In this document: in pieces, positions 1-41,460 of the stretch
How the letters are laid out: each line of letters begins with the position of its first letter
Position numbering within the stretch: position 1 is the stretch's first letter
IMG/VR virus record: IMGVR_UViG_2579778753_000003
DNA length: 41,460 nucleotides
Strand: one strand, 5' to 3'
Source: a virus
Lineage: Duplodnaviria; Heunggongvirae; Uroviricota; Caudoviricetes
Notes under the pieces: generated by a model
Told to the model about the DNA's origin: nothing
Seen by the model: the letters and a program-made list of their open reading frames with translations, nothing else
The model's database searches: none
Position numbers and translations under genes: made by a program

Positions 1-1005
1 TTAATCCCCCGTGGACACTGCGTGGACACTTACGCCACCTTTCAGCGGATTAAGGGCCACCGCATCCTGCAGGTAATCCGGTGCAAAATGCGCATATGCC
101 ATTGTTTGCTGAATGGTTGCGTGACCAAGAATCTTCTGAAGCGCAATAATGTTTCCTCCGTTCATCACAAAATGGCTGGCGAACGTATGCCGCAGCACAT
201 GTGCAGCCTGGCCTTTTGGTAAATCGGGCTTAACTCTTTTCAGCGCCAGGCAGAATTCCCGGTACTTCACCTCAAACAAGCCGCCTGTTTCTCTGGTTTT
301 GATCGCCTCACAAACTGCCTGCGAAATTGGCACTGTTCTCTTCCGGCCATTTTTGGTTTCAAGAAACGTTACACGGTTATGAACTATCTGTTCACCACGA
401 AGCTTACAAGCTTCACTCCAGCGCGCCCCTGTGCTTAAACACAAAAGCGCAACACGCCAGTAGTCGCCCTCCAGTGTATCGAGCAATAGCGCCACTTCCT
501 TCTGTGACAGGAACGCCATTTCTCGTGGAGATACATAAAGAATAGAAATTCCCCTTACTGGATGTTCTGCATCCCAAAGACCTATTTTTTTCAGCACGGT
601 AAACATTCCGGATAACCGATTCATGTACCTGTTAGCAGATGACGGTTTCAATCCTTCAGCTATCTTTTGAGAACGCCACGCGATAATTTTCAGCTTATCA
701 AGATCCACAGCCTGCATATCAGCGCCAAGCTCATTGATTATGTTGCGCAGTTGTTTTCGGTCTTCTTCCGCCTTACGCCTGTGCTGGCCGTGATACATCC
801 ACCACAACTCAAGCAAATCATTTAGCGTTCGACGATCACGGTAGCCCTGTATATATTCCCGCTTTTCAGCGTTCGCCATGATGTAGCGTTCAGTGGCCAC
901 CGCTACCGATTTTTTGTCAAATACCTTACGCACGCGCTTTCCCTTGCGTCCGTTCGGCCTGATGTCCAGCAAATAACGACCATCTTCGAGCTTCTTAATC
1001 GACAT
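1..1005 (-). CDS. int: Tyrosine integrase, P2 Int-like
   Basis: Begins MSIKKLEDGRYLLDIRPNGRKGKR, with a tyrosine-recombinase C-terminal region (ARWSE...HVLRHTFASHF...GHATIQQTMAYAH); GGAGGG Shine-Dalgarno 9 nt upstream. The ORF track extends to 1020 from an upstream Met. Confidence 0.9.
   Translation of the reverse strand: MSIKKLEDGRYLLDIRPNGRKGKRVRKVFDKKSVAVATERYIMANAEKREYIQGYRDRRTLNDLLELWWMYHGQHRRKAEEDRKQLRNIINELGADMQAVDLDKLKIIAWRSQKIAEGLKPSSANRYMNRLSGMFTVLKKIGLWDAEHPVRGISILYVSPREMAFLSQKEVALLLDTLEGDYWRVALLCLSTGARWSEACKLRGEQIVHNRVTFLETKNGRKRTVPISQAVCEAIKTRETGGLFEVKYREFCLALKRVKPDLPKGQAAHVLRHTFASHFVMNGGNIIALQKILGHATIQQTMAYAHFAPDYLQDAVALNPLKGGVSVHAVSTGD
11..29. repeat. Candidate attL core (left copy of 19-bp direct repeat)
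   Basis: gtggacactgcgtggacac here versus gtggtcactgcgtggacac at 40280-40298 (18/19 identical); flanks diverge on both sides. Lies inside the 3' end of int. Confidence 0.4.
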
Positions 1006-1101
1006 TACGAAGCCCTCCAATGAACCGCTCTACAATTTCTCCAGCCTCTTTCCAGCAATAATCAGACCAGACAAAAAGCAGGTCTAACCAGTTTTCTGGC
1101 C

Positions 1102-1422
1102 TCAGCGGGATAATTTTTGGATTGTTTCGGTTGAAACGCGATCTCCCTCCGAATTGCAGGAACCATCAAGAGAGAGAGCCGGAGAAATTTGCCCGACCTC
1201 CGGCATCGTTTCATCTGTTGATAACCAATAAGCATACTTCTTAAATTTAGGGTGTTTCGTAACCTTAAGTAAGGCACCCTCTGTTACTTGCTTCCCCCTC
1301 ACCTCATAGTTAGTTACCGTCCCATAAGGCAGCCCAACACAATCCGCAAACTCCTGGCGGGTCATACCTTCTGCTTCACGAATCAGGCGAAATTTTTCAC
1401 CCATGCTTGACAAAGATGCCAT
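1102..1422 (-). CDS. C: Immunity repressor, P2 C-like helix-turn-helix protein
   Basis: HTH segment MTRQEFADCVGLPYGTVTNYE and a C-terminal KYAYWLSTDETMPEVGQISPALS resembling P2 C; divergent from cox. Start chosen at the Met with a GGAGGA Shine-Dalgarno; the ORF could extend to 1476. Confidence 0.7.
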   Translation of the reverse strand: MASLSSMGEKFRLIREAEGMTRQEFADCVGLPYGTVTNYEVRGKQVTEGALLKVTKHPKFKKYAYWLSTDETMPEVGQISPALSLDGSCNSEGDRVSTETIQKLSR

Positions 1423-1480
1423 ATCGGGCATATCCTCCATCGCAACATGCCACATCGGGCACAAACATAAAAACACTCAA

Positions 1481-1510
1481 ATAAGCCGATATAAGCCATT
1501 TTGAGCCATT
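1481..1510. promoter_or_regulatory. Candidate repressor operator: three tandem 10-bp direct repeats
   Basis: ataagccgat / ataagccatt / ttgagccatt at an exact 10-bp period in the C-cox switch region, about 25 bp upstream of cox. Confidence 0.4.
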
Positions 1511-1535
1511 CGAACGAATTAGGGAGATTACCACA

Positions 1536-1823
1536 ATGAGCGAATCAGAGCTTGGGGGGTTCATTCAGGTAGCACCATATCCACTTGAAGCGGTGCCATA
1601 TCAACTATTCGCCAAGATGATCGGCCGCAAGGAATCCACAGTCAGAACCATGATTGACGCAGCAAAGCTACCGACAATTGACTTTGTGAAACCAGGTTCA
1701 GTAAAGACGCGTGCATCAGAAAACTGGGTATATCTGCCAGCATTTAACGAAGGCATGCGCAAAGCGTTTTTTGAGCAACCGAAAGAACGCCGCGACGCAT
1801 GGTTGTTGTGGCTGGGACTTTAG
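1536..1823 (+). CDS. cox: Cox-like excisionase / switch regulator
   Basis: PYQLFAKMIGRKESTVRTMIDAAKLPTIDF...NWVYLPAFN...WLLWLGL matches recalled P2 Cox motifs; AGGGAG Shine-Dalgarno. Confidence 0.8.
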   Translation: MSESELGGFIQVAPYPLEAVPYQLFAKMIGRKESTVRTMIDAAKLPTIDFVKPGSVKTRASENWVYLPAFNEGMRKAFFEQPKERRDAWLLWLGL

Positions 1824-1829
1824 TCATAA

Positions 1830-2036
1830 ATGACCAGCCATATCATCAGCGCCATTCTGACCCTTGTTTTTATTGAGATAGGCGTAATAGAGATCTATTT
1901 GTTTCGCAAGTTAACGGGACATGAAGAACGCTTTATTGAACTCAGCATTGAATATATCGCCGCTTATACCAAAGGACTTTTCCCGGCAGCTATTGGGGCG
2001 ATGTTTATAGCGTTTGTTATCTGGTTTATCGGGTGA
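1830..2036 (+). CDS. Small hydrophobic (membrane) protein, unknown function
   Basis: 68-aa ORF with two hydrophobic segments, starting 7 nt after the cox stop. Confidence 0.5.
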   Translation: MTSHIISAILTLVFIEIGVIEIYLFRKLTGHEERFIELSIEYIAAYTKGLFPAAIGAMFIAFVIWFIG

Positions 2037-2075
2037 GAAACCTGACAACCCACAACTACTGCAATGAGGGTAATT

Positions 2076-2183
2076 ATGTGTGGCATGGACAAATTGGACC
2101 TTATGTTAATTGTAATACTATCAATTAACTTCGGTTACCTCTTAAGCGGCGCAATTCTCATGTGCGGAGGCAAACGAAAATGA
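2076..2183 (+). CDS. Small ORF (35 aa), hydrophobic peptide
   Basis: MCGMDKLDLMLIVILSINFGYLLSGAILMCGGKRK, with a GAGGG Shine-Dalgarno; not in the ORF track because it is under 60 aa. Confidence 0.25.
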   Translation: MCGMDKLDLMLIVILSINFGYLLSGAILMCGGKRK

Positions 2184-2287
2184 ACCAGCAGTCCGCAAAA
2201 CGTGAAAACAATGCGATGCGATTTAATCGCAAATATTTTGAGTTCGGCCTCTATGCCGGAATAATTAAATCTGTACAGAGTCTTTAA
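2180..2287 (+). CDS. Small ORF (35 aa)
   Basis: MNQQSAKRENNAMRFNRKYFEFGLYAGIIKSVQSL; GGAGG Shine-Dalgarno; ATGA overlap with the previous ORF, and the next gene starts 1 nt after its stop. Confidence 0.25.
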   Translation: MNQQSAKRENNAMRFNRKYFEFGLYAGIIKSVQSL

Positions 2288-2288
2288 C

Positions 2289-2630
2289 ATGAAACAGCAA
2301 CGTAATTCACGCTTTCGCAATGGTGCAGAACGCCACGCTAACCGTTTTGCTACCAGTGCATCACGCAGCAACATCCGCTACAGCCTGAGTGATACACACG
2401 CAACGCCGGATGGCTACCCAGTAAAACAAATCGGCGAGCATGCCTGGCTGATTGAGAAAGCTGGAATCGTGATCCACAAATGCCCACGCAATCCGTTTAC
2501 CGGAAACCGCATTTTTGCTCTAAGCAGTGGCGACAATCAGTTCGGGCAGGATTTCACATTATACGAAGCACTTCGCACGGTTGATCGTCTGCTTCGCGGG
2601 CAAAGTTTTATTAAACAGGCTGATTTATAA
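2289..2630 (+). CDS. Hypothetical early-operon protein
   Basis: 113-aa ORF in the tightly packed early operon between cox and the replication gene. Confidence 0.55.
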   Translation: MKQQRNSRFRNGAERHANRFATSASRSNIRYSLSDTHATPDGYPVKQIGEHAWLIEKAGIVIHKCPRNPFTGNRIFALSSGDNQFGQDFTLYEALRTVDRLLRGQSFIKQADL

Positions 2631-2640
2631 CAGGTGCTTT

Positions 2641-2928
2641 ATGACCAAAGACCATGCACAAGGTGTATTTATCCGTTTTATTGATTTTCGCGGTGAACTG
2701 TTATTACGTGCATCCGCTATTGACGGAGTGACTCCGGCGGGTAAAAACGGAGCCGACGAAGCCACTTACGTTTATCTGAACGGCACGCGACTGCTTGTGG
2801 AACTTCCGTACCAGACCGTACGAGAAATCATTAGCGAAGCTGAAAAGGCACGCCAGGTTAATGGCGATGAACCCTATATCGAAATTATTTGTATGGATTC
2901 AGAAGCTGAAATACAGAAAGCAGATTAA
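2641..2928 (+). CDS. Hypothetical early-operon protein
   Basis: ATG at 2641 (MTKDHAQGVF...); the longer track ORF from 2527 overlaps the upstream gene. Confidence 0.55.
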   Translation: MTKDHAQGVFIRFIDFRGELLLRASAIDGVTPAGKNGADEATYVYLNGTRLLVELPYQTVREIISEAEKARQVNGDEPYIEIICMDSEAEIQKAD

Positions 2929-2936
2929 AGGGCGTT

Positions 2937-3182
2937 GTGATGGGCAAAGAATATAAAACTCTCATTAACAAAGCACTTGAGCGTTTTTATTTTCGCTTAA
3001 GTGCATCAGGCGCTCATGCTGAACGTGCGGCCCGTGACTCATTGACCAGAGCAATCCGAAGTCTGTATGACGTGGCTTTTTACGCTGATGATCTGGATGC
3101 ACTTAACGAACTTTCCGAGCTGATCTGTGCCGCAGAATGCGGGGAACATATTGAACCGTATAAGCTGGGGAATATCGCATGA
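2937..3182 (+). CDS. Hypothetical early-operon protein
   Basis: 81-aa ORF, co-oriented and tightly spaced. Confidence 0.5.
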   Translation: MMGKEYKTLINKALERFYFRLSASGAHAERAARDSLTRAIRSLYDVAFYADDLDALNELSELICAAECGEHIEPYKLGNIA

Positions 3183-3292
3183 GTATATTTATCTCATGGC
3201 TTGTTCTGATTATTTCGGTGGCCTGCGCTATTGGGATTATGCGAATTATTCATTCAATAAAAAAGATTGAACGCTTTTTCACTGGCGAATAA
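3179..3292 (+). CDS. Small hydrophobic ORF (37 aa)
   Basis: MSIFISWLVLIISVACAIGIMRIIHSIKKIERFFTGE; ATGA overlap with the preceding stop. Confidence 0.3.
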   Translation: MSIFISWLVLIISVACAIGIMRIIHSIKKIERFFTGE

Positions 3293-3378
3293 CAGAGCAA
3301 ATAAAACCACAGATTAAATAAGAAAATGTAAAAACAATCCGCATTCGCGGAGGTATTCGCACACGCCAAGGAGGCGTA

Positions 3379-3582
3379 ATGGCAATTAAGCATTTTCCTG
3401 TCGTTCGTTTTACCTCCAGAGGGCGTGAATACGAAGTCGACGAACGCCTGATTACCACAATCGACAAACACCGTTCAGAAAAGGATGCACATCACATCTA
3501 TCTCACTGACGGCACTTACTTCTGCGCCACGAATGTGGTGCGGGTGAACCTTATCCGACAGGTACAGGAGTCACGCAGATGA
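3379..3582 (+). CDS. Hypothetical early-operon protein
   Basis: 67-aa ORF with GGAGG upstream. Confidence 0.5.
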   Translation: MAIKHFPVVRFTSRGREYEVDERLITTIDKHRSEKDAHHIYLTDGTYFCATNVVRVNLIRQVQESRR

Positions 3583-3824
3583 CCATTCTGGACTATATCG
3601 CCGCCAATCCGGGGTGTAGCGGTGGAGAAATCGCCGCAGCACTGAATACCCCAACCACAGCCATTAATGCGGAGTTACGCCGACTCTGGCGCAGCGGTTC
3701 AGTCATAAGAAAAGAGCGCAAAACAGGCGGTCGCTTTTCTTACCAGATAAACCCGATGCCGTTCGGGTGCGGCAATCCACTTACCAACACGTTTAACCAG
3801 CTACTGAAGGAAGCCAGAGCATGA
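3579..3824 (+). CDS. Small winged-helix-like DNA-binding protein (putative)
   Basis: 81-aa ORF; MTILDYIAANPGCSGGEIAAALNTPTTAINAELRRLWRSGSV resembles a winged-helix fold; overlaps neighbours by 4 nt. Confidence 0.5.
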   Translation: MTILDYIAANPGCSGGEIAAALNTPTTAINAELRRLWRSGSVIRKERKTGGRFSYQINPMPFGCGNPLTNTFNQLLKEARA

Positions 3825-4120
3825 GCACCATCAACCACCAGAAGCTACGCGAACTGGCATTTGCCCTGCAACGAATGGCAACGCCTCAAAAATTACTGGC
3901 ATTTCGCGCAATGCTCTCGCCGTCTGCTGTGCTGGCACTGCTGAATGAGCTGGAGCACGCCAGAACCACGGCTCCTGCCATTCGCCTGACGCTCCATCAT
4001 GAAATCGCTGATTTCTGCGCGACGTTGGAGGCGCCGGGCGAACCGGAAACGCCGGAAGCAATACAGCAAGAGCTGCTGCAACGCATTGACAAGGTTTTTG
4101 ATTTTTTTCTGAACCAGTAA
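3821..4120 (+). CDS. Hypothetical early-operon protein
   Basis: 99-aa ORF, translationally coupled to the previous gene. Confidence 0.5.
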   Translation: MSTINHQKLRELAFALQRMATPQKLLAFRAMLSPSAVLALLNELEHARTTAPAIRLTLHHEIADFCATLEAPGEPETPEAIQQELLQRIDKVFDFFLNQ

Positions 4121-4243
4121 GAAACCAGAACATGCACACACAAAAAAACCGCTTGCCATGCCGCAATCAGTCAGGTTACATTTCCGCTGCACCTCATAAA
4201 ACGGGTGCCGGGATTTCCACCCCGCTGACAACTACAGCGCACA

Positions 4244-4263
4244 ACCGCGCCAGCGGTTTTTTT
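4244..4263 (+). terminator. Possible short intrinsic terminator
   Basis: accgc-gcca-gcggt hairpin followed by a T7 run, about 125 nt after the 3821-4120 gene. Confidence 0.3.
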
Positions 4264-4442
4264 GTGCGTACTGTATCGCCACGTCTTTTTCGCACACGAA
4301 TTATGGTGGGGCGTACGGGGCCGACTTCGGTCGGGCCGGGTTCTGTAGTTGCCGGTTGTGGAAACCCTGTACGTCTCACCACCCCGAGTTTTCCACCTCT
4401 GGATGGTGAGTTTTCAAAACTTGCAACTACAGAGGCCACACC

Positions 4443-4673
4443 ATGGCAAACCGCAAACAGCACCGCGCTATCGCGGAGCGTCGTCACATCCAGACTGAAA
4501 TCAACCGCAGACTTTTCCGCGCATCACGCGTCGCGCAAATCATGCACATCAATATGCTGCATGAGCGCAGCCACGCACTATCAAACATCTATTCCGCCGC
4601 TGTTTTCAGCTATCTGGCGGATGATCTGCACGAGCTTCAACAGCTCATCCAGCAGCAAAACAAACTCCATTAA
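4443..4673 (+). CDS. Hypothetical small protein
   Basis: 76-aa ORF (MANRKQHRAIAERRH...), co-oriented with the early operon. Confidence 0.45.
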   Translation: MANRKQHRAIAERRHIQTEINRRLFRASRVAQIMHINMLHERSHALSNIYSAAVFSYLADDLHELQQLIQQQNKLH

Positions 4674-4745
4674 TTCCTGTTCCGGGCCTTTCCTGCACCT
4701 TGCGGCGGGAGGCCTTCGCACATCTGTAACAAGAGGATTGCCGCA

Positions 4746-5111
4746 ATGATTCTCGCCAACGACTTTCTTGAATACCTGCTCAACACAGAGCGTGATCTTG
4801 CCGTTCGCGTGCGTGAACGTTATGACATGTACCTGAAATCCCTGCCTGTACCGCAGCTCGCTGACGGAAAGATTGTTATTGATGGTCGCTACATGATTGA
4901 CAGCCACGAGGGAAATTACAGGCTTTACCGCATTGAAGGTGGCACCCCGTCCGTTATTGGCATTTACCAGCGCCCATCCTCTGCAATCGTCGATGTGATT
5001 GCCGACAGCATCCGCATCACACATCGCCATGCCGACCCAGAAGACACCGTGCTGGAAATTCAGCGGCTGGCTACAGTCTGCCGCGACACCCTGAATGGCA
5101 TGACGAAGTAA
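4746..5111 (+). CDS. Hypothetical protein upstream of replication gene
   Basis: 121-aa ORF ending 7 nt before the replication gene. Confidence 0.55.
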   Translation: MILANDFLEYLLNTERDLAVRVRERYDMYLKSLPVPQLADGKIVIDGRYMIDSHEGNYRLYRIEGGTPSVIGIYQRPSSAIVDVIADSIRITHRHADPEDTVLEIQRLATVCRDTLNGMTK

Positions 5112-5117
5112 ATCACT

Positions 5118-7940
5118 ATGACGGCAGAGTACATCAGGGACTGGCAACAACCGCGCCACGCAGTGGGGCGTGAAGGAACGGGGATCCCCGCTCCTGAATC
5201 CGCACTTTCCTCCTGGCTGGATGCCTACCGGGTAGAGAACGAGCGCCGCCAGGAAATGGCTGATGCGGCGTTCTCCGCCACGCCGCTGGGCAACCTGATT
5301 AATAAAAGCCTGGACGCACAGGAAAAACAGGACAAAACCATCACACTGGCAGGAGACGCCAGAAAACAGGCACGCGGCGCAGTGGATGAAGCCATGGCCT
5401 CGCTGCGCCTGCTGCCGTCCTATCTGCGCGATCCGCTTATTCGCCACCTCTCCTTCCTGCGCAAAAAACAGGAAGCCGATCGCCGGAAAGGCAAAAAGAG
5501 CTGGCAGGCGGAACGCTATGCACGCGGAACCCTGCGCAAAATATTCGAACGTCTGGACCGCACCGATCACCGCTGGCTGACACCGGGTTATCGCTCCCTT
5601 GCCGGACGCGAACGCCTGGACGATTTGCTTTACCTGCCGCAGCTCAACAAACACCAGATACAGACGCTGGCCACCATGACGGCGGCGATGTTCAGCAGCA
5701 CCTTCGAAAAACTCTGCGATGGCTTTGGCGCGACCGATGGCGAGCTGACCATGGATGTAACGCTGAAGGCGTATCAGATGCTGGCCCGCATGGCGTTACA
5801 CCTGCACGCCATGCCTCCACATTATGACGCACTGACAACAGACAAAGACCGGAGGAACGAACCAGACACGGAGCTGCTGCCGGGCGCAATCCTTCGCCTG
5901 ACCTGTGCGGAATGGTGGAAACGCAAACTGTGGCTGTTACGTTGCGAGTGGCGGGAAGAACAACTCCGCGCCGCCTGTCTGGTTTCCAGAAAAACATCGC
6001 CCTATCTGAGCCAGGACGCGTTAAGCGAGTTTCGCGCACAGCGCGAGAAAACACGCGATTTCCTGAAAAGTTTCATGCTGGAAAATGAAGACGGGTTCAC
6101 GATTGATCTCGAGACGGTGTATTACGCGGGAGTAAGTAACCCGGTTCACCGTAAGGCAGAAATGATGGCCACCATGAAGGGACTGGAACTTCTGGCCGAA
6201 GCCCGTGGCGACAGAGCGGTGTTTCTGACCGTCACCTGCCCGTCAAAATACCACGCAACAACGGAGAACGGTCATCCGAACCCCAAATGGAACGGGGCCA
6301 CCATGCGCGACTCTAGCGATTACCTGGTTAACACGTTTTTTGCGGCGGTCCGCAAAAAACTGAACCGCGACGGCCTGCGCTGGTATGGCATCCGCACGGT
6401 GGAGCCTCACCATGACGGCGCTGTGCACTGGCATATGATGGTCTTTGCACATCCGGACGAGATTGAAACCATCGTGTCCCACGTCTGCGATATTGCCATT
6501 CAGGAGGACCGCCACGAGCTGGGCGATGACATAACTCCGCGTTTTAAGGCGGAGTATGTCGACGGCTCAAAAGGCACACCAACCAGCTACATCGCCACCT
6601 ACATCGGAAAGAACCTGGACAGCCGCGCCGTGGATGGCATCGACCCGAAAACGGGCAAGCCACGCGTTGACCACGAAACCGGAAAATCAATGGCCGAGAG
6701 CGTGGAGCGCGCCATCGGCTGGGCGCGCCTTCACCGGGTCCGTCAGTTCCAGTTCTTTGGCATCCCCTCCCGTCAGGTGTGGCGTGAACTGCGCCGCCTT
6801 GCCAGCCAGATGGCACGCAATCCGGAAGGCCCGCAACGGCTGAAAGATGATGCAATGGATGCGGTACTCGCTGCCGCCGATGCCGGGTGTTTTGCCACCT
6901 ACATTGAAAAACAGGGTGGCGTGCTTGTTCCACGCAAGGACTACCTGATTCGCACCGCCTACGACCTCGCAGATGAGCTGAACGATTACGGCGAACAGAG
7001 CGTACAGATTTACGGGATCTGGTCACCACTCATCGGGGAATCCTCCCGTGTGTGCACGCATCCGGATAACTGGAAGTTGGTAAGACGTAAACCAGAACCA
7101 GAAGACAACGCCCACGAAAATGGTTTTGACCTTCAGGGCGGCCCTGCCGCCCCTTGGACTCGTGGCAATAACTGTCCCCGTGTACAGGAAACGGACAACA
7201 ACGGGACAGAACAGCCGGAAGAACGGCCAGCACCGTGGCCGCAGCTCCCTGACGGCGTTGAAGTGAACGAATGGATGCGCTCACTGAAACGACACGAACG
7301 CCGGGCGCTGATGCGTTCGCTTCGTGACAAACAGGCAAAAAACAGCAGCGATGAAATGCAGAGCTGGACACAGAGCCGCAAACAGCAGCGGCCTTTGCCT
7401 GATAACCACGAATTACTCGCTAAAGAATGGCGGGAGTCTGCTGAATCTCTCGGCCTGCATATCGGTGAACAACAGATGCAGCACCTGTTACGGGGCGGCA
7501 GTCTGTACGTTGACGGCAGCATCATTGCACCGCAGGGATTTGAAATTGTACGCAAACCGGATACCCGCCCGGACAGCCGAATCACGCAGCTCTGGCAGCG
7601 CCTGAGCCGTAATCACGGCGTAAGCAGCACGGAGATCCGCCATAACCCGGTCTCCAGCTATCTGGCACAGCTCGGGGCATCAGACCCCGAAGCCGCCGCA
7701 CGCCTGGCATCCACACTTCAGCAGGTCCAGAACACCATGAAAACACCCGTTACCGTGCTTTCTGACATGCTGCGCGCCATTCGTGACGCAGAGCACGCAC
7801 AGAGAATCAGAGAAACCACTGAACGCGCCCGCCGCAAAGCAAACCTGCTGAGGGCTGGCCTGACCAGTGGAAACAAAAAACAGACAGAAACGGGATTCAC
7901 AAATCCCGTAAATGAGCAAAAAACGCGCCGCGATATATGA
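5118..7940 (+). CDS. Rolling-circle replication initiator (HUH endonuclease, P2 gpA-like)
   Basis: 940-aa ORF with an HUH-type motif (GAVHWHMMVFAH) and a paired-tyrosine motif (TSYIATYIGKN). It is longer than the 761 aa recalled for P2 gpA. Confidence 0.8.
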   Translation: MTAEYIRDWQQPRHAVGREGTGIPAPESALSSWLDAYRVENERRQEMADAAFSATPLGNLINKSLDAQEKQDKTITLAGDARKQARGAVDEAMASLRLLPSYLRDPLIRHLSFLRKKQEADRRKGKKSWQAERYARGTLRKIFERLDRTDHRWLTPGYRSLAGRERLDDLLYLPQLNKHQIQTLATMTAAMFSSTFEKLCDGFGATDGELTMDVTLKAYQMLARMALHLHAMPPHYDALTTDKDRRNEPDTELLPGAILRLTCAEWWKRKLWLLRCEWREEQLRAACLVSRKTSPYLSQDALSEFRAQREKTRDFLKSFMLENEDGFTIDLETVYYAGVSNPVHRKAEMMATMKGLELLAEARGDRAVFLTVTCPSKYHATTENGHPNPKWNGATMRDSSDYLVNTFFAAVRKKLNRDGLRWYGIRTVEPHHDGAVHWHMMVFAHPDEIETIVSHVCDIAIQEDRHELGDDITPRFKAEYVDGSKGTPTSYIATYIGKNLDSRAVDGIDPKTGKPRVDHETGKSMAESVERAIGWARLHRVRQFQFFGIPSRQVWRELRRLASQMARNPEGPQRLKDDAMDAVLAAADAGCFATYIEKQGGVLVPRKDYLIRTAYDLADELNDYGEQSVQIYGIWSPLIGESSRVCTHPDNWKLVRRKPEPEDNAHENGFDLQGGPAAPWTRGNNCPRVQETDNNGTEQPEERPAPWPQLPDGVEVNEWMRSLKRHERRALMRSLRDKQAKNSSDEMQSWTQSRKQQRPLPDNHELLAKEWRESAESLGLHIGEQQMQHLLRGGSLYVDGSIIAPQGFEIVRKPDTRPDSRITQLWQRLSRNHGVSSTEIRHNPVSSYLAQLGASDPEAAARLASTLQQVQNTMKTPVTVLSDMLRAIRDAEHAQRIRETTERARRKANLLRAGLTSGNKKQTETGFTNPVNEQKTRRDI

Positions 7941-7998
7941 AGCGCGCACAAAACAGGCGAAAGCGGGATTTAAAAATCCCGTAAACGGTTAATTAACC
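7868..7998. repeat. Two ~35-bp imperfect direct repeats, each with a palindromic core; candidate centromere/operator (or origin)
   Basis: cgggattcacaaatcccgtaaa at 7891-7912 (inside the end of the replication gene) and cgggatttaaaaatcccgtaaa at 7964-7985, with similar upstream flanks; ggttaattaacc palindrome at 7987-7998; parM-like start at 8017. Confidence 0.4.
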
Positions 7999-8016
7999 AA
8001 CATAAGGAAAATCGAC

Positions 8017-8976
8017 ATGAAAATTTGTATCGACGACGGCTCCACCAACATCAAGCTGGCATGGACTGAGAATGGCGAACGCCGCAACGCCATCAGCCCG
8101 AACAGCTTCAAGTCGGAATGGTCTGCGCCGTTCGGTGACATGCAGCCCGCGAACTACATGCTTGATGGCGTGCGCTATGGTTTTGATCCGGTCAGCGATC
8201 GCTTTGTCCAGACGACCGACACGCAATACCAGTACAGCGATGTGAATGTAATCGCCATTCATCACGCGCTGGTCAAATCAGGCATCACGCCACAAGAGGT
8301 GGATGTGGTTGTCACCCTGCCACTGAGCGAGTATTTCGAGACAAACGCACAGCCGGACATGGCCAACATCAACCGCAAAAAAGCGAACGTTATGCGCCCG
8401 GTGGAATACCAGAACGGCGAAGCATTCACTATCCGTAACGTGCGGGTTATGCCTGAATCCATTCCGGCTGGCTTTAAAGCACTGGCTGACATGAGTCCGT
8501 TTGAATCCCTGCTGATTGTGGATTTAGGCGGAACCACGCTGGATGTGGCAAAGGTTCAAGGGCAACTGGCAGGTATCAGCCAGGTGTTTTGCGATCCACA
8601 CGTAGGCGTTTCCCTGATGGCCGATGCCGTACTGTCGGTGATGGCCACTAACGGTATGCGCACCAGTCACCACATCGCCAATACCATTATCGAACATCGC
8701 CATGATGAAGCCTGGCTGCGCCAGCACATCCACAATGACGCGCATTACGCCAGCCTGATGGCGGTTATTCGTGAAAAGGAAGAAACACTGAAACAACGCG
8801 TGATCCGCGCGCTGGCGGTTTTTTCGGGTTACGGGCGGGTGATGGTTGTCGGTGGAGGGGCGGAGATTGTGGCACCCGCTATCCGCGAAGTCTGCGGAGT
8901 TAATGCGACTTTCATCGCGGACGGGGTGCCACAGTTTGCTCTGGTTAATGGGCTGTACGCAATGGACAAGGAGTAA
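8017..8976 (+). CDS. parM: Actin-like partition ATPase, ParM/StbA family
   Basis: MKICIDDGSTNIKLAW..., TLPLSEYFETNAQP...RKKANV..., LIVDLGGTTLDVA..., VMVVGGGAE match the recalled ParM/StbA of plasmids R1 and R100. Confidence 0.8.
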   Translation: MKICIDDGSTNIKLAWTENGERRNAISPNSFKSEWSAPFGDMQPANYMLDGVRYGFDPVSDRFVQTTDTQYQYSDVNVIAIHHALVKSGITPQEVDVVVTLPLSEYFETNAQPDMANINRKKANVMRPVEYQNGEAFTIRNVRVMPESIPAGFKALADMSPFESLLIVDLGGTTLDVAKVQGQLAGISQVFCDPHVGVSLMADAVLSVMATNGMRTSHHIANTIIEHRHDEAWLRQHIHNDAHYASLMAVIREKEETLKQRVIRALAVFSGYGRVMVVGGGAEIVAPAIREVCGVNATFIADGVPQFALVNGLYAMDKE

Positions 8977-8980
8977 ACCA

Positions 8981-9295
8981 ATGACGACACCAACCAGACG
9001 GATAAGTTTCTATCTGAAGCCCGCCGCCGTCAAGAGTGAACAGGAGGCGTGCAATTACCTCGATAGCCTGCCAGCCTCCGAACGCAGCCGCGCGCAACGC
9101 GCGGCCTTTCTGGCTGGGCTAGCGCTCATAAAGCGCAACCCAGCATTTGCCTACTGGATGGCCGAATGGCCAGAGGACAACCTCCCCTTCAATACCGTTA
9201 GCATCAAGGAAACATACCAGGATAATCAGCCTAGCGGAGTTGAATGCAATTTTTATAAAATAAAAAAGAATATTCAGACCTTATTCCCAGAATAA
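8981..9295 (+). CDS. parR: ParR/StbB-like partition adaptor
   Basis: 104-aa ORF 5 nt after parM with an AGGAG Shine-Dalgarno; RISFYLKPAAV...LDSLPASERSRAQRAAFLAGLAL resembles StbB. The track ORF from 8846 overlaps parM. Confidence 0.65.
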   Translation: MTTPTRRISFYLKPAAVKSEQEACNYLDSLPASERSRAQRAAFLAGLALIKRNPAFAYWMAEWPEDNLPFNTVSIKETYQDNQPSGVECNFYKIKKNIQTLFPE

Positions 9296-9343
9296 TCTGA
9301 TAATTGTATGTGAACTAATAAAATACAGACCAACACATCATTC

Positions 9344-9368
9344 TGGCACCCTTGCTAACAGGGTGCCA
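9344..9368. terminator. 9-bp stem hairpin between convergent genes (possible bidirectional terminator)
   Basis: tggcaccct-tgctaac-agggtgcca; lacks a clean U-tract on either strand. Confidence 0.3.
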
Positions 9369-9378
9369 ATGTTTCAAA

Positions 9379-10221
9379 TCATGATGAAATTGCCGAAGTT
9401 TTTTTATCGTGCTGAAGTACCGCAAATGCCATTAAAACCTCAAGAGAATAGCGGCGATAATACTTAACAAAACCATAATAAAATACTCGGGATGCAGCAA
9501 TACAAAACAAGAGAAGAAAACAAAAAGGTAACAGTCTGATATTTATATCTATTAAAAAGGATAGAAGGAGCAGGAACATAAGCAACCAGACTGAAGCGAG
9601 AAAAACAAATGTAATGTTTCTACAAAAACCATACAAAGCAACATAGTTTTGCATTTTCACCTGATGATTTTTAGAATGTTCATACACATAATGATAAGCA
9701 AGGCGAAAAAGATCGCCCCTCAAGCCCTTACGTCGATATAGCGTAGATACAGAAAAAACATTTATATAACCATCTCGTATTTGCGGCCAAAAGACTTTAA
9801 TAAGTATAGAATGCAGTGTGGTTTTATGATGTTCTGCTTTATCAAAAGCTGATACAGGAAATAAAAAAACTCCACGAATAAAATTAACTATACTGAACTT
9901 AGTATTATGTCGTTTTATTTTCAGGGAGCTTCTTTTAGAAAACAGATAAATTGAAGGATACCCAAGTTTACTGTTCATGTATTTTTCAATTAAACAGGAT
10001 GATAGAATAGATATGAAGTGACCTGAAATATATGATAGAACGATTAATACCACATATATAAATACACTTATTATTTCTTTATATTTCAGGATATGGTTAA
10101 GAATACCTTCTATATAAACAGGGTTAATTTCAATAGAAAACAAAAAAAGGATAAACAGGAATAACCCACCTGGAATTAGATAGCCCAAAAAGTCATAAAA
10201 TGAAAACGGATTCTGTGTCAC
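9379..10221 (-). CDS. Multi-pass membrane protein, unknown family (cargo gene 2)
   Basis: 280-aa ORF, AT-rich and codon-atypical for the prophage; hydrophobic helices at both termini (LIPGGLFLFILFLF..., FVFLASVWLLMFLLLLSFL...); no recognisable motif. Confidence 0.7.
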   Translation of the reverse strand: MTQNPFSFYDFLGYLIPGGLFLFILFLFSIEINPVYIEGILNHILKYKEIISVFIYVVLIVLSYISGHFISILSSCLIEKYMNSKLGYPSIYLFSKRSSLKIKRHNTKFSIVNFIRGVFLFPVSAFDKAEHHKTTLHSILIKVFWPQIRDGYINVFSVSTLYRRKGLRGDLFRLAYHYVYEHSKNHQVKMQNYVALYGFCRNITFVFLASVWLLMFLLLLSFLIDINIRLLPFCFLLLFCIAASRVFYYGFVKYYRRYSLEVLMAFAVLQHDKKTSAISS

Positions 10222-10260
10222 ACTTCCCCCTGTGTTACTTGTAAATTAAAGGGTAAAACA

Positions 10261-10758
10261 TTATTTGTTTTTCCGTAAAGGATTAGCTTTCCATCTTCTT
10301 ACTAACCATTCGAATTCTTGATATGTAGTATCCGAATTAATGCTTTCTCTGATTGCTTTAATTAATGGCTCGGCAATATCATATGTCTCTACAACTGTTG
10401 TGTAAGATGTTCTTTTTATCATTTTTTCATCATAAATACCTTCACGAATACTTACAGCAACTCGCTCGTAAAAATTTAAAATATATTGAAATTTTCGACG
10501 CTCGGCCATTTCTTCATCTGTTATTATGCAACCATCACAAGGAAAAACATAAGAACGAAATGATTTGCCTGAACGATGCACTTGTTTCAGGGTATGCAAT
10601 GACTCTATATATTGCATATCTTGCCGACTCTCAAAAAGAAAGTTGGCCGTTTGAGTTTTTTTTGCGGTACGCACATTGTAGATAATGGTTCCAATGGCAA
10701 CCAAAACGCCAAGCAGAACAATAGCATTGCTGATGATTTGTAGTGTTATTGGGTTCAT
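10261..10758 (-). CDS. N-terminally membrane-anchored protein, unknown family (cargo gene 1)
   Basis: 165-aa ORF; N-terminal helix LQIISNAIVLLGVLVAIGTIIY followed by a soluble domain; AT-rich; 39 bp upstream of cargo gene 2 on the same strand. Confidence 0.7.
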   Translation of the reverse strand: MNPITLQIISNAIVLLGVLVAIGTIIYNVRTAKKTQTANFLFESRQDMQYIESLHTLKQVHRSGKSFRSYVFPCDGCIITDEEMAERRKFQYILNFYERVAVSIREGIYDEKMIKRTSYTTVVETYDIAEPLIKAIRESINSDTTYQEFEWLVRRWKANPLRKNK

Positions 10759-10777
10759 CCTATTTCATCCATAAAAA

Positions 10778-10800
10778 AGGCGGGGAGCAAATCCCCGCCT
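10778..10800 (-). terminator. Intrinsic-terminator-like hairpin in the 5' leader of the cargo operon (candidate attenuator)
   Basis: aggcgggga-gcaaa-tccccgcct (9-bp GC-rich stem); on the minus strand it is followed by U6; it ends 20 nt before the ATG at 10758. Confidence 0.5.
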
Positions 10801-10819
10801 CATTAGAGGTCAACGTAGC

Positions 10820-10855
10820 TTAGAAACCATCAAATTCATCATACATTTTTTTCAT
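10820..10855 (-). CDS. Candidate 11-codon leader peptide
   Basis: ATGAAAAAAATGTATGATGAATTTGATGGTTTCTAA (MKKMYDEFDGF) with GAGGGGG 5 nt upstream; its stop lies about 19 nt before the terminator hairpin. Confidence 0.25.
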   Translation of the reverse strand: MKKMYDEFDGF

Positions 10856-10955
10856 ATCAACCCCCTCATAGAAATCATAACCACGTTTTGTGGTTTTTGT
10901 GACGTATAAACTACATCAAAGGCAAGCCACGGTCAAATATATAGGCATGCTTACC

Positions 10956-11101
10956 TGCACAAAAGTGCACAAATTTGCACAATTTTTTTGAACGACTTTT
11001 TACCCTTCCGGCCCGCATGGCGGCTGGATCCGTCAAGGATCCGTGCGTGCACAAAAAAACGCGCTTTTTCTGCGCGCAGGTGACGGGGGAACAGCCCGCG
11101 T
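10956..11101. repeat. Iterated TGCACAA motifs and GC-rich block; candidate cos/packaging region
   Basis: tgcac at 10956, 10966 and 10976 (exact 10-bp period) and again at 11047; ggatccgt repeated at 11026 and 11037; tgcgcgcaggtgacgg at 11071 resembles recalled P2 left-end sequence. The exact cohesive end was not located. Confidence 0.3.
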
Positions 11102-11480
11102 TTCAGGGGGTAAATAGCATTCCCTGAACGATGTCGCAGAGACACAACAGAATGGCCATATTTCTCACGCTGAGCATGAAAAAGGCGTGAGGGCTTTTGA
11201 TTTGATGGGGTGAAAGGTAAGGCCGTCAAAATCGCACTGAGGCAGCGAGAACATACAGTCAACGCGGTGGGATTGCGTAAGAGTCTGACCGTCGATGGTG
11301 GCGATAAACTGGAAGGCGTCGTGAAATTATCTGATTGATACAGGAGCTGGAGAGCCGGGGCATAAATTTTTTATGCCCGGCGAAGCAGCAGACAAGCGAA
11401 GCGCGTCAGTGATGCGGCACCTTGCCGACCACACTTCATAAGTGCAAAATACGAGCAAAGAAATCAATGGAGGCTGTTTT

Positions 11481-12005
11481 ATGGTCATTAATTACAAGCA
11501 GTTACGAGAAAAACGAGAGCAGGTAAAGGAAAGTTTTCGCCGCAATGAAGATCTGACCCCGCTTGTACACCTTGCTCAGGGAATTGTAGATGCTTATGAA
11601 ATCTCTCTGGAGCTGCCATCACAGACATGGACTGATAGCGACGGTAATCGCCAGCATTACGTTTCATGCGGACTGGAAACAACTGAAGGGTTTCGCAGAA
11701 TGCCTTTATCTCAGATTCCTGCCGCTACCCCCAAAGCAAGGGGCGGCAATGATGAGCGAAAACTGATTTTCAGCATTGAGACAGTGGTTGACGACACACC
11801 TGGCGAAGTCGCCTTCGTGCATACTCCTCTTTCGATCGCAATGTATAACGATGAAATACAGGTTCGCGTTAATAATAATATCGTGCCACTTAAAGAAGGT
11901 AATTCACCATACACCACCGTTTGTGAAGCCATTCAATATTACGTTCTCTCTGAAATTGATAATCTCAAGCCTGACGGCACCCAGAAAATGGTTCAACTCT
12001 GGTAA
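11481..12005 (+). CDS. Hypothetical cargo protein
   Basis: ATG at 11481 with GGAGG 7 nt upstream (the track ORF starts at 11442 without a Shine-Dalgarno); 174 aa, no recognisable motif; convergent with the portal gene. Confidence 0.55.
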   Translation: MVINYKQLREKREQVKESFRRNEDLTPLVHLAQGIVDAYEISLELPSQTWTDSDGNRQHYVSCGLETTEGFRRMPLSQIPAATPKARGGNDERKLIFSIETVVDDTPGEVAFVHTPLSIAMYNDEIQVRVNNNIVPLKEGNSPYTTVCEAIQYYVLSEIDNLKPDGTQKMVQLW

Positions 12006-12010
12006 AAAGG

Positions 12011-12036
12011 ACAGCCCCATCACGGGGCTGTTTTTT
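12011..12036. terminator. Bidirectional terminator-like hairpin at convergent gene ends
   Basis: acagcccc-atca-cggggctgt followed by T6 on the plus strand; overlaps the last portal codons. Confidence 0.45.
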
Positions 12037-13066
12037 CATCAAGAAGAGCATAAGAATTAAAACGGATCACCTCTTCGCCAAGCCAGTCATTGATGTGCTT
12101 CATGGCCTCCATGACGGGCATCAGCTCGTTAATTGCGTAAACACGCGCGGCCTTCTCCACATCACCAAACGCACTTTTTTCACCCGGCATCGCCCCCATC
12201 AGTTGCGGCGGAACGCGGTGCGCAGCCAGCACATCATCACGGGATGCCGCCTTAACATTCATGAACTCATCCTTTGCTGTGATCTGCTGGAACGGCAAAA
12301 TTTGCACCCCCTCTTTGCCCCCGTTGGGCGCATGAATGAGCACATTTTTAAACGCACCACCACCACGTGCACCCTGTAGCGTTTCTTTCAGGGAGTCCAT
12401 GCTTTCGCGGTTTACCTGCGCTGCACCGATGTAGATGATGCACCCGGCGTGGGATCCGTTGTCGTAATACAGTTTTCTGAACATGTCCGCCGAATGAGAC
12501 AGGCTGGCCGAGAGTAATGCGCCGAGATATTCCGGCATGCCGTAAATTTCCTGGTTAATGTCAGGATTCATCAGGTGGCACACTTTGCCAGGGCGAAACT
12601 GAAACGCGTCCTTGCCATCCTGCACATACCACCATGATTCAAGATCGCTTCCGCGTCGCATGTATTTCGCCAGGGCGTGCCGTAATTTAAGCGGTTCGCC
12701 GAGCATATTGCTTCGAAGCTCAAGAAATGCGTTACCGAACACAAACCAGTCCAGCGCCAGCGCCGAGAAATCCTGCCGGGAAAGCAGCGGGTGCGGGATG
12801 TAGCAACCGAGTAATACATTGCGCTTAAAGTAAAGCGCAGACTGATGCCAGGACGTTTGCCGGGCAGCTCTTGCCAGACCGTACCAGTCCACCGGGGTTT
12901 CATACCACCGACCGTTATCAGCACAGTACATATTGTCCAGCAGGTCATGCCCGGTCAGGCGGTAAGGACCATCAAATGTGAATGCACTGAGCGACGATTC
13001 TTTCCTGAGCGCATCAGCGAGATCAATGCGTGAACTCATGCGCAATTTTTTATTTTTTCTGCTCAT
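12020..13066 (-). CDS. Q: Portal protein (P2 gpQ-like)
   Basis: 348 aa; ...SWHQSALYFKRN...NPDINQEIYGMPEYL...HRVPPQLMG...GDVEKAARV... resembles recalled gpQ; start overlaps the terminase stop (ATGA). Confidence 0.9.
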   Translation of the reverse strand: MSRKNKKLRMSSRIDLADALRKESSLSAFTFDGPYRLTGHDLLDNMYCADNGRWYETPVDWYGLARAARQTSWHQSALYFKRNVLLGCYIPHPLLSRQDFSALALDWFVFGNAFLELRSNMLGEPLKLRHALAKYMRRGSDLESWWYVQDGKDAFQFRPGKVCHLMNPDINQEIYGMPEYLGALLSASLSHSADMFRKLYYDNGSHAGCIIYIGAAQVNRESMDSLKETLQGARGGGAFKNVLIHAPNGGKEGVQILPFQQITAKDEFMNVKAASRDDVLAAHRVPPQLMGAMPGEKSAFGDVEKAARVYAINELMPVMEAMKHINDWLGEEVIRFNSYALLDEKTAP

Positions 13067-14817
13067 CAGAACTCCATAACCGTGAAACGCTCGTTTTCTC
13101 CTTCGCCGCCAATCGGTTCGTTAATGACAGCAAGCATGGTTGCCCACGCAAGGTCGCCGTGGCTGATCCCCCTCGCACGGTCCGTTTCGTAAGTGATAAA
13201 GCCGCCCGGTGTTTTCACCTTACGCACGGCGTTAAAGGCCGCGACCAGCTCGCGTTCGGCGCGATCGTATTCCCACCGCCCGGCACGCATTATTTGCAGC
13301 ATTTTCAGTACCAGCGACCGTTTTGATGACAGCGTGAAGGTGTACGGAATAGCAGCAGGGAAAAACCGTTTCACTATCTGATAAACAGCCTCCCCGTTCC
13401 CGCCCGTCACATCAATGCCGATGTGTTCCACGTTGTAGCGATACGTGAACTCTTCAATGACTCTGGCCTGTTCTTCAAACTCCAGCCCCTGAACGCGTCG
13501 CGTCTCCACCGTTCGAAAACGGCCACCAGGAACAGCCGGAGGAACCACCACGGACACAGCGCCGCTGTCGCCGTTGCCACTGCTGCCGTTTGCGTCATAT
13601 CCAATCCATACCGGACGATTCCCCATCGGGCGGGGAGCAAAAGGTTTCCAGTCTTTCCAGTCGTCGTATCCATCAACACCGCAGCCAATCAGGATATTCA
13701 GGTTAAATGCCGATTCCCCTTCGCGGACAAACTCACACATATAGAGATTGAGGAACTCGTCTTCGGTGTTTTCATCACGAATTTCGTCGATATCGGTGTG
13801 TTTCCAGCCGTGATTAACCACATCTTCCAGCGTAACAATTTGCCGCCACGTCCGGTCAGGGCAGATAAGCCCGTTATGCAGCGTTTTCCAGTCCACAGAA
13901 AAACGCTGGCGTTTATGCGCGGCCTTTTTCTCGTTCCAGCGGTCGCCGTTCCAGTAGACGTATGCCTCGTGCGTTTCGGTTGATGGCGTGGAGAAGTAGG
14001 TGCGTCGCAGCCCGCTGAGGGTTGCCATAGCGCCAGCCACCTTGCGCAGTTCAGCAAAGCGACTGACCCAGAAAAATTCATCAAAATAAAAATTGCCTGT
14101 GTAGGACTGTGCCGTCGCAGCAGAAGTACCGAGAAAATGCAGTTCTGCGCCGTTGGAGAGGATGATTTTATCGCCCCCTTTCAGCTCCACATCAACTTCA
14201 GATGCAGCCTTCTGAATAATGCTTTTAAACTGGAACGCCTGACGACGCGACGCAGACAAAAAAATCTGGTTACGCTGGTAAGGTTGCGCCACATCGTCAC
14301 GCAGCGCCATCAGCAGTGCTTCCTGTGCAAAATACCAGGTCGCCCCAATCTGTCGGGATTTCAGGATCATCCTGTTACGTATCCCGGCTTCACTGCAAAG
14401 GGTCAGGGAGTCAAACCAGCCCCGCTGATGCCACTCCAGCCTGCTGATGATTTTTTCCCGCAGTGCGGCAATCTGCTCCGGCGTGAAATGATTTTTAAGT
14501 TTTTTCGCCCGGCCTTTCTTTCCTGTGGCCGTCGCATCCGGCTGGCCATCATGCAGTTTTTTAAGCTGCCGGGTCAGCAGGTCTATTTCCTTAAAGTCAC
14601 CACCTGTTTTATTCTGTTTTTCAGTAAGCTGGATGAGGCGCGCATCGATGGACTGCGTGACACGCTGCACGGGTGGCGTTTCATCCCACTGGTCGCGTTT
14701 TTTCCACGCATAAATCGTGTTCGGGTTTATTCCCATCAGACGTGATATTTCTGCGGGCGGATAACCCTGCCAGTAAAGTTGCCGCGCACGCTGGCGCACA
14801 AAAGCGTCCTGAATCAT
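13066..14817 (-). CDS. P: Terminase large (ATPase) subunit (P2 gpP-like)
   Basis: 583 aa immediately upstream of the portal on the same strand; the long soluble ORF matches the gpP position and size. Confidence 0.9.
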   Translation of the reverse strand: MIQDAFVRQRARQLYWQGYPPAEISRLMGINPNTIYAWKKRDQWDETPPVQRVTQSIDARLIQLTEKQNKTGGDFKEIDLLTRQLKKLHDGQPDATATGKKGRAKKLKNHFTPEQIAALREKIISRLEWHQRGWFDSLTLCSEAGIRNRMILKSRQIGATWYFAQEALLMALRDDVAQPYQRNQIFLSASRRQAFQFKSIIQKAASEVDVELKGGDKIILSNGAELHFLGTSAATAQSYTGNFYFDEFFWVSRFAELRKVAGAMATLSGLRRTYFSTPSTETHEAYVYWNGDRWNEKKAAHKRQRFSVDWKTLHNGLICPDRTWRQIVTLEDVVNHGWKHTDIDEIRDENTEDEFLNLYMCEFVREGESAFNLNILIGCGVDGYDDWKDWKPFAPRPMGNRPVWIGYDANGSSGNGDSGAVSVVVPPAVPGGRFRTVETRRVQGLEFEEQARVIEEFTYRYNVEHIGIDVTGGNGEAVYQIVKRFFPAAIPYTFTLSSKRSLVLKMLQIMRAGRWEYDRAERELVAAFNAVRKVKTPGGFITYETDRARGISHGDLAWATMLAVINEPIGGEGENERFTVMEF

Positions 14818-14971
14818 TGCTCCCCCTGAGTAATTACAGGAAGATTACCCGCGCGCGAAACCGTTCTCCTTAACCCCCTGTTCTGGCCGTTTTCTTACAA
14901 CAAAAGCCCTTTGTATCAGCCTGTTACGCTTTGCCATCATGACTGAAGAACCAGTCAGAGGGGCAAAAACT

Positions 14972-15808
14972 ATGGCTAATGAAAAAAAGACATCCCGCAA
15001 AAAGTTTCGCGTGGCTGTCTCCGGATCAACTGTTGATGGCCGTGAAATCAGTCCGGTGCATCTGCGTGAAGCCGCCGAGAACTTCAACCCGGATGTTTAC
15101 GCTGCCCGCGTGAACGTTGAGCACTATCTCTCGCCATGCCCGTCAAGCGAATTTTCCGCAATGGGCGATGTCACCGCACTGAGTACGGAAGACATTACGG
15201 AAGGTCCGCTGGCCGGACGTACTGCGCTGTATGCAGAAATCGAACCGACCGAGCGCATGAAGCAGCTTGTCGCGGACGGCAAGAAAATCTATTCCAGTAT
15301 CGAACTGCACCCGCAGTTCTCCGTTAACGGGCGCGCCTATCTGGTCGGGCTGGCGATGACCGACACCCCGGCAAGCCTGGGCACTGAGCGCCTGAAATTC
15401 ACGGCACAGCAGCGTCAGGCGGTGATGACGTTCAACAGTGTCCAGGGTGAAGCACCGCTCATTTCCGAAGCCATCGAGTCTGAAATCATCGAAATGGCAG
15501 AACAACGCCAGGAAGAAGGCACCCAGTGGTTTAACCGCGTAATGGGGATTATTGGCCGTGGCCGCAAAGCGGATGACGCCAGTTTTTCCCGTATTCAGGA
15601 AGCAGTGGAAGGCGTCGCAACGTCACAGGCTGACATTATCGACCGTTTTAATGTGCTGGAAACCCGCCATCAGCAGGACCGCCAGAAAATTACGTCACTG
15701 ACCACAGAGCTGACAGCACTGAAGGAAAAACTGCGCACGCAGGACGGCGATCCGCAGAACCGGTTCACCGCAACGGGCGCAGCCTCCGACCAGCTGGCTG
15801 ACTTCTGA
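14972..15808 (+). CDS. O: Capsid scaffolding protein (P2 gpO-like)
   Basis: MANEKKTSRKKFRVAVSGSTVDGREISP...YLVGLAMTDTPASLGTE... resembles recalled gpO; divergent from the terminase gene. Confidence 0.85.
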   Translation: MANEKKTSRKKFRVAVSGSTVDGREISPVHLREAAENFNPDVYAARVNVEHYLSPCPSSEFSAMGDVTALSTEDITEGPLAGRTALYAEIEPTERMKQLVADGKKIYSSIELHPQFSVNGRAYLVGLAMTDTPASLGTERLKFTAQQRQAVMTFNSVQGEAPLISEAIESEIIEMAEQRQEEGTQWFNRVMGIIGRGRKADDASFSRIQEAVEGVATSQADIIDRFNVLETRHQQDRQKITSLTTELTALKEKLRTQDGDPQNRFTATGAASDQLADF

Positions 15809-15831
15809 TAAGACAAAGGAGCAAATTTTTT

Positions 15832-16884
15832 ATGAATCTGGTGATGTCAGATATTACCCGCAACAAGCTGGGTTGCTATATGGCGCAGCAGGCGTCGCTT
15901 AACAATATCCCGGTTTCTGCGCTGGTATCGCGATTTACCGTAGAACCCTCGGTGCAGCAGCGTTTTGAAAACGCCTCAAAGGAAAGCACCGAATTTACAA
16001 AAAGAATTAACGTGATCGGCGTGACCGACCAGAAAGGCGAAAAAATCCTCCTGGACACCACCGGGCCAATTGCACGCACGAATACCAGTTATGACGGCAC
16101 AAAACGCCGTAACCCGAATAACGTGGTTGATCTGAAAAACCGCAAATACCAGTGCGAACAGGTGAACTACGACACGTTTATTTCATATCCGCAGCTTGAT
16201 GCCTGGGCGGCACATCCTGATTTTCAGTCCCGCATCAGCGCACAGATTGCCAGACAGGTGGCGCTTGACCGCATCATGATCGGTTTCAACGGCACGTCTC
16301 ACGCGGATGAGTCCAACTTCAGCACCAACAAGCTGCTTCAGGACGTTAACGTGGGCTGGCTGGAGCACATCAGAACCGACGCCAGCGAGCGCGTTATGAA
16401 TGACGTGACGCTGACCTCCCGCAACATGGACAACACCGTGGCGCACGCGGGTAAGTATGCTAACGCTGATGCACTGGTACAGGACGCACGCTCATCCCTG
16501 CTGGATGAATGGCACAAGGAAGCTGACGACCTCGTGGTGATTATGGGGCGCAACCTGTTTAACTCGCTGCGTCTGCCTGTGCTGAACAGCATCAGCGGCC
16601 AGAATCCCAATGCGGAATTACTTGCCGGGCAGCTCATCCTGTCATCGCGCACCATTGGCGGGCTGGGCGTGTTCCTTGCGCCGTTCTTCCCGGATGCAAC
16701 GATGCTGATCACCTCGTTCAACAACCTGTCGATTTACTGGCAGAAAGGTTCAATGCGTCGCCTGATGAAAGACGAGCCGGAATACAACCGCATCGCCACC
16801 TACCAGTCCATCAATGACGCTTATGTCGTTGAAGACTATGGCAAGTGCGCGATGGTCACTGGCCTGAAGTTCGCCGACAGCTAA
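15832..16884 (+). CDS. N: Major capsid protein (P2 gpN-like)
   Basis: 350 aa; FTVEPSV...NVIGVTDQKGEKI...YQCEQVNYDTFISY...MIGFNG...YVVEDYG pattern resembles gpN. Confidence 0.9.
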   Translation: MNLVMSDITRNKLGCYMAQQASLNNIPVSALVSRFTVEPSVQQRFENASKESTEFTKRINVIGVTDQKGEKILLDTTGPIARTNTSYDGTKRRNPNNVVDLKNRKYQCEQVNYDTFISYPQLDAWAAHPDFQSRISAQIARQVALDRIMIGFNGTSHADESNFSTNKLLQDVNVGWLEHIRTDASERVMNDVTLTSRNMDNTVAHAGKYANADALVQDARSSLLDEWHKEADDLVVIMGRNLFNSLRLPVLNSISGQNPNAELLAGQLILSSRTIGGLGVFLAPFFPDATMLITSFNNLSIYWQKGSMRRLMKDEPEYNRIATYQSINDAYVVEDYGKCAMVTGLKFADS

Positions 16885-16929
16885 TCAACTCACGGCGGGC
16901 ATCATGCCCGCCAGTAACGGAGAGAACAA

Positions 16930-17730
16930 ATGATTACTCCTGCACAGCAACACTGGCAGAACGTGATGGCACAGCGCGCAGGCCGGGCGAATGAAGGCGT
17001 GGACCACGCCGCGCGTACCGCGCATGAAGAGGTGCTGTATCGTCTGCGTCTGGCACAGGCCCGGCTTAAGGGCGTACAGGCCAGAAGCGCGAAAGCCGCC
17101 ATCAAAAAAGAGTTGTTGCCGGATTTTTCCGGCTGGATTGAGGGAACGCTGGAGGCTGACGGCGGGCAGCAGGATGAAGTGATTGCCACGCTGATGGTGT
17201 GGGCGATTGACTGTGGCGATCTTCCGCTTGCGCTGCGTATCGGCGCGTATGTGGTCCGTCACAACCTCATCATGCCGGATAACTTTGGCCGTACTGCTGC
17301 CACGGTACTGACCGAAGAAATCTGCAACCCGGTACTGACGCAGGCCGGGACGGATGCCGACGCGGATTTGTCCGCCTTTATCGAACCACTGGACACCCTC
17401 CGGGAGATTGTCACCGACCAGGACATGCCGGACGAAGTGCGCGCCAAATTATGCAAAGCGTGCGCCTTTGCCCGCCGTGGCCTGAGTGATGCGGACAGCA
17501 TGGCCCTGTCACTGAAGCTGCTGCGCGAAGCAATGCACCTGAACCCGAACGCAGGTGTGAAACGCGAGATTGCAACCCTTTCCCGCGCCCTGAAAAAAGC
17601 CGATTCCGCAGCCGCACCAGAAGACGCCAGCGCACAGCAGGCGCAGGACGAAAGCAGCAAAAGTAAAAAGACAACGCGGAAGCCTGCAACACGAAAAACC
17701 ACCGCGACGCAGAAGGCGAAGCGCGGTTAA
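16930..17730 (+). CDS. M: Terminase small / endonuclease subunit (P2 gpM-like)
   Basis: 266 aa at the gpM position, with a basic C-terminal tail. Confidence 0.8.
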   Translation: MITPAQQHWQNVMAQRAGRANEGVDHAARTAHEEVLYRLRLAQARLKGVQARSAKAAIKKELLPDFSGWIEGTLEADGGQQDEVIATLMVWAIDCGDLPLALRIGAYVVRHNLIMPDNFGRTAATVLTEEICNPVLTQAGTDADADLSAFIEPLDTLREIVTDQDMPDEVRAKLCKACAFARRGLSDADSMALSLKLLREAMHLNPNAGVKREIATLSRALKKADSAAAPEDASAQQAQDESSKSKKTTRKPATRKTTATQKAKRG

Positions 17731-17822
17731 CGACTGACCCCGTCAGCGGACGGCGTGCGCGGTGTTCCGGTTTGACTCCGTGACCGTTTACACCGCGCAC
17801 CCACCGCCCGATTTTTTCAGGA

Positions 17823-18326
17823 GTGAACCCCATGAGTATGGTTGCCAGAACCAACCCCGGCCCCGCAGAGGACGACATCACCGATACCGATGATGGTGAT
17901 ACCCGTATTTCAGCGGGTGCATTCTGGCCGGATATTGTGCTGCGTGAACTGCGTCTGGCGGTACGACTGCCGGGCCGTGTGACCACCTCCCGCCTGCTGC
18001 ATACCGCCACCGGGGCCGTGGCACACGTTACCCGCGAGCTGGAAGCGTGGCAGCAGGAACAGCAGGCGGCTGGCCATCAGACGCTGGCCGATGTTCCGGC
18101 ACCCGTAATTAACGGAGAAAGCGTCAATCTCTGGCACTGGCGCAATGCGGTTTACACCGCCACACGCGCCCTGATTCTGGAGCGTTACCGCGATGCGGAC
18201 ACAACGGACAAGGGCGACCGCCGGGCGGACGCACTGGATATACAGACATCGGATTTGTGGCGCGATGTGAGCTGGGCCATCTCTGACATTCTGTGCCGCC
18301 CGCGAATCTTTGCGGAGTTGTGCTGA
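17823..18326 (+). CDS. L: Head completion / stabilisation protein (P2 gpL-like)
   Basis: 167 aa at the gpL position between the small terminase and lysis genes. Confidence 0.75.
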   Translation: MNPMSMVARTNPGPAEDDITDTDDGDTRISAGAFWPDIVLRELRLAVRLPGRVTTSRLLHTATGAVAHVTRELEAWQQEQQAAGHQTLADVPAPVINGESVNLWHWRNAVYTATRALILERYRDADTTDKGDRRADALDIQTSDLWRDVSWAISDILCRPRIFAELC

Positions 18327-18526
18327 TGAAAGTGAAGGTACTGGAAGGCGACACCGTGGATTCGCTCTGTTTCCGGTACTACGGCACGACGCAGGGCGTC
18401 ACCGAAAAGGTGCTGGATGCCAACCCCGGACTCTGTCAGCAGGTATTTCTGGACGCCGGGCAGGAAGTGGAGATGCCGGAGCCGGAGAAGAAGAAACGAG
18501 AAATGATTCAGTTGTGGGGGGAGTAG
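18326..18526 (+). CDS. Tail protein X-like small protein
   Basis: ATG at 18326 overlapping the previous stop; 66 aa (MKVKVLEGDTVDSLCFRYYG...). Confidence 0.6.
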   Translation: MKVKVLEGDTVDSLCFRYYGTTQGVTEKVLDANPGLCQQVFLDAGQEVEMPEPEKKKREMIQLWGE

Positions 18527-18528
18527 CA

Positions 18529-18852
18529 GTGAGCACCATTCAAACAGGGATCACAGAGCAGGTTATTGCGTGGCTCTTTGACCACCTGCCAACGGTGTAT
18601 GCAGTAGGCGCGGCGGTCAGCATTTCCGCGCTGATGAGTCTTTATGACGGACGAACACTGGTTCAGACCGTAACGGGATCGCTGGCGTGCGGCGTTCTTG
18701 CCATGGCCGTGGCCGGGTCGTTGCGCTTCTTCGGTTTTCCTGAAGATGCCGTGACGTTTATCGGCGCATCAATCGGTTTTATGGGGGCAGAGAAAGCACG
18801 CGACAAGGTTATTGCGGCCTTTAATCGCAGGGTGAAGGAGAAGGACGAATGA
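18529..18852 (+). CDS. Holin (putative)
   Basis: GTG start with GGGGGAG Shine-Dalgarno; about 107 aa with hydrophobic helices (VYAVGAAVSISALMSLY, LACGVLAMAVAGSLRFF); sits before the endolysin. Confidence 0.55.
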   Translation: MSTIQTGITEQVIAWLFDHLPTVYAVGAAVSISALMSLYDGRTLVQTVTGSLACGVLAMAVAGSLRFFGFPEDAVTFIGASIGFMGAEKARDKVIAAFNRRVKEKDE

Positions 18853-19241
18853 GCAACACATTTAAATTCAGCAGCCGGAGCGAAAAGAATTTGCAGGGCG
18901 TAAATCCTGATCTGGTGAAAGTGACCCGACGGGCACTGGAAATTTCGAAAGTGGATTTTGGTATCACCGAAGGGTTGCGCAGCCGTTACCGCCAGAAGCA
19001 ACTTGTGGCCACAGGTAAGAGCCAGACCATGAACAGCCGCCACCTTACGGGACATGCCGTGGATGTTGTGGCTTATATCGGCAGCCAGGTGTCATGGGAA
19101 TGGCCGCTGTACGAAAAAATCGCAGCCGCATTCAGACAGGCCAGCCGGGAACTGAATATTCCGGTGGAATGGGGCGGCGACTGGAAGACCCTGAAAGACG
19201 GACCGCATTTTCAGTTACCACACGGAGCCTATCCGGCATGA
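18849..19241 (+). CDS. Endolysin, zinc peptidase (M15-like L-alanyl-D-glutamate peptidase type)
   Basis: 130 aa with SRHLTGHAVDV (HxxGxAxD-type metal motif); located in the lysis cassette. Confidence 0.7.
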   Translation: MSNTFKFSSRSEKNLQGVNPDLVKVTRRALEISKVDFGITEGLRSRYRQKQLVATGKSQTMNSRHLTGHAVDVVAYIGSQVSWEWPLYEKIAAAFRQASRELNIPVEWGGDWKTLKDGPHFQLPHGAYPA

Positions 19242-19645
19242 AGCTCTGGCCAACGCTTGGCGTCGCTTTCCTTCTGATTGCCGGATGGGGAACATCCATG
19301 CGTCTGTCATGGTCGCTGGGCCGGGAGAACGCCAGAAACGAAGCGCAGGCCAGCACCCTGAAACGTACCGCCGACACCCTGAATATCATCAGCGCCGGGG
19401 TACAGGATATGCAGCAGGTGCTGGCGCAACTCCGCGTGGAAAATCAGCAACGCAATCAGGACGGAGAGGCAAGACGTGAACAGCTACGCAACGATATTGC
19501 AAAAGATGAATGCGCCCACGCTTTGCCTGACGTTCGTTTTACTGACAGGCTGCGCAGGCACGCAGAACGCGCTACGGCCAGCGCCGTCAGTCCGGCTTAT
19601 ACCGCAGACGCTGACCATACCGGTAACGCCTCCCCCCTTCCCTGA
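19238..19645 (+). CDS. Rz-like inner-membrane spanin
   Basis: N-terminal membrane helix (MKLWPTLGVAFLLIAGWG) then a coiled-coil-like region; carries an embedded out-of-frame lipoprotein gene. Confidence 0.6.
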   Translation: MKLWPTLGVAFLLIAGWGTSMRLSWSLGRENARNEAQASTLKRTADTLNIISAGVQDMQQVLAQLRVENQQRNQDGEARREQLRNDIAKDECAHALPDVRFTDRLRRHAERATASAVSPAYTADADHTGNASPLP

Positions 19646-19796
19646 CACTCCCACATGGGGAAATCTCGGTATATGGGGCGACCGCCTTCTGGATGCACTG
19701 GAAACCTGTAACGCGGATAAACGGGCCATTGAATTACTGGAACAGCGCAGGCTGCAACGACTGAACAACGAGGACAACAACCATGCTGAAAACTGA
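19506..19796 (+). CDS. Rz1-like outer-membrane lipoprotein spanin
   Basis: MNAPTLCLTFVLLTGCAG (lipobox LTGC), proline-rich, overlapping the Rz-like gene in another frame. Confidence 0.55.
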   Translation: MNAPTLCLTFVLLTGCAGTQNALRPAPSVRLIPQTLTIPVTPPPFPDTPTWGNLGIWGDRLLDALETCNADKRAIELLEQRRLQRLNNEDNNHAEN

Positions 19797-20250
19797 TTCC
19801 CTGCGTGAAGCCATGACCCGTTCATGCCGATGGTGTCAGGCCAACCCGGAAAAATTCACCATTTTCGTGGAGAGCGGCAACATTGAAACGACCGGAGAAA
19901 CGCCCTCGTTTGTTTACCGCTATCAGATGGTGATGTTTGTCATGGATTACGCCGGGGAGCTGGACGACCTCACGTTGCCGCTACTGGCGTGGTTATCCGA
20001 AAATCAGCCACAGTTGTTGCTCAATCCGGAGCGTAATCAGGACATCAAATTTTCCGCCGTTATCAATGACGATGACAGCGCCGATCTCCTGTTTACGCTC
20101 CCCCTGCGGGAACGCGTTCGCATTACGCGCAACAGTCAGGGCACACCGCAGGCAGAACACCTGCCGGAGCCAAAACCCCGTCTGCCCTCTTCCGAAGGCG
20201 ACTGGTCACATGTATTCCAGGATGTGACGTGGGGTGAAAGCGATGGATAA
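19783..20250 (+). CDS. R: Tail completion protein (P2 gpR-like)
   Basis: 155 aa at the gpR position. Confidence 0.75.
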   Translation: MLKTDSLREAMTRSCRWCQANPEKFTIFVESGNIETTGETPSFVYRYQMVMFVMDYAGELDDLTLPLLAWLSENQPQLLLNPERNQDIKFSAVINDDDSADLLFTLPLRERVRITRNSQGTPQAEHLPEPKPRLPSSEGDWSHVFQDVTWGESDG

Positions 20251-20878
20251 GGCATTCACCCGTGTGGATGAAACCTTTGAGGCCATCCGCGACAGCCTGA
20301 ATCAGCAGGCCATCAATAACATCGCCAGAAAGCTGGCACAGGATTTACGCCGCGCCCAGCAGGCACGTATCCGGTCACAGAAAGCGCCGGACGGGACCGC
20401 GTGGACACCTCGCAGACGCCGCGTAACCCGGATACAGGAGCGCATTCGCTTTATCTGGAATAACGAAGCACGCACGCTGAAAAACTGGCATCACGACACG
20501 GGGAAATACGGGCGAACCATTACCGGGTGGGATGAGGATAAAAACAATATCCGCACGTTTTACCGGGATGACATCGACCGTTTTCTGGAAATACGCACCC
20601 GGCGCATCAACCAGGACAGCACAAAGCGCGTCCCCATGTTCGTAAAACTGCGCACCGCCCGCTACCTGAAAGCCCGTGCAAATGCTTCCGGTGTGACGGT
20701 GGGTTACAGCGGCGTGGCCGCACGTATTGCACGCGTTCATCAGTTCGGTGAGCGCGATCAGGTTGCGCCGGGCATTTTCACCGATTACCCGGTACGTGAG
20801 CTGCTGGGTATCAGCCAGGCAGATGAACGCCTGATTTATAACACGGTGCTGGGCCGGATTGCGGAGGCTGTACGGTGA
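20234..20878 (+). CDS. S: Tail completion / virion morphogenesis protein (P2 gpS-like)
   Basis: About 211-214 aa at the gpS position (alternative start at 20243). Confidence 0.75.
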   Translation: MKAMDKAFTRVDETFEAIRDSLNQQAINNIARKLAQDLRRAQQARIRSQKAPDGTAWTPRRRRVTRIQERIRFIWNNEARTLKNWHHDTGKYGRTITGWDEDKNNIRTFYRDDIDRFLEIRTRRINQDSTKRVPMFVKLRTARYLKARANASGVTVGYSGVAARIARVHQFGERDQVAPGIFTDYPVRELLGISQADERLIYNTVLGRIAEAVR

Positions 20879-21456
20879 GCGCAGAACTCATGCGACTGCT
20901 GAGCAACATCATCCGCACCGGGATCATCTCTGAAGTTGATGAGGAATCCTGGTGCGTGCGCGTTCGCAGCGGCGAACTGGAAACAGGCTGGTTGCGCTGG
21001 AACACCACGCGCGCGGGAGCCTTCAATGTGTGGCTGCCGCCATCACCAGGCGAACAGGTGGTAATTGCCTGCATTGGCGGCAACCCGGAAACCGCCATGA
21101 TAATTGGCAGCCTGTGGAGTGATGCCATTCCGGCCCCCGGCAAAAGCCTGAAAGAAATCGTGGTCAGCGCGCCGGATGGCGCGGTGTTCCGCTACGACGC
21201 GGCCGCAGGCGCACTGAGCGCCAGCGGCATGAAAACAGCCACCCTGCAGGCATCCGTCAGCGTGACACTGGACACGCCCGTCGTGGAATGCACAGACCTT
21301 CTGAGAACGGCGACGCTTGACGTCACAAAAGGGGGAAAGATGAGCGGCAATATCACGCACAGCGGCGGCAATTTCACCTCAAACGGCATCACAGTGCATA
21401 CGCATAAACACGGTGGCGTTAAAGGTGGCAGCGATTCGACAGGAGGCCCGCAGTGA
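20875..21456 (+). CDS. V: Baseplate spike protein (P2 gpV-like)
   Basis: 193 aa with a glycine-rich C-terminus (HTHKHGGVKGGSDSTGG); gpV position. Confidence 0.85.
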   Translation: MSAELMRLLSNIIRTGIISEVDEESWCVRVRSGELETGWLRWNTTRAGAFNVWLPPSPGEQVVIACIGGNPETAMIIGSLWSDAIPAPGKSLKEIVVSAPDGAVFRYDAAAGALSASGMKTATLQASVSVTLDTPVVECTDLLRTATLDVTKGGKMSGNITHSGGNFTSNGITVHTHKHGGVKGGSDSTGGPQ

Positions 21457-21803
21457 CAACCCGCTACACAGGAATGAACCCGGACGGAACGGGAAACCTG
21501 AACGATATGGAGCACCTGAAACAGTCAGTCAGGGACATCCTGACCACCCCGCTGGCCAGCCGGGTTATGCGACGGGAATATGGCAGCCTTGTGCCTGATT
21601 TGATTGACGAACCCATGAATAACACCACGCGTCTGCAATGCATGAGTGCTGCCGTGATTGCGCTGACACGATGGGAACCCCGCATTGCCCTGGATGCCAT
21701 CGACGTTGTCTGGAAAGCGGGAGGCCGCGCCGGGGTGACGCTGTCGGGCACTGTCATGCAGACCATGCAGAATGTTGAGTTAACCATCACGCTGAGGGAG
21801 TAA
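21453..21803 (+). CDS. W: Baseplate protein (P2 gpW-like)
   Basis: 116 aa, overlapping start and stop with neighbours; gpW position. Confidence 0.85.
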   Translation: MTTRYTGMNPDGTGNLNDMEHLKQSVRDILTTPLASRVMRREYGSLVPDLIDEPMNNTTRLQCMSAAVIALTRWEPRIALDAIDVVWKAGGRAGVTLSGTVMQTMQNVELTITLRE

Positions 21804-21806
21804 ATC

Positions 21807-22703
21807 ATGCCCGCCGTTGACCTTTCCCAGTTACCGGACCCCGCCATCATCGCGGAGCCTGACTTTGAAGCAATTCTGGCTGACACAAAAGCCATGATGA
21901 TTGCGTCCTATCCCGCCGAACAGCGTGAAGCCGTTTCCGCCGCGCTGGAGCTGGAATCGGAACCCCTTAACGTTATCGCTCAAACCATGTCGTTTCGTGA
22001 AATGCTGTTACGCCAGCGGGTTAATGAGGGCGCACGCGCCTGTATGTTAAGCCACGGTTCAGGGACAAACCTGGACAACCTCGCGGGCAATATGAACACA
22101 AAGCGCCTGGTTATCACTCCGGCAACGGATACCACCGACGCGGTGATGGAGAGCGACACCTCGCTGAGACTGCGGGCGCAGCGGGCGTACGACGGCCTGA
22201 GTGTTGCTGGCCCGTCAGGTGCATACGAGTATTTTGCCCGCAGCGCCAGCGGTCTGGTGCGTGATGCGCGGGCTATCAGCCCGTCTCCGGCAAATGTGAC
22301 GGTTTCCATCCTGTCCACTGAGGGCGACGGCACAGCAACGGAGGCGTTGCTTAATACCGTTCGCGCCGTTCTGAATGCAGAGGATACCCGCCCGGTGGCC
22401 GACCGACTGACCGTACAGAGCGCCAGCATCGTGACATGGCGGCTGAATGCAAAACTGTACTTTTACCCCGGTCCGGAATCCGAACCTATTCTGGCCGCGG
22501 CGGAATCGTCATTCAGGAAGTGGCTGGCTGAACAGGGGCTTATCGGTCAGGACGTGGCGTTGTCCGCCATTGCTGCCGCACTTCATGTACACGGCGTGCA
22601 ACGCGTGGAGATAATCGAACCCACACAGAATATGGCCATCAGCGACATACAGGCGGCGCGCTGTGAGTCATTCACCATCAGCGAAGGTGGGCGTAATGAG
22701 TAA
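21807..22703 (+). CDS. J: Baseplate protein (P2 gpJ-like)
   Basis: 298 aa at the gpJ position. Confidence 0.85.
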   Translation: MPAVDLSQLPDPAIIAEPDFEAILADTKAMMIASYPAEQREAVSAALELESEPLNVIAQTMSFREMLLRQRVNEGARACMLSHGSGTNLDNLAGNMNTKRLVITPATDTTDAVMESDTSLRLRAQRAYDGLSVAGPSGAYEYFARSASGLVRDARAISPSPANVTVSILSTEGDGTATEALLNTVRAVLNAEDTRPVADRLTVQSASIVTWRLNAKLYFYPGPESEPILAAAESSFRKWLAEQGLIGQDVALSAIAAALHVHGVQRVEIIEPTQNMAISDIQAARCESFTISEGGRNE

Positions 22704-23226
22704 TTCACTGTTACCGCCATCAGCCAGCAGTTTCATGCGTTGTGCCGAAGCTGTCGGAACGCGCATTACAGACATCCCGGTAGACCTCAACACACTGTGG
22801 TCGCCGGATACCTGCCCGGTGCATCTGCTGCCTTATCTCGCCTGGGCATTTTCCGTTGACCGCTGGGATCGCAACTGGCCGGAAGAGACAAAGCGACAGG
22901 TTATTCGTGATGCATGGCTGATACACCGACACAAAGGGACCATCAGCGCACTGCGCAGGGCCATTGAACCACTGGGATACCTCATTCGCGTGTCTGAGTG
23001 GTGGGAGTTCGGCGGAGAACCGGGAACATTTACCGTTGAAGTCGGCACACTGGACAGTGGTGTGACGGAGGAAATGTATCTGGAAATGGAGCGGTTGATT
23101 GCTGATGCCCGTCCGGTCAGCCGCCACATGACAGGGCTGAATATCATTCAGGAAATTCCGGGGGATATTTTCGCAGCGGCGGCAACTTATGACGGTGAAG
23201 TTATTACCATTTATCCAGGCGATTAA
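22696..23226 (+). CDS. I: Baseplate / tail protein (P2 gpI-like)
   Basis: ATG at 22696 overlapping the previous gene; about 176 aa. Confidence 0.8.
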   Translation: MSNSLLPPSASSFMRCAEAVGTRITDIPVDLNTLWSPDTCPVHLLPYLAWAFSVDRWDRNWPEETKRQVIRDAWLIHRHKGTISALRRAIEPLGYLIRVSEWWEFGGEPGTFTVEVGTLDSGVTEEMYLEMERLIADARPVSRHMTGLNIIQEIPGDIFAAAATYDGEVITIYPGD

Positions 23227-23228
23227 GT

Positions 23229-25331
23229 ATGAGTACCACAACACGAAAATTTAAAACCGTTATCACCGATACGGGTGCAAAAAAATTAGCTCAGGCAGCC
23301 GCGCCAGATGGTAAGCCTGTCCGCCTGACTCATATGGCCGTGGGCGACGGTGGCGGCACGTTGCCCACACCAGACAGTAAGCAGACCCGTCTGGTGCATG
23401 AGGTGTGGCGACACACTGTTAATCGCGTCATCCTGGACGCAACACATCAGAACCGCATTATTGCGGAGCTGGTTATTCCTCCTGAAACGGGCGGATTCTG
23501 GATCCGGGAAATTGGTGTATTTGATGAGCACGGCGATTTAATCGCGGTGGGCAATACTGCCGAAAGTTACAAACCAACCGTTGCCGAAGGGTCCGGACGT
23601 GCGCAAACATTTCGCACCATTCTGACCGTATCCAGCACTGCCACCGTGGCGCTTACCGTGGATAACACCATGGTGATGGCCACAGTGGATTACGTGGATG
23701 ACAAACTGAAAGAGCATGAACAGTCACGACGTCACCCGGATGCCTCGCTGACCGCAAAAGGCTTTGTTCAACTCAGTAGCGCCACTAACAGCGATTCTGA
23801 AACGCTGGCTGCAACGCCGAAAGCGGTTAAGGCCGCGTATGACCTGGCTAACGGAAAATATACCGCTCAGGACGCCACGACGGCACGAAAAGGGATAGTC
23901 CAGCTCAGCAGTGCAACCAACAGCACGTCTGAAACGCTGGCAGCGACACCAAAAGCGGTTAAGGCGGTAATGGATGAAACGAACAAGAAAGCCCCATTAA
24001 ACAGCCCGGCACTGACCGGAACGCCAACAACACCAACTGCACAACAGGGAACGAATAATACCCAAATCGCAAGCACGGCTTTCGTTATGGCCGCGATTGC
24101 CGCACTTGTAGACTCTTCACCTGACGCACTGAACACGCTGAACGAGCTGGCGGCGGCGCTGGGCAACGACCCGAATTTTGCGACCACCATGACTAACGCG
24201 CTTGCGGGTAAGCAACCGAAAGATGCCACCCTGACGGCGCTGGCCGGGCTTGCTACTGCAGCAGACAGGTTTCCGTATTTTACGGGGAATGATGTTGCCA
24301 GTCTGGCAACCCTGACAGAAGTCGGGCGGGATATTCTTGCGAAATCGACCGTTGCCGCTGTTATCGAATACCTCGGTTTACAGGAAACGGTAAATCAGGC
24401 TTCTGGCGCATTACAGAAAAACCAGAACGGCGCAGATATTCCGGGAAAAGATACCTTCACCAAAAATATTGGGGCCTGCCGCGCATATAGCGCATGGCTG
24501 GATATTGGTGGCGATAGTCAGGTCTGGACAACCGCGCAATTTATTTCGTGGCTGGAGAGTCAGGGAGCATTTAACCATCCTTACTGGATGTGCAAAGGCT
24601 CATGGGCTTATGCAAATAATAAGGTCATTACAGATACAGGTTGCGGAAATATTTGTCTTGCAGGTGCTGTGGTGGAAGTTATTGGCACTCGCGGCGCAAT
24701 GACCATACGCGTTACCACGCCGAGCACGTCCAGCGGTGGCGGAATTACTAACGCTCAATTCACTTATATTAATCATGGTGATGCTTACGCTCCTGGCTGG
24801 CGACGAGACTACAACACGAAAAATCAACAACCTGCATTTGCTTTAGGGCAAACAGGAAGCACTGTCGGAAATGATAAAGCTGTTGGCTGGAACTGGAATA
24901 GCGGGGTCTATAACGCAAACATTGGTGGCGCATCGACATTAATCCTCCACTTCAATATGAATACGGGGAGCTGCCCTGCTGTACAGTTCCGCGTGAATTA
25001 CAGGAACGGCGGTATTTTTTATCGTTCAGCGCGTGATGGTTATGGATTTGAGGCTGACTGGTCAGAGTTTTACACCACGACCCGCAAACCCTCTGCGGGA
25101 GATGTTGGTGCATACACGCAGGCAGAATGTAACTCAAGGTTTATTACAGGTATTCGCCTTGGCGGTCTGTCATCTGTTCAGACATGGAATGGTCCCGGCT
25201 GGTCTGACAGGTCAGGTTATGTCGTTACGGGTTCAGTTAACGGAAACCGTGATGAATTAATTGATACAACTCAGGCAAGGCCAATTCAGTATTGCATTAA
25301 TGGGACGTGGTATAACGCGGGGAGTATTTAA
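23229..25331 (+). CDS. H: Tail fibre protein (gpH-like), constant N-terminus fused to variable C-terminal cassette 1
   Basis: 700 aa with SSATNS.SETLAATPKAVKA repeats; a recombination site at 24361-24386 lies in-frame (encoding [10 protein letters not shown]). Confidence 0.85.
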   Translation: MSTTTRKFKTVITDTGAKKLAQAAAPDGKPVRLTHMAVGDGGGTLPTPDSKQTRLVHEVWRHTVNRVILDATHQNRIIAELVIPPETGGFWIREIGVFDEHGDLIAVGNTAESYKPTVAEGSGRAQTFRTILTVSSTATVALTVDNTMVMATVDYVDDKLKEHEQSRRHPDASLTAKGFVQLSSATNSDSETLAATPKAVKAAYDLANGKYTAQDATTARKGIVQLSSATNSTSETLAATPKAVKAVMDETNKKAPLNSPALTGTPTTPTAQQGTNNTQIASTAFVMAAIAALVDSSPDALNTLNELAAALGNDPNFATTMTNALAGKQPKDATLTALAGLATAADRFPYFTGNDVASLATLTEVGRDILAKSTVAAVIEYLGLQETVNQASGALQKNQNGADIPGKDTFTKNIGACRAYSAWLDIGGDSQVWTTAQFISWLESQGAFNHPYWMCKGSWAYANNKVITDTGCGNICLAGAVVEVIGTRGAMTIRVTTPSTSSGGGITNAQFTYINHGDAYAPGWRRDYNTKNQQPAFALGQTGSTVGNDKAVGWNWNSGVYNANIGGASTLILHFNMNTGSCPAVQFRVNYRNGGIFYRSARDGYGFEADWSEFYTTTRKPSAGDVGAYTQAECNSRFITGIRLGGLSSVQTWNGPGWSDRSGYVVTGSVNGNRDELIDTTQARPIQYCINGTWYNAGSI
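24361..24386. other. Invertase crossover site gixL-like
   Basis: ttatcgaatacc-tc-ggtttacaggaa, matching the recalled Gin/Cin/Pin site (ttatccaaaacc-tc-ggtttacaggaa). Confidence 0.7.
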
Positions 25332-25333
25332 CG

Positions 25334-25867
25334 ATGATGCACTTAAAAAACATTACTGCTGGCAACCCTAAAACAAAAGAGCAATACCAGCTAACGAAAC
25401 AATTTAACATCAAATGGCTTTATTCAGAGAATGGAAAAAACTGGTATGAGGAACAAAAGAATTTCCAGCCAGACACTTTGAAAATGGTCTATGACCATAA
25501 CGGCGTTATTATTTGTATTGAAAAGGATGTTTCAGCAATTAATCCGGAAGGCGCAAGCGTCGTTGAATTACCTGATATTACAGCAAATCGCCGTGCTGAC
25601 ATTTCGGGTAAATGGATGTTCAAAGATGGCGTAGTGGTAAAGCGAACTTATACCGAGGAAGAGCAGAGGCAGCAGGCGGAAAATGAAAAGCAAAGCCTGC
25701 TACAGCTCGTTAGGGATAAAACCCAGCTATGGGACTCACAGCTACGGCTGGGCATCATTTCCGACGAGAATAAACAAAAATTAACCGAGTGGATGCTCTA
25801 TGCGCAGAAAGTCGAATCTACAGACACCTCCAGCCTGCCAGTAACATTTCCCGAACAACCTGAATGA
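25334..25867 (+). CDS. G: Tail fibre assembly protein (gpG-like), partner of cassette 1
   Basis: 177 aa immediately after the tail fibre gene. Confidence 0.85.
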   Translation: MMHLKNITAGNPKTKEQYQLTKQFNIKWLYSENGKNWYEEQKNFQPDTLKMVYDHNGVIICIEKDVSAINPEGASVVELPDITANRRADISGKWMFKDGVVVKRTYTEEEQRQQAENEKQSLLQLVRDKTQLWDSQLRLGIISDENKQKLTEWMLYAQKVESTDTSSLPVTFPEQPE

Positions 25868-25895
25868 GACAAGGCCCGATAGCGGGCCTTAATTT

Positions 25896-26423
25896 TTATT
25901 CAGGCTTTTGTGGCCATTCAGGATTTGCCGTATCCACACGGCTGACCAGAACACTGTAGCGTTCCCATGCTTCCAGTCGTGTGCGTTCCTCGTCTGTTGC
26001 CATATTCAGCCTGACAGCGCGTTCCAGCGGCTGGATGACTGATTCAGCTTCGGAAAGCAATGCGGCCTTTTGTGATTCGGCTTGTTGTTGCTGTTCGTCT
26101 GCCGTATAAATCCGTTTAACTACAGCTCCATCCTTAAACATCCACTTTCCTGAATCATCAGCGCGGCGGTTGGCTGTAATATCTGGAACCTCAACGACGC
26201 TAAAACCTTCAGGGTTAAGCGTGGAGGCATCTTTAGTGATGGCGACAATAATATTATTTGCATCGTAAACAATCTTTATTGTGTCTGGCTGAAAGTTTTT
26301 CACTTCCTCATACCAGTTTTTTCCGTCCTCAGAGTAAAGCCAGATAACTCCGTGTTTCTTTGTTAACTCATACTGTTCCAGTGTTTTAGCGTTACCCGCT
26401 TTTATGTTCTTTAAGTGCATCAT
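25896..26423 (-). CDS. Alternative tail fibre assembly protein, partner of cassette 2
   Basis: 175 aa, about 50% identical to the gpG-like protein (MMHLKNI.AGN.KT.EQY.LTK...), inverted orientation. Confidence 0.8.
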
Positions 26424-26424
26424 A

Positions 26425-27449
26425 TTAAACGCTCGCTACATTATACCAGGTGCCATTTATATACTTTTGAACGGGTCTGTAATAAACGCCCGCTATATTA
26501 TCGGCAGAGTTGGACCCTGTATCCTGAACATTAATACCAGACAATACATGACCTGACGGGCACTGGAAATTCCATGTTTGCCAGTTGTTCACTCTATAAT
26601 ATTGCTGTGAACCAAGTCGAACATCTTTCACATATCTGGAATCAAAATTGCCATAGTTGCCGGGAATAACTTGCGCACCGCAAAGCCAGTTTCCGTTATT
26701 ATCCATGTACGCCTGACCATCGGTGCCATTGGCTGTCCTTGAATTATTAATCATGTAGATGCCAAATTGCTTATTTCCCAGACCGCCAATCATAAATTTG
26801 CGGTCGGCATGGTCCTGACGGAGCAAAGCCTGAGCACCATCAGTGGATACCGCATTACGTCCCATAATAACGTTCTGGTCACGCATATGAATCCACATGC
26901 CTGTACTGCTGTTAATTAAAAAACGGTTTGCAAATATATCTCCTGTAACATCCAGACCATGCCCCATAGTTATGCGACCAGTTCTGAGATTAAGCGTAAA
27001 GGGGCGTAGTGGCCCTATATCGCCATTTTCCCCCTCATTTTCTCGGGTAGGGATGATATGAAGACATTCTTCAGAACGGCGAAAAATAGCACCAAAAGAT
27101 GAATTAAATATCCTCAGTGCATTGACTGTCGATATTTTTACTTCACTGCTGAAAAGGGCTTTAACAAGAACAGACAAAGCATCCCATTTAAGATTCATCA
27201 GGTCTTTTGTTGTGGTGCTTTGTTTGCTTCTCCATTTGAAATATTCATTGCCGTTGTCGCCTGTTTCAAACCACATGTATGAATCAGTATCGCTGTCGGC
27301 ATCATTTTTAAAACCAATCTTTGCCCAGTCAGTATTCCGAATCCAGGCAAGGATTGAGTCGTTTTCAAAAGTAAGCCCACCGGACAAGATATCGCCTGTC
27401 TTTTGGACGGCGTTACCAGCCTTGTTTACCGTTTCCTGTAAACCGAGGT
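26425..27449 (-). CDS. Alternative tail fibre C-terminal cassette 2 (promoterless in this orientation)
   Basis: Frame is open from the centre through ...[30 protein letters not shown]...; no ATG start; would fuse to the constant tail-fibre N-terminus after inversion. Confidence 0.7.
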
Positions 27450-27450
27450 A

Positions 27451-28475
27451 ACCTCGGTTTACAGGAAACGGTAAACAAGGCTGGTAACGCCGTCCAAAAG
27501 ACAGGCGATATCTTGTCCGGTGGGCTTACTTTTGAAAACGACTCAATCCTTGCCTGGATTCGGAATACTGACTGGGCAAAGATTGGTTTTAAAAATGATG
27601 CCGACAGCGATACTGATTCATACATGTGGTTTGAAACAGGCGACAACGGCAATGAATATTTCAAATGGAGAAGCAAACAAAGCACCACAACAAAAGACCT
27701 GATGAATCTTAAATGGGATGCTTTGTCTGTTCTTGTTAAAGCCCTTTTCAGCAGTGAAGTAAAAATATCGACAGTCAATGCACTGAGGATATTTAATTCA
27801 TCTTTTGGTGCTATTTTTCGCCGTTCTGAAGAATGTCTTCATATCATCCCTACCCGAGAAAATGAGGGGGAAAATGGCGATATAGGGCCACTACGCCCCT
27901 TTACGCTTAATCTCAGAACTGGTCGCATAACTATGGGGCATGGTCTGGATGTTACAGGAGATATATTTGCAAACCGTTTTTTAATTAACAGCAGTACAGG
28001 CATGTGGATTCATATGCGTGACCAGAACGTTATTATGGGACGTAATGCGGTATCCACTGATGGTGCTCAGGCTTTGCTCCGTCAGGACCATGCCGACCGC
28101 AAATTTATGATTGGCGGTCTGGGAAATAAGCAATTTGGCATCTACATGATTAATAATTCAAGGACAGCCAATGGCACCGATGGTCAGGCGTACATGGATA
28201 ATAACGGAAACTGGCTTTGCGGTGCGCAAGTTATTCCCGGCAACTATGGCAATTTTGATTCCAGATATGTGAAAGATGTTCGACTTGGTTCACAGCAATA
28301 TTATAGAGTGAACAACTGGCAAACATGGAATTTCCAGTGCCCGTCAGGTCATGTATTGTCTGGTATTAATGTTCAGGATACAGGGTCCAACTCTGCCGAT
28401 AATATAGCGGGCGTTTATTACAGACCCGTTCAAAAGTATATAAATGGCACCTGGTATAATGTAGCGAGCGTTTAA
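27451..28475 (+). CDS. Duplicate (mirror) copy of cassette 2
   Basis: Identical translation to 26425-27387 on the opposite strand. Confidence 0.65.
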
Positions 28476-28476
28476 T

Positions 28477-29004
28477 ATGATGCACTTAAAGAACATAAAA
28501 GCGGGTAACGCTAAAACACTGGAACAGTATGAGTTAACAAAGAAACACGGAGTTATCTGGCTTTACTCTGAGGACGGAAAAAACTGGTATGAGGAAGTGA
28601 AAAACTTTCAGCCAGACACAATAAAGATTGTTTACGATGCAAATAATATTATTGTCGCCATCACTAAAGATGCCTCCACGCTTAACCCTGAAGGTTTTAG
28701 CGTCGTTGAGGTTCCAGATATTACAGCCAACCGCCGCGCTGATGATTCAGGAAAGTGGATGTTTAAGGATGGAGCTGTAGTTAAACGGATTTATACGGCA
28801 GACGAACAGCAACAACAAGCCGAATCACAAAAGGCCGCATTGCTTTCCGAAGCTGAATCAGTCATCCAGCCGCTGGAACGCGCTGTCAGGCTGAATATGG
28901 CAACAGACGAGGAACGCACACGACTGGAAGCATGGGAACGCTACAGTGTTCTGGTCAGCCGTGTGGATACGGCAAATCCTGAATGGCCACAAAAGCCTGA
29001 ATAA
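28477..29004 (+). CDS. Duplicate (mirror) copy of the alternative tail fibre assembly gene
   Basis: Identical translation to 25896-26423 on the opposite strand. Confidence 0.7.
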
Positions 29005-29032
29005 AAATTAAGGCCCGCTATCGGGCCTTGTC

Positions 29033-29566
29033 TCATTCAGGTTGTTCGGGAAATGTTACTGGCAGGCTGGAGGTGTCTGTAGATTCGACTTTCTGCGCAT
29101 AGAGCATCCACTCGGTTAATTTTTGTTTATTCTCGTCGGAAATGATGCCCAGCCGTAGCTGTGAGTCCCATAGCTGGGTTTTATCCCTAACGAGCTGTAG
29201 CAGGCTTTGCTTTTCATTTTCCGCCTGCTGCCTCTGCTCTTCCTCGGTATAAGTTCGCTTTACCACTACGCCATCTTTGAACATCCATTTACCCGAAATG
29301 TCAGCACGGCGATTTGCTGTAATATCAGGTAATTCAACGACGCTTGCGCCTTCCGGATTAATTGCTGAAACATCCTTTTCAATACAAATAATAACGCCGT
29401 TATGGTCATAGACCATTTTCAAAGTGTCTGGCTGGAAATTCTTTTGTTCCTCATACCAGTTTTTTCCATTCTCTGAATAAAGCCATTTGATGTTAAATTG
29501 TTTCGTTAGCTGGTATTGCTCTTTTGTTTTAGGGTTGCCAGCAGTAATGTTTTTTAAGTGCATCAT
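29033..29566 (-). CDS. Duplicate (mirror) copy of the gpG-like tail fibre assembly gene
   Basis: Identical translation to 25334-25867 on the opposite strand. Confidence 0.7.
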   Translation of the reverse strand: MMHLKNITAGNPKTKEQYQLTKQFNIKWLYSENGKNWYEEQKNFQPDTLKMVYDHNGVIICIEKDVSAINPEGASVVELPDITANRRADISGKWMFKDGVVVKRTYTEEEQRQQAENEKQSLLQLVRDKTQLWDSQLRLGIISDENKQKLTEWMLYAQKVESTDTSSLPVTFPEQPE

Positions 29567-29568
29567 CG

Positions 29569-30508
29569 TTAAATACTCCCCGCGTTATACCACGTCCCAT
29601 TAATGCAATACTGAATTGGCCTTGCCTGAGTTGTATCAATTAATTCATCACGGTTTCCGTTAACTGAACCCGTAACGACATAACCTGACCTGTCAGACCA
29701 GCCGGGACCATTCCATGTCTGAACAGATGACAGACCGCCAAGGCGAATACCTGTAATAAACCTTGAGTTACATTCTGCCTGCGTGTATGCACCAACATCT
29801 CCCGCAGAGGGTTTGCGGGTCGTGGTGTAAAACTCTGACCAGTCAGCCTCAAATCCATAACCATCACGCGCTGAACGATAAAAAATACCGCCGTTCCTGT
29901 AATTCACGCGGAACTGTACAGCAGGGCAGCTCCCCGTATTCATATTGAAGTGGAGGATTAATGTCGATGCGCCACCAATGTTTGCGTTATAGACCCCGCT
30001 ATTCCAGTTCCAGCCAACAGCTTTATCATTTCCGACAGTGCTTCCTGTTTGCCCTAAAGCAAATGCAGGTTGTTGATTTTTCGTGTTGTAGTCTCGTCGC
30101 CAGCCAGGAGCGTAAGCATCACCATGATTAATATAAGTGAATTGAGCGTTAGTAATTCCGCCACCGCTGGACGTGCTCGGCGTGGTAACGCGTATGGTCA
30201 TTGCGCCGCGAGTGCCAATAACTTCCACCACAGCACCTGCAAGACAAATATTTCCGCAACCTGTATCTGTAATGACCTTATTATTTGCATAAGCCCATGA
30301 GCCTTTGCACATCCAGTAAGGATGGTTAAATGCTCCCTGACTCTCCAGCCACGAAATAAATTGCGCGGTTGTCCAGACCTGACTATCGCCACCAATATCC
30401 AGCCATGCGCTATATGCGCGGCAGGCCCCAATATTTTTGGTGAAGGTATCTTTTCCCGGAATATCTGCGCCGTTCTGGTTTTTCTGTAATGCGCCAGAAG
30501 CCTGATTT
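29569..30508 (-). CDS. Duplicate (mirror) copy of cassette 1 (promoterless)
   Basis: Translation identical to the tail-fibre C-terminus; frame is open up to the gixR-like site. Confidence 0.65.
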
Positions 30509-30513
30509 ACCGT

Positions 30514-30539
30514 TTCCTGTAAACCGAGGTTTTAGATAA
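30514..30539. other. Invertase crossover site gixR-like
   Basis: ttcctgtaaacc-ga-ggttttagataa; mirror of the left site with two outer-arm mismatches; 37 bp upstream of the invertase gene. Confidence 0.7.
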
Positions 30540-30575
30540 TGGCCGTTTCCGGCCTGCATGGCATGATTTGCGCTT

Positions 30576-31181
30576 TTGGACGGGAGATTCAGCGTGCTGA
30601 TTGGCTATGTAAGGGTATCAACAAATGACCAGAATACAGACCTGCAACGAAACGCTCTTGTTTGTGCAGGATGTGAACAAATATTTGAAGATAAATTAAG
30701 CGGGACAAAGACAGACCGACCGGGATTAAAACGCGCTTTAAAGCGCCTTCAAAAAGGTGACACGCTGGTTGTCTGGAAACTGGATCGCCTCGGGCGAAGC
30801 ATGAAACATCTGATTTCTCTCGTCGGGGAACTACGGGAGCGAGGAATTAATTTTCGCAGTCTGACCGACAGCATAGATACATCTTCTCCAATGGGGCGTT
30901 TTTTCTTCCACGTGATGGGTGCCCTGGCTGAAATGGAACGTGAATTAATTGTTGAACGTACACTGGCCGGACTGGCGGCAGCACGCGCACGGGGGCGCAC
31001 AGGCGGACGTCGACCGAAGCTGACAAAAGAACAGCATGAGCAAATAGCAAGGCTGATCAAAAACGGGCACGACAGAAAACAACTGGCAATAATTTACGGC
31101 ATTGGTATATCGACGATTTATCGTTACCACCCCGCAGGAGAATCAATCGGAACAATAGAGAAGAGTCAGGAAACAAAATAA
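30576..31181 (+). CDS. Serine DNA invertase (Gin/Cin/Pin/Hin family)
   Basis: LIGYVRVSTNDQNTDLQRNAL...DTLVVWKLDRLGRSMKHLI... with a C-terminal helix-turn-helix (GISTIYRY); an alternative GTG start at 30594 gives the canonical N-terminus. Confidence 0.9.
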   Translation: MDGRFSVLIGYVRVSTNDQNTDLQRNALVCAGCEQIFEDKLSGTKTDRPGLKRALKRLQKGDTLVVWKLDRLGRSMKHLISLVGELRERGINFRSLTDSIDTSSPMGRFFFHVMGALAEMERELIVERTLAGLAAARARGRTGGRRPKLTKEQHEQIARLIKNGHDRKQLAIIYGIGISTIYRYHPAGESIGTIEKSQETK

Positions 31182-31212
31182 CCGCTAATCTGACCATTAG
31201 CGGTTTTTGTGT
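31182..31212. terminator. Bidirectional intrinsic terminator
   Basis: ccgctaat-ctgacc-attagcgg (8-bp stem) followed by TTTTTGT on the plus strand and a U-rich run on the minus strand; lies between the convergent invertase and gpU-like genes. Confidence 0.6.
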
Positions 31213-31216
31213 TAAA

Positions 31217-31711
31217 TCAGAACAGCCCTTTAACTGAACTGGCCGCGCTGTTAAGAGATGATGTCACCTTATCTTTGAAGCCGGACAGCATATCGCTGAA
31301 TGATGAGGATTGCAGGCGCTCCCGCAAATCCTCATCACAGCGTTCAAGGGTCAGTGAAAATTCTATCTTTTTCGCCTTACCGTAGCGATCAAACTCGGAA
31401 CGGGTCGTATTCGTTTCAGTCAGCACATACATGCCGTAAATCTGCCCGACACCATCAATCAGAGGCCAGGGGCGTCCTGTATATGCCTGCGTGGTCAGCA
31501 ACGAAAGCGACACTTCGCCACCTGTAATTTCAGGATAAAGCACGCCGGAAAGCACAATGCGATCATCACCTGCACCTATATACTGCCAGCTTGCTGAACG
31601 GTTAACGCGTTCATTTTTCACATGCCGCCAGCTTTTGTTTTGCTGTAACTGCTGATGCGGCAGTGTGCGCAGCTCAAAAACAAACATGCCGTAGATCATC
31701 ATCATGACCAT
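31217..31711 (-). CDS. U: Tail protein (P2 gpU-like)
   Basis: N-terminus MVMMMIYGMFVFELRTLPHQQ resembles recalled gpU (MMMVLGLFVFMLQTVPYQE). Confidence 0.8.
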   Translation of the reverse strand: MVMMMIYGMFVFELRTLPHQQLQQNKSWRHVKNERVNRSASWQYIGAGDDRIVLSGVLYPEITGGEVSLSLLTTQAYTGRPWPLIDGVGQIYGMYVLTETNTTRSEFDRYGKAKKIEFSLTLERCDEDLRERLQSSSFSDMLSGFKDKVTSSLNSAASSVKGLF

Positions 31712-31717
31712 GACTCC

Positions 31718-34534
31718 TCAATCTTTATCGTAAAAACTGCCACGTCCGGCACGGGCGCGCCGTTCCATCTCTGCCCTGACCATTTCACCGACCAGTTTCG
31801 CCAGTTCGCGGGGATTCTGCGTAACAACGTTATGCAGATGAACATGAATTTCACCGCCAAATCTGGAGACAGCAGGCTCCCGGTTACGGGAAGCTGCAGG
31901 AACTGATGCCACTGGCGATCGTATGGCCTCCGCCACCGGGCGGGAGCTGGCCGCAACAACAGGGACCAGCGCCGGAGGCAGCGGAGCCGGGACTACGGGT
32001 GTGATATTAATTGCGGGGGCAGGCTTACTGACCTGCGCAATCTTCCGCTCCTGCCACTCCCCACGAACAGCAAGTGCGCGGGGCAGGTTCTTAAAGACAA
32101 TATCGCCAGGGCCAATGCGTTTTTTCGTCTCATCAACCAGCTTACCTGTGTTATCAGCAATTTTGCTGAGTCTGCGTAGCGTCCCGGTATTGCTGTCTGT
32201 GAGCGGTTTGTTGTCTTTGGGTTTATCACCTCCGGTGCCATTGCCATTTTCCACAGGCTTCGGCGGATTGATTTTCGCAAGGTCCCCCTGAAGCAAGGCA
32301 ACCTTGTCCTGAAGAATGGCCGCACGCTGTGCGTCTTCGATTTTCTTGCGCGCCTTTTCCGCTTCATCCGGAAGGACGCCAAGTTTTTCAAGTATCCACG
32401 CCAGCGTATCCAGTAGCATTTTTGCAGGTGTCAGAACAAGCTGTAACGCACCGCCAAGAACGTTACCGAATATCTCGCCAGCACTGGTACATTTATCCAG
32501 CGTTTCCTTGCTGGACTCCATCGGTGACAGCAGCGATTTAAACCAGTTAAACACCTGGCTGATCCCGCTTCCGATTGCGTCAAAAACAGGACCAAACCGT
32601 TCAAAGGTTTCGCGCAACGGGGTCAGCCTTTCCATAATCCCGCTGAACACCCCGGCAAAAAATGCCCTGATGGGATCCCAGTATTTCCAGATAAGAACGG
32701 CAGCTCCGGCAAGCGCAGCCACGATAAGACCAACCGGACTGATCAGCGCCCCGATAGCGCCTCCCAGTAAAGAAACGGAACCCGTCACCATTCCCCATAG
32801 TGCTGGCAGGACCCTGACAGCATTCATTGATCCGGTCAGGAGAGAAAAACCGAGACGTAACGTAGCCAGCTTCCCGTGAAGCACCCCAATAACCAGAGAC
32901 AACGAACCAACCGTTGCTGTTGTCGCCAGCAGTGCACCTCCCGCTATCAGTAACTGGCGCGTCAGTGCCGGATGGGCCTGCGCCAGTGCCGTCACTTTTG
33001 AGACCACCCGCGTGAGCCACTGCGTGACAGAACGCAGCGGACCGTCAATCAGATCTGCAATGCGGATTCGCAACCCTTCCCATGCACTGCCGAGTGATTT
33101 CAGATCGCCGTCAAGGTTGTTGGCCATAACCTTTGCTGTGCGTTCAGCCTCACCGCGCGCGCCTTCAAGTTCTTTTCTCAGTTTGGGTAAGGAACCGTCA
33201 CCCGCTGCATCAACGAGCGCCATAAACGATGTGAAAGCCTCTTCTCCGGCAATGTCCTTAAAGAACGATACCCGGTCAACTTCCCCGTATTTGCGGGTGG
33301 CTTTATAAAGGTCGGCCAGCACATCCTCCATCGGGCGCATTTTGCCCCCGGCATCCGAGACGGACACGCCCAGCTCTTTCAGAGCTTCTGCCGCCGCCTT
33401 TGGCGGTGATGCCAGACGAGCCAGGCTGGCACGCATTGCCGTCCCGGCATCACTCCCTCTGATGCCCATATTCGCCAGCACGCCAGCCATCGCTGCGGCC
33501 TGCTCCAGCGATATTCCCAGCTTACCCGCCACCGGACCTGCATATTTCATGGTTTCGCCCAGTGCGCGAAGGTCAGTGTTGGTACGGGTAAACGCTGCGG
33601 TGAGTGTGTCACCGACCCGGTCCATCTGGTCAGCAGAAAGGCCGAACTGCGTCAGGATATTTGAGCCAATATCTGCCGTCTCGCCGAGATCCATACCGCC
33701 AGCCGTTGCCATGCTCAGCACGCCGGGAAGCGCAGCCTGAATGGCCTGCGGAGTGAAGCCAGCCATTGCAAGAAATGCCTGTCCACTGGCGGCATCGCCT
33801 GCGGTGAACTGCGTTTCAGAGCCAAGTTTTAACGCCTGCTCACGCAGCGCCTTAAACTGCGGGCTGTTCTGGTCGATTCGCGTCAGTGCCTGAACGCGGG
33901 ACATCTCTTTGCCGAACCCGATCGCAGGCTGCAAAAAACGCCCGGCAGCATAGCCGCCCGCCGCTGCCGCACCAATTGCCAGCGCACCACCTGTTTTCAG
34001 TTTTCCCGCTGTTTCCTGCGCGCGCGAATACCGCTCACGCGCCCGCGTTACACGCGCAAGCGCCTGCCGTTCGCGTTCAAGCTGGTTGTTGTACTGTTCG
34101 GTGCGTCTGATGGCCTGCTGGATGGTGTTATCGCTGCCTGTCAGGGAAATGCCGTGGCGTTTCAGCTCTCCGCCAAGCTCCCGCATTTTCTGAATTTCCC
34201 GTGTGCGCGATTCATTCAGGCGTTCAAGCCGGGTGCTTAACTGCTGCATCAGCTTTTGTTGTTTTTCGCTGAGCACTGTACCCGTGCGTTGTAACTGATT
34301 AAGGGCGTTAAGCTGGCGTCGTGCTTTCACGATGCCAGCATCCGCTTTACTGACAGCGTCACGGGCGCGCTCAAATGAACGCGCCTGACGCTCGAGATTT
34401 TTGATCGCCCCCTGCGTTCGCTGGATGGAGTCACCAAACTGCCCCATCAGGCGGCGGGCGTTTTCGGCAGGCCGGGTCAGCCTGTCAACGGCGCTGAAAG
34501 CGACCCGGATATCAAGAGTCTTCATTATCTGCAT
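31718..34534 (-). CDS. T: Tail tape measure protein (P2 gpT-like)
   Basis: 938 aa, coiled-coil N-terminal half and glycine/alanine-rich hydrophobic middle, upstream of the gpU-like gene. Confidence 0.85.
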   Translation of the reverse strand: MQIMKTLDIRVAFSAVDRLTRPAENARRLMGQFGDSIQRTQGAIKNLERQARSFERARDAVSKADAGIVKARRQLNALNQLQRTGTVLSEKQQKLMQQLSTRLERLNESRTREIQKMRELGGELKRHGISLTGSDNTIQQAIRRTEQYNNQLERERQALARVTRARERYSRAQETAGKLKTGGALAIGAAAAGGYAAGRFLQPAIGFGKEMSRVQALTRIDQNSPQFKALREQALKLGSETQFTAGDAASGQAFLAMAGFTPQAIQAALPGVLSMATAGGMDLGETADIGSNILTQFGLSADQMDRVGDTLTAAFTRTNTDLRALGETMKYAGPVAGKLGISLEQAAAMAGVLANMGIRGSDAGTAMRASLARLASPPKAAAEALKELGVSVSDAGGKMRPMEDVLADLYKATRKYGEVDRVSFFKDIAGEEAFTSFMALVDAAGDGSLPKLRKELEGARGEAERTAKVMANNLDGDLKSLGSAWEGLRIRIADLIDGPLRSVTQWLTRVVSKVTALAQAHPALTRQLLIAGGALLATTATVGSLSLVIGVLHGKLATLRLGFSLLTGSMNAVRVLPALWGMVTGSVSLLGGAIGALISPVGLIVAALAGAAVLIWKYWDPIRAFFAGVFSGIMERLTPLRETFERFGPVFDAIGSGISQVFNWFKSLLSPMESSKETLDKCTSAGEIFGNVLGGALQLVLTPAKMLLDTLAWILEKLGVLPDEAEKARKKIEDAQRAAILQDKVALLQGDLAKINPPKPVENGNGTGGDKPKDNKPLTDSNTGTLRRLSKIADNTGKLVDETKKRIGPGDIVFKNLPRALAVRGEWQERKIAQVSKPAPAINITPVVPAPLPPALVPVVAASSRPVAEAIRSPVASVPAASRNREPAVSRFGGEIHVHLHNVVTQNPRELAKLVGEMVRAEMERRARAGRGSFYDKD

Positions 34535-34778
34535 TCCCGCTGCGAAGTGCCGCCCGCTCGCGCCAGCTAACCACTTCGCCGGGCGTCATCATGAAGATTT
34601 CGGCGGGCGACCAGTTAAAAATGGCGGCAATATCCGCCACCAGATCTTCGATGTGCTCAAAGCACACCAGGGTGATTACGCTGCCGTCTCCTGCACGCTC
34701 TTCGCGCCAGAGTCTGGCTCGCTCATAAAATTTACAGCCACAGCGCACAACTGAATAAAATCGCGTGACGACATTTTT
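34512..34778 (-). other. E' frameshift extension (programmed -1 shift from the gpE frame)
   Basis: The -1 frame is open from the A7 slippery run (mRNA AUUAAAAAAAUG, plus-strand T7 at 34774-34780) to 34512, overlapping the 3' end of the gpE-like gene and the tape-measure start. Confidence 0.5.
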
Positions 34779-35050
34779 TTAATCATCACTTCATCCAGTC
34801 GTGGCGAGGTCACGCGAGGCAACAGCGTAAACATGGTATCCGCTTTCAGATTCAGCACATCAGACAGCGACAGACCACGCAGGGATCCAGCCTGCTCAAT
34901 AGCCCCGGTGATCTCCACATACGTGATTTTTTCGCCACCACGCTCAATTGGTCGGGTCAGTTTTACGCCACGTTCGACAGCCATATCCTCACCTGCCGTC
35001 ACATCATCCGCCACGGTGTTATTCCGGGTTTCAGTATCGATGTCTTTCAT
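34676..35050 (-). CDS. E: Tail assembly chaperone (P2 gpE-like)
   Basis: 124 aa with AAGGAG Shine-Dalgarno; sits between the tube and tape-measure genes and has a slippery A7 run near its 3' end. Confidence 0.7.
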   Translation of the reverse strand: MKDIDTETRNNTVADDVTAGEDMAVERGVKLTRPIERGGEKITYVEITGAIEQAGSLRGLSLSDVLNLKADTMFTLLPRVTSPRLDEVMIKKMSSRDFIQLCAVAVNFMSEPDSGAKSVQETAA

Positions 35051-35105
35051 CAGTTGTCTCCTTTTCAGTCAGAGGCGACGCACTGCGCCGCCTGCATATT
35101 ACTTA

Positions 35106-35618
35106 TCAGCCAAGCCCAAGCGCGGAACGGATACGGTCAGGCACAATGTCCTTGCCGTCCTTCCGGTAGATGTGGTTCAACAGGTCGATTTCCCACAGCG
35201 GGCGATCGTTAACGCTCAGCTTGTAGTAGGTGTTTTTGACAGCGTAAGTGTGTGATGTGGCTTCGCCCTGTTTGGCTTCCCCCATATCAATTTCCGTCAC
35301 ACGCCCGCGCATCTCGATTTCATACAGATCGCTTTCTGCATCGGTGTAGTATTCACCCGCAAAACGCAGCAGCGTGCCGTCAATCGTGCCGCCATATTTA
35401 AGGAACAGCGCACGAACAGCTCCCCCCATGACAAAACTCGCATCAAGCGCGGAGTCGTCCAGACCGAGATCAATACTTACCGCCCCCATCATGCCACCAC
35501 CACGATAGCTGTCGGTTTTGCGCGTCAGTTTGGGCGGCGTGACGGATGTCACTTTACCCACTTCGTTTTCACCATCCACAAACAACGTAAAAAAGCGAAG
35601 ATGTTTTGGTACAGCCAT
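35106..35618 (-). CDS. FII: Tail tube protein (P2 gpFII-like)
   Basis: 170 aa directly after the sheath gene. Confidence 0.85.
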   Translation of the reverse strand: MAVPKHLRFFTLFVDGENEVGKVTSVTPPKLTRKTDSYRGGGMMGAVSIDLGLDDSALDASFVMGGAVRALFLKYGGTIDGTLLRFAGEYYTDAESDLYEIEMRGRVTEIDMGEAKQGEATSHTYAVKNTYYKLSVNDRPLWEIDLLNHIYRKDGKDIVPDRIRSALGLG

Positions 35619-36802
35619 CAGGCACCTCCCAGCACCGCAAATGCGGGACCAAAGAATTCATCAGTAAACGTCTGGTAAAGCTCCATGTCTTCCAGCGGGG
35701 GAACAGGCGTATATTTGTAGCGAATACGCACACGTCCCTGACGTAAATTCGTGGTGCCGTTATCCACCACGTCATACCAGCACTCCGCACCAATCAGTTT
35801 CCCGGCAGTAACCAGCGAATCCAGTTTTGCCCTGATGGCGCTGATAACATCCTTCACGTTCGCAGGTGTCAGTGGACTGTCGATGGTTTCAAACTGCGCT
35901 TCCGCAATTGAATCAGCCAGCACCTGTGCGGTTCGGGTATACACCTCAAAGATGTAGGCGTTCGTTTCCGGTGTGCGGTTGCCCCAGAAGCGGAACCCGT
36001 TGCGACGAATAATGGTCGTGATTTCTTTGTTGTTGAGGCTGTTGGCATCGCTGTCTTCGGCCTGCAACGACCAGAACACATGCCTGGACATTCCCAGCAC
36101 ATTTTTAACCGGAACGTTGGACAGCGATTTGTGCCAGCCCTGCTCATGGTCAATGTACGCACGAAGGCCGCACGCATAAGCAGGCGCGGGGAACGTTTCG
36201 TTTTTGCCACTTTTCGGGTTGTAGGCGATGAAGTCCGGCCATAAGAGCATCACCTCACGTTCGTTGAATTTCTGGCGGTAGGTAATCGCCTCAGCCATCG
36301 TGTTACAGCCGTGACATGAGGCATACACAAACGCGCGCAGTTTACCTGCAATCACGCACAGGGATTTTGTTACAGCCTCCGTGTCCAGCTCCGGCGCGGC
36401 CAGAATACGCGGACGGTATCCGATGCTTTCATCCTGCTCTGCAACAAGCAGCGCATACATCCCCGTATAGCTGCCGTCATCCTCAGAACCACCGATAACC
36501 AGTTGATCCTGCGTCTTTCCGTCTTCTTCTTTGTGTTCAGCCACGCGAACGACGATCACCTTTGTGCTCACCTGGTCTGCGATGGCCTTAAGCGCACGAT
36601 AAAGCGTCCCCGTTGTCCCGCATTTTCCCAGCACGTCATTGACGCGGGTCAGCAGTGTGGGCTTATTCAGCGGGAACAGCTTCGCGTCCGCATCATCCGC
36701 CGTTGCCACGATACCGATAACGCTGGAATCAACATCGTTAATCGCTGTTACCAGGTCGGTATTTTCCGTAACACGGGCACCATGAAAACGAGTTTCACTC
36801 AT
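35618..36802 (-). CDS. FI: Tail sheath protein (P2 gpFI-like)
   Basis: 394 aa; first gene of the sheath-tube-chaperone-tape measure-gpU block. Confidence 0.9.
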   Translation of the reverse strand: MSETRFHGARVTENTDLVTAINDVDSSVIGIVATADDADAKLFPLNKPTLLTRVNDVLGKCGTTGTLYRALKAIADQVSTKVIVVRVAEHKEEDGKTQDQLVIGGSEDDGSYTGMYALLVAEQDESIGYRPRILAAPELDTEAVTKSLCVIAGKLRAFVYASCHGCNTMAEAITYRQKFNEREVMLLWPDFIAYNPKSGKNETFPAPAYACGLRAYIDHEQGWHKSLSNVPVKNVLGMSRHVFWSLQAEDSDANSLNNKEITTIIRRNGFRFWGNRTPETNAYIFEVYTRTAQVLADSIAEAQFETIDSPLTPANVKDVISAIRAKLDSLVTAGKLIGAECWYDVVDNGTTNLRQGRVRIRYKYTPVPPLEDMELYQTFTDEFFGPAFAVLGGA

Positions 36803-36959
36803 AGCTTCAGCCCCTTGTATCCGTTAAATGATTCGGCAACAATCATCACCCACCACGCGCGTAATCTCACCCCTGCGCCGTTCTCCCGACCCGGCGACAA
36901 CAAAAAGCAGTACCCCCCTCCGCACGCACATGCGACCATGCCGCACAGGGAGGGAACAG

Positions 36960-38069
36960 ATGACCGACACCACCATGCAATTGCTCAGTCAGGGCACGGC
37001 CCCCGTGAAAATGCCGGATTTTGATATTCTCTCGGAGGGTAAAACGCTGTCAGGCGTGGCGGAGCGCCTGATGAGCCTGTCACTGACCGACAACCGGGGA
37101 TTTGAGGCGGACCAGCTCACCATCACGCTGGATGATGCGGATGGTCAGTTGCAGCTACCGCCACGGGGCGCGCGCCTGACGGTTCTCATTGGCTGGAAAG
37201 GAGAACCGCTGACAGAAAAAGGCACTTACATTGTTGATGAAGTCGCTCACGAAGGACCGCCGGACAGGCTGACTGTTTCAGCCAGAAGCGCAGATTTTCG
37301 GGATGAATTTAACGTTAAACGTGAGGTGTCCTGGCATGATGTGACCGTTGAGCGTGTGGTATCCGCCATCGCTCATCGGTATGGTCTGAAACCACAAATC
37401 AGCGAAATGCTGATGGATATCGAAATCGACCACGCCGACCAGACCGAAGAAAGCGACATGTCCTTCCTTACGCGCATGGCGGAAATGCTGGGCGCAATCA
37501 CCACGGTAAAAAGCGGCAATCTGTTATTCATCATGCCAGGTGGTGGCGTGAACGCACAGGGCCAGCCGTTGCCCTCGTTCGCCATTACACGCAGCAGCGG
37601 CGATCGCCATCAGTTCCGTATTGCTGACCGCGAGGCGTATACGGGGGTACGCGCCTACTGGCTTGATCTTAATTACGGGAAAAAGAAAAAAGTCAGCGTG
37701 AAACGCCGCAAACCACCAAAACCCCAAAAGGAGAAAAGCAGCAGCCGTGAAGGTGATTATATGGAAGGCGCGGAAGGCAATGTGTTTGTGTTACGCAAGA
37801 CCTATCAGAACGAACAGGCAGCAAGACGCGCAGCGGCGGCAAAGTGGCAGCAACTACAACGCGGAGCCGCATCATTCTCCATCACGCTGGCGCGTGGACG
37901 TGCAGAACTCTACCCCGAAATGCATGGTACGGTAACAGGATTTAAAAGCGAGATTGATAATCAGGACTGGATCATTGCAAAAGCCGAGCACACTATTGAT
38001 AACAGCGGCTTTACCACGCAGCTTGAGCTTGAGGCAAAAATCCCGGAATGGATAGCGGAAACAGAGTGA
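36960..38069 (+). CDS. D: Tail protein / late control protein D (P2 gpD-like)
   Basis: ATG at 36960 with AGGGAGGG upstream (the track ORF from 36828 has no Shine-Dalgarno); about 369 aa. Confidence 0.8.
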   Translation: MTDTTMQLLSQGTAPVKMPDFDILSEGKTLSGVAERLMSLSLTDNRGFEADQLTITLDDADGQLQLPPRGARLTVLIGWKGEPLTEKGTYIVDEVAHEGPPDRLTVSARSADFRDEFNVKREVSWHDVTVERVVSAIAHRYGLKPQISEMLMDIEIDHADQTEESDMSFLTRMAEMLGAITTVKSGNLLFIMPGGGVNAQGQPLPSFAITRSSGDRHQFRIADREAYTGVRAYWLDLNYGKKKKVSVKRRKPPKPQKEKSSSREGDYMEGAEGNVFVLRKTYQNEQAARRAAAAKWQQLQRGAASFSITLARGRAELYPEMHGTVTGFKSEIDNQDWIIAKAEHTIDNSGFTTQLELEAKIPEWIAETE

Positions 38070-38111
38070 GCAACTTAGAATAGCGGCAGCACCACGTTAA
38101 GGGAGGTCGCT

Positions 38112-38372
38112 ATGTTCCGTTGTCCGCTTTGTGGCGCATCTGCCCGTATCCGCACCAGTCGTCCGGAAAATGATTCAAACACCGTGCGGCAAAAGTATTA
38201 CCAGTGTAACAATCTGGAATGCGGCGTATGCTTCTCAACACTGGAAGCCTTCCATAAATTCACATCAAAACACGCCTCCGGCGTTCACTCTTCAGAAGGT
38301 ATCCCGTGGCATGAGCTGCCAGCTTCACACAGGGGAAACAATCAGATGAGTTTGCCTTTACCTCAGAATTAA
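38112..38372 (+). CDS. ogr: Late-gene transcription activator, Ogr/Delta zinc-finger family
   Basis: MFRCPLCGASARIRTSR...KYYQCNNLECGVCFST: a C4 zinc finger as in recalled P2 Ogr (MFHCPLC...YHQCQNVNCSATF). Confidence 0.85.
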   Translation: MFRCPLCGASARIRTSRPENDSNTVRQKYYQCNNLECGVCFSTLEAFHKFTSKHASGVHSSEGIPWHELPASHRGNNQMSLPLPQN

Positions 38373-38562
38373 CAGGCAGAATTGCCGGAGTAACAAAAAA
38401 GCGATAGATTACGCGCGGGTGCCTTTCGGCTGATGGTCGGAGGGAATACCCGATGGCCGGATGTGGAAAGGCCCCGGAAAACACTTTTGTTTAACCGAGG
38501 CCCTAACCGTCTACCCTAAGCAAGTGATAGGTTAGCGCCTCCCCGAAAAAGGAGCAAGCGCT

Positions 38563-38703
38563 ATGTCGCAAAAATCGCTTACGGCCATCACGTTCTGCGT
38601 GACGGTAATCCTCATCATCTGGATGCTGCACGGTTCGCTGTGTGAAATACGGATGAGCTTCTGGGGAGCGGAGTTTGCGGCGTTCTTACAGTGTAAGCAG
38701 TAA
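38563..38703 (+). CDS. Hok/Gef-family type I toxin (putative)
   Basis: 46 aa: MSQKSLTAITFCVTVILIIWMLHGSLCEIRMSFWGAEFAAFLQCKQ; membrane helix plus SLCEIR and E.AAF as in Hok (SLCEIR...EVAAFMAYE); AGGAG Shine-Dalgarno; GC-rich hairpin at 38712-38733 downstream. Confidence 0.65.
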   Translation: MSQKSLTAITFCVTVILIIWMLHGSLCEIRMSFWGAEFAAFLQCKQ

Positions 38704-38965
38704 GGAAACCGCGACGGGGGAGTAATCCCCCGTCAATCGGTTGCTAGGGTAAGGTCGATAAGGCACCCTATCTCACAGCTCTAAATGCAAAAATTCCATG
38801 AAACTGTGGGATTTTTGCATCACATACTGATACAGACCAGCCCTTCTATATGCCTCACTCTATACCAGCTAATCAATTGACACTTATCAATAAAAATAAA
38901 TCTGATAAAATCAAAATGTTTTGTAACAAATATCAACTCGTATTAATCCAAAGGAGGCGGATTAC

Positions 38966-39298
38966 ATGGCATTAATCAAATGTCCTGAATGCCAGAAAGA
39001 GGTGAGCGATTCAGCATTGTATTGCCCTGCTTGTGGTAAACAACTGCAAAAACTTAAGCGTTCATTTTTTGGACGGATCATTAAGTGGGTTTTTATATTA
39101 TTTAATATTTTTATGATCTATACGCTTTTAGTTGGACTAGGAGGCACTAGTGAAATAATAAATAATGCCACATCCGATGCCGAAAAAGCCGGTGCAGTTA
39201 TTGGTACAGGCTTAGGTTTAATTACCATTGGAAGCTTATGGGTTATTGGCGATATCATTATCGGAATTTTAGTATTTCTTACTAAACCAAAGGGATAA
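38966..39298 (+). CDS. Zinc-ribbon membrane protein, unknown function
   Basis: 110 aa; CPEC...CPAC zinc ribbon followed by two hydrophobic helices; AGGAGG Shine-Dalgarno; AT-rich. Confidence 0.6.
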   Translation: MALIKCPECQKEVSDSALYCPACGKQLQKLKRSFFGRIIKWVFILFNIFMIYTLLVGLGGTSEIINNATSDAEKAGAVIGTGLGLITIGSLWVIGDIIIGILVFLTKPKG

Positions 39299-39302
39299 TA
39301 AA

Positions 39303-40196
39303 ATGAAAAATATAATTTTTTCTATAGGTGCATCATTTATATCAATTAGTGTACTGCCTGTTCACGCAGCAACTGAACATAAGAACTTCAATGCAGTACT
39401 CCAGTGCCGAGCAATAGAAAATAATAAAGACAGACTTTCTTGTTACGATAAGTCAATACAACCGACTCGAACGAAAGTTGCTGAAAAATTCGAAAGCAGA
39501 GATCAATGCCCTGATGAGAAAGATGATGATAGACGTTTATCTTGTTATGATCGTTTCTTTTCTCCAACATTTACTCCATCTGTAAACTCAAAATCTAAAA
39601 CGGAAAAGCCAGTAACAACAGAGGCTCAGCAACCAAATCTTTCTGAGATATCTAAATGTCGTGCAGAAAATGATAAAGAAGCCAGACTAAACTGCTACGA
39701 TAAACTATTCCCACAGGATAAAATCGTTCAAGCTGAATCAAAATTAGAGAAAGCCACAGATGTAGGAAAATGGCACACATCCATTACTACATCGCCAATT
39801 GATGATTCGAAAAATGTAATTTTATCGTTAGAAAGTGATGATTATATCAGAACTCCATTTGGAGAAGCGGTTACTCCTACTCTTTTTATAGCTTGCCGAG
39901 AAAAGAAAACCGAAGTATTTCTTAGTTGGGATGTATATTTAGGCCTTGAACAAACCAGCATGCTTTATCGCCTTGATAAACAGAAAGCAGTTGAGCGAAA
40001 CTGGCTAGTATCTACAGATACAAAGGCTGTTTTTTATAAAGGTAATGACATTGATTTCATCCGAAAACTAGCCAACTCAAGCAAAATGTATACAAAAATA
40101 ACGCCTTATAATGAGAGCCCCGTAAGTGCAACTTTCAATTTAAACGGCCTGTCAAACGCGCTAAAACCGCTTCAAGCTGCTTGTAACTGGAAATAG
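39303..40196 (+). CDS. Secreted protein with three cysteine-pair repeats, unknown function
   Basis: 297 aa; signal peptide (cleavage after VHA), three copies of a C-x8/9-RL-x-CYD-K/R motif, then a roughly 150-aa C-terminal domain; AT-rich. Confidence 0.65.
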   Translation: MKNIIFSIGASFISISVLPVHAATEHKNFNAVLQCRAIENNKDRLSCYDKSIQPTRTKVAEKFESRDQCPDEKDDDRRLSCYDRFFSPTFTPSVNSKSKTEKPVTTEAQQPNLSEISKCRAENDKEARLNCYDKLFPQDKIVQAESKLEKATDVGKWHTSITTSPIDDSKNVILSLESDDYIRTPFGEAVTPTLFIACREKKTEVFLSWDVYLGLEQTSMLYRLDKQKAVERNWLVSTDTKAVFYKGNDIDFIRKLANSSKMYTKITPYNESPVSATFNLNGLSNALKPLQAACNWK

Positions 40197-40279
40197 TATT
40201 AAATCATGTGGCTTAGCCACAATCACAGATAACACAAAGCCCGTGAAAACGGGCTTTGTGTTATCTGTAACTCGAAAAT

Positions 40280-40298
40280 GTGGTCACTGCGTGGACAC
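40280..40298. repeat. Candidate attR core (right copy of 19-bp direct repeat)
   Basis: gtggtcactgcgtggacac versus 11-29 (18/19 identical); sits at the transition from AT-rich cargo to the host flk region. Confidence 0.4.
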
Positions 40299-40464
40299 GC
40301 GCTGACATAAATCCTTTTACATCAATAAATTAAGTCATCATTTTTTTCATCAACAAGGATTTTCACGTTTGTGTTACCTGTATGAGACGAGAGTTAACCG
40401 GACAAGTGTGCCATAATCTCGCGGCCAGGCATACTTGCGAAGATTTCAGGTATAAGGATACGTA

Positions 40465-41460
40465 ATGATACAACCTATTTCCGGCCCTCCTCCTGGGCAA
40501 CCACCAGGTCAGGGAGATAACCTGCCGTCTGGAGCGGGCAATCAGCCTTTATCCAGTCAGCAACGTACTTCGCTGGAAAGCTTAATGACGAAAGTGACCT
40601 CACTGACGCAACAACAAAGAGCAGAACTGTGGGCGGGTATCAGGCACGATATTGGTCTGTCGGGAGATTCACCGCTGCTTTCGCGTCACTTCCCTGCCGC
40701 TGAGCATAATCTGGCGCAACGTCTGCTGGCCGCGCAAAAAAGCCATTCTGCCCGCCAGCTTTTAGCGCAATTAGGGGAGTATTTACGTCTGGGGAATAAT
40801 CGTCAGGCGGTCACGGATTATATCCGTCATAACTTTGGTCAGACGCCGCTGAATCAGCTCTCACCGGAGCAATTAAAAACCATTCTCACCCTGTTGCAGG
40901 AAGGGAAGATGGTTATTCCGCAACCACAGCAGCGCGAGGCGACCGACCGTCCTTTATTACCGGCGGAGCACAATGCGCTAAAACAGCTGGTGACCAAACT
41001 TGCGGCGGCAACGGGGGAACCCAGCAAACAGATCTGGCAATCGATGCTGGAACTTTCCGGGGTGAAAGATGGCGAGTTAATTCCAGCGAAACTGTTTAAC
41101 CATCTGGTGACCTGGTTGCAGGCGCGCCAGACGTTAAGCCAGCAAAATACGCCGACGCTGGAATCACTACAGATGGCGCTAAAACAACCTTTAGATGCCA
41201 GTGAACTGGCGGCGTTATCGGCATATATCCAGCAAAAATATGGCCTTTCTGCGCAATCATCGCTTTCTTCTGCCCAGGCCGAGGATATTCTTAATCAGCT
41301 TTATCAACGGCGGGTTAAAGGGATTGATCCGCGTGATATGCAACCGCTGCTTAATCCTTTTCCACCGATGATGGACACGTTGCAAAATATGGCAACGCGT
41401 CCCGCGCTGTGGATACTGTTAGTCGCGATTATCCTGATGCTGGTCTGGCTGGTTCGTTAG
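40465..41460 (+). CDS. flk: Host gene: flagellar regulator Flk-like, C-tail-anchored membrane protein
   Basis: 331 aa; N-terminus MIQPISGPPPGQPPGQGDNLPSG and a single C-terminal helix (ALWILLVAIILMLVWLV) match recalled enterobacterial Flk. Confidence 0.6.
   Translation: MIQPISGPPPGQPPGQGDNLPSGAGNQPLSSQQRTSLESLMTKVTSLTQQQRAELWAGIRHDIGLSGDSPLLSRHFPAAEHNLAQRLLAAQKSHSARQLLAQLGEYLRLGNNRQAVTDYIRHNFGQTPLNQLSPEQLKTILTLLQEGKMVIPQPQQREATDRPLLPAEHNALKQLVTKLAAATGEPSKQIWQSMLELSGVKDGELIPAKLFNHLVTWLQARQTLSQQNTPTLESLQMALKQPLDASELAALSAYIQQKYGLSAQSSLSSAQAEDILNQLYQRRVKGIDPRDMQPLLNPFPPMMDTLQNMATRPALWILLVAIILMLVWLVR

What the first reader, a model, noticed from the sequence alone, without database searches (positions are those of the whole stretch)
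31213..36959. Tail block (sheath to gpU) inverted relative to gpD and Ogr compared with canonical P2 order
In P2 the sheath, tube, chaperone, tape-measure, gpU and gpD genes form one co-directional late operon. Here the first five are on the minus strand while gpD and ogr are on the plus strand, so the sheath gene and gpD diverge from a shared 157-bp region and gpD would need its own promoter. A single inversion of about 31213-36810 restores P2 order with the invertase in the Z/fun slot. I found no convincing inverted repeats or gix-like sites at the breakpoints, and no canonical TGT-N12-ACA late-promoter dyad in 36803-36959. Occurring next to the palindrome, this may be one complex rearrangement, a lineage-specific organisation, or a misassembly.
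Basis: partly seen in the sequence, partly recalled or inferred. Interest (0 to 1): 0.55.

Follow-up and report, generated by a model that had tools for sequence, protein, structure and literature searches.

The report
Clade-wide inverted tail operon in P2-like prophage
The flipped tail-gene block is real. It is an old, fixed trait of a whole branch of P2-like phages, seen in about a quarter of complete E. coli genomes, and not a recent rearrangement or assembly error; gene D is probably switched on from the same activator site as the sheath gene.

Summary
U, T, E/E', FII and FI lie on the minus strand (31217-36802). D (36960-38069) and ogr (38112-38372) lie on the plus strand, and FI and D diverge from a 157-bp gap.

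The interpretation as a rearrangement or misassembly is refuted.
- The window is a Xuanwuvirus (phage P88-like) prophage.
- The sheath/D junction is intact in 1,363 of 5,426 complete E. coli genomes. A synthetic "canonical" U-to-D junction occurs in none.
- The viable phages P88, phiSM and SEN5 share the layout.
- All 34 scored loci with this orientation form one clade in both the gpD and the sheath trees. They cover four Peduoviridae genera and about 15 enterobacterial genera. All 50 other relatives keep P2 order.
- Most inverted genomes have no invertase, and no gix sites or inverted repeats flank the block.

The gap is not promoter-less. It holds a single P2-type activator dyad (TCT-N12-ACA, 36882-36899), identical in its 14 specified bases to the site between the terminase and scaffold genes. 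Sister genera have a canonical TGT-N12-ACA at the same place. -10-like hexamers sit 44-49 nt from the dyad centre on both sides. This is the geometry of P2's shared pP/pO site, so D probably has a divergent Ogr-dependent promoter (inferred, not shown).

Interest is low.

The parts
30514..30539 (+). Right gix site of the Gin-type invertible tail-fibre segment. Context only; it is not a breakpoint of the tail-block inversion.
   Evidence: TTCCTGTAAACCGAGGTTTTAGATAA. The only other match in the window is at 24361.
30576..31181 (+). Gin-like serine DNA invertase. RefSeq relatives start it at 30594.
   Evidence: Resolvase 1.5e-50, HTH_7; window 29000-30950 is 97% identical to the phage D108/Mu G-region and gin.
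31180..31205 (.). Bidirectional intrinsic terminator between the convergent invertase and gpU genes. This is the left junction of the inverted block.
   Evidence: a 10-bp stem followed by a T-run on both strands. repeat I23.
31217..31711 (-). gpU tail protein
   Evidence: Phage_P2_GpU, 5.5e-39; 46% identity to P2 U.
31718..34534 (-). gpT tape measure protein
   Evidence: PhageMin_Tail, 3.6e-58. annotation.
34512..34667 (-). E' frame (GpE family), the frameshift extension of the tail chaperone
   Evidence: RefSeq 'GpE family phage tail protein' at the equivalent position. ORF 34512-34748.
34676..35050 (-). gpE tail assembly chaperone
   Evidence: Phage_TAC_7, weak; E = 4.7e-4, below the curated cut-off..
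35106..35618 (-). gpFII tail tube
   Evidence: Phage_tube, 2.1e-45.
35618..36802 (-). gpFI tail sheath
   Evidence: three sheath domains.
36803..36959 (.). 157-bp divergent control region between FI and D
36842..36847 (-). Predicted -10 element of the sheath promoter (GATGAT on the minus strand), 44-49 nt from the dyad centre
   Evidence: Positions 2, 5 and 6 are conserved in 16 of 17 non-redundant lineages.
36882..36899 (.). Single P2-type activator dyad TCT-N12-ACA (centre 36890.5), predicted to be a shared Ogr site
   Evidence: GTTCT-N12-ACAACAAAA occurs only here and at 14880-14905; 35 of 37 inverted loci have one such dyad, 75.5-88.5 nt from the FI ATG.
36934..36939 (+). Predicted -10 element of the gpD promoter (GACCAT), 44-49 nt from the dyad centre
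   Evidence: A2, A5 and T6 are conserved in 17 of 17 lineages.
36960..38069 (+). gpD baseplate hub ('late control D')
   Evidence: Phage_GPD; 49% identity to P2 D. The start matches P88, with the Shine-Dalgarno sequence GGGAGGG upstream.
38112..38372 (+). Ogr/Delta zinc-finger late activator
   Evidence: Ogr_Delta, 5.1e-14.
14880..14905 (.). Matching activator site between the terminase (P) and scaffold (O) genes. Used as the internal reference for the late-promoter motif.

Best explanation
The window carries a P88-like (Xuanwuvirus) P2-family prophage. In the common ancestor of one enterobacterial branch of Peduoviridae, the segment holding the late promoter PF and the genes FI-FII-E/E'-T-U was inverted once. 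That state is now fixed (shown). The tail operon is therefore read leftward from the FI-D gap and ends at a bidirectional terminator, which here is shared with the convergent invertase gene. gpD was cut off from its old operon. It is most likely transcribed rightward from a second, divergent Ogr-dependent promoter that uses the same dyad-symmetric activator site as the sheath promoter. In this reading the site sits about 55 nt upstream of both start points, as P2 does at its divergent pP/pO pair (inferred from sequence geometry and conservation; not shown experimentally). The Gin-type invertase next to the block is a separate, later, Mu-like acquisition. It flips the tail-fibre segment and played no part in this inversion.
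For: Fixed and common. The real FI/D junction is intact in 1,363 of 5,426 complete E. coli genomes. The whole 10-kb region is contiguous in 609. A synthetic canonical U-to-D junction occurs in 0 of the 1,414 genomes that hold either half. Viability. The isolated phages P88, Citrobacter phiSM and Salmonella SEN5 have the same layout. Single origin. All 31 species-level loci with gpD at least 62% identical are inverted, and all with 53% or less are canonical. In NJ trees of both D and FI the 34 inverted loci are monophyletic against 50 canonical loci. Distant Peduoviridae are canonical. Not invertase-driven. Only 4 of 31 inverted loci have an invertase. The Reginaelenavirus, Reipivirus and Senquatrovirus representatives (one genome each) have none. 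No gix sites or inverted repeats lie at the breakpoints. Promoter. There is one T[G/C]T-N12-ACA dyad in 35 of 37 inverted loci, 75.5-88.5 nt from the FI ATG. This matches the 76.5-87.5 nt seen upstream of FI in 30 of 46 canonical relatives. The N12 spacer varies while the half-sites are kept. (G/A)AnnAT hexamers lie at 44-49 nt on both sides, with A2, A5 and T6 kept in 16-17 of 17 non-redundant lineages, and the D ATG follows at 68-80 nt. The window's site shares 14 of 14 specified bases with its own P/O site and occurs nowhere else in the window. In the P2 record a single activator site (centre 3072) lies midway between the pP and pO start points (3016 and 3127). No sigma-70 consensus promoter is found in the gap.
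Against: No transcript or binding data exist for this lineage, so the shared use of the dyad is an inference. The window's left half-site is TCT rather than TGT. P2's own sites are also degenerate. In SEN5 the P/O dyad lies only 55.5 nt from the annotated terminase ATG, so the 55-nt rule, or the annotated start codons, does not fit everywhere. Two loci (L022 and L023) lack an exact dyad and have only CCT-N12-ACA. The predicted D leader is short, about 13-15 nt.
Confidence: 0.8

Rival explanations
1. The orientation is a misassembly, or a recent rearrangement in this genome that arose together with the adjacent 6.2-kb palindrome.
For: A near-perfect palindrome (24361-27449 / 27451-30539, 2 mismatches) lies about 700 bp to the left, and its centre junction is unique to this sequence.
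Against: The same orientation and junctions occur in hundreds to more than a thousand independent complete genomes, and in isolated phages that lack the palindrome. The alternative junction is never seen.
Confidence: 0.01
2. The tail block is a programmed invertible segment that the neighbouring Gin-like invertase flips on and off.
For: An active-looking serine invertase gene abuts the left breakpoint.
Against: No gix-like site lies within 3 mismatches at either breakpoint, and no flanking inverted repeats exist. None of 1,414 genomes has the other orientation. 27 of 31 inverted loci, and the sampled representatives of three genera, lack any invertase. Flipping would also separate FI from its promoter geometry.
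Confidence: 0.01
3. The inversion is ancient, but gpD is not driven by the shared dyad. It would have an independent promoter, either sigma-70 type or with a separate unrecognised activator site, or it would be expressed together with ogr under early or intermediate control.
For: A conserved CGCGCGCG tract and other conserved bases lie on the D side and are not explained by the dyad model. In P2, ogr has its own sigma-70 promoter. The window's left half-site is non-canonical.
Against: There is only one dyad in the gap in 35 of 37 loci. The -10-like hexamers are placed symmetrically, at the same distance on both sides, and are almost invariant at three positions. No sigma-70 consensus is found in the gap. 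In strain 13KWH46 D and ogr are separated by 5 kb of opposite-strand cargo, so D is not tied to ogr.
Confidence: 0.18

Closest known systems
Phage P2 FETUD late operon and its PF promoter
   Same: The gene set is the same (FI, FII, E/E', T, U, D, then ogr), at 33-50% protein identity. The dyad lies about 83 nt upstream of the FI ATG in both.
   Different: FI through U, with PF, are inverted. D is detached and preceded by its own Shine-Dalgarno sequence and a predicted promoter. The operon ends at a terminator that faces the tail-fibre/invertase module.
Phage P2 divergent pP/pO promoters with one shared activator (Ogr) site
   Same: A single dyad lies midway between two divergent late genes. 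Start points, or predicted -10 elements, are symmetric about it (P2: 55.5 nt each way; here: -10 elements at 44-49 nt each way). The window's own P/O site has the same sequence as the FI/D site.
   Different: Here the pair is FI/D rather than P/O, so this lineage would have two such bidirectional late promoters. No experimental mapping exists for it.
Escherichia phage P88 (Xuanwuvirus), Citrobacter phage phiSM, Salmonella phage SEN4/SEN5 (Senquatrovirus)
   Same: The tail-block orientation is identical. P88 is 96% identical over 98% of window 29000-39000. All are inducible, viable phages (PMC5285337, PMC6456863, PMC5261728).
   Different: SEN5 has no invertase and has a canonical TGT-N12-ACA dyad. 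None of these three papers contains the words for inversion, orientation or rearrangement in its text, so none comments on the layout.
Mu/P1/P7 G- or C-segment with Gin/Cin invertase
   Same: The neighbouring module (29000-30950) is 95-98% identical to the D108, Mu and P7 invertible-segment DNA and carries gix sites.
   Different: That system inverts only the 3-kb tail-fibre segment. The 5.6-kb tail block has no gix sites and never varies.

Membership tests
Peduoviridae (P2-like) prophage | P2-type structural gene set: sheath, tube, E chaperone, tape measure, U, D, and baseplate genes V/W/J/I | tested here: met
   Pfam; annotation of near-identical records; tblastn against P2, 33-62% identity.
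Peduoviridae (P2-like) prophage | Ogr/Delta zinc-finger late activator encoded after gpD | tested here: met
   Ogr_Delta, 5.1e-14, at 38112-38372.
Peduoviridae (P2-like) prophage | Co-directional FI-FII-E-T-U-D operon, as in P2 | tested here: not met
   FI through U are on the opposite strand to D. This is the clade-specific variant and does not exclude family membership, because ICTV places P88 and SEN4 in Peduoviridae.
Genus Xuanwuvirus (P88-like) | High nucleotide identity and synteny with phage P88 | tested here: met
   96.1% identity over 98% of window 29000-39000; same gene order and 97-99% protein identity, except E (75%) and H (80%). Whole-genome identity was not computed.
P2-type Ogr-dependent late promoter | Dyad TGT-N12-ACA centred about 55 nt upstream of the start point | tested here: inconclusive
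   The window has TCT-N12-ACA, one mismatch. Sister genera have the exact dyad at the same position. The start point has not been mapped. Consensus as stated in PMC3931495.
P2-type Ogr-dependent late promoter | A -10-like element at the right distance, and no sigma-70 -35 element | tested here: met
   (G/A)AnnAT at 44-49 nt on both sides; no sigma-70 consensus promoter in 36803-36959.
P2-type Ogr-dependent late promoter | Transcription requires Ogr binding to the dyad | not testable with these tools
   Needs reporter, footprint or 5'-end mapping experiments.
Serine-invertase (Gin/Hin) invertible segment | Inverted gix/hix recombination sites at both ends of the segment | tested here: not met
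   gix sites only at 24361 and 30514; no inverted repeats bridging about 31200 and about 36850.
Serine-invertase (Gin/Hin) invertible segment | Both orientations found among closely related genomes | tested here: not met
   the alternative junction is in 0 genomes and the observed junction in 1,363.

The most novel reading that the evidence does not exclude
Because the P2 late-activator site is a dyad that can serve promoters on both sides, the ancestral inversion placed gpD directly next to a ready-made bidirectional activator site. D could then be rescued by evolving only a -10 element and a ribosome-binding site. On this reading the clade has two bidirectional Ogr-dependent promoter pairs (P/O and FI/D). 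D became a separately tunable one-gene late unit, which also opened the D-ogr gap as a cargo slot.
Probability: 0.55. Interest if true: 0.35.

Novelty: already known. Interest (0 to 1): 0.18.

Why it matters
The main value is as a correction. The layout should not be flagged as a rearrangement or assembly error, because it is the normal organisation of a very common group of E. coli and enterobacterial prophages. It also gives a simple synteny marker for that branch of Peduoviridae. The one small new point is the predicted shared sheath/D late promoter. If confirmed, it would be a clear example of how a dyad-symmetric activator site lets an operon survive being split by an inversion. It could be tested directly with the inducible phage P88.

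Tried and rejected
- The exact TGT-N12-ACA search gave 7 hits, all outside late-gene junctions and no more than chance. This showed that the motif's absence from the gap says nothing, because the phage's own P/O region lacks it too.
- The search for inverted repeats and gix sites at the breakpoints found nothing.
- Rfam found no RNA family in 30000-41460.
- In the texts of the P88, phiSM, SEN4/5 and Serratia PP4 papers, and of a 2026 survey of P2-like phages, searches for words such as inversion, inverted or orientation (the term lists differed between papers) returned nothing relevant, so none discusses this inversion. Searches for the primary Ogr-site papers returned nothing readable, so the consensus is cited from PMC3931495 and PMC5694545 and from the P2 GenBank features.
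- I compared the U C-terminus and the D N-terminus with P2 to look for scars of the breakpoint. These ends fail to align in both directions, so the comparison is uninformative.
- Extrapolated D start codons first suggested a variable distance from dyad to D. Choosing starts preceded by a Shine-Dalgarno sequence removed most of that spread.

Full report
**What is in the window**

- A Gin-like serine invertase lies at 30576-31181 on the plus strand.
- gpU (31217-31711), the tape measure (31718-34534), the E chaperone (34676-35050, with its E' frame at 34512-34667), the tube (35106-35618) and the sheath (35618-36802) lie on the minus strand.
- gpD and an Ogr/Delta zinc-finger gene (38112-38372) lie on the plus strand.

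The true D start is 36960, as annotated in phage P88, and it is preceded by GGGAGGG. This leaves a 157-bp divergent gap. In P2 itself all of these genes are co-directional. The observation therefore stands.

**It is a lineage trait, not a rearrangement of this genome**

- Window 29000-39000 spans both junctions. It is contiguous at 95-99.8% identity in 609 complete E. coli genomes.
- It is 96% identical to the isolated phage P88, genus Xuanwuvirus.
- A 600-nt probe across the real sheath/D junction is intact in 1,363 of 5,426 complete E. coli genomes.
- A probe across the invertase/U junction is intact in 621 genomes.
- A synthetic probe for the canonical U-to-D junction is intact in none of the 1,414 genomes that hold either half.
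- P88, Citrobacter phiSM and Salmonella SEN5 are viable, inducible phages with this layout (PMC5285337, PMC6456863, PMC5261728).

Misassembly and a polymorphic switch are thereby excluded.

**Age and distribution**

A tblastn survey was run on phage records and on 80 species-level loci found with a gpD profile.
- Every locus whose gpD is at least 62% identical to the window's is inverted. These 31 loci come from Salmonella, Symbiopectobacterium, Kluyvera, Serratia, Kosakonia, Chania, Klebsiella, Yokenella, Dryocola, Hafnia, Enterobacter, Citrobacter, Xenorhabdus, Pectobacterium and Pantoea.
- The phage genera Xuanwuvirus, Reginaelenavirus, Reipivirus and Senquatrovirus are also inverted.
- Every locus at 53% identity or less has P2 order.
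- More distant Peduoviridae are canonical as well: Mannheimia PHL101, Pseudomonas Sirocco, Stenotrophomonas Smp131 and a Vibrio phage.
- In neighbour-joining trees of both gpD and the sheath, the 34 inverted loci are monophyletic against 50 canonical loci.

The simplest reading is one ancient inversion that became fixed in this branch.

**The invertase is not involved**

- Only 4 of the 31 inverted loci contain an invertase. The SEN5, Kp4871-3 and Kp4848-1 genomes have none.
- Several canonical-order phages carry an invertase in the same slot after the tail-fibre genes.
- The window's invertase module is 95-98% identical to Mu/D108/P7 DNA. It is therefore a recent mosaic acquisition.
- gix sites occur only at the ends of the tail-fibre segment.
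- No inverted repeats bridge the two breakpoints.

**How the split operon is probably expressed**

The exact TGT-N12-ACA motif is absent from the gap. It is also absent from every other late junction in this window, so its absence means nothing.

The gap does hold GTTCT-N12-ACAACAAAA at 36880-36905. The same 14 specified bases occur at 14880-14905, between the terminase and scaffold genes. The motif occurs nowhere else in 41 kb, even with two mismatches allowed. This is the P2 motif with one change, TCT-N12-ACA.

The comparative evidence is as follows.
- Sister genera carry a perfect TGT-N12-ACA at the same position.
- 35 of 37 inverted loci have exactly one such dyad in the gap. Its centre is 75.5-88.5 nt from the sheath ATG.
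- That distance equals the 76.5-87.5 nt found upstream of the sheath gene in 30 of 46 canonical relatives, and the 83 nt in P2. The sheath promoter and its activator site evidently moved with the block.
- Among 17 non-redundant lineages the 12-nt spacer varies freely while the half-sites are kept.
- A (G/A)AnnAT hexamer lies 44-49 nt from the dyad centre on both sides. Positions 2, 5 and 6 are conserved in 16-17 of 17 lineages. The D start codon follows at 68-80 nt, after a Shine-Dalgarno sequence.
- In the window the two hexamers are GATGAT (36842-36847, minus strand) and GACCAT (36934-36939, plus strand).
- No sigma-70 consensus promoter is found in the gap.

The P2 GenBank record annotates one activator site for both pP and pO. 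Its centre (3072) lies midway between the two mapped start points (3016 and 3127), 55.5 nt from each. The Smp131 paper likewise assigns one dyad to both PP' and PO' (PMC3931495).

From this I infer that FI and D form a second divergent, Ogr-dependent pair sharing one site. Predicted start points are near 36835 (minus strand) and 36945 (plus strand). This is an inference from geometry and conservation; nothing here shows transcription or binding.

At the other end of the block, a 10-bp hairpin with T-runs on both strands (31180-31205) can terminate both the invertase and the tail operon.

**Caveats**

- The window's left half-site is non-canonical, although P2's own annotated sites are degenerate too.
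- Two loci have only CCT-N12-ACA.
- In SEN5 the P/O dyad is only 55.5 nt from the annotated terminase ATG. Either that annotation or a strict 55-nt rule fails there.
- An independent D promoter cannot be excluded. I give that rival about 0.18.

**Comparison and novelty**

The element is a member of Peduoviridae and of the P88 group. It differs from P2 in one defining aspect of operon layout. The layout is present in public, ICTV-classified reference genomes and in a quarter of complete E. coli genomes, so it is already known in that sense. Searches of the text of the relevant papers for inversion- and orientation-related words found no comment on it. The shared sheath/D promoter is a modest, testable addition.

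**Verdict**

The finding is real but ordinary. Interest is 0.18.

**Seen in passing**

The neighbouring palindrome is two copies of the invertible tail-fibre segment in opposite orientations. The arms differ at only 2 of 3,089 positions. The centre lies 4 nt beyond the gix core, and the centre junction is absent from all 5,426 complete E. coli genomes. It is most likely an assembly artefact of mixed orientations, and it is unrelated to the tail-block orientation.

Noticed in passing
window 24361-30539 (centre 27450): A 6.2-kb near-perfect palindrome made of two copies of the Gin-invertible tail-fibre segment in opposite orientations. The arms differ at only 2 of 3,089 positions, both in the outer gix half-sites. 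The centre lies 4 nt beyond the gix crossover core, so it is not a normal Gin recombination product. No complete E. coli genome (0 of 5,426) contains the centre junction. It is probably an assembly artefact of mixed orientation states, since from general knowledge long perfect palindromes are unstable in E. coli. Read data are needed to decide.
   Followed up: partly
L093 9565-14714 (E. coli 13KWH46); equivalent to window 38070-38111: In close relatives the short gap between gpD and ogr holds inserted cargo on the opposite strand. In 13KWH46 this is a His-Xaa-Ser HxsABCD system interrupted by an IS3 element. Other relatives list DUF2971 and P-loop NTPase genes within the matched span. The D-ogr gap therefore appears to be a cargo hotspot in this lineage.
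   Followed up: partly
window 29000-30950: The tail-fibre variable segment and the 5' part of the invertase gene are 95-98% identical to phages D108, Mu and P7. Similarity stops inside the invertase gene, which indicates a recent mosaic exchange with Mu/P1-type phages.
   Followed up: partly
L002 27217-28070 (RefSeq NZ_CP132979); equivalent to window 36960-38069: RefSeq annotation of near-identical prophages starts gpD about 103 codons too late (a 266-aa 'VgrG/Pvc8 family' protein) and adds a short antisense pseudogene. Yet tblastn shows an uninterrupted full-length D at 99% identity. This is probably an annotation artefact.
   Followed up: partly
window 8017-9295: ParM-like and partition-protein genes sit after the replication endonuclease gene, as in P88. 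This hints at a plasmid-like maintenance option; P88 is mentioned in a phage-plasmid survey (PMC7969092).
   Followed up: no
window 9300-11000 and 38900-40200: Two low-GC islands (34-38% GC against about 55% for the phage). The first holds a hypothetical gene and a DUF4760 gene. The second holds a zinc-ribbon gene and a 'TagO'-annotated gene between a Hok/Gef toxin gene (about 38563-38703) and the host gene flk. Both are probably cargo or prophage-end islands.
   Followed up: no
window 20878-20890: The baseplate gene V follows gene S with almost no gap, and no dyad is seen there. This phage may therefore lack a separate PV promoter, unlike P2 and SEN5 (SEN5 has a dyad upstream of V at L005 356-373).
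   Followed up: no

Follow-up and report, generated by a model that had tools for sequence, protein, structure and literature searches.

The stretch of DNA analyzed here (hereafter, the window; 41,460 nt) is an E. coli chromosomal segment that carries a P2-like (Peduoviridae) prophage. In the right part of this prophage, gpD (positions 36828–38069) is followed by ogr (38112–38372; Pfam Ogr_Delta, 52.4 bits) and, 190 nt after the ogr stop, by the start of a short open reading frame (ORF), hereafter hok. The window sequence and ORF list give a product of 46 aa, MSQKSLTAITFCVTVILIIWMLHGSLCEIRMSFWGAEFAAFLQCKQ, in which the motifs SLCEIR and E.AAF (here, EFAAF) occupy residues 25–30 and 37–41, respectively. 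A first-pass annotation, made from the letters of the sequence, had described a Hok-like ORF with these motifs 190 bp after ogr, and had proposed a Hok/Gef-like type I toxin locus at 38400–38760. The ORF is present as described. The locus, too, lies where it was proposed, but is larger: it runs from the putative hok promoter (beginning at 38382) to at least the 3' fold-back element, fbi (ending at 38768). The features discussed below are listed in Table 1.

Table 1. Position, strand and character of the features that make up the hok locus in the window.
Feature	Position	Strand	Description
Putative hok promoter	38382–38410	+	-35 TTGCCG at 38382–38387, 17-nt spacer, -10 TAGATT at 38405–38410
tac (mRNA 5' end)	38417–38431	+	Predicted to pair with fbi (full-length RNA) or with 38466–38475 (3'-trimmed RNA)
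Upstream ORF 1	38433–38519	+	ATG start, 28 codons; TAA stop 43 nt before the hok ATG
Upstream ORF 2	38461–38535	+	ATG start, 24 codons; TAG stop 27 nt before the hok ATG
Predicted Sok RNA	38461–38521	-	About 61 nt; placed by homology to sokB and sokC, from which the ends are taken
Conserved CCGAGGCCCU	38495–38504	+	Counterpart of the R1 mok ribosome-binding site GAGG; predicted to pair with 38468–38477 in the closed RNA
Putative Sok promoter	38529–38557	-	-35 TTGCTC at 38557–38552, 17-nt spacer, -10 TAACCT at 38534–38529
Masking hairpin	38533–38563	+	Predicted; anti-SD CUCC (38539–38542) pairs with GGAG (38551–38554)
hok ORF	38563–38703	+	46 aa; a single membrane helix and, in the periplasm, a short tail that contains Cys27 and Cys44
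Post-stop hairpin	38713–38734	+	9 bp (38713–38721 with 38726–38734), GUAA loop
3' partner of second long-range helix	38736–38751	+	Predicted to tie up the Sok-target region 38512–38528
fbi	38753–38768	+	Complement of tac, with U38759 bulged; from the predicted fold and the variants
A/U-rich hairpin	38785–38820	+	15 bp, -19.8 kcal/mol, z = -5.4

Profile and sequence comparisons place the 46-aa peptide in the Hok/Gef family. Alignment to the family profile had been proposed in the first-pass annotation, and Pfam HOK_GEF (PF01848) indeed matches the peptide above its gathering score of 22 (30.1 bits, E 3.7e-7), over peptide residues 7–44 and profile positions 5–42 of 42. PHROG 251 also matches (82.8 bits); the description that it attaches to the ORF, 'MokW-like host killing', is a label only, derived from the hokW-sokW name. 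Among the NCBIfam models, the best is HokA (NF007290), at 35.8 bits against a curated cut-off of 89, and the model of the Hok subfamily (NF007279) scores 23.6 bits against a curated cut-off of 73. Since both scores fall below their cut-offs, we regard the ORF as a member of the wider family that belongs to a distinct subfamily, being neither HokA nor R1-type Hok. Direct comparison with R1 Hok by BLASTP gives 39% identity over 31 residues (E 2e-7). Seven Hok residues are reported to be more than 80% conserved—M1, C16, T18, L30, C31, E32 and E41 in the numbering of a recent catalogue of Hok peptides (Escalera-Maurer et al., bioRxiv 10.1101/2025.08.07.668861)—and alignment with R1 Hok finds all seven in the window peptide, as M1, C12, T14, L26, C27, E28 and E37. 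Searches with the 46-aa peptide gave no model match in PADLOC and no sequence match in the PDB.

The homology to known hok loci extends well beyond the coding sequence. Alignment of the window with R1, hokB and hokC reveals blocks that are common to all four: the hok -10, tac (GGGTGCC), AGCCCCG, CCGAGGC, and the AAGGAG ribosome-binding site. The fbi motif at the 3' end, GGCACCC, is common to the window and hokB only. The -10 of the putative hok promoter, TAGATT, aligns with TATGAT in R1, TATAAT in hokC and TAGGAT in hokB, and the related copy of the locus in Stx phages carries TTGCCC-17-TAGATT in another genetic context. Agreement with the promoter consensus is weak (8 of 12 positions), and the promoter was read from the sequence: a consensus promoter and terminator scan called neither a hok nor a Sok promoter here, reporting only the post-stop hairpin, read on the minus strand. 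The start of transcription is predicted at ~38417. From that position to 38576, the plus strand of the window is matched end to end by RF01794, an Rfam model named "sok", at 43 bits (E 6e-8), which is below its gathering score of 59. On the hok-sense strand of known loci, the same model gives 118 bits for K-12 hokC, 110 bits for K-12 hokB and 87 bits for an R1-type plasmid; other members of the window's Hok subfamily score 42–54 bits. As the model matches hokC, hokB and R1 on the hok strand, it represents the hok-sense leader.

Substitutions within the ORF follow the pattern of a coding sequence. Replacement changes are rarer than silent ones (pN/pS 0–0.4, mostly 0–0.3), with 7 silent changes against 1 replacement in one locus (L081) and 4 against 0 in another example. 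Purifying selection thus acts on the Hok peptide. This pattern, together with the Pfam match, the leader homology to R1, hokB and hokC that continues well past the ORF, and the Rfam controls, refutes for practical purposes the idea of a chance frame in structured sequence that belongs to the 3' untranslated region or terminator of ogr. Such an idea has a certain appeal for an ORF that is very short and lies in GC-rich, highly structured DNA; it is further contradicted by the reported toxicity of near-identical peptides and by the Stx phages, in which the module adjoins lom without any ogr. We therefore give it almost no credence.

The RNA expected from this locus is highly structured, in agreement with the structured leader noted in the first-pass annotation. 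A 362-nt RNA covering 38417–38778 folds at -159.4 kcal/mol (z = -6.6 against shuffled sequences), and four elements of the predicted fold are of particular interest. Firstly, in the minimum-energy fold the 5' end closes onto the 3' end: tac forms 15 predicted pairs with fbi (38417–38431 with 38753–38768). Secondly, a second long-range helix, also of 15 predicted pairs, joins 38512–38528 to 38736–38751 in the full-length RNA. Thirdly, the hok Shine-Dalgarno sequence (AGGAG, 38550–38554) is masked in a local hairpin, with the A of the hok start codon in the base of its stem. Finally, a hairpin follows shortly after the hok stop codon. This last element had been seen before as a 7-bp hairpin at 38712–38733 and likened to a fold-back element of hok mRNA. 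The hairpin exists, but its size and position require correction, and the comparison does not hold up: the fold-back element proper is fbi, and the noted hairpin corresponds to the protective stem that follows the stop codon. In R1, the protective role of the post-stop hairpin is known (PMC9841398); by analogy, the stem in the window is likely to be both the 3' end-point and the protector of a trimmed, active mRNA.

When the RNA is trimmed in silico at 38738 (leaving 38417–38738), the predicted structure changes: the centroid fold pairs tac with 38466–38475, and the same stem is preferred in the RNAalifold consensus of an alignment of 48 variants. In these models, the alternative pairing of tac is the tac/ucb switch of R1.

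The variants on which this and the following comparisons draw comprise 7 loci from representative genomes, 80 loci from IMG/VR and some further loci, dereplicated to 48 distinct sequences. (Three of the seven representative-genome loci come from records titled Planococcaceae, Vagococcus and Xanthomonas; these probably reflect contamination with contigs of E. coli, and are not taken as taxonomic evidence.) The fold predicted from the window sequence was imposed on all 48 sequences, with slid 3' partners and shuffled sequences as controls. Standard pairs were observed in 95.9% of paired cells, against 39–45% with slid partners and 95.1% after shuffling, a percentage that is inflated by the derivation of the tested structure from one of the aligned sequences. 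Pairs in which both sides have changed number 19, against 4–10 in the slid and 5.8 in the shuffled controls.

The individual helices differ in how they have been kept. The tac–fbi helix is 96.7% paired among the 48 variants; its changes are mainly between G-C and G-U, with a single change on both sides (C-G to U-A, in Salmonella diarizonae). The two helices of the masking hairpin (helices 6 and 7) are 98–100% paired and show one-sided changes only. The post-stop hairpin is 99.8% paired and contains three compensatory pairs, including G-C to A-U in 10 variants and A-U to G-C or C-G in 7. The second long-range helix (helix 5) contains six pairs with changes on both sides, one example being C-G in 25 variants, U-A in 10 and U-G in 8. 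As a prediction, then, the R1-type closure of the full-length mRNA by tac and fbi is found in the window and is kept across the 48 variants.

Transcription beyond fbi may end differently in the window than in most of its relatives. In P88 and most other loci, CCCGCAG-CGTAAAAA-CTGCGGG and the run of T behind it form a classic terminator ~25 nt after fbi, and the sequences diverge beyond it. The window lineage is without this terminator and has, instead, the 15-bp A/U-rich hairpin listed in Table 1, which could possibly mark the end of the hok transcript.

The first-pass annotation had also expected an antisense, Sok-like RNA that it was unable to assign by eye. By homology, such an RNA can be assigned to the minus strand: when aligned, the annotated sokB and sokC RNAs of K-12 both map onto exactly 38461–38521, and we predict that Sok runs from ~38521 to 38461. 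The predicted RNA has the shape expected of Sok, with a free tail and a hairpin: 13 single-stranded nucleotides at the 5' end are followed by a stem-loop and then UUUCC (-23.2 kcal/mol, z = -2.9). An antisense promoter prediction had been suggested as well. The scan yielded none, but a candidate, TTGCTC-17-TAACCT, can be placed by homology: it is positionally homologous to the sokB promoter and to the Sok promoter of R1. It is weak by consensus (6 of 12 positions). The complement of its -10 region, AGGTTAG, is invariant in all 48 variants. With a weak consensus and no call from the scan, the assignment of Sok rests on homology and conservation.

One expected element is missing. An overlapping mok frame had been anticipated in the first-pass annotation; a canonical mok was sought in all three frames of the window and in the 48 variants, and was found in none. 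The position of the mok ATG in R1 and hokC is occupied by TACC in the window, and no variant has a start codon there. The GAGG box itself is kept (38498–38501), with no ATG, GTG or TTG at a distance of 4–12 nt after it; in R1, this box is the ribosome-binding site of mok, and the mok start lies after it (PMC9841398). The window does contain two short upstream ORFs, both of which stop before hok. The ATG of upstream ORF 1 opens a frame of 70–87 codons that runs into hok in 9 of the 48 variants. Upstream ORF 2 has its stop codon at the base of the masking hairpin, with an end point that varies between variants, and is a possible stand-in for mok. Altogether, a frame into hok is found in only 12 of 48 variants and starts from two different ATGs; elsewhere, the frames stop 16–57 nt short of the hok ATG. 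The Citrobacter braakii variant has a frame that begins with GTG and whose stop overlaps the start of hok in the sequence TGATG.

These observations matter for whether the toxin is made. In R1, mok must be translated at least as far as the hok ribosome-binding site, and premature mok stops abolish toxicity (PMC9841398). Since the upstream ORFs of the window stop early, the native RNA might, by R1 rules, translate the toxin poorly. Either this subfamily opens the hok ribosome-binding site in a different way, or its native RNA is poorly translated. The second reading can be taken further, to a silenced or decaying relic with a missing or truncated mok and a Hok that is no longer translated from its own RNA, as at several chromosomal hok loci of K-12. 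The absence of the canonical mok start from all 48 variants, the variable ends of the upstream ORFs (mostly 16–57 nt short of hok), the R1 stop mutants and the lack of the classic terminator in the window lineage all fit such a relic. A dead toxin, however, would not require its antidote promoter to be conserved, nor would it require a fold-back lock, and here the Sok -10 is invariant in 48 of 48 variants, and the tac–fbi helix, the masking hairpin and the post-stop hairpin are maintained, partly by compensatory changes. Purifying selection on the peptide, a placement behind ogr that is fixed (86 of 90 loci), and carriage by the complete phage P88 genome also speak against decay. On balance, we consider a relic improbable.

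The position after ogr is a property of the lineage. In 86 of 90 loci, an Ogr homologue is encoded on the same strand within ~560 nt upstream, at a distance of 193–195 nt in 83 of the 90, and phage P88 carries the locus within its complete, circular genome. The hok/sok locus is therefore a standing module of the cargo region between ogr and attR in a lineage of P2-like phages. In the window, the description of the locus as right-end cargo is apt in that it lies near the right end of the prophage and after ogr, but it is not the terminal cargo: two AT-rich genes, zinc-ribbon and VasI/TagO-like (38966–40196), lie between hok and the likely attR near 40340. DNA of K-12 type (the pdxB 5' end and the pdxB–flk spacer) resumes only at ~40343, the right junction.

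An attR much closer to hok, at 38766–38778, was also considered. Two observations spoke for this candidate: (i) it is here that the similarity to P88 and other P2-like prophages ends, and (ii) CCCTATCTCAC flanks a RES-gene insertion in strain EC02. The candidate was rejected, given that CCCTATCTCAC is absent near attL (the left junction) in strain ARS-C101, and that K-12-type pdxB and pdxB–flk DNA does not resume until ~40343. Further, the island at 38779–40340 is carried by 249 genomes; in all four that were inspected, the prophage with hok lies to the left of the island.

The locus is neither rare nor new. A 451-nt query (38380–38830) matches 1750 of 5426 complete E. coli genomes (about a third), and 198 phage records, including P88, 500465-2, Chuche, P884B11 and Citrobacter phage Shae_phiSM. 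Stx2a phages carry an 82%-identical copy that adjoins lom, without ogr. E. coli strain ARS-C101 is 100% identical to the window over the whole query, and RefSeq names its ORF "Hok/Gef family protein" (WP_000078920.1). The locus is thus an ordinary one, already catalogued through RefSeq and phage-record annotation and with its exact peptide in print: an identical peptide appears in the supplement of Escalera-Maurer et al. as id 1628 of Hok cluster 72, with no difference from the window Hok at the peptide level (bioRxiv 10.1101/2025.08.07.668861).

The same cluster contains peptide 1621, a V15A variant of 1628, and peptide 1589, the Stx-phage variant; constructs of both, 72_1621 and 72_1589, were cloned behind a promoter that responds to arabinose and tested (bioRxiv 10.1101/2025.08.07.668861). 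The text of the catalogue names only three constructs as non-toxic, all of them others, by which the toxicity of 72_1621 and 72_1589 is implied. These assays employed a ribosome-binding site from the vector, and the native leader was not used (bioRxiv 10.1101/2025.08.07.668861). The toxicity test under an inducible promoter that was put forward in the first-pass annotation has, in effect, been done, on the one-residue V15A variant. The catalogue also reports an enrichment of hok in prophages; mok, Sok and mRNA structure were deliberately placed outside its analysis, and its text contains no occurrence of P2-like phages or of ogr linkage (bioRxiv 10.1101/2025.08.07.668861). Taken together, the Pfam match, the annotation in RefSeq, a leader homologous to those of R1, hokB and hokC, and the published toxicity of near-identical peptides bear out the proposal of a Hok/Gef-like type I toxin locus.

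How closely does the window resemble characterized systems? It shares with the R1 hok/sok/mok locus (parB) a Hok-family peptide, the predicted pairing of a 5' tac with a 3' fbi, a masked AAGGAG site, a post-stop hairpin, the position of the putative antisense RNA, and a ucb-like switch region (38466–38477) whose predicted partner is either the GAGG box or tac. The differences from R1 are (i) the want of a mok ATG after the GAGG box and of any frame that reaches hok, (ii) a toxin of 46 aa rather than 52 aa, (iii) a leader in which the stretch from the Sok -10 to the hok ribosome-binding site has 9 nt fewer, with the result that the Sok -35 overlaps this site, (iv) carriage by a prophage rather than by a plasmid, and (v) the divergence of the leader (43 against 87 bits with the Rfam model). 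The K-12 hokB/mokB/sokB and hokC/mokC/sokC loci have the same leader architecture, with SokB and SokC aligned exactly to 38461–38521, and hokB also shares the fbi motif GGCACCC; they differ from the window in their annotated mok frames.

A further comparison concerns hokW-sokW of the Stx2 prophage Sp5, which is likewise a prophage-borne hok/sok locus and has been characterized as a toxin-antitoxin pair of type I that relies in part on RNase III and Hfq (Takada et al. 2021, PMC8621323). HokW, however, is 51 aa in length and starts MKQQKAM (primer YO-357), behind a hokC-like leader, GCGGGTGCTTGAGGC (PMC8621323). Identity of the two loci was accordingly rejected, the primers and the stated length showing a different, hokC-like toxin of 51 aa. 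The Stx-phage copy of the window's own subfamily (82% identical, adjoining lom) is a locus separate from hokW-sokW.

Nevertheless, hokW-sokW raises the question of whom the module serves, since in Sp5, once the prophage is induced, it accelerates lysis and raises the release of phage twofold (PMC8621323). By extension, the window module might mainly assist its own lytic cycle, as a helper of lysis and release, rather than serve retention or defence. The toxin on which this extension leans is the different one just described, and nothing ties the window locus to late-gene control: it has promoter-like elements of its own after ogr. We therefore regard a mainly lytic function as doubtful, and a contribution to the timing of lysis, as for hokW-sokW, as possible. 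This alternative bears on biological role alone; the molecular mechanism could be the same.

The explanation that we favor for the whole is that of a hok/sok-type type I toxin-antitoxin module, standing cargo of a P2-like phage lineage, which works by an R1-like mechanism; we assign it a probability of roughly 0.85. Under this explanation, the weak promoter upstream of tac would give rise to an mRNA of ~350–400 nt that begins near 38417. Once transcribed, fbi would pair with tac, and 38512–38528 with 38736–38751, producing an RNA that is predicted to be closed, stable and untranslatable. By analogy with R1, slow trimming from the 3' end as far as the post-stop hairpin would then strip away both 3' partners, upon which tac would refold onto 38466–38475 and the Sok target would become exposed. 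As long as the short-lived Sok is made, it would pair with the leader (~38521 to 38461) and direct the mRNA to decay by RNase III. Should synthesis of Sok stop, the stored mRNA would be translated, and the 46-aa Hok would insert into the inner membrane and kill the cell. Loss of the prophage, or the shut-off of host transcription by an infecting phage, are possible triggers. The step by which AGGAG (38550–38554) is released from CUCC (38539–38542) would also have to be supplied, and upstream ORF 2 is one candidate for it.

The benefit of such a module to its carrier is likely to be prophage retention through the killing of cured cells, abortive defence, or both; the PADLOC search lends defence no direct support. 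Post-segregational killing and phage exclusion had been mentioned in the first-pass annotation for loci of this type; for the present locus, we infer them from its relatives.

The value of the locus as a discovery is small, the gene being annotated and the exact peptide catalogued. The absence of mok is a small oddity and the one real departure from R1. As a prophage-borne Hok, hok at the fixed site after ogr is very common, and the role of hok in prophages has been stated to be open.

The same absence allows a more tentative reading, which we put forward as a possibility and rate below even odds: that cluster 72, in both its ogr-linked (P2-like) and lom-linked (Stx-phage) forms, is a naturally mok-less hok/sok in which the R1 switch is kept and the translation of hok is opened by other means. 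One means may be the short upstream ORFs, which vary and stop close to the masking hairpin. Alternatively, the GAGG box, once freed, may act as a ribosome standby site that is occluded by Sok; occlusion of a standby site has been proposed for tisB/istR-1. If the mok-less reading is true, coupling to mok would not be a universal requirement of the Hok family. In keeping the whole RNA switch of R1 without mok, the subfamily would offer a convenient natural test of how general mok coupling is.

The prophage appears to be inserted within the first few codons of pdxB: a stub of the original pdxB start (GTG AAA ATC CTT GTT GAT GAA...) lies at the right junction, and at the left junction of E. coli strain ARS-C101 pdxB is annotated with a new, phage-derived TTG start. 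The int-terminal sequence GTGGACAC-TGC-GTGGACAC recurs, matching at 18 of 19 positions, approximately 45 nt left of the right junction. The GTGGACAC repeats presumably resemble P2 Int arm repeats, and the two copies may be arm-type integrase binding sites. Coordinates are listed in the table.

Coordinates of features in the window and in related loci (L handles)
Feature	Coordinates	Strand	Remarks
GTGGACAC-TGC-GTGGACAC	11-29		within int 3' end
isrK, then C4 antisense RNA	4189-4386	+	Rfam, both above gathering score
Repeat pairs	25334-30530	both orientations	around tail-fibre region
201-aa ORF	30576-31181		adjoins repeats
11-bp repeat CCCTATCTCAC (flanks RES-family module in relatives)	38766-38776		carriers: L006 (strain EC02) 1000-2520; L099 (strain WAT)
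Two AT-rich genes after hok	38966-40196		~35% GC
Second GTGGACAC-TGC-GTGGACAC copy	40280-40298
Right junction, pdxB stub	40343-40365
Left junction, ARS-C101	L097 2300-2482
lom-adjacent hok copy	L008 1500-1880		Stx phage Lyz12581Vzw; also about 165 Stx phage records

Two further regions of the prophage contain recognizable elements. Firstly, the early region matches isrK (63.6 bits) and, downstream, C4 antisense RNA (80.5 bits). Secondly, several repeat pairs of 49–96 nt each surround the tail-fibre region; their fixed spacings (3143 and 3081 nt), their occurrence in both orientations and their position beside a 201-aa ORF suggest that tail-fibre cassettes are duplicated or invertible.

Of the two genes 3' of hok, one encodes a 110-aa membrane protein with a zinc-ribbon. 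The other specifies a VasI/TagO-like product of 297 aa, which scores 88.6 bits on Pfam VasI; no type VI secretion genes are found in its vicinity. The island with both genes was detected in 249 E. coli genomes; in all four of the carriers inspected the P2-like prophage lies on its left side, which makes the island look like cargo of the phage and not like a piece of host DNA. In some relatives, a different module (~1.5 kb, with a RES-family NAD+ phosphorylase gene) is inserted immediately 3' of fbi, the fold-back inhibitory element of the hok mRNA, and is flanked on both sides by the 11-bp direct repeat CCCTATCTCAC. No antitoxin-like partner is annotated next to the phosphorylase gene.

The hok locus of this E. 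coli phage also occurs, at 74–100% identity, in contigs (L010, L011 and L014) filed as Planococcaceae, Vagococcus and Xanthomonas pisi; these are most likely enterobacterial contigs contaminating the respective assemblies. In Stx2a-converting phages, a copy of the same hok subfamily (82% identical) adjoins lom. This locus is separate from the previously studied hokW-sokW of Sp5 and 933W-type phages, and thus Stx2a-converting phages may carry two different hok loci.

Follow-up and report, generated by a model that had tools for sequence, protein, structure and literature searches.

Location and boundaries of the two-gene cassette

The DNA analysed in this work (referred to below as the window) is a stretch of 41,460 nucleotides, and the element that it represents is a P88/186-type (Peduoviridae, P2-like) E. 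coli prophage inserted at pdxB/flk. Close to the right end of this prophage lie two genes, gene 1 and gene 2, whose products are denoted here as p1 and p2, and the features of this region (numbered from the first letter of the window) are as follows.

38563..38703, + strand: hok-family toxin gene, which borders the variable slot on its left (Pfam HOK_GEF, E 3.7e-7; NCBIfam HokA, E 6e-9)
38779..40270, + strand: AT-rich cargo cassette with both genes (1,492 bp, 36.1% GC)
38884..38911, + strand: candidate sigma-70-like promoter, TTATCA-16-TAAAAT with TG, upstream of gene 1 (consensus scan)
38966..39298, + strand: gene 1, 110 aa; C4 zinc ribbon (aa 1-30) and DrpB-like two-helix inner-membrane module (aa 27-110)
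39303..40196, + strand: gene 2, 297 aa; Sec signal peptide (aa 1-22), three Cys-hairpin motifs and VasI/IalB-like beta-sandwich (aa ~150-297)
39405..39449, + strand: motif copy 1, CRAIENNKDRLSCYD, aa 35-49 (regex and Cys positions; AF2 helix-turn-helix at 30-51)
39507..39551, + strand: motif copy 2, CPDEKDDDRRLSCYD, aa 69-83; missing from 2-repeat and 1-repeat homologues
39657..39701, + strand: motif copy 3, CRAENDKEARLNCYD, aa 119-133; found in every member of the family, the T6SS TagO among them
40225..40268, no strand assigned: perfect palindrome with a 19-bp stem at the right edge of the cassette (read from the sequence); terminator-like, without a strong T-run
40280..40298, + strand: GTGGTCACTGCGTGGACAC, a 19-nt repeat of positions 11-29, in the phage att arm (repeat search)
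40344..40363, + strand: attR core, TTTTCATCAACAAGGATTTT, 20 bp, overlapping the 5' end of the pdxB target; the true prophage boundary

Both open reading frames were confirmed at the coordinates listed. The cassette that carries them differs from its surroundings in base composition, its GC content of 36.1% comparing with 51.7% for the remaining prophage and 52.3% for flk, and equal AT-richness is seen elsewhere in the window in only a single stretch, at about 9250-10750. Its boundaries are also sharp: the homology to the phage Chuche stops at 38778 and restarts at 40271, and between these same breakpoints Chuche carries a cargo consisting of Com and a DNA methyltransferase. The cassette is lacking in both of the sibling phages P88 and Chuche, and the other cargo of this slot includes, in addition to Com and the methyltransferase, hok/sok and a RES-toxin pair, the latter in a sibling phage. 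The cassette is a horizontally acquired two-gene accessory unit in the variable slot between hok and attR, and its composition and swap boundaries bear out an earlier reading of this DNA from its letters alone (referred to below as the sequence-only reading), which had recognised AT-rich accessory cargo at the right end of the prophage.

The same reading had placed a hok-like gene and a right att repeat beside the pair. The hok-family gene is real, as indicated by the Pfam match listed above, and a sok-like Rfam match is seen at 38417-38576 with a score of 43 bits, under the gathering score of 59. With regard to the att site, the two genes do lie inside the prophage at a distance of ~150 nt from attR, but the att core does not coincide with the 19-nt repeat (11-29 and 40280-40298), as the comparison with prophage-free K-12 puts the core at 40344-40363, where the K-12 homology of the right flank begins. 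The same 20-mer is present at attL in NZ_CP132979.1, attL being located just left of the window, and the 19-nt repeat is probably an integrase arm-type site. The promoter upstream of gene 1 is graded as a candidate only, since such matches in the consensus scan are no commoner in this region than in shuffled sequence. The palindrome at the right edge of the cassette was not called in the terminator scan, and the Rfam matches to hairpin families at 40216-40291 are due to chance and reflect this palindrome.

The late activator gene ogr lies upstream of the cassette and on the same strand, and proteins with the fold of p2 are present in the virulent T4-like phages RB16, KP15 and Aeromonas phage 65.2. 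These observations could be interpreted as indicating that the pair functions in the phage's own lytic cycle (viz. in lysis timing, release or penetration) and not in the lysogen. However, a hok terminator hairpin, identified by the terminator scan, sits between ogr and the cassette, the cassette is dispensable, being missing from P88 and Chuche, its base composition is foreign, and the lysis genes of the prophage are located elsewhere. A lytic function is, in our judgement, extremely unlikely.

Sequence characteristics of p1 and its relationship to DrpB

The N-terminal part of p1 contains two CxxC knuckles (residue 6, CPEC; residue 20, CPAC), and it matches the Pfam Zn_Ribbon_1 model (PF13240) with a score of 31.8 bits, above the cut-off of 25. 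In 20 homologues, no variation is seen at C6, C20 or C23, and C9 is conserved in at least 90%. Two hydrophobic helices are indicated both by the Kyte-Doolittle windows (centred at ~42-53 and ~84-99) and by AF2 (helices 34-66 and 71-105), and the topology predicted from AF2 and hydropathy is N-in/C-in with a ~17-aa acidic periplasmic loop, the N-terminal region being net positive (8 K/R versus 3 D/E). The description of gene 1 in the sequence-only reading, as encoding a zinc ribbon and two membrane helices, thus agrees with these results. However, its statement that neither protein could be assigned to a family does not hold, as p1, which belongs to phrog_6586 (E 1.7e-41), combines the zinc ribbon with a DrpB-like module, and p2 is a member of Pfam VasI/PF11319 with an IalB-like fold.

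When the p1 family was compared with the DrpB family by hhalign, a match of 93.6% (E 2.1e-7) was obtained, in which residues 27-110 of p1 align with residues 9-93 of DrpB, and the profile similarity that is expected of a DrpB-family member therefore extends across the whole two-helix module. The corresponding comparison of the single p1 sequence with E. coli DrpB gave 9.7%, and it is only the family-versus-family comparison that is significant. The precomputed PF28000 annotation is carried by six p1 homologues and by 98 of the 100 DrpB homologues, and it is not recorded for P0093, a cluster 98% identical to p1. Against the NCBIfam DrpB model (NF038392), p1 scores 20.8 bits (E 3.6e-4), which is under the cut-off of 50, and due to this p1 should be regarded as a distant paralogue and not as DrpB itself.

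DrpB (YedR) is a non-essential divisome protein of E. coli, which in multicopy acts as an activator of Rcs/Psp (PMC7648144, PMC11709261). It resembles p1 in its size, and also in its N-in/C-in topology, with two helices joined by a short loop in the periplasm, and a conserved distal end of TM2 (these latter traits being predicted for p1), and both proteins share a basic RS-x-x-G-K-x-x-x-W-x-F entry, an AG-rich start of helix 2 and a C-terminal T-R/K-P-K/R sequence. The residues T106 and P108, which are invariant in the p1 family, align with T89 and P91 of DrpB. However, the identity between the two proteins is only ~18%, the N-terminal C4 zinc ribbon is an extra part of p1, p1 is prophage-borne and has a periplasmic protein as its partner, and the p1 family is far wider than the "few enteric bacteria" reported for DrpB. 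As judged from its sequence, p1 is a small inner-membrane protein, in which a cytoplasmic C4 zinc ribbon precedes a two-helix hairpin with homology to the divisome-associated DrpB.

If p1 acts like multicopy DrpB on the divisome or on the Rcs (capsule)/Psp responses, then the pair would be a modulator of envelope signalling or division, in which p2 and the zinc ribbon serve as input or regulatory parts, and phage resistance would arise indirectly, via a colanic-acid capsule or altered septation. The homology to DrpB is in accordance with this possibility, as is the alignment of the invariant T106 with T89, whose replacement in DrpB (T89A) abolishes the activation of Rcs (PMC11709261); further, DrpB is located at the septal ring and suppresses an ftsEX deletion (PMC7648144), and broad phage resistance from colanic acid overproduction is described in two other papers (PMC12753057, PMC7553319). 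However, the homology is remote, as is evident from the identity and the NCBIfam score noted above, the effects of DrpB are observed in multicopy only, and no link is found between VasI-like domains and Rcs. In addition, relatives of p1 are also present in alpha- and deltaproteobacteria and in spirochaetes, which are not known to have the enterobacterial Rcs system, and thus Rcs cannot be the general target of the p1 family. We therefore regard a modulator of this kind as unlikely.

Sequence characteristics of p2 and its relationship to VasI/TagO

The protein p2 begins with a signal peptide, for which cleavage is predicted between VHA and A, and the C-x8-RL-x-CYD motif occurs in it exactly three times (residues 35, 69 and 119), the number expected by chance being 1.6e-6 per protein. 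In an alignment of 32 homologues, the residues C119, R128, L129, C131 and D133 of motif copy 3 are invariant, and of the C-terminal Cys pair, C198 is invariant and C294 nearly so. The C-terminal domain (~150-297) is confidently folded in AF2 (pLDDT >90), and the eight cysteines of the protein could form four disulfides. The signal peptide, the three copies of a Cys motif and the C-terminal domain of ~150 aa, which the earlier reading had described for gene 2, are thus all upheld.

Against Pfam VasI (PF11319), p2 scores 88.6 bits (cut-off 26.5), with residues 118-296 corresponding to positions 1-184 of the 184 in the model, and two further partial stretches of similarity to PF11319 represent the additional motif copies. 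Motif copy 3 aligns with the start of both the Pfam VasI and the TIGR03360 models, and p2 exhibits the set of traits that is common to VasI proteins, viz. an export signal, the C...RLxCYD motif and, in the C-terminal part, a conserved pair of Cys residues. The C-terminal domain also superposes on the structure of IalB, the invasion-associated locus B protein of Bartonella (PDB 3dtd; PF06776), with which p2 shares the fold and 15-17% identity. However, IalB, a chromosomal alphaproteobacterial protein with no defined biochemical activity, lacks the RLxCYD hairpins that p2 has. In a search of p2 against PDB sequences, the sole match was to Tubby (E 0.099), which is at chance level. Based on these results, p2 is a Sec-exported periplasmic member of the VasI/TagO family, with an IalB-like beta-sandwich behind three Cys-paired helical hairpins, and for both genes we hold the identity of the parts described here with high confidence.

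The RefSeq name of p2 is TagO, and it shares with TagO/VasI proteins (PF11319; TIGR03360; e.g. Sakai ECs_0222 and V. cholerae VCA0118) the presence of a signal peptide and a region, residues 113-296 of p2, that aligns end to end with them. If this name and the Pfam VasI match are taken at face value, then p2 would be a genuine T6SS accessory TagO that the prophage contributes to assist or tune the T6SS of the host, and the alignment with ECs_0222 of E. coli O157 Sakai, which covers the motif together with the C-terminal domain (E 7e-11), is consistent with this. However, the identity to ECs_0222 is only 26%, and whereas TagO/VasI contains one C-x8-RLxCYD motif followed by a beta-sandwich of ~150 aa with a conserved Cys pair, p2 contains three copies of this motif. 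The score of p2 against the NCBIfam equivalog TIGR03360 is 75.4 bits, under the cut-off of 124.2, compared with 257.4 for the genuine E. coli T6SS-2 TagO and 35-57 for other prophage or stand-alone relatives. Further, TagO proper is located in T6SS clusters, whereas p2 is prophage-encoded, the neighbours of the two genes being ogr, hok, attR and flk with no T6SS genes. Relatives of p2 are similarly found at the ends of P2-like prophages (P0048, P0052 and a Serratia copy) or, in Photobacterium (P0090), as a stand-alone gene, and T6SS genes are absent from the flanks read around the sampled prophage-borne relatives and the Photobacterium gene. The constant partner of p2 is also a DrpB-like ZnR-2TM protein and not a T6SS component. 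It is thus very unlikely that p2 serves as a T6SS accessory protein, and the RefSeq designation "T6SS-associated protein TagO" represents an over-annotation for the prophage copies. With regard to homology to a characterised envelope protein family, which the earlier reading had named as grounds for its refutation, such homology is provided in part by the relationships to DrpB and TagO, but neither protein reaches a curated equivalog threshold.

Co-inheritance of the two genes and distribution of their relatives

Gene 2 starts 4 nt past the stop codon of gene 1, in agreement with the tight linkage noted by the sequence-only reading, and the co-occurrence that it had proposed to examine is seen in 19 of 19 P2-type phage records, which contain both genes together, and in 237 of 5,426 complete E. 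coli genomes, which contain the whole two-gene block. Lysogens with the cassette include C. rodentium DBS100 (phiSM) and E. coli ARS-C101. The gene order (Ogr-p1-VasI) has been retained in Salmonella, Brenneria, Klebsiella, Enterobacter, Izhakiella and Serratia, although the proteins are only 55-75% identical. In one homologue (P0280), the DrpB-like module, a third TM helix and the VasI domain form a single polypeptide, and in another E. coli P2-like prophage the place of p1, next to a 2-repeat VasI-like gene, is taken by a ZnR-TM2-domain protein. It is clear that p1 and p2 are inherited together, with fusion of the two, or recombination with equivalent parts, in other lineages. The 4-nt gap, the co-occurrence, the kept order, the P0280 fusion and the ZnR-TM2 replacement together argue for a functional coupling of the two proteins. 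Two other candidates of this type were not accepted. The protein P0052, a ZnR-TM-VasI single gene after Ogr, is known from one contig only and should not be interpreted as a Rosetta-stone fusion, as it looks like a deletion by which the zinc ribbon of p1 and the signal peptide of VasI became joined. For a Mesorhizobium locus (L050), in which a VasI-like ORF lies upstream of a relative of p1, the phmmer E value of 2.5e-4 was obtained with a small database, and Pfam gave no confirmation.

Homologues of p1 also occur without a VasI partner in Haemophilus and in Pantoea, where the gene is chromosomal and stably kept, and hence a membrane protein of the p1 type may act without VasI. Outside Enterobacterales, the members of the p1 family are mostly found among housekeeping genes; in the flanks of the distant relatives, neither a conserved operon nor an enrichment of phage genes is seen, and their upstream ZnR-1TM-~230 aa partners contain no Pfam domain except the zinc ribbon. 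The membrane module is joined in different homologues to varied periplasmic domains, viz. VasI-like, tRNA_anti-like OB and LprI-like regions.

Small effectors with two TM helices are common in defence systems. If p1 is such an effector, then the cassette could bring about abortive infection in a toxin-like manner, with p2 sensing a phage component and p1 then depolarising or permeabilising the inner membrane. The pairing of the membrane module with varied periplasmic domains is in keeping with this possibility, as is the location of the cassette in a variable prophage slot beside hok/sok, which in a sibling holds the RES-toxin pair. However, the closest characterised relative of p1, DrpB, is a non-toxic division helper, the module is kept stably alone in Pantoea chromosomes, the pair contains no domain typical of defence systems, such as a nuclease or an NTPase, and neither p1 nor p2 matches any family of PADLOC-DB 2.0.0 at E values up to 1. 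An abortive-infection system is accordingly improbable.

Possible functional significance of the cassette

In other, unrelated temperate phages, VasI-like genes are found directly after the repressor gene (Brucella phage BiPBO1 and Klebsiella phage ST11-VIM1phi8.1) or near CI (a Labrenzia phage), which makes superinfection exclusion or receptor masking plausible. This location, together with the AT-richness and swappable nature of the cassette, its absence from sibling phages and the other cargo of its slot, points to a role on the side of the lysogen, and the fact that the T6SS cluster is the only other known home of the VasI-like family suggests a link to contractile machines. We tentatively favour the possibility, which we consider less likely than not, that the cassette is an envelope-protection or exclusion module expressed in the lysogen. 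In such a module, the periplasmic VasI-like p2 would join the DrpB-like p1 to form a periplasmic complex anchored in the inner membrane, and this complex would guard the interface between the periplasm and the inner membrane against contractile injection machines, its targets being superinfecting phages and possibly also T6SS attack.

The protective logic of such a module would be akin to that of Imm and Sp (spackle) of phage T4, which are small inner-membrane and periplasmic proteins made by the resident phage, and which exclude incoming contractile-tailed phages at the envelope. However, the likeness is in logic only: neither the sequences nor the folds of p1 and p2 were found to resemble those of Imm or Sp, and whereas the imm and sp genes are unlinked and T4 is virulent, the genes of the cassette are adjacent and in a prophage. 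No homology of p1 or p2 to known exclusion proteins was found. The cassette also resembles the hotspot cargo of P2-like phages (Old, Tin, Fun/Z, PARIS and others; PMC9122126, PMC13586616) in consisting of AT-rich, swappable accessory genes, which in the sibling phages are replaced by other cargo at identical breakpoints, its own slot being ogr/hok-att. In term searches of these P2/P4 hotspot papers (Rousset 2022 and NAR 2026; PMC9122126, PMC13586616), none of the terms ogr, hok, TagO, VasI and zinc was encountered. No functional studies of VasI, TagO, PF11319, the PHROGs or TagO in prophages were found in the literature, where mentions of TagO refer either to the E. coli T6SS-2 cluster or to S. 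aureus TagO, and a 2019 review describes the function of TagO as unknown (PMC6653060).

It can also be envisaged that the cassette represents a class of prophage-encoded envelope module not recognised before, in which p2 is a sensor or adaptor of VasI/IalB fold coupled to p1 as an inner-membrane transducer, which engages conserved envelope machinery (the divisome and septal peptidoglycan synthesis or, in enterobacteria, RcsC and the induction of capsule), so that the lysogen becomes refractory to phages or T6SS; we consider this doubtful. If such a sensor/transducer reading is true, it would provide the first function for the VasI/TagO family, and DrpB would then represent a stripped-down chromosomal member of a widespread, mobile and modular family.

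VasI/TagO is a long-standing accessory gene of T6SS clusters, and the results presented here indicate that divergent versions of VasI/TagO and DrpB are joined as a mobile two-gene unit, occasionally as one protein, whose range at the ends of P2-type prophages includes E. coli, Klebsiella, Salmonella, Citrobacter, Serratia and plant pathogens. The 1.5-kb cassette offers a simple transplantable system for probing the role of either family. If lysogens prove to be protected by it, then it would represent an additional envelope-level mechanism, as well as a further cargo slot (ogr/hok-att) in the accessory repertoire of P2; if they are not protected, then it would be one more conserved prophage moron pair.

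A lysozyme-inhibitor theme was also considered for these families, and the three weak associations on which it is based (LprI, P0259/P0234 and Ivy) were judged insufficient. The fusion P0259 scores 17.7 bits against LprI, under the cut-off of 22, and P0234 is LprI-like by eye only. An LprI gene adjoins the VasI gene of Photobacterium, and a gene with an Ivy domain is located near one p1 relative.

Prophage setting and the accessory slot

The DNA is a segment of an E. coli chromosome in which a P2-type prophage (P88/186-like, Peduoviridae) is followed by flk, and NZ_CP132979.1, which is identical to the right part of the window, is annotated in RefSeq in the order gpD, ogr, hok, 'zinc ribbon domain-containing protein', 'type VI secretion system-associated protein TagO' and flk. 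The features considered here are as follows.

Features of the right prophage end
38417-38576: sok-like RNA match, partly within hok and partly upstream of it (43 bits at E 1e-7, short of the Rfam gathering score of 59)
38884-38911: candidate promoter-like site, of a kind no commoner here than in shuffled sequence
38966-39298, plus strand: gene 1, 110 aa
39303-40196, plus strand: gene 2, 297 aa, 4 nt after gene 1
40225-40268: perfect palindrome, 19-bp stem, closing the cassette
11-29 and 40280-40298: 19-nt direct repeat GTGGACACTGCGTGGACAC, in both phage att arms, outside the core
40344-40363 (also 3580-3599 of the retrieved locus L001): 20-bp att core TTTTCATCAACAAGGATTTT, from comparison with K-12

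As the sequence-only reading had noted, the pair is markedly AT-rich, with a GC content of 36.1% in the cassette and 51.7% elsewhere in the prophage, and the order of hok, the two genes and the right att site also holds. However, the 19-nt repeat, which had been taken for the att repeat and is easily mistaken for it, is itself a tandem of GTGGACAC, and the K-12 comparison puts the core further right, where it overlaps the first codons of pdxB, with attL lying ~180 nt left of the window. Because the repeat occupies both att arms and not the core, its copies are probably arm-type binding sites of the integrase. The pdxB annotation in the lysogen is 21 nt longer than that of K-12, and thus the phage arm seems to have supplied a new start codon.

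Homology to the sibling phage Chuche ends at 38778 and restarts at 40271, the intervening place in Chuche being taken by Com and a DNA methyltransferase, while P88 has only a small ORF at this position and P88_4B11 (Xuanwuvirus), also a sibling, has the same pair, separated from hok by an additional insert of 1.5 kb. Since the cargo differs among these phages, the hok-att interval is a variable accessory slot, and the insert beside the pair in P88_4B11 indicates that this slot stacks several cargo units. At 4820-5646 of the retrieved locus L077 the insert encodes an 80-aa protein followed by one with a RES domain (Pfam RES, E 1e-9), and these are probably a RES toxin-antitoxin pair. Many Stx-converting lambdoid phages share the hok locus at ~83% identity.

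Protein 1 combines a zinc ribbon with a DrpB-like module

Two knuckles (CPEC and CPAC) and two hydrophobic helices are present in protein 1, and in its AF2 model (pLDDT 78) helices 34-66 and 71-105 come after two beta-hairpins, in agreement with the zinc ribbon fused to two membrane helices described from the sequence. Based on the distribution of charges (8 K/R versus 3 D/E ahead of helix 1, a 17-residue loop that is acidic and a C-terminal tail that is basic), an N-in/C-in topology is predicted, which would place the zinc ribbon in the cytoplasm. The ribbon matches PF13240 (31.8 bits) and the protein belongs to phrog_6586. Further, it shows a weak full-length match, under the cut-off, to NCBIfam DrpB (E 3.6e-4), which is repeated for two ribbon-less members of its family; the precomputed Pfam assignment PF28000 is found on 98 of the 100 retrieved DrpB homologues and also on six homologues of protein 1; and hhalign aligns residues 27-110 of the protein 1 family with residues 9-93 of the DrpB family (93.6% probability, E 2.1e-7). 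Two invariant residues of the protein 1 family, T106 and P108, correspond in this alignment to T89 and P91 of DrpB, where T89A leads to the loss of multicopy Rcs phosphorelay activation (PMC11709261).

Homologues of DrpB, for which no conserved domain was noted, were reported to be confined to E. coli and its close relatives (PMC7648144), whereas the protein 1 family is spread far more widely: an exhaustive profile search gave 339 representative clusters at E < 1e-10 (its weaker tail, 7,459 matches at E < 1e-3, in part probably reflects the zinc ribbon alone), and scanning genomes at species level revealed relatives in gamma-, alpha- and deltaproteobacteria as well as spirochaetes. The main rival to the envelope-guarding role considered below, viz. 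a modulation of the divisome or of envelope-stress signalling by the DrpB-like protein, comparable to the effects of multicopy DrpB, appears rather unlikely to us; an Rcs-specific role in particular is opposed by the occurrence of the family in some bacteria which, to our knowledge, lack Rcs.

Protein 2 belongs to the VasI/TagO family

Protein 2 has, as described earlier, a signal peptide (VHA|A), exactly three C-x8-RL-x-CYD motifs (residues 35, 69 and 119; chance expectation 1.6e-6) and a C-terminal domain (~150-297), whose structure is predicted with pLDDT > 90. The motifs are modelled as short helical hairpins with disordered linkers between them, and possible pairs among the eight cysteines are 35/47, 69/81, 119/131 and 198/294. 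The earlier statement that neither protein could be assigned to a family is incorrect: protein 1 carries PF13240 and is related to DrpB, and protein 2 matches Pfam VasI (PF11319; 88.6 bits, cut-off 26.5) and also phrog_1848. Among homologues the motif occurs in one, two or three copies, of which the domain-adjacent copy is invariant. TagO/VasI is described in PMC6653060 as a protein of unknown function.

The RefSeq name suggests an accessory role in a true T6SS. However, against NCBIfam TIGR03360 (cut-off 124), ECs_0222, the genuine E. coli T6SS-2 TagO (Sakai) located beside clpV, scores 257 bits, versus 75 for protein 2 and 35-57 for other prophage or stand-alone relatives, and protein 2 is only 26% identical to ECs_0222. 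Judged by its sequence, protein 2 is not a T6SS protein proper, and such a role is considered quite improbable.

Co-inheritance of the two genes

The tight linkage of the genes (a 4-nt gap) is matched by their co-occurrence: both are present at full length in the same 19 records of the phage collection, the whole block is found in 237 of 5,426 complete E. coli genomes, and prophage ends with the order Ogr-protein 1-VasI are seen again in Salmonella, Enterobacter, Klebsiella, Brenneria, Izhakiella and Serratia, whose proteins are 55-75% identical. In the homologue cluster P0280, a single 310-aa protein joins a DrpB-like module, through a cytoplasmic linker and a third TM helix, to a VasI domain (38 bits). 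These results show a mobile two-gene envelope cassette, co-inherited and occasionally fused, of an inner-membrane zinc ribbon-DrpB-like protein and a periplasmic protein of VasI/IalB fold. The end of another E. coli P2-like prophage, beside ytfP (L060 8001-9126), carries hok, a gene for a 97-aa zinc ribbon protein and a convergent VasI-like gene with two repeats; however, the two helices of this zinc ribbon protein are a TM2 domain and not DrpB-like, and this pair is an analogous replacement built on a different two-helix module.

The link between the two genes is not obligate, because many Pantoea genomes carry a lone gene 1 homologue (70% identical) between cueR and copA (L068-L070 6001-6333). 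The cueR-copA interval is the att site of a Serratia P2-like prophage with the full pair, and the Pantoea gene looks like a leftover of an earlier prophage end. One Pantoea genome has a newly integrated P2-like prophage directly next to this gene. Most of the distant relatives of protein 1 instead follow a gene for a zinc ribbon, one TM helix and ~230 aa, or are fused to other periplasmic domains, and their flanks are mostly housekeeping genes.

Possible function of the cassette

VasI-like genes recur as cargo in unrelated temperate phages. In Brucella phage BiPBO1, Klebsiella phage ST11-VIM1phi8.1 and a Labrenzia phage they directly follow the repressor gene or lie close to it, a position that is classic for lysogen-expressed genes. 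Uncharacterised proteins of T4-like phages are likewise predicted to have the fold of protein 2. The reading which we tentatively favour is that the pair would be expressed in the lysogen and that the two proteins would form a membrane-anchored periplasmic complex, shielding the envelope against contractile injection machines that reach the cell. The proposed manner of exclusion is like that of T4 Imm/Sp, although there is no homology. An abortive-infection effector is improbable, and the PADLOC defence models gave no match for either protein; a function in the lytic cycle is the least credible of these proposals. Neither protein is mentioned in the major P2/P4 hotspot papers.

The placement of envelope cargo at a prophage end thus stands from the initial interpretation, and its lack of a family does not. 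The part families were already known and RefSeq labels both genes; what is new is the relationship to DrpB, the recurrent pairing of DrpB-like and VasI-like proteins, and the evidence that 'TagO' misleads as a name for the prophage copies.

Other regions of the prophage

The only other stretch comparable to the cassette is a strongly AT-rich island (9250-10760, down to 32.8% GC) flanked by the replication/partition genes and the portal gene, a slot which we take to be equivalent to the tin/old locus of P2.

ORFs of the AT-rich island
9379-10221, minus strand: 280-aa multi-TM protein
10261-10758, minus strand: 165-aa DUF4760 protein

No PADLOC system was found in this island, the search giving just a weak Csx27 match (E 1.2e-5), and it may be an uncharacterised defence candidate. 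The region 11281-12070, adjoining the portal gene, has no counterpart in NZ_CP132979.1, and its 187-aa ORF (11442-12005) has no PADLOC match. About 3 kb (24381-27450) of the repeat-bearing region described next are likewise missing from the otherwise near-identical prophage of NZ_CP132979.1. Repeat blocks 75-80% identical, 3,081 or 3,143 nt apart and in both orientations, extend over 24370-30530, where they span the tail-fibre and tail-fibre-assembly genes and adjoin a recombinase gene, and this region looks like a duplicated invertible host-range segment.
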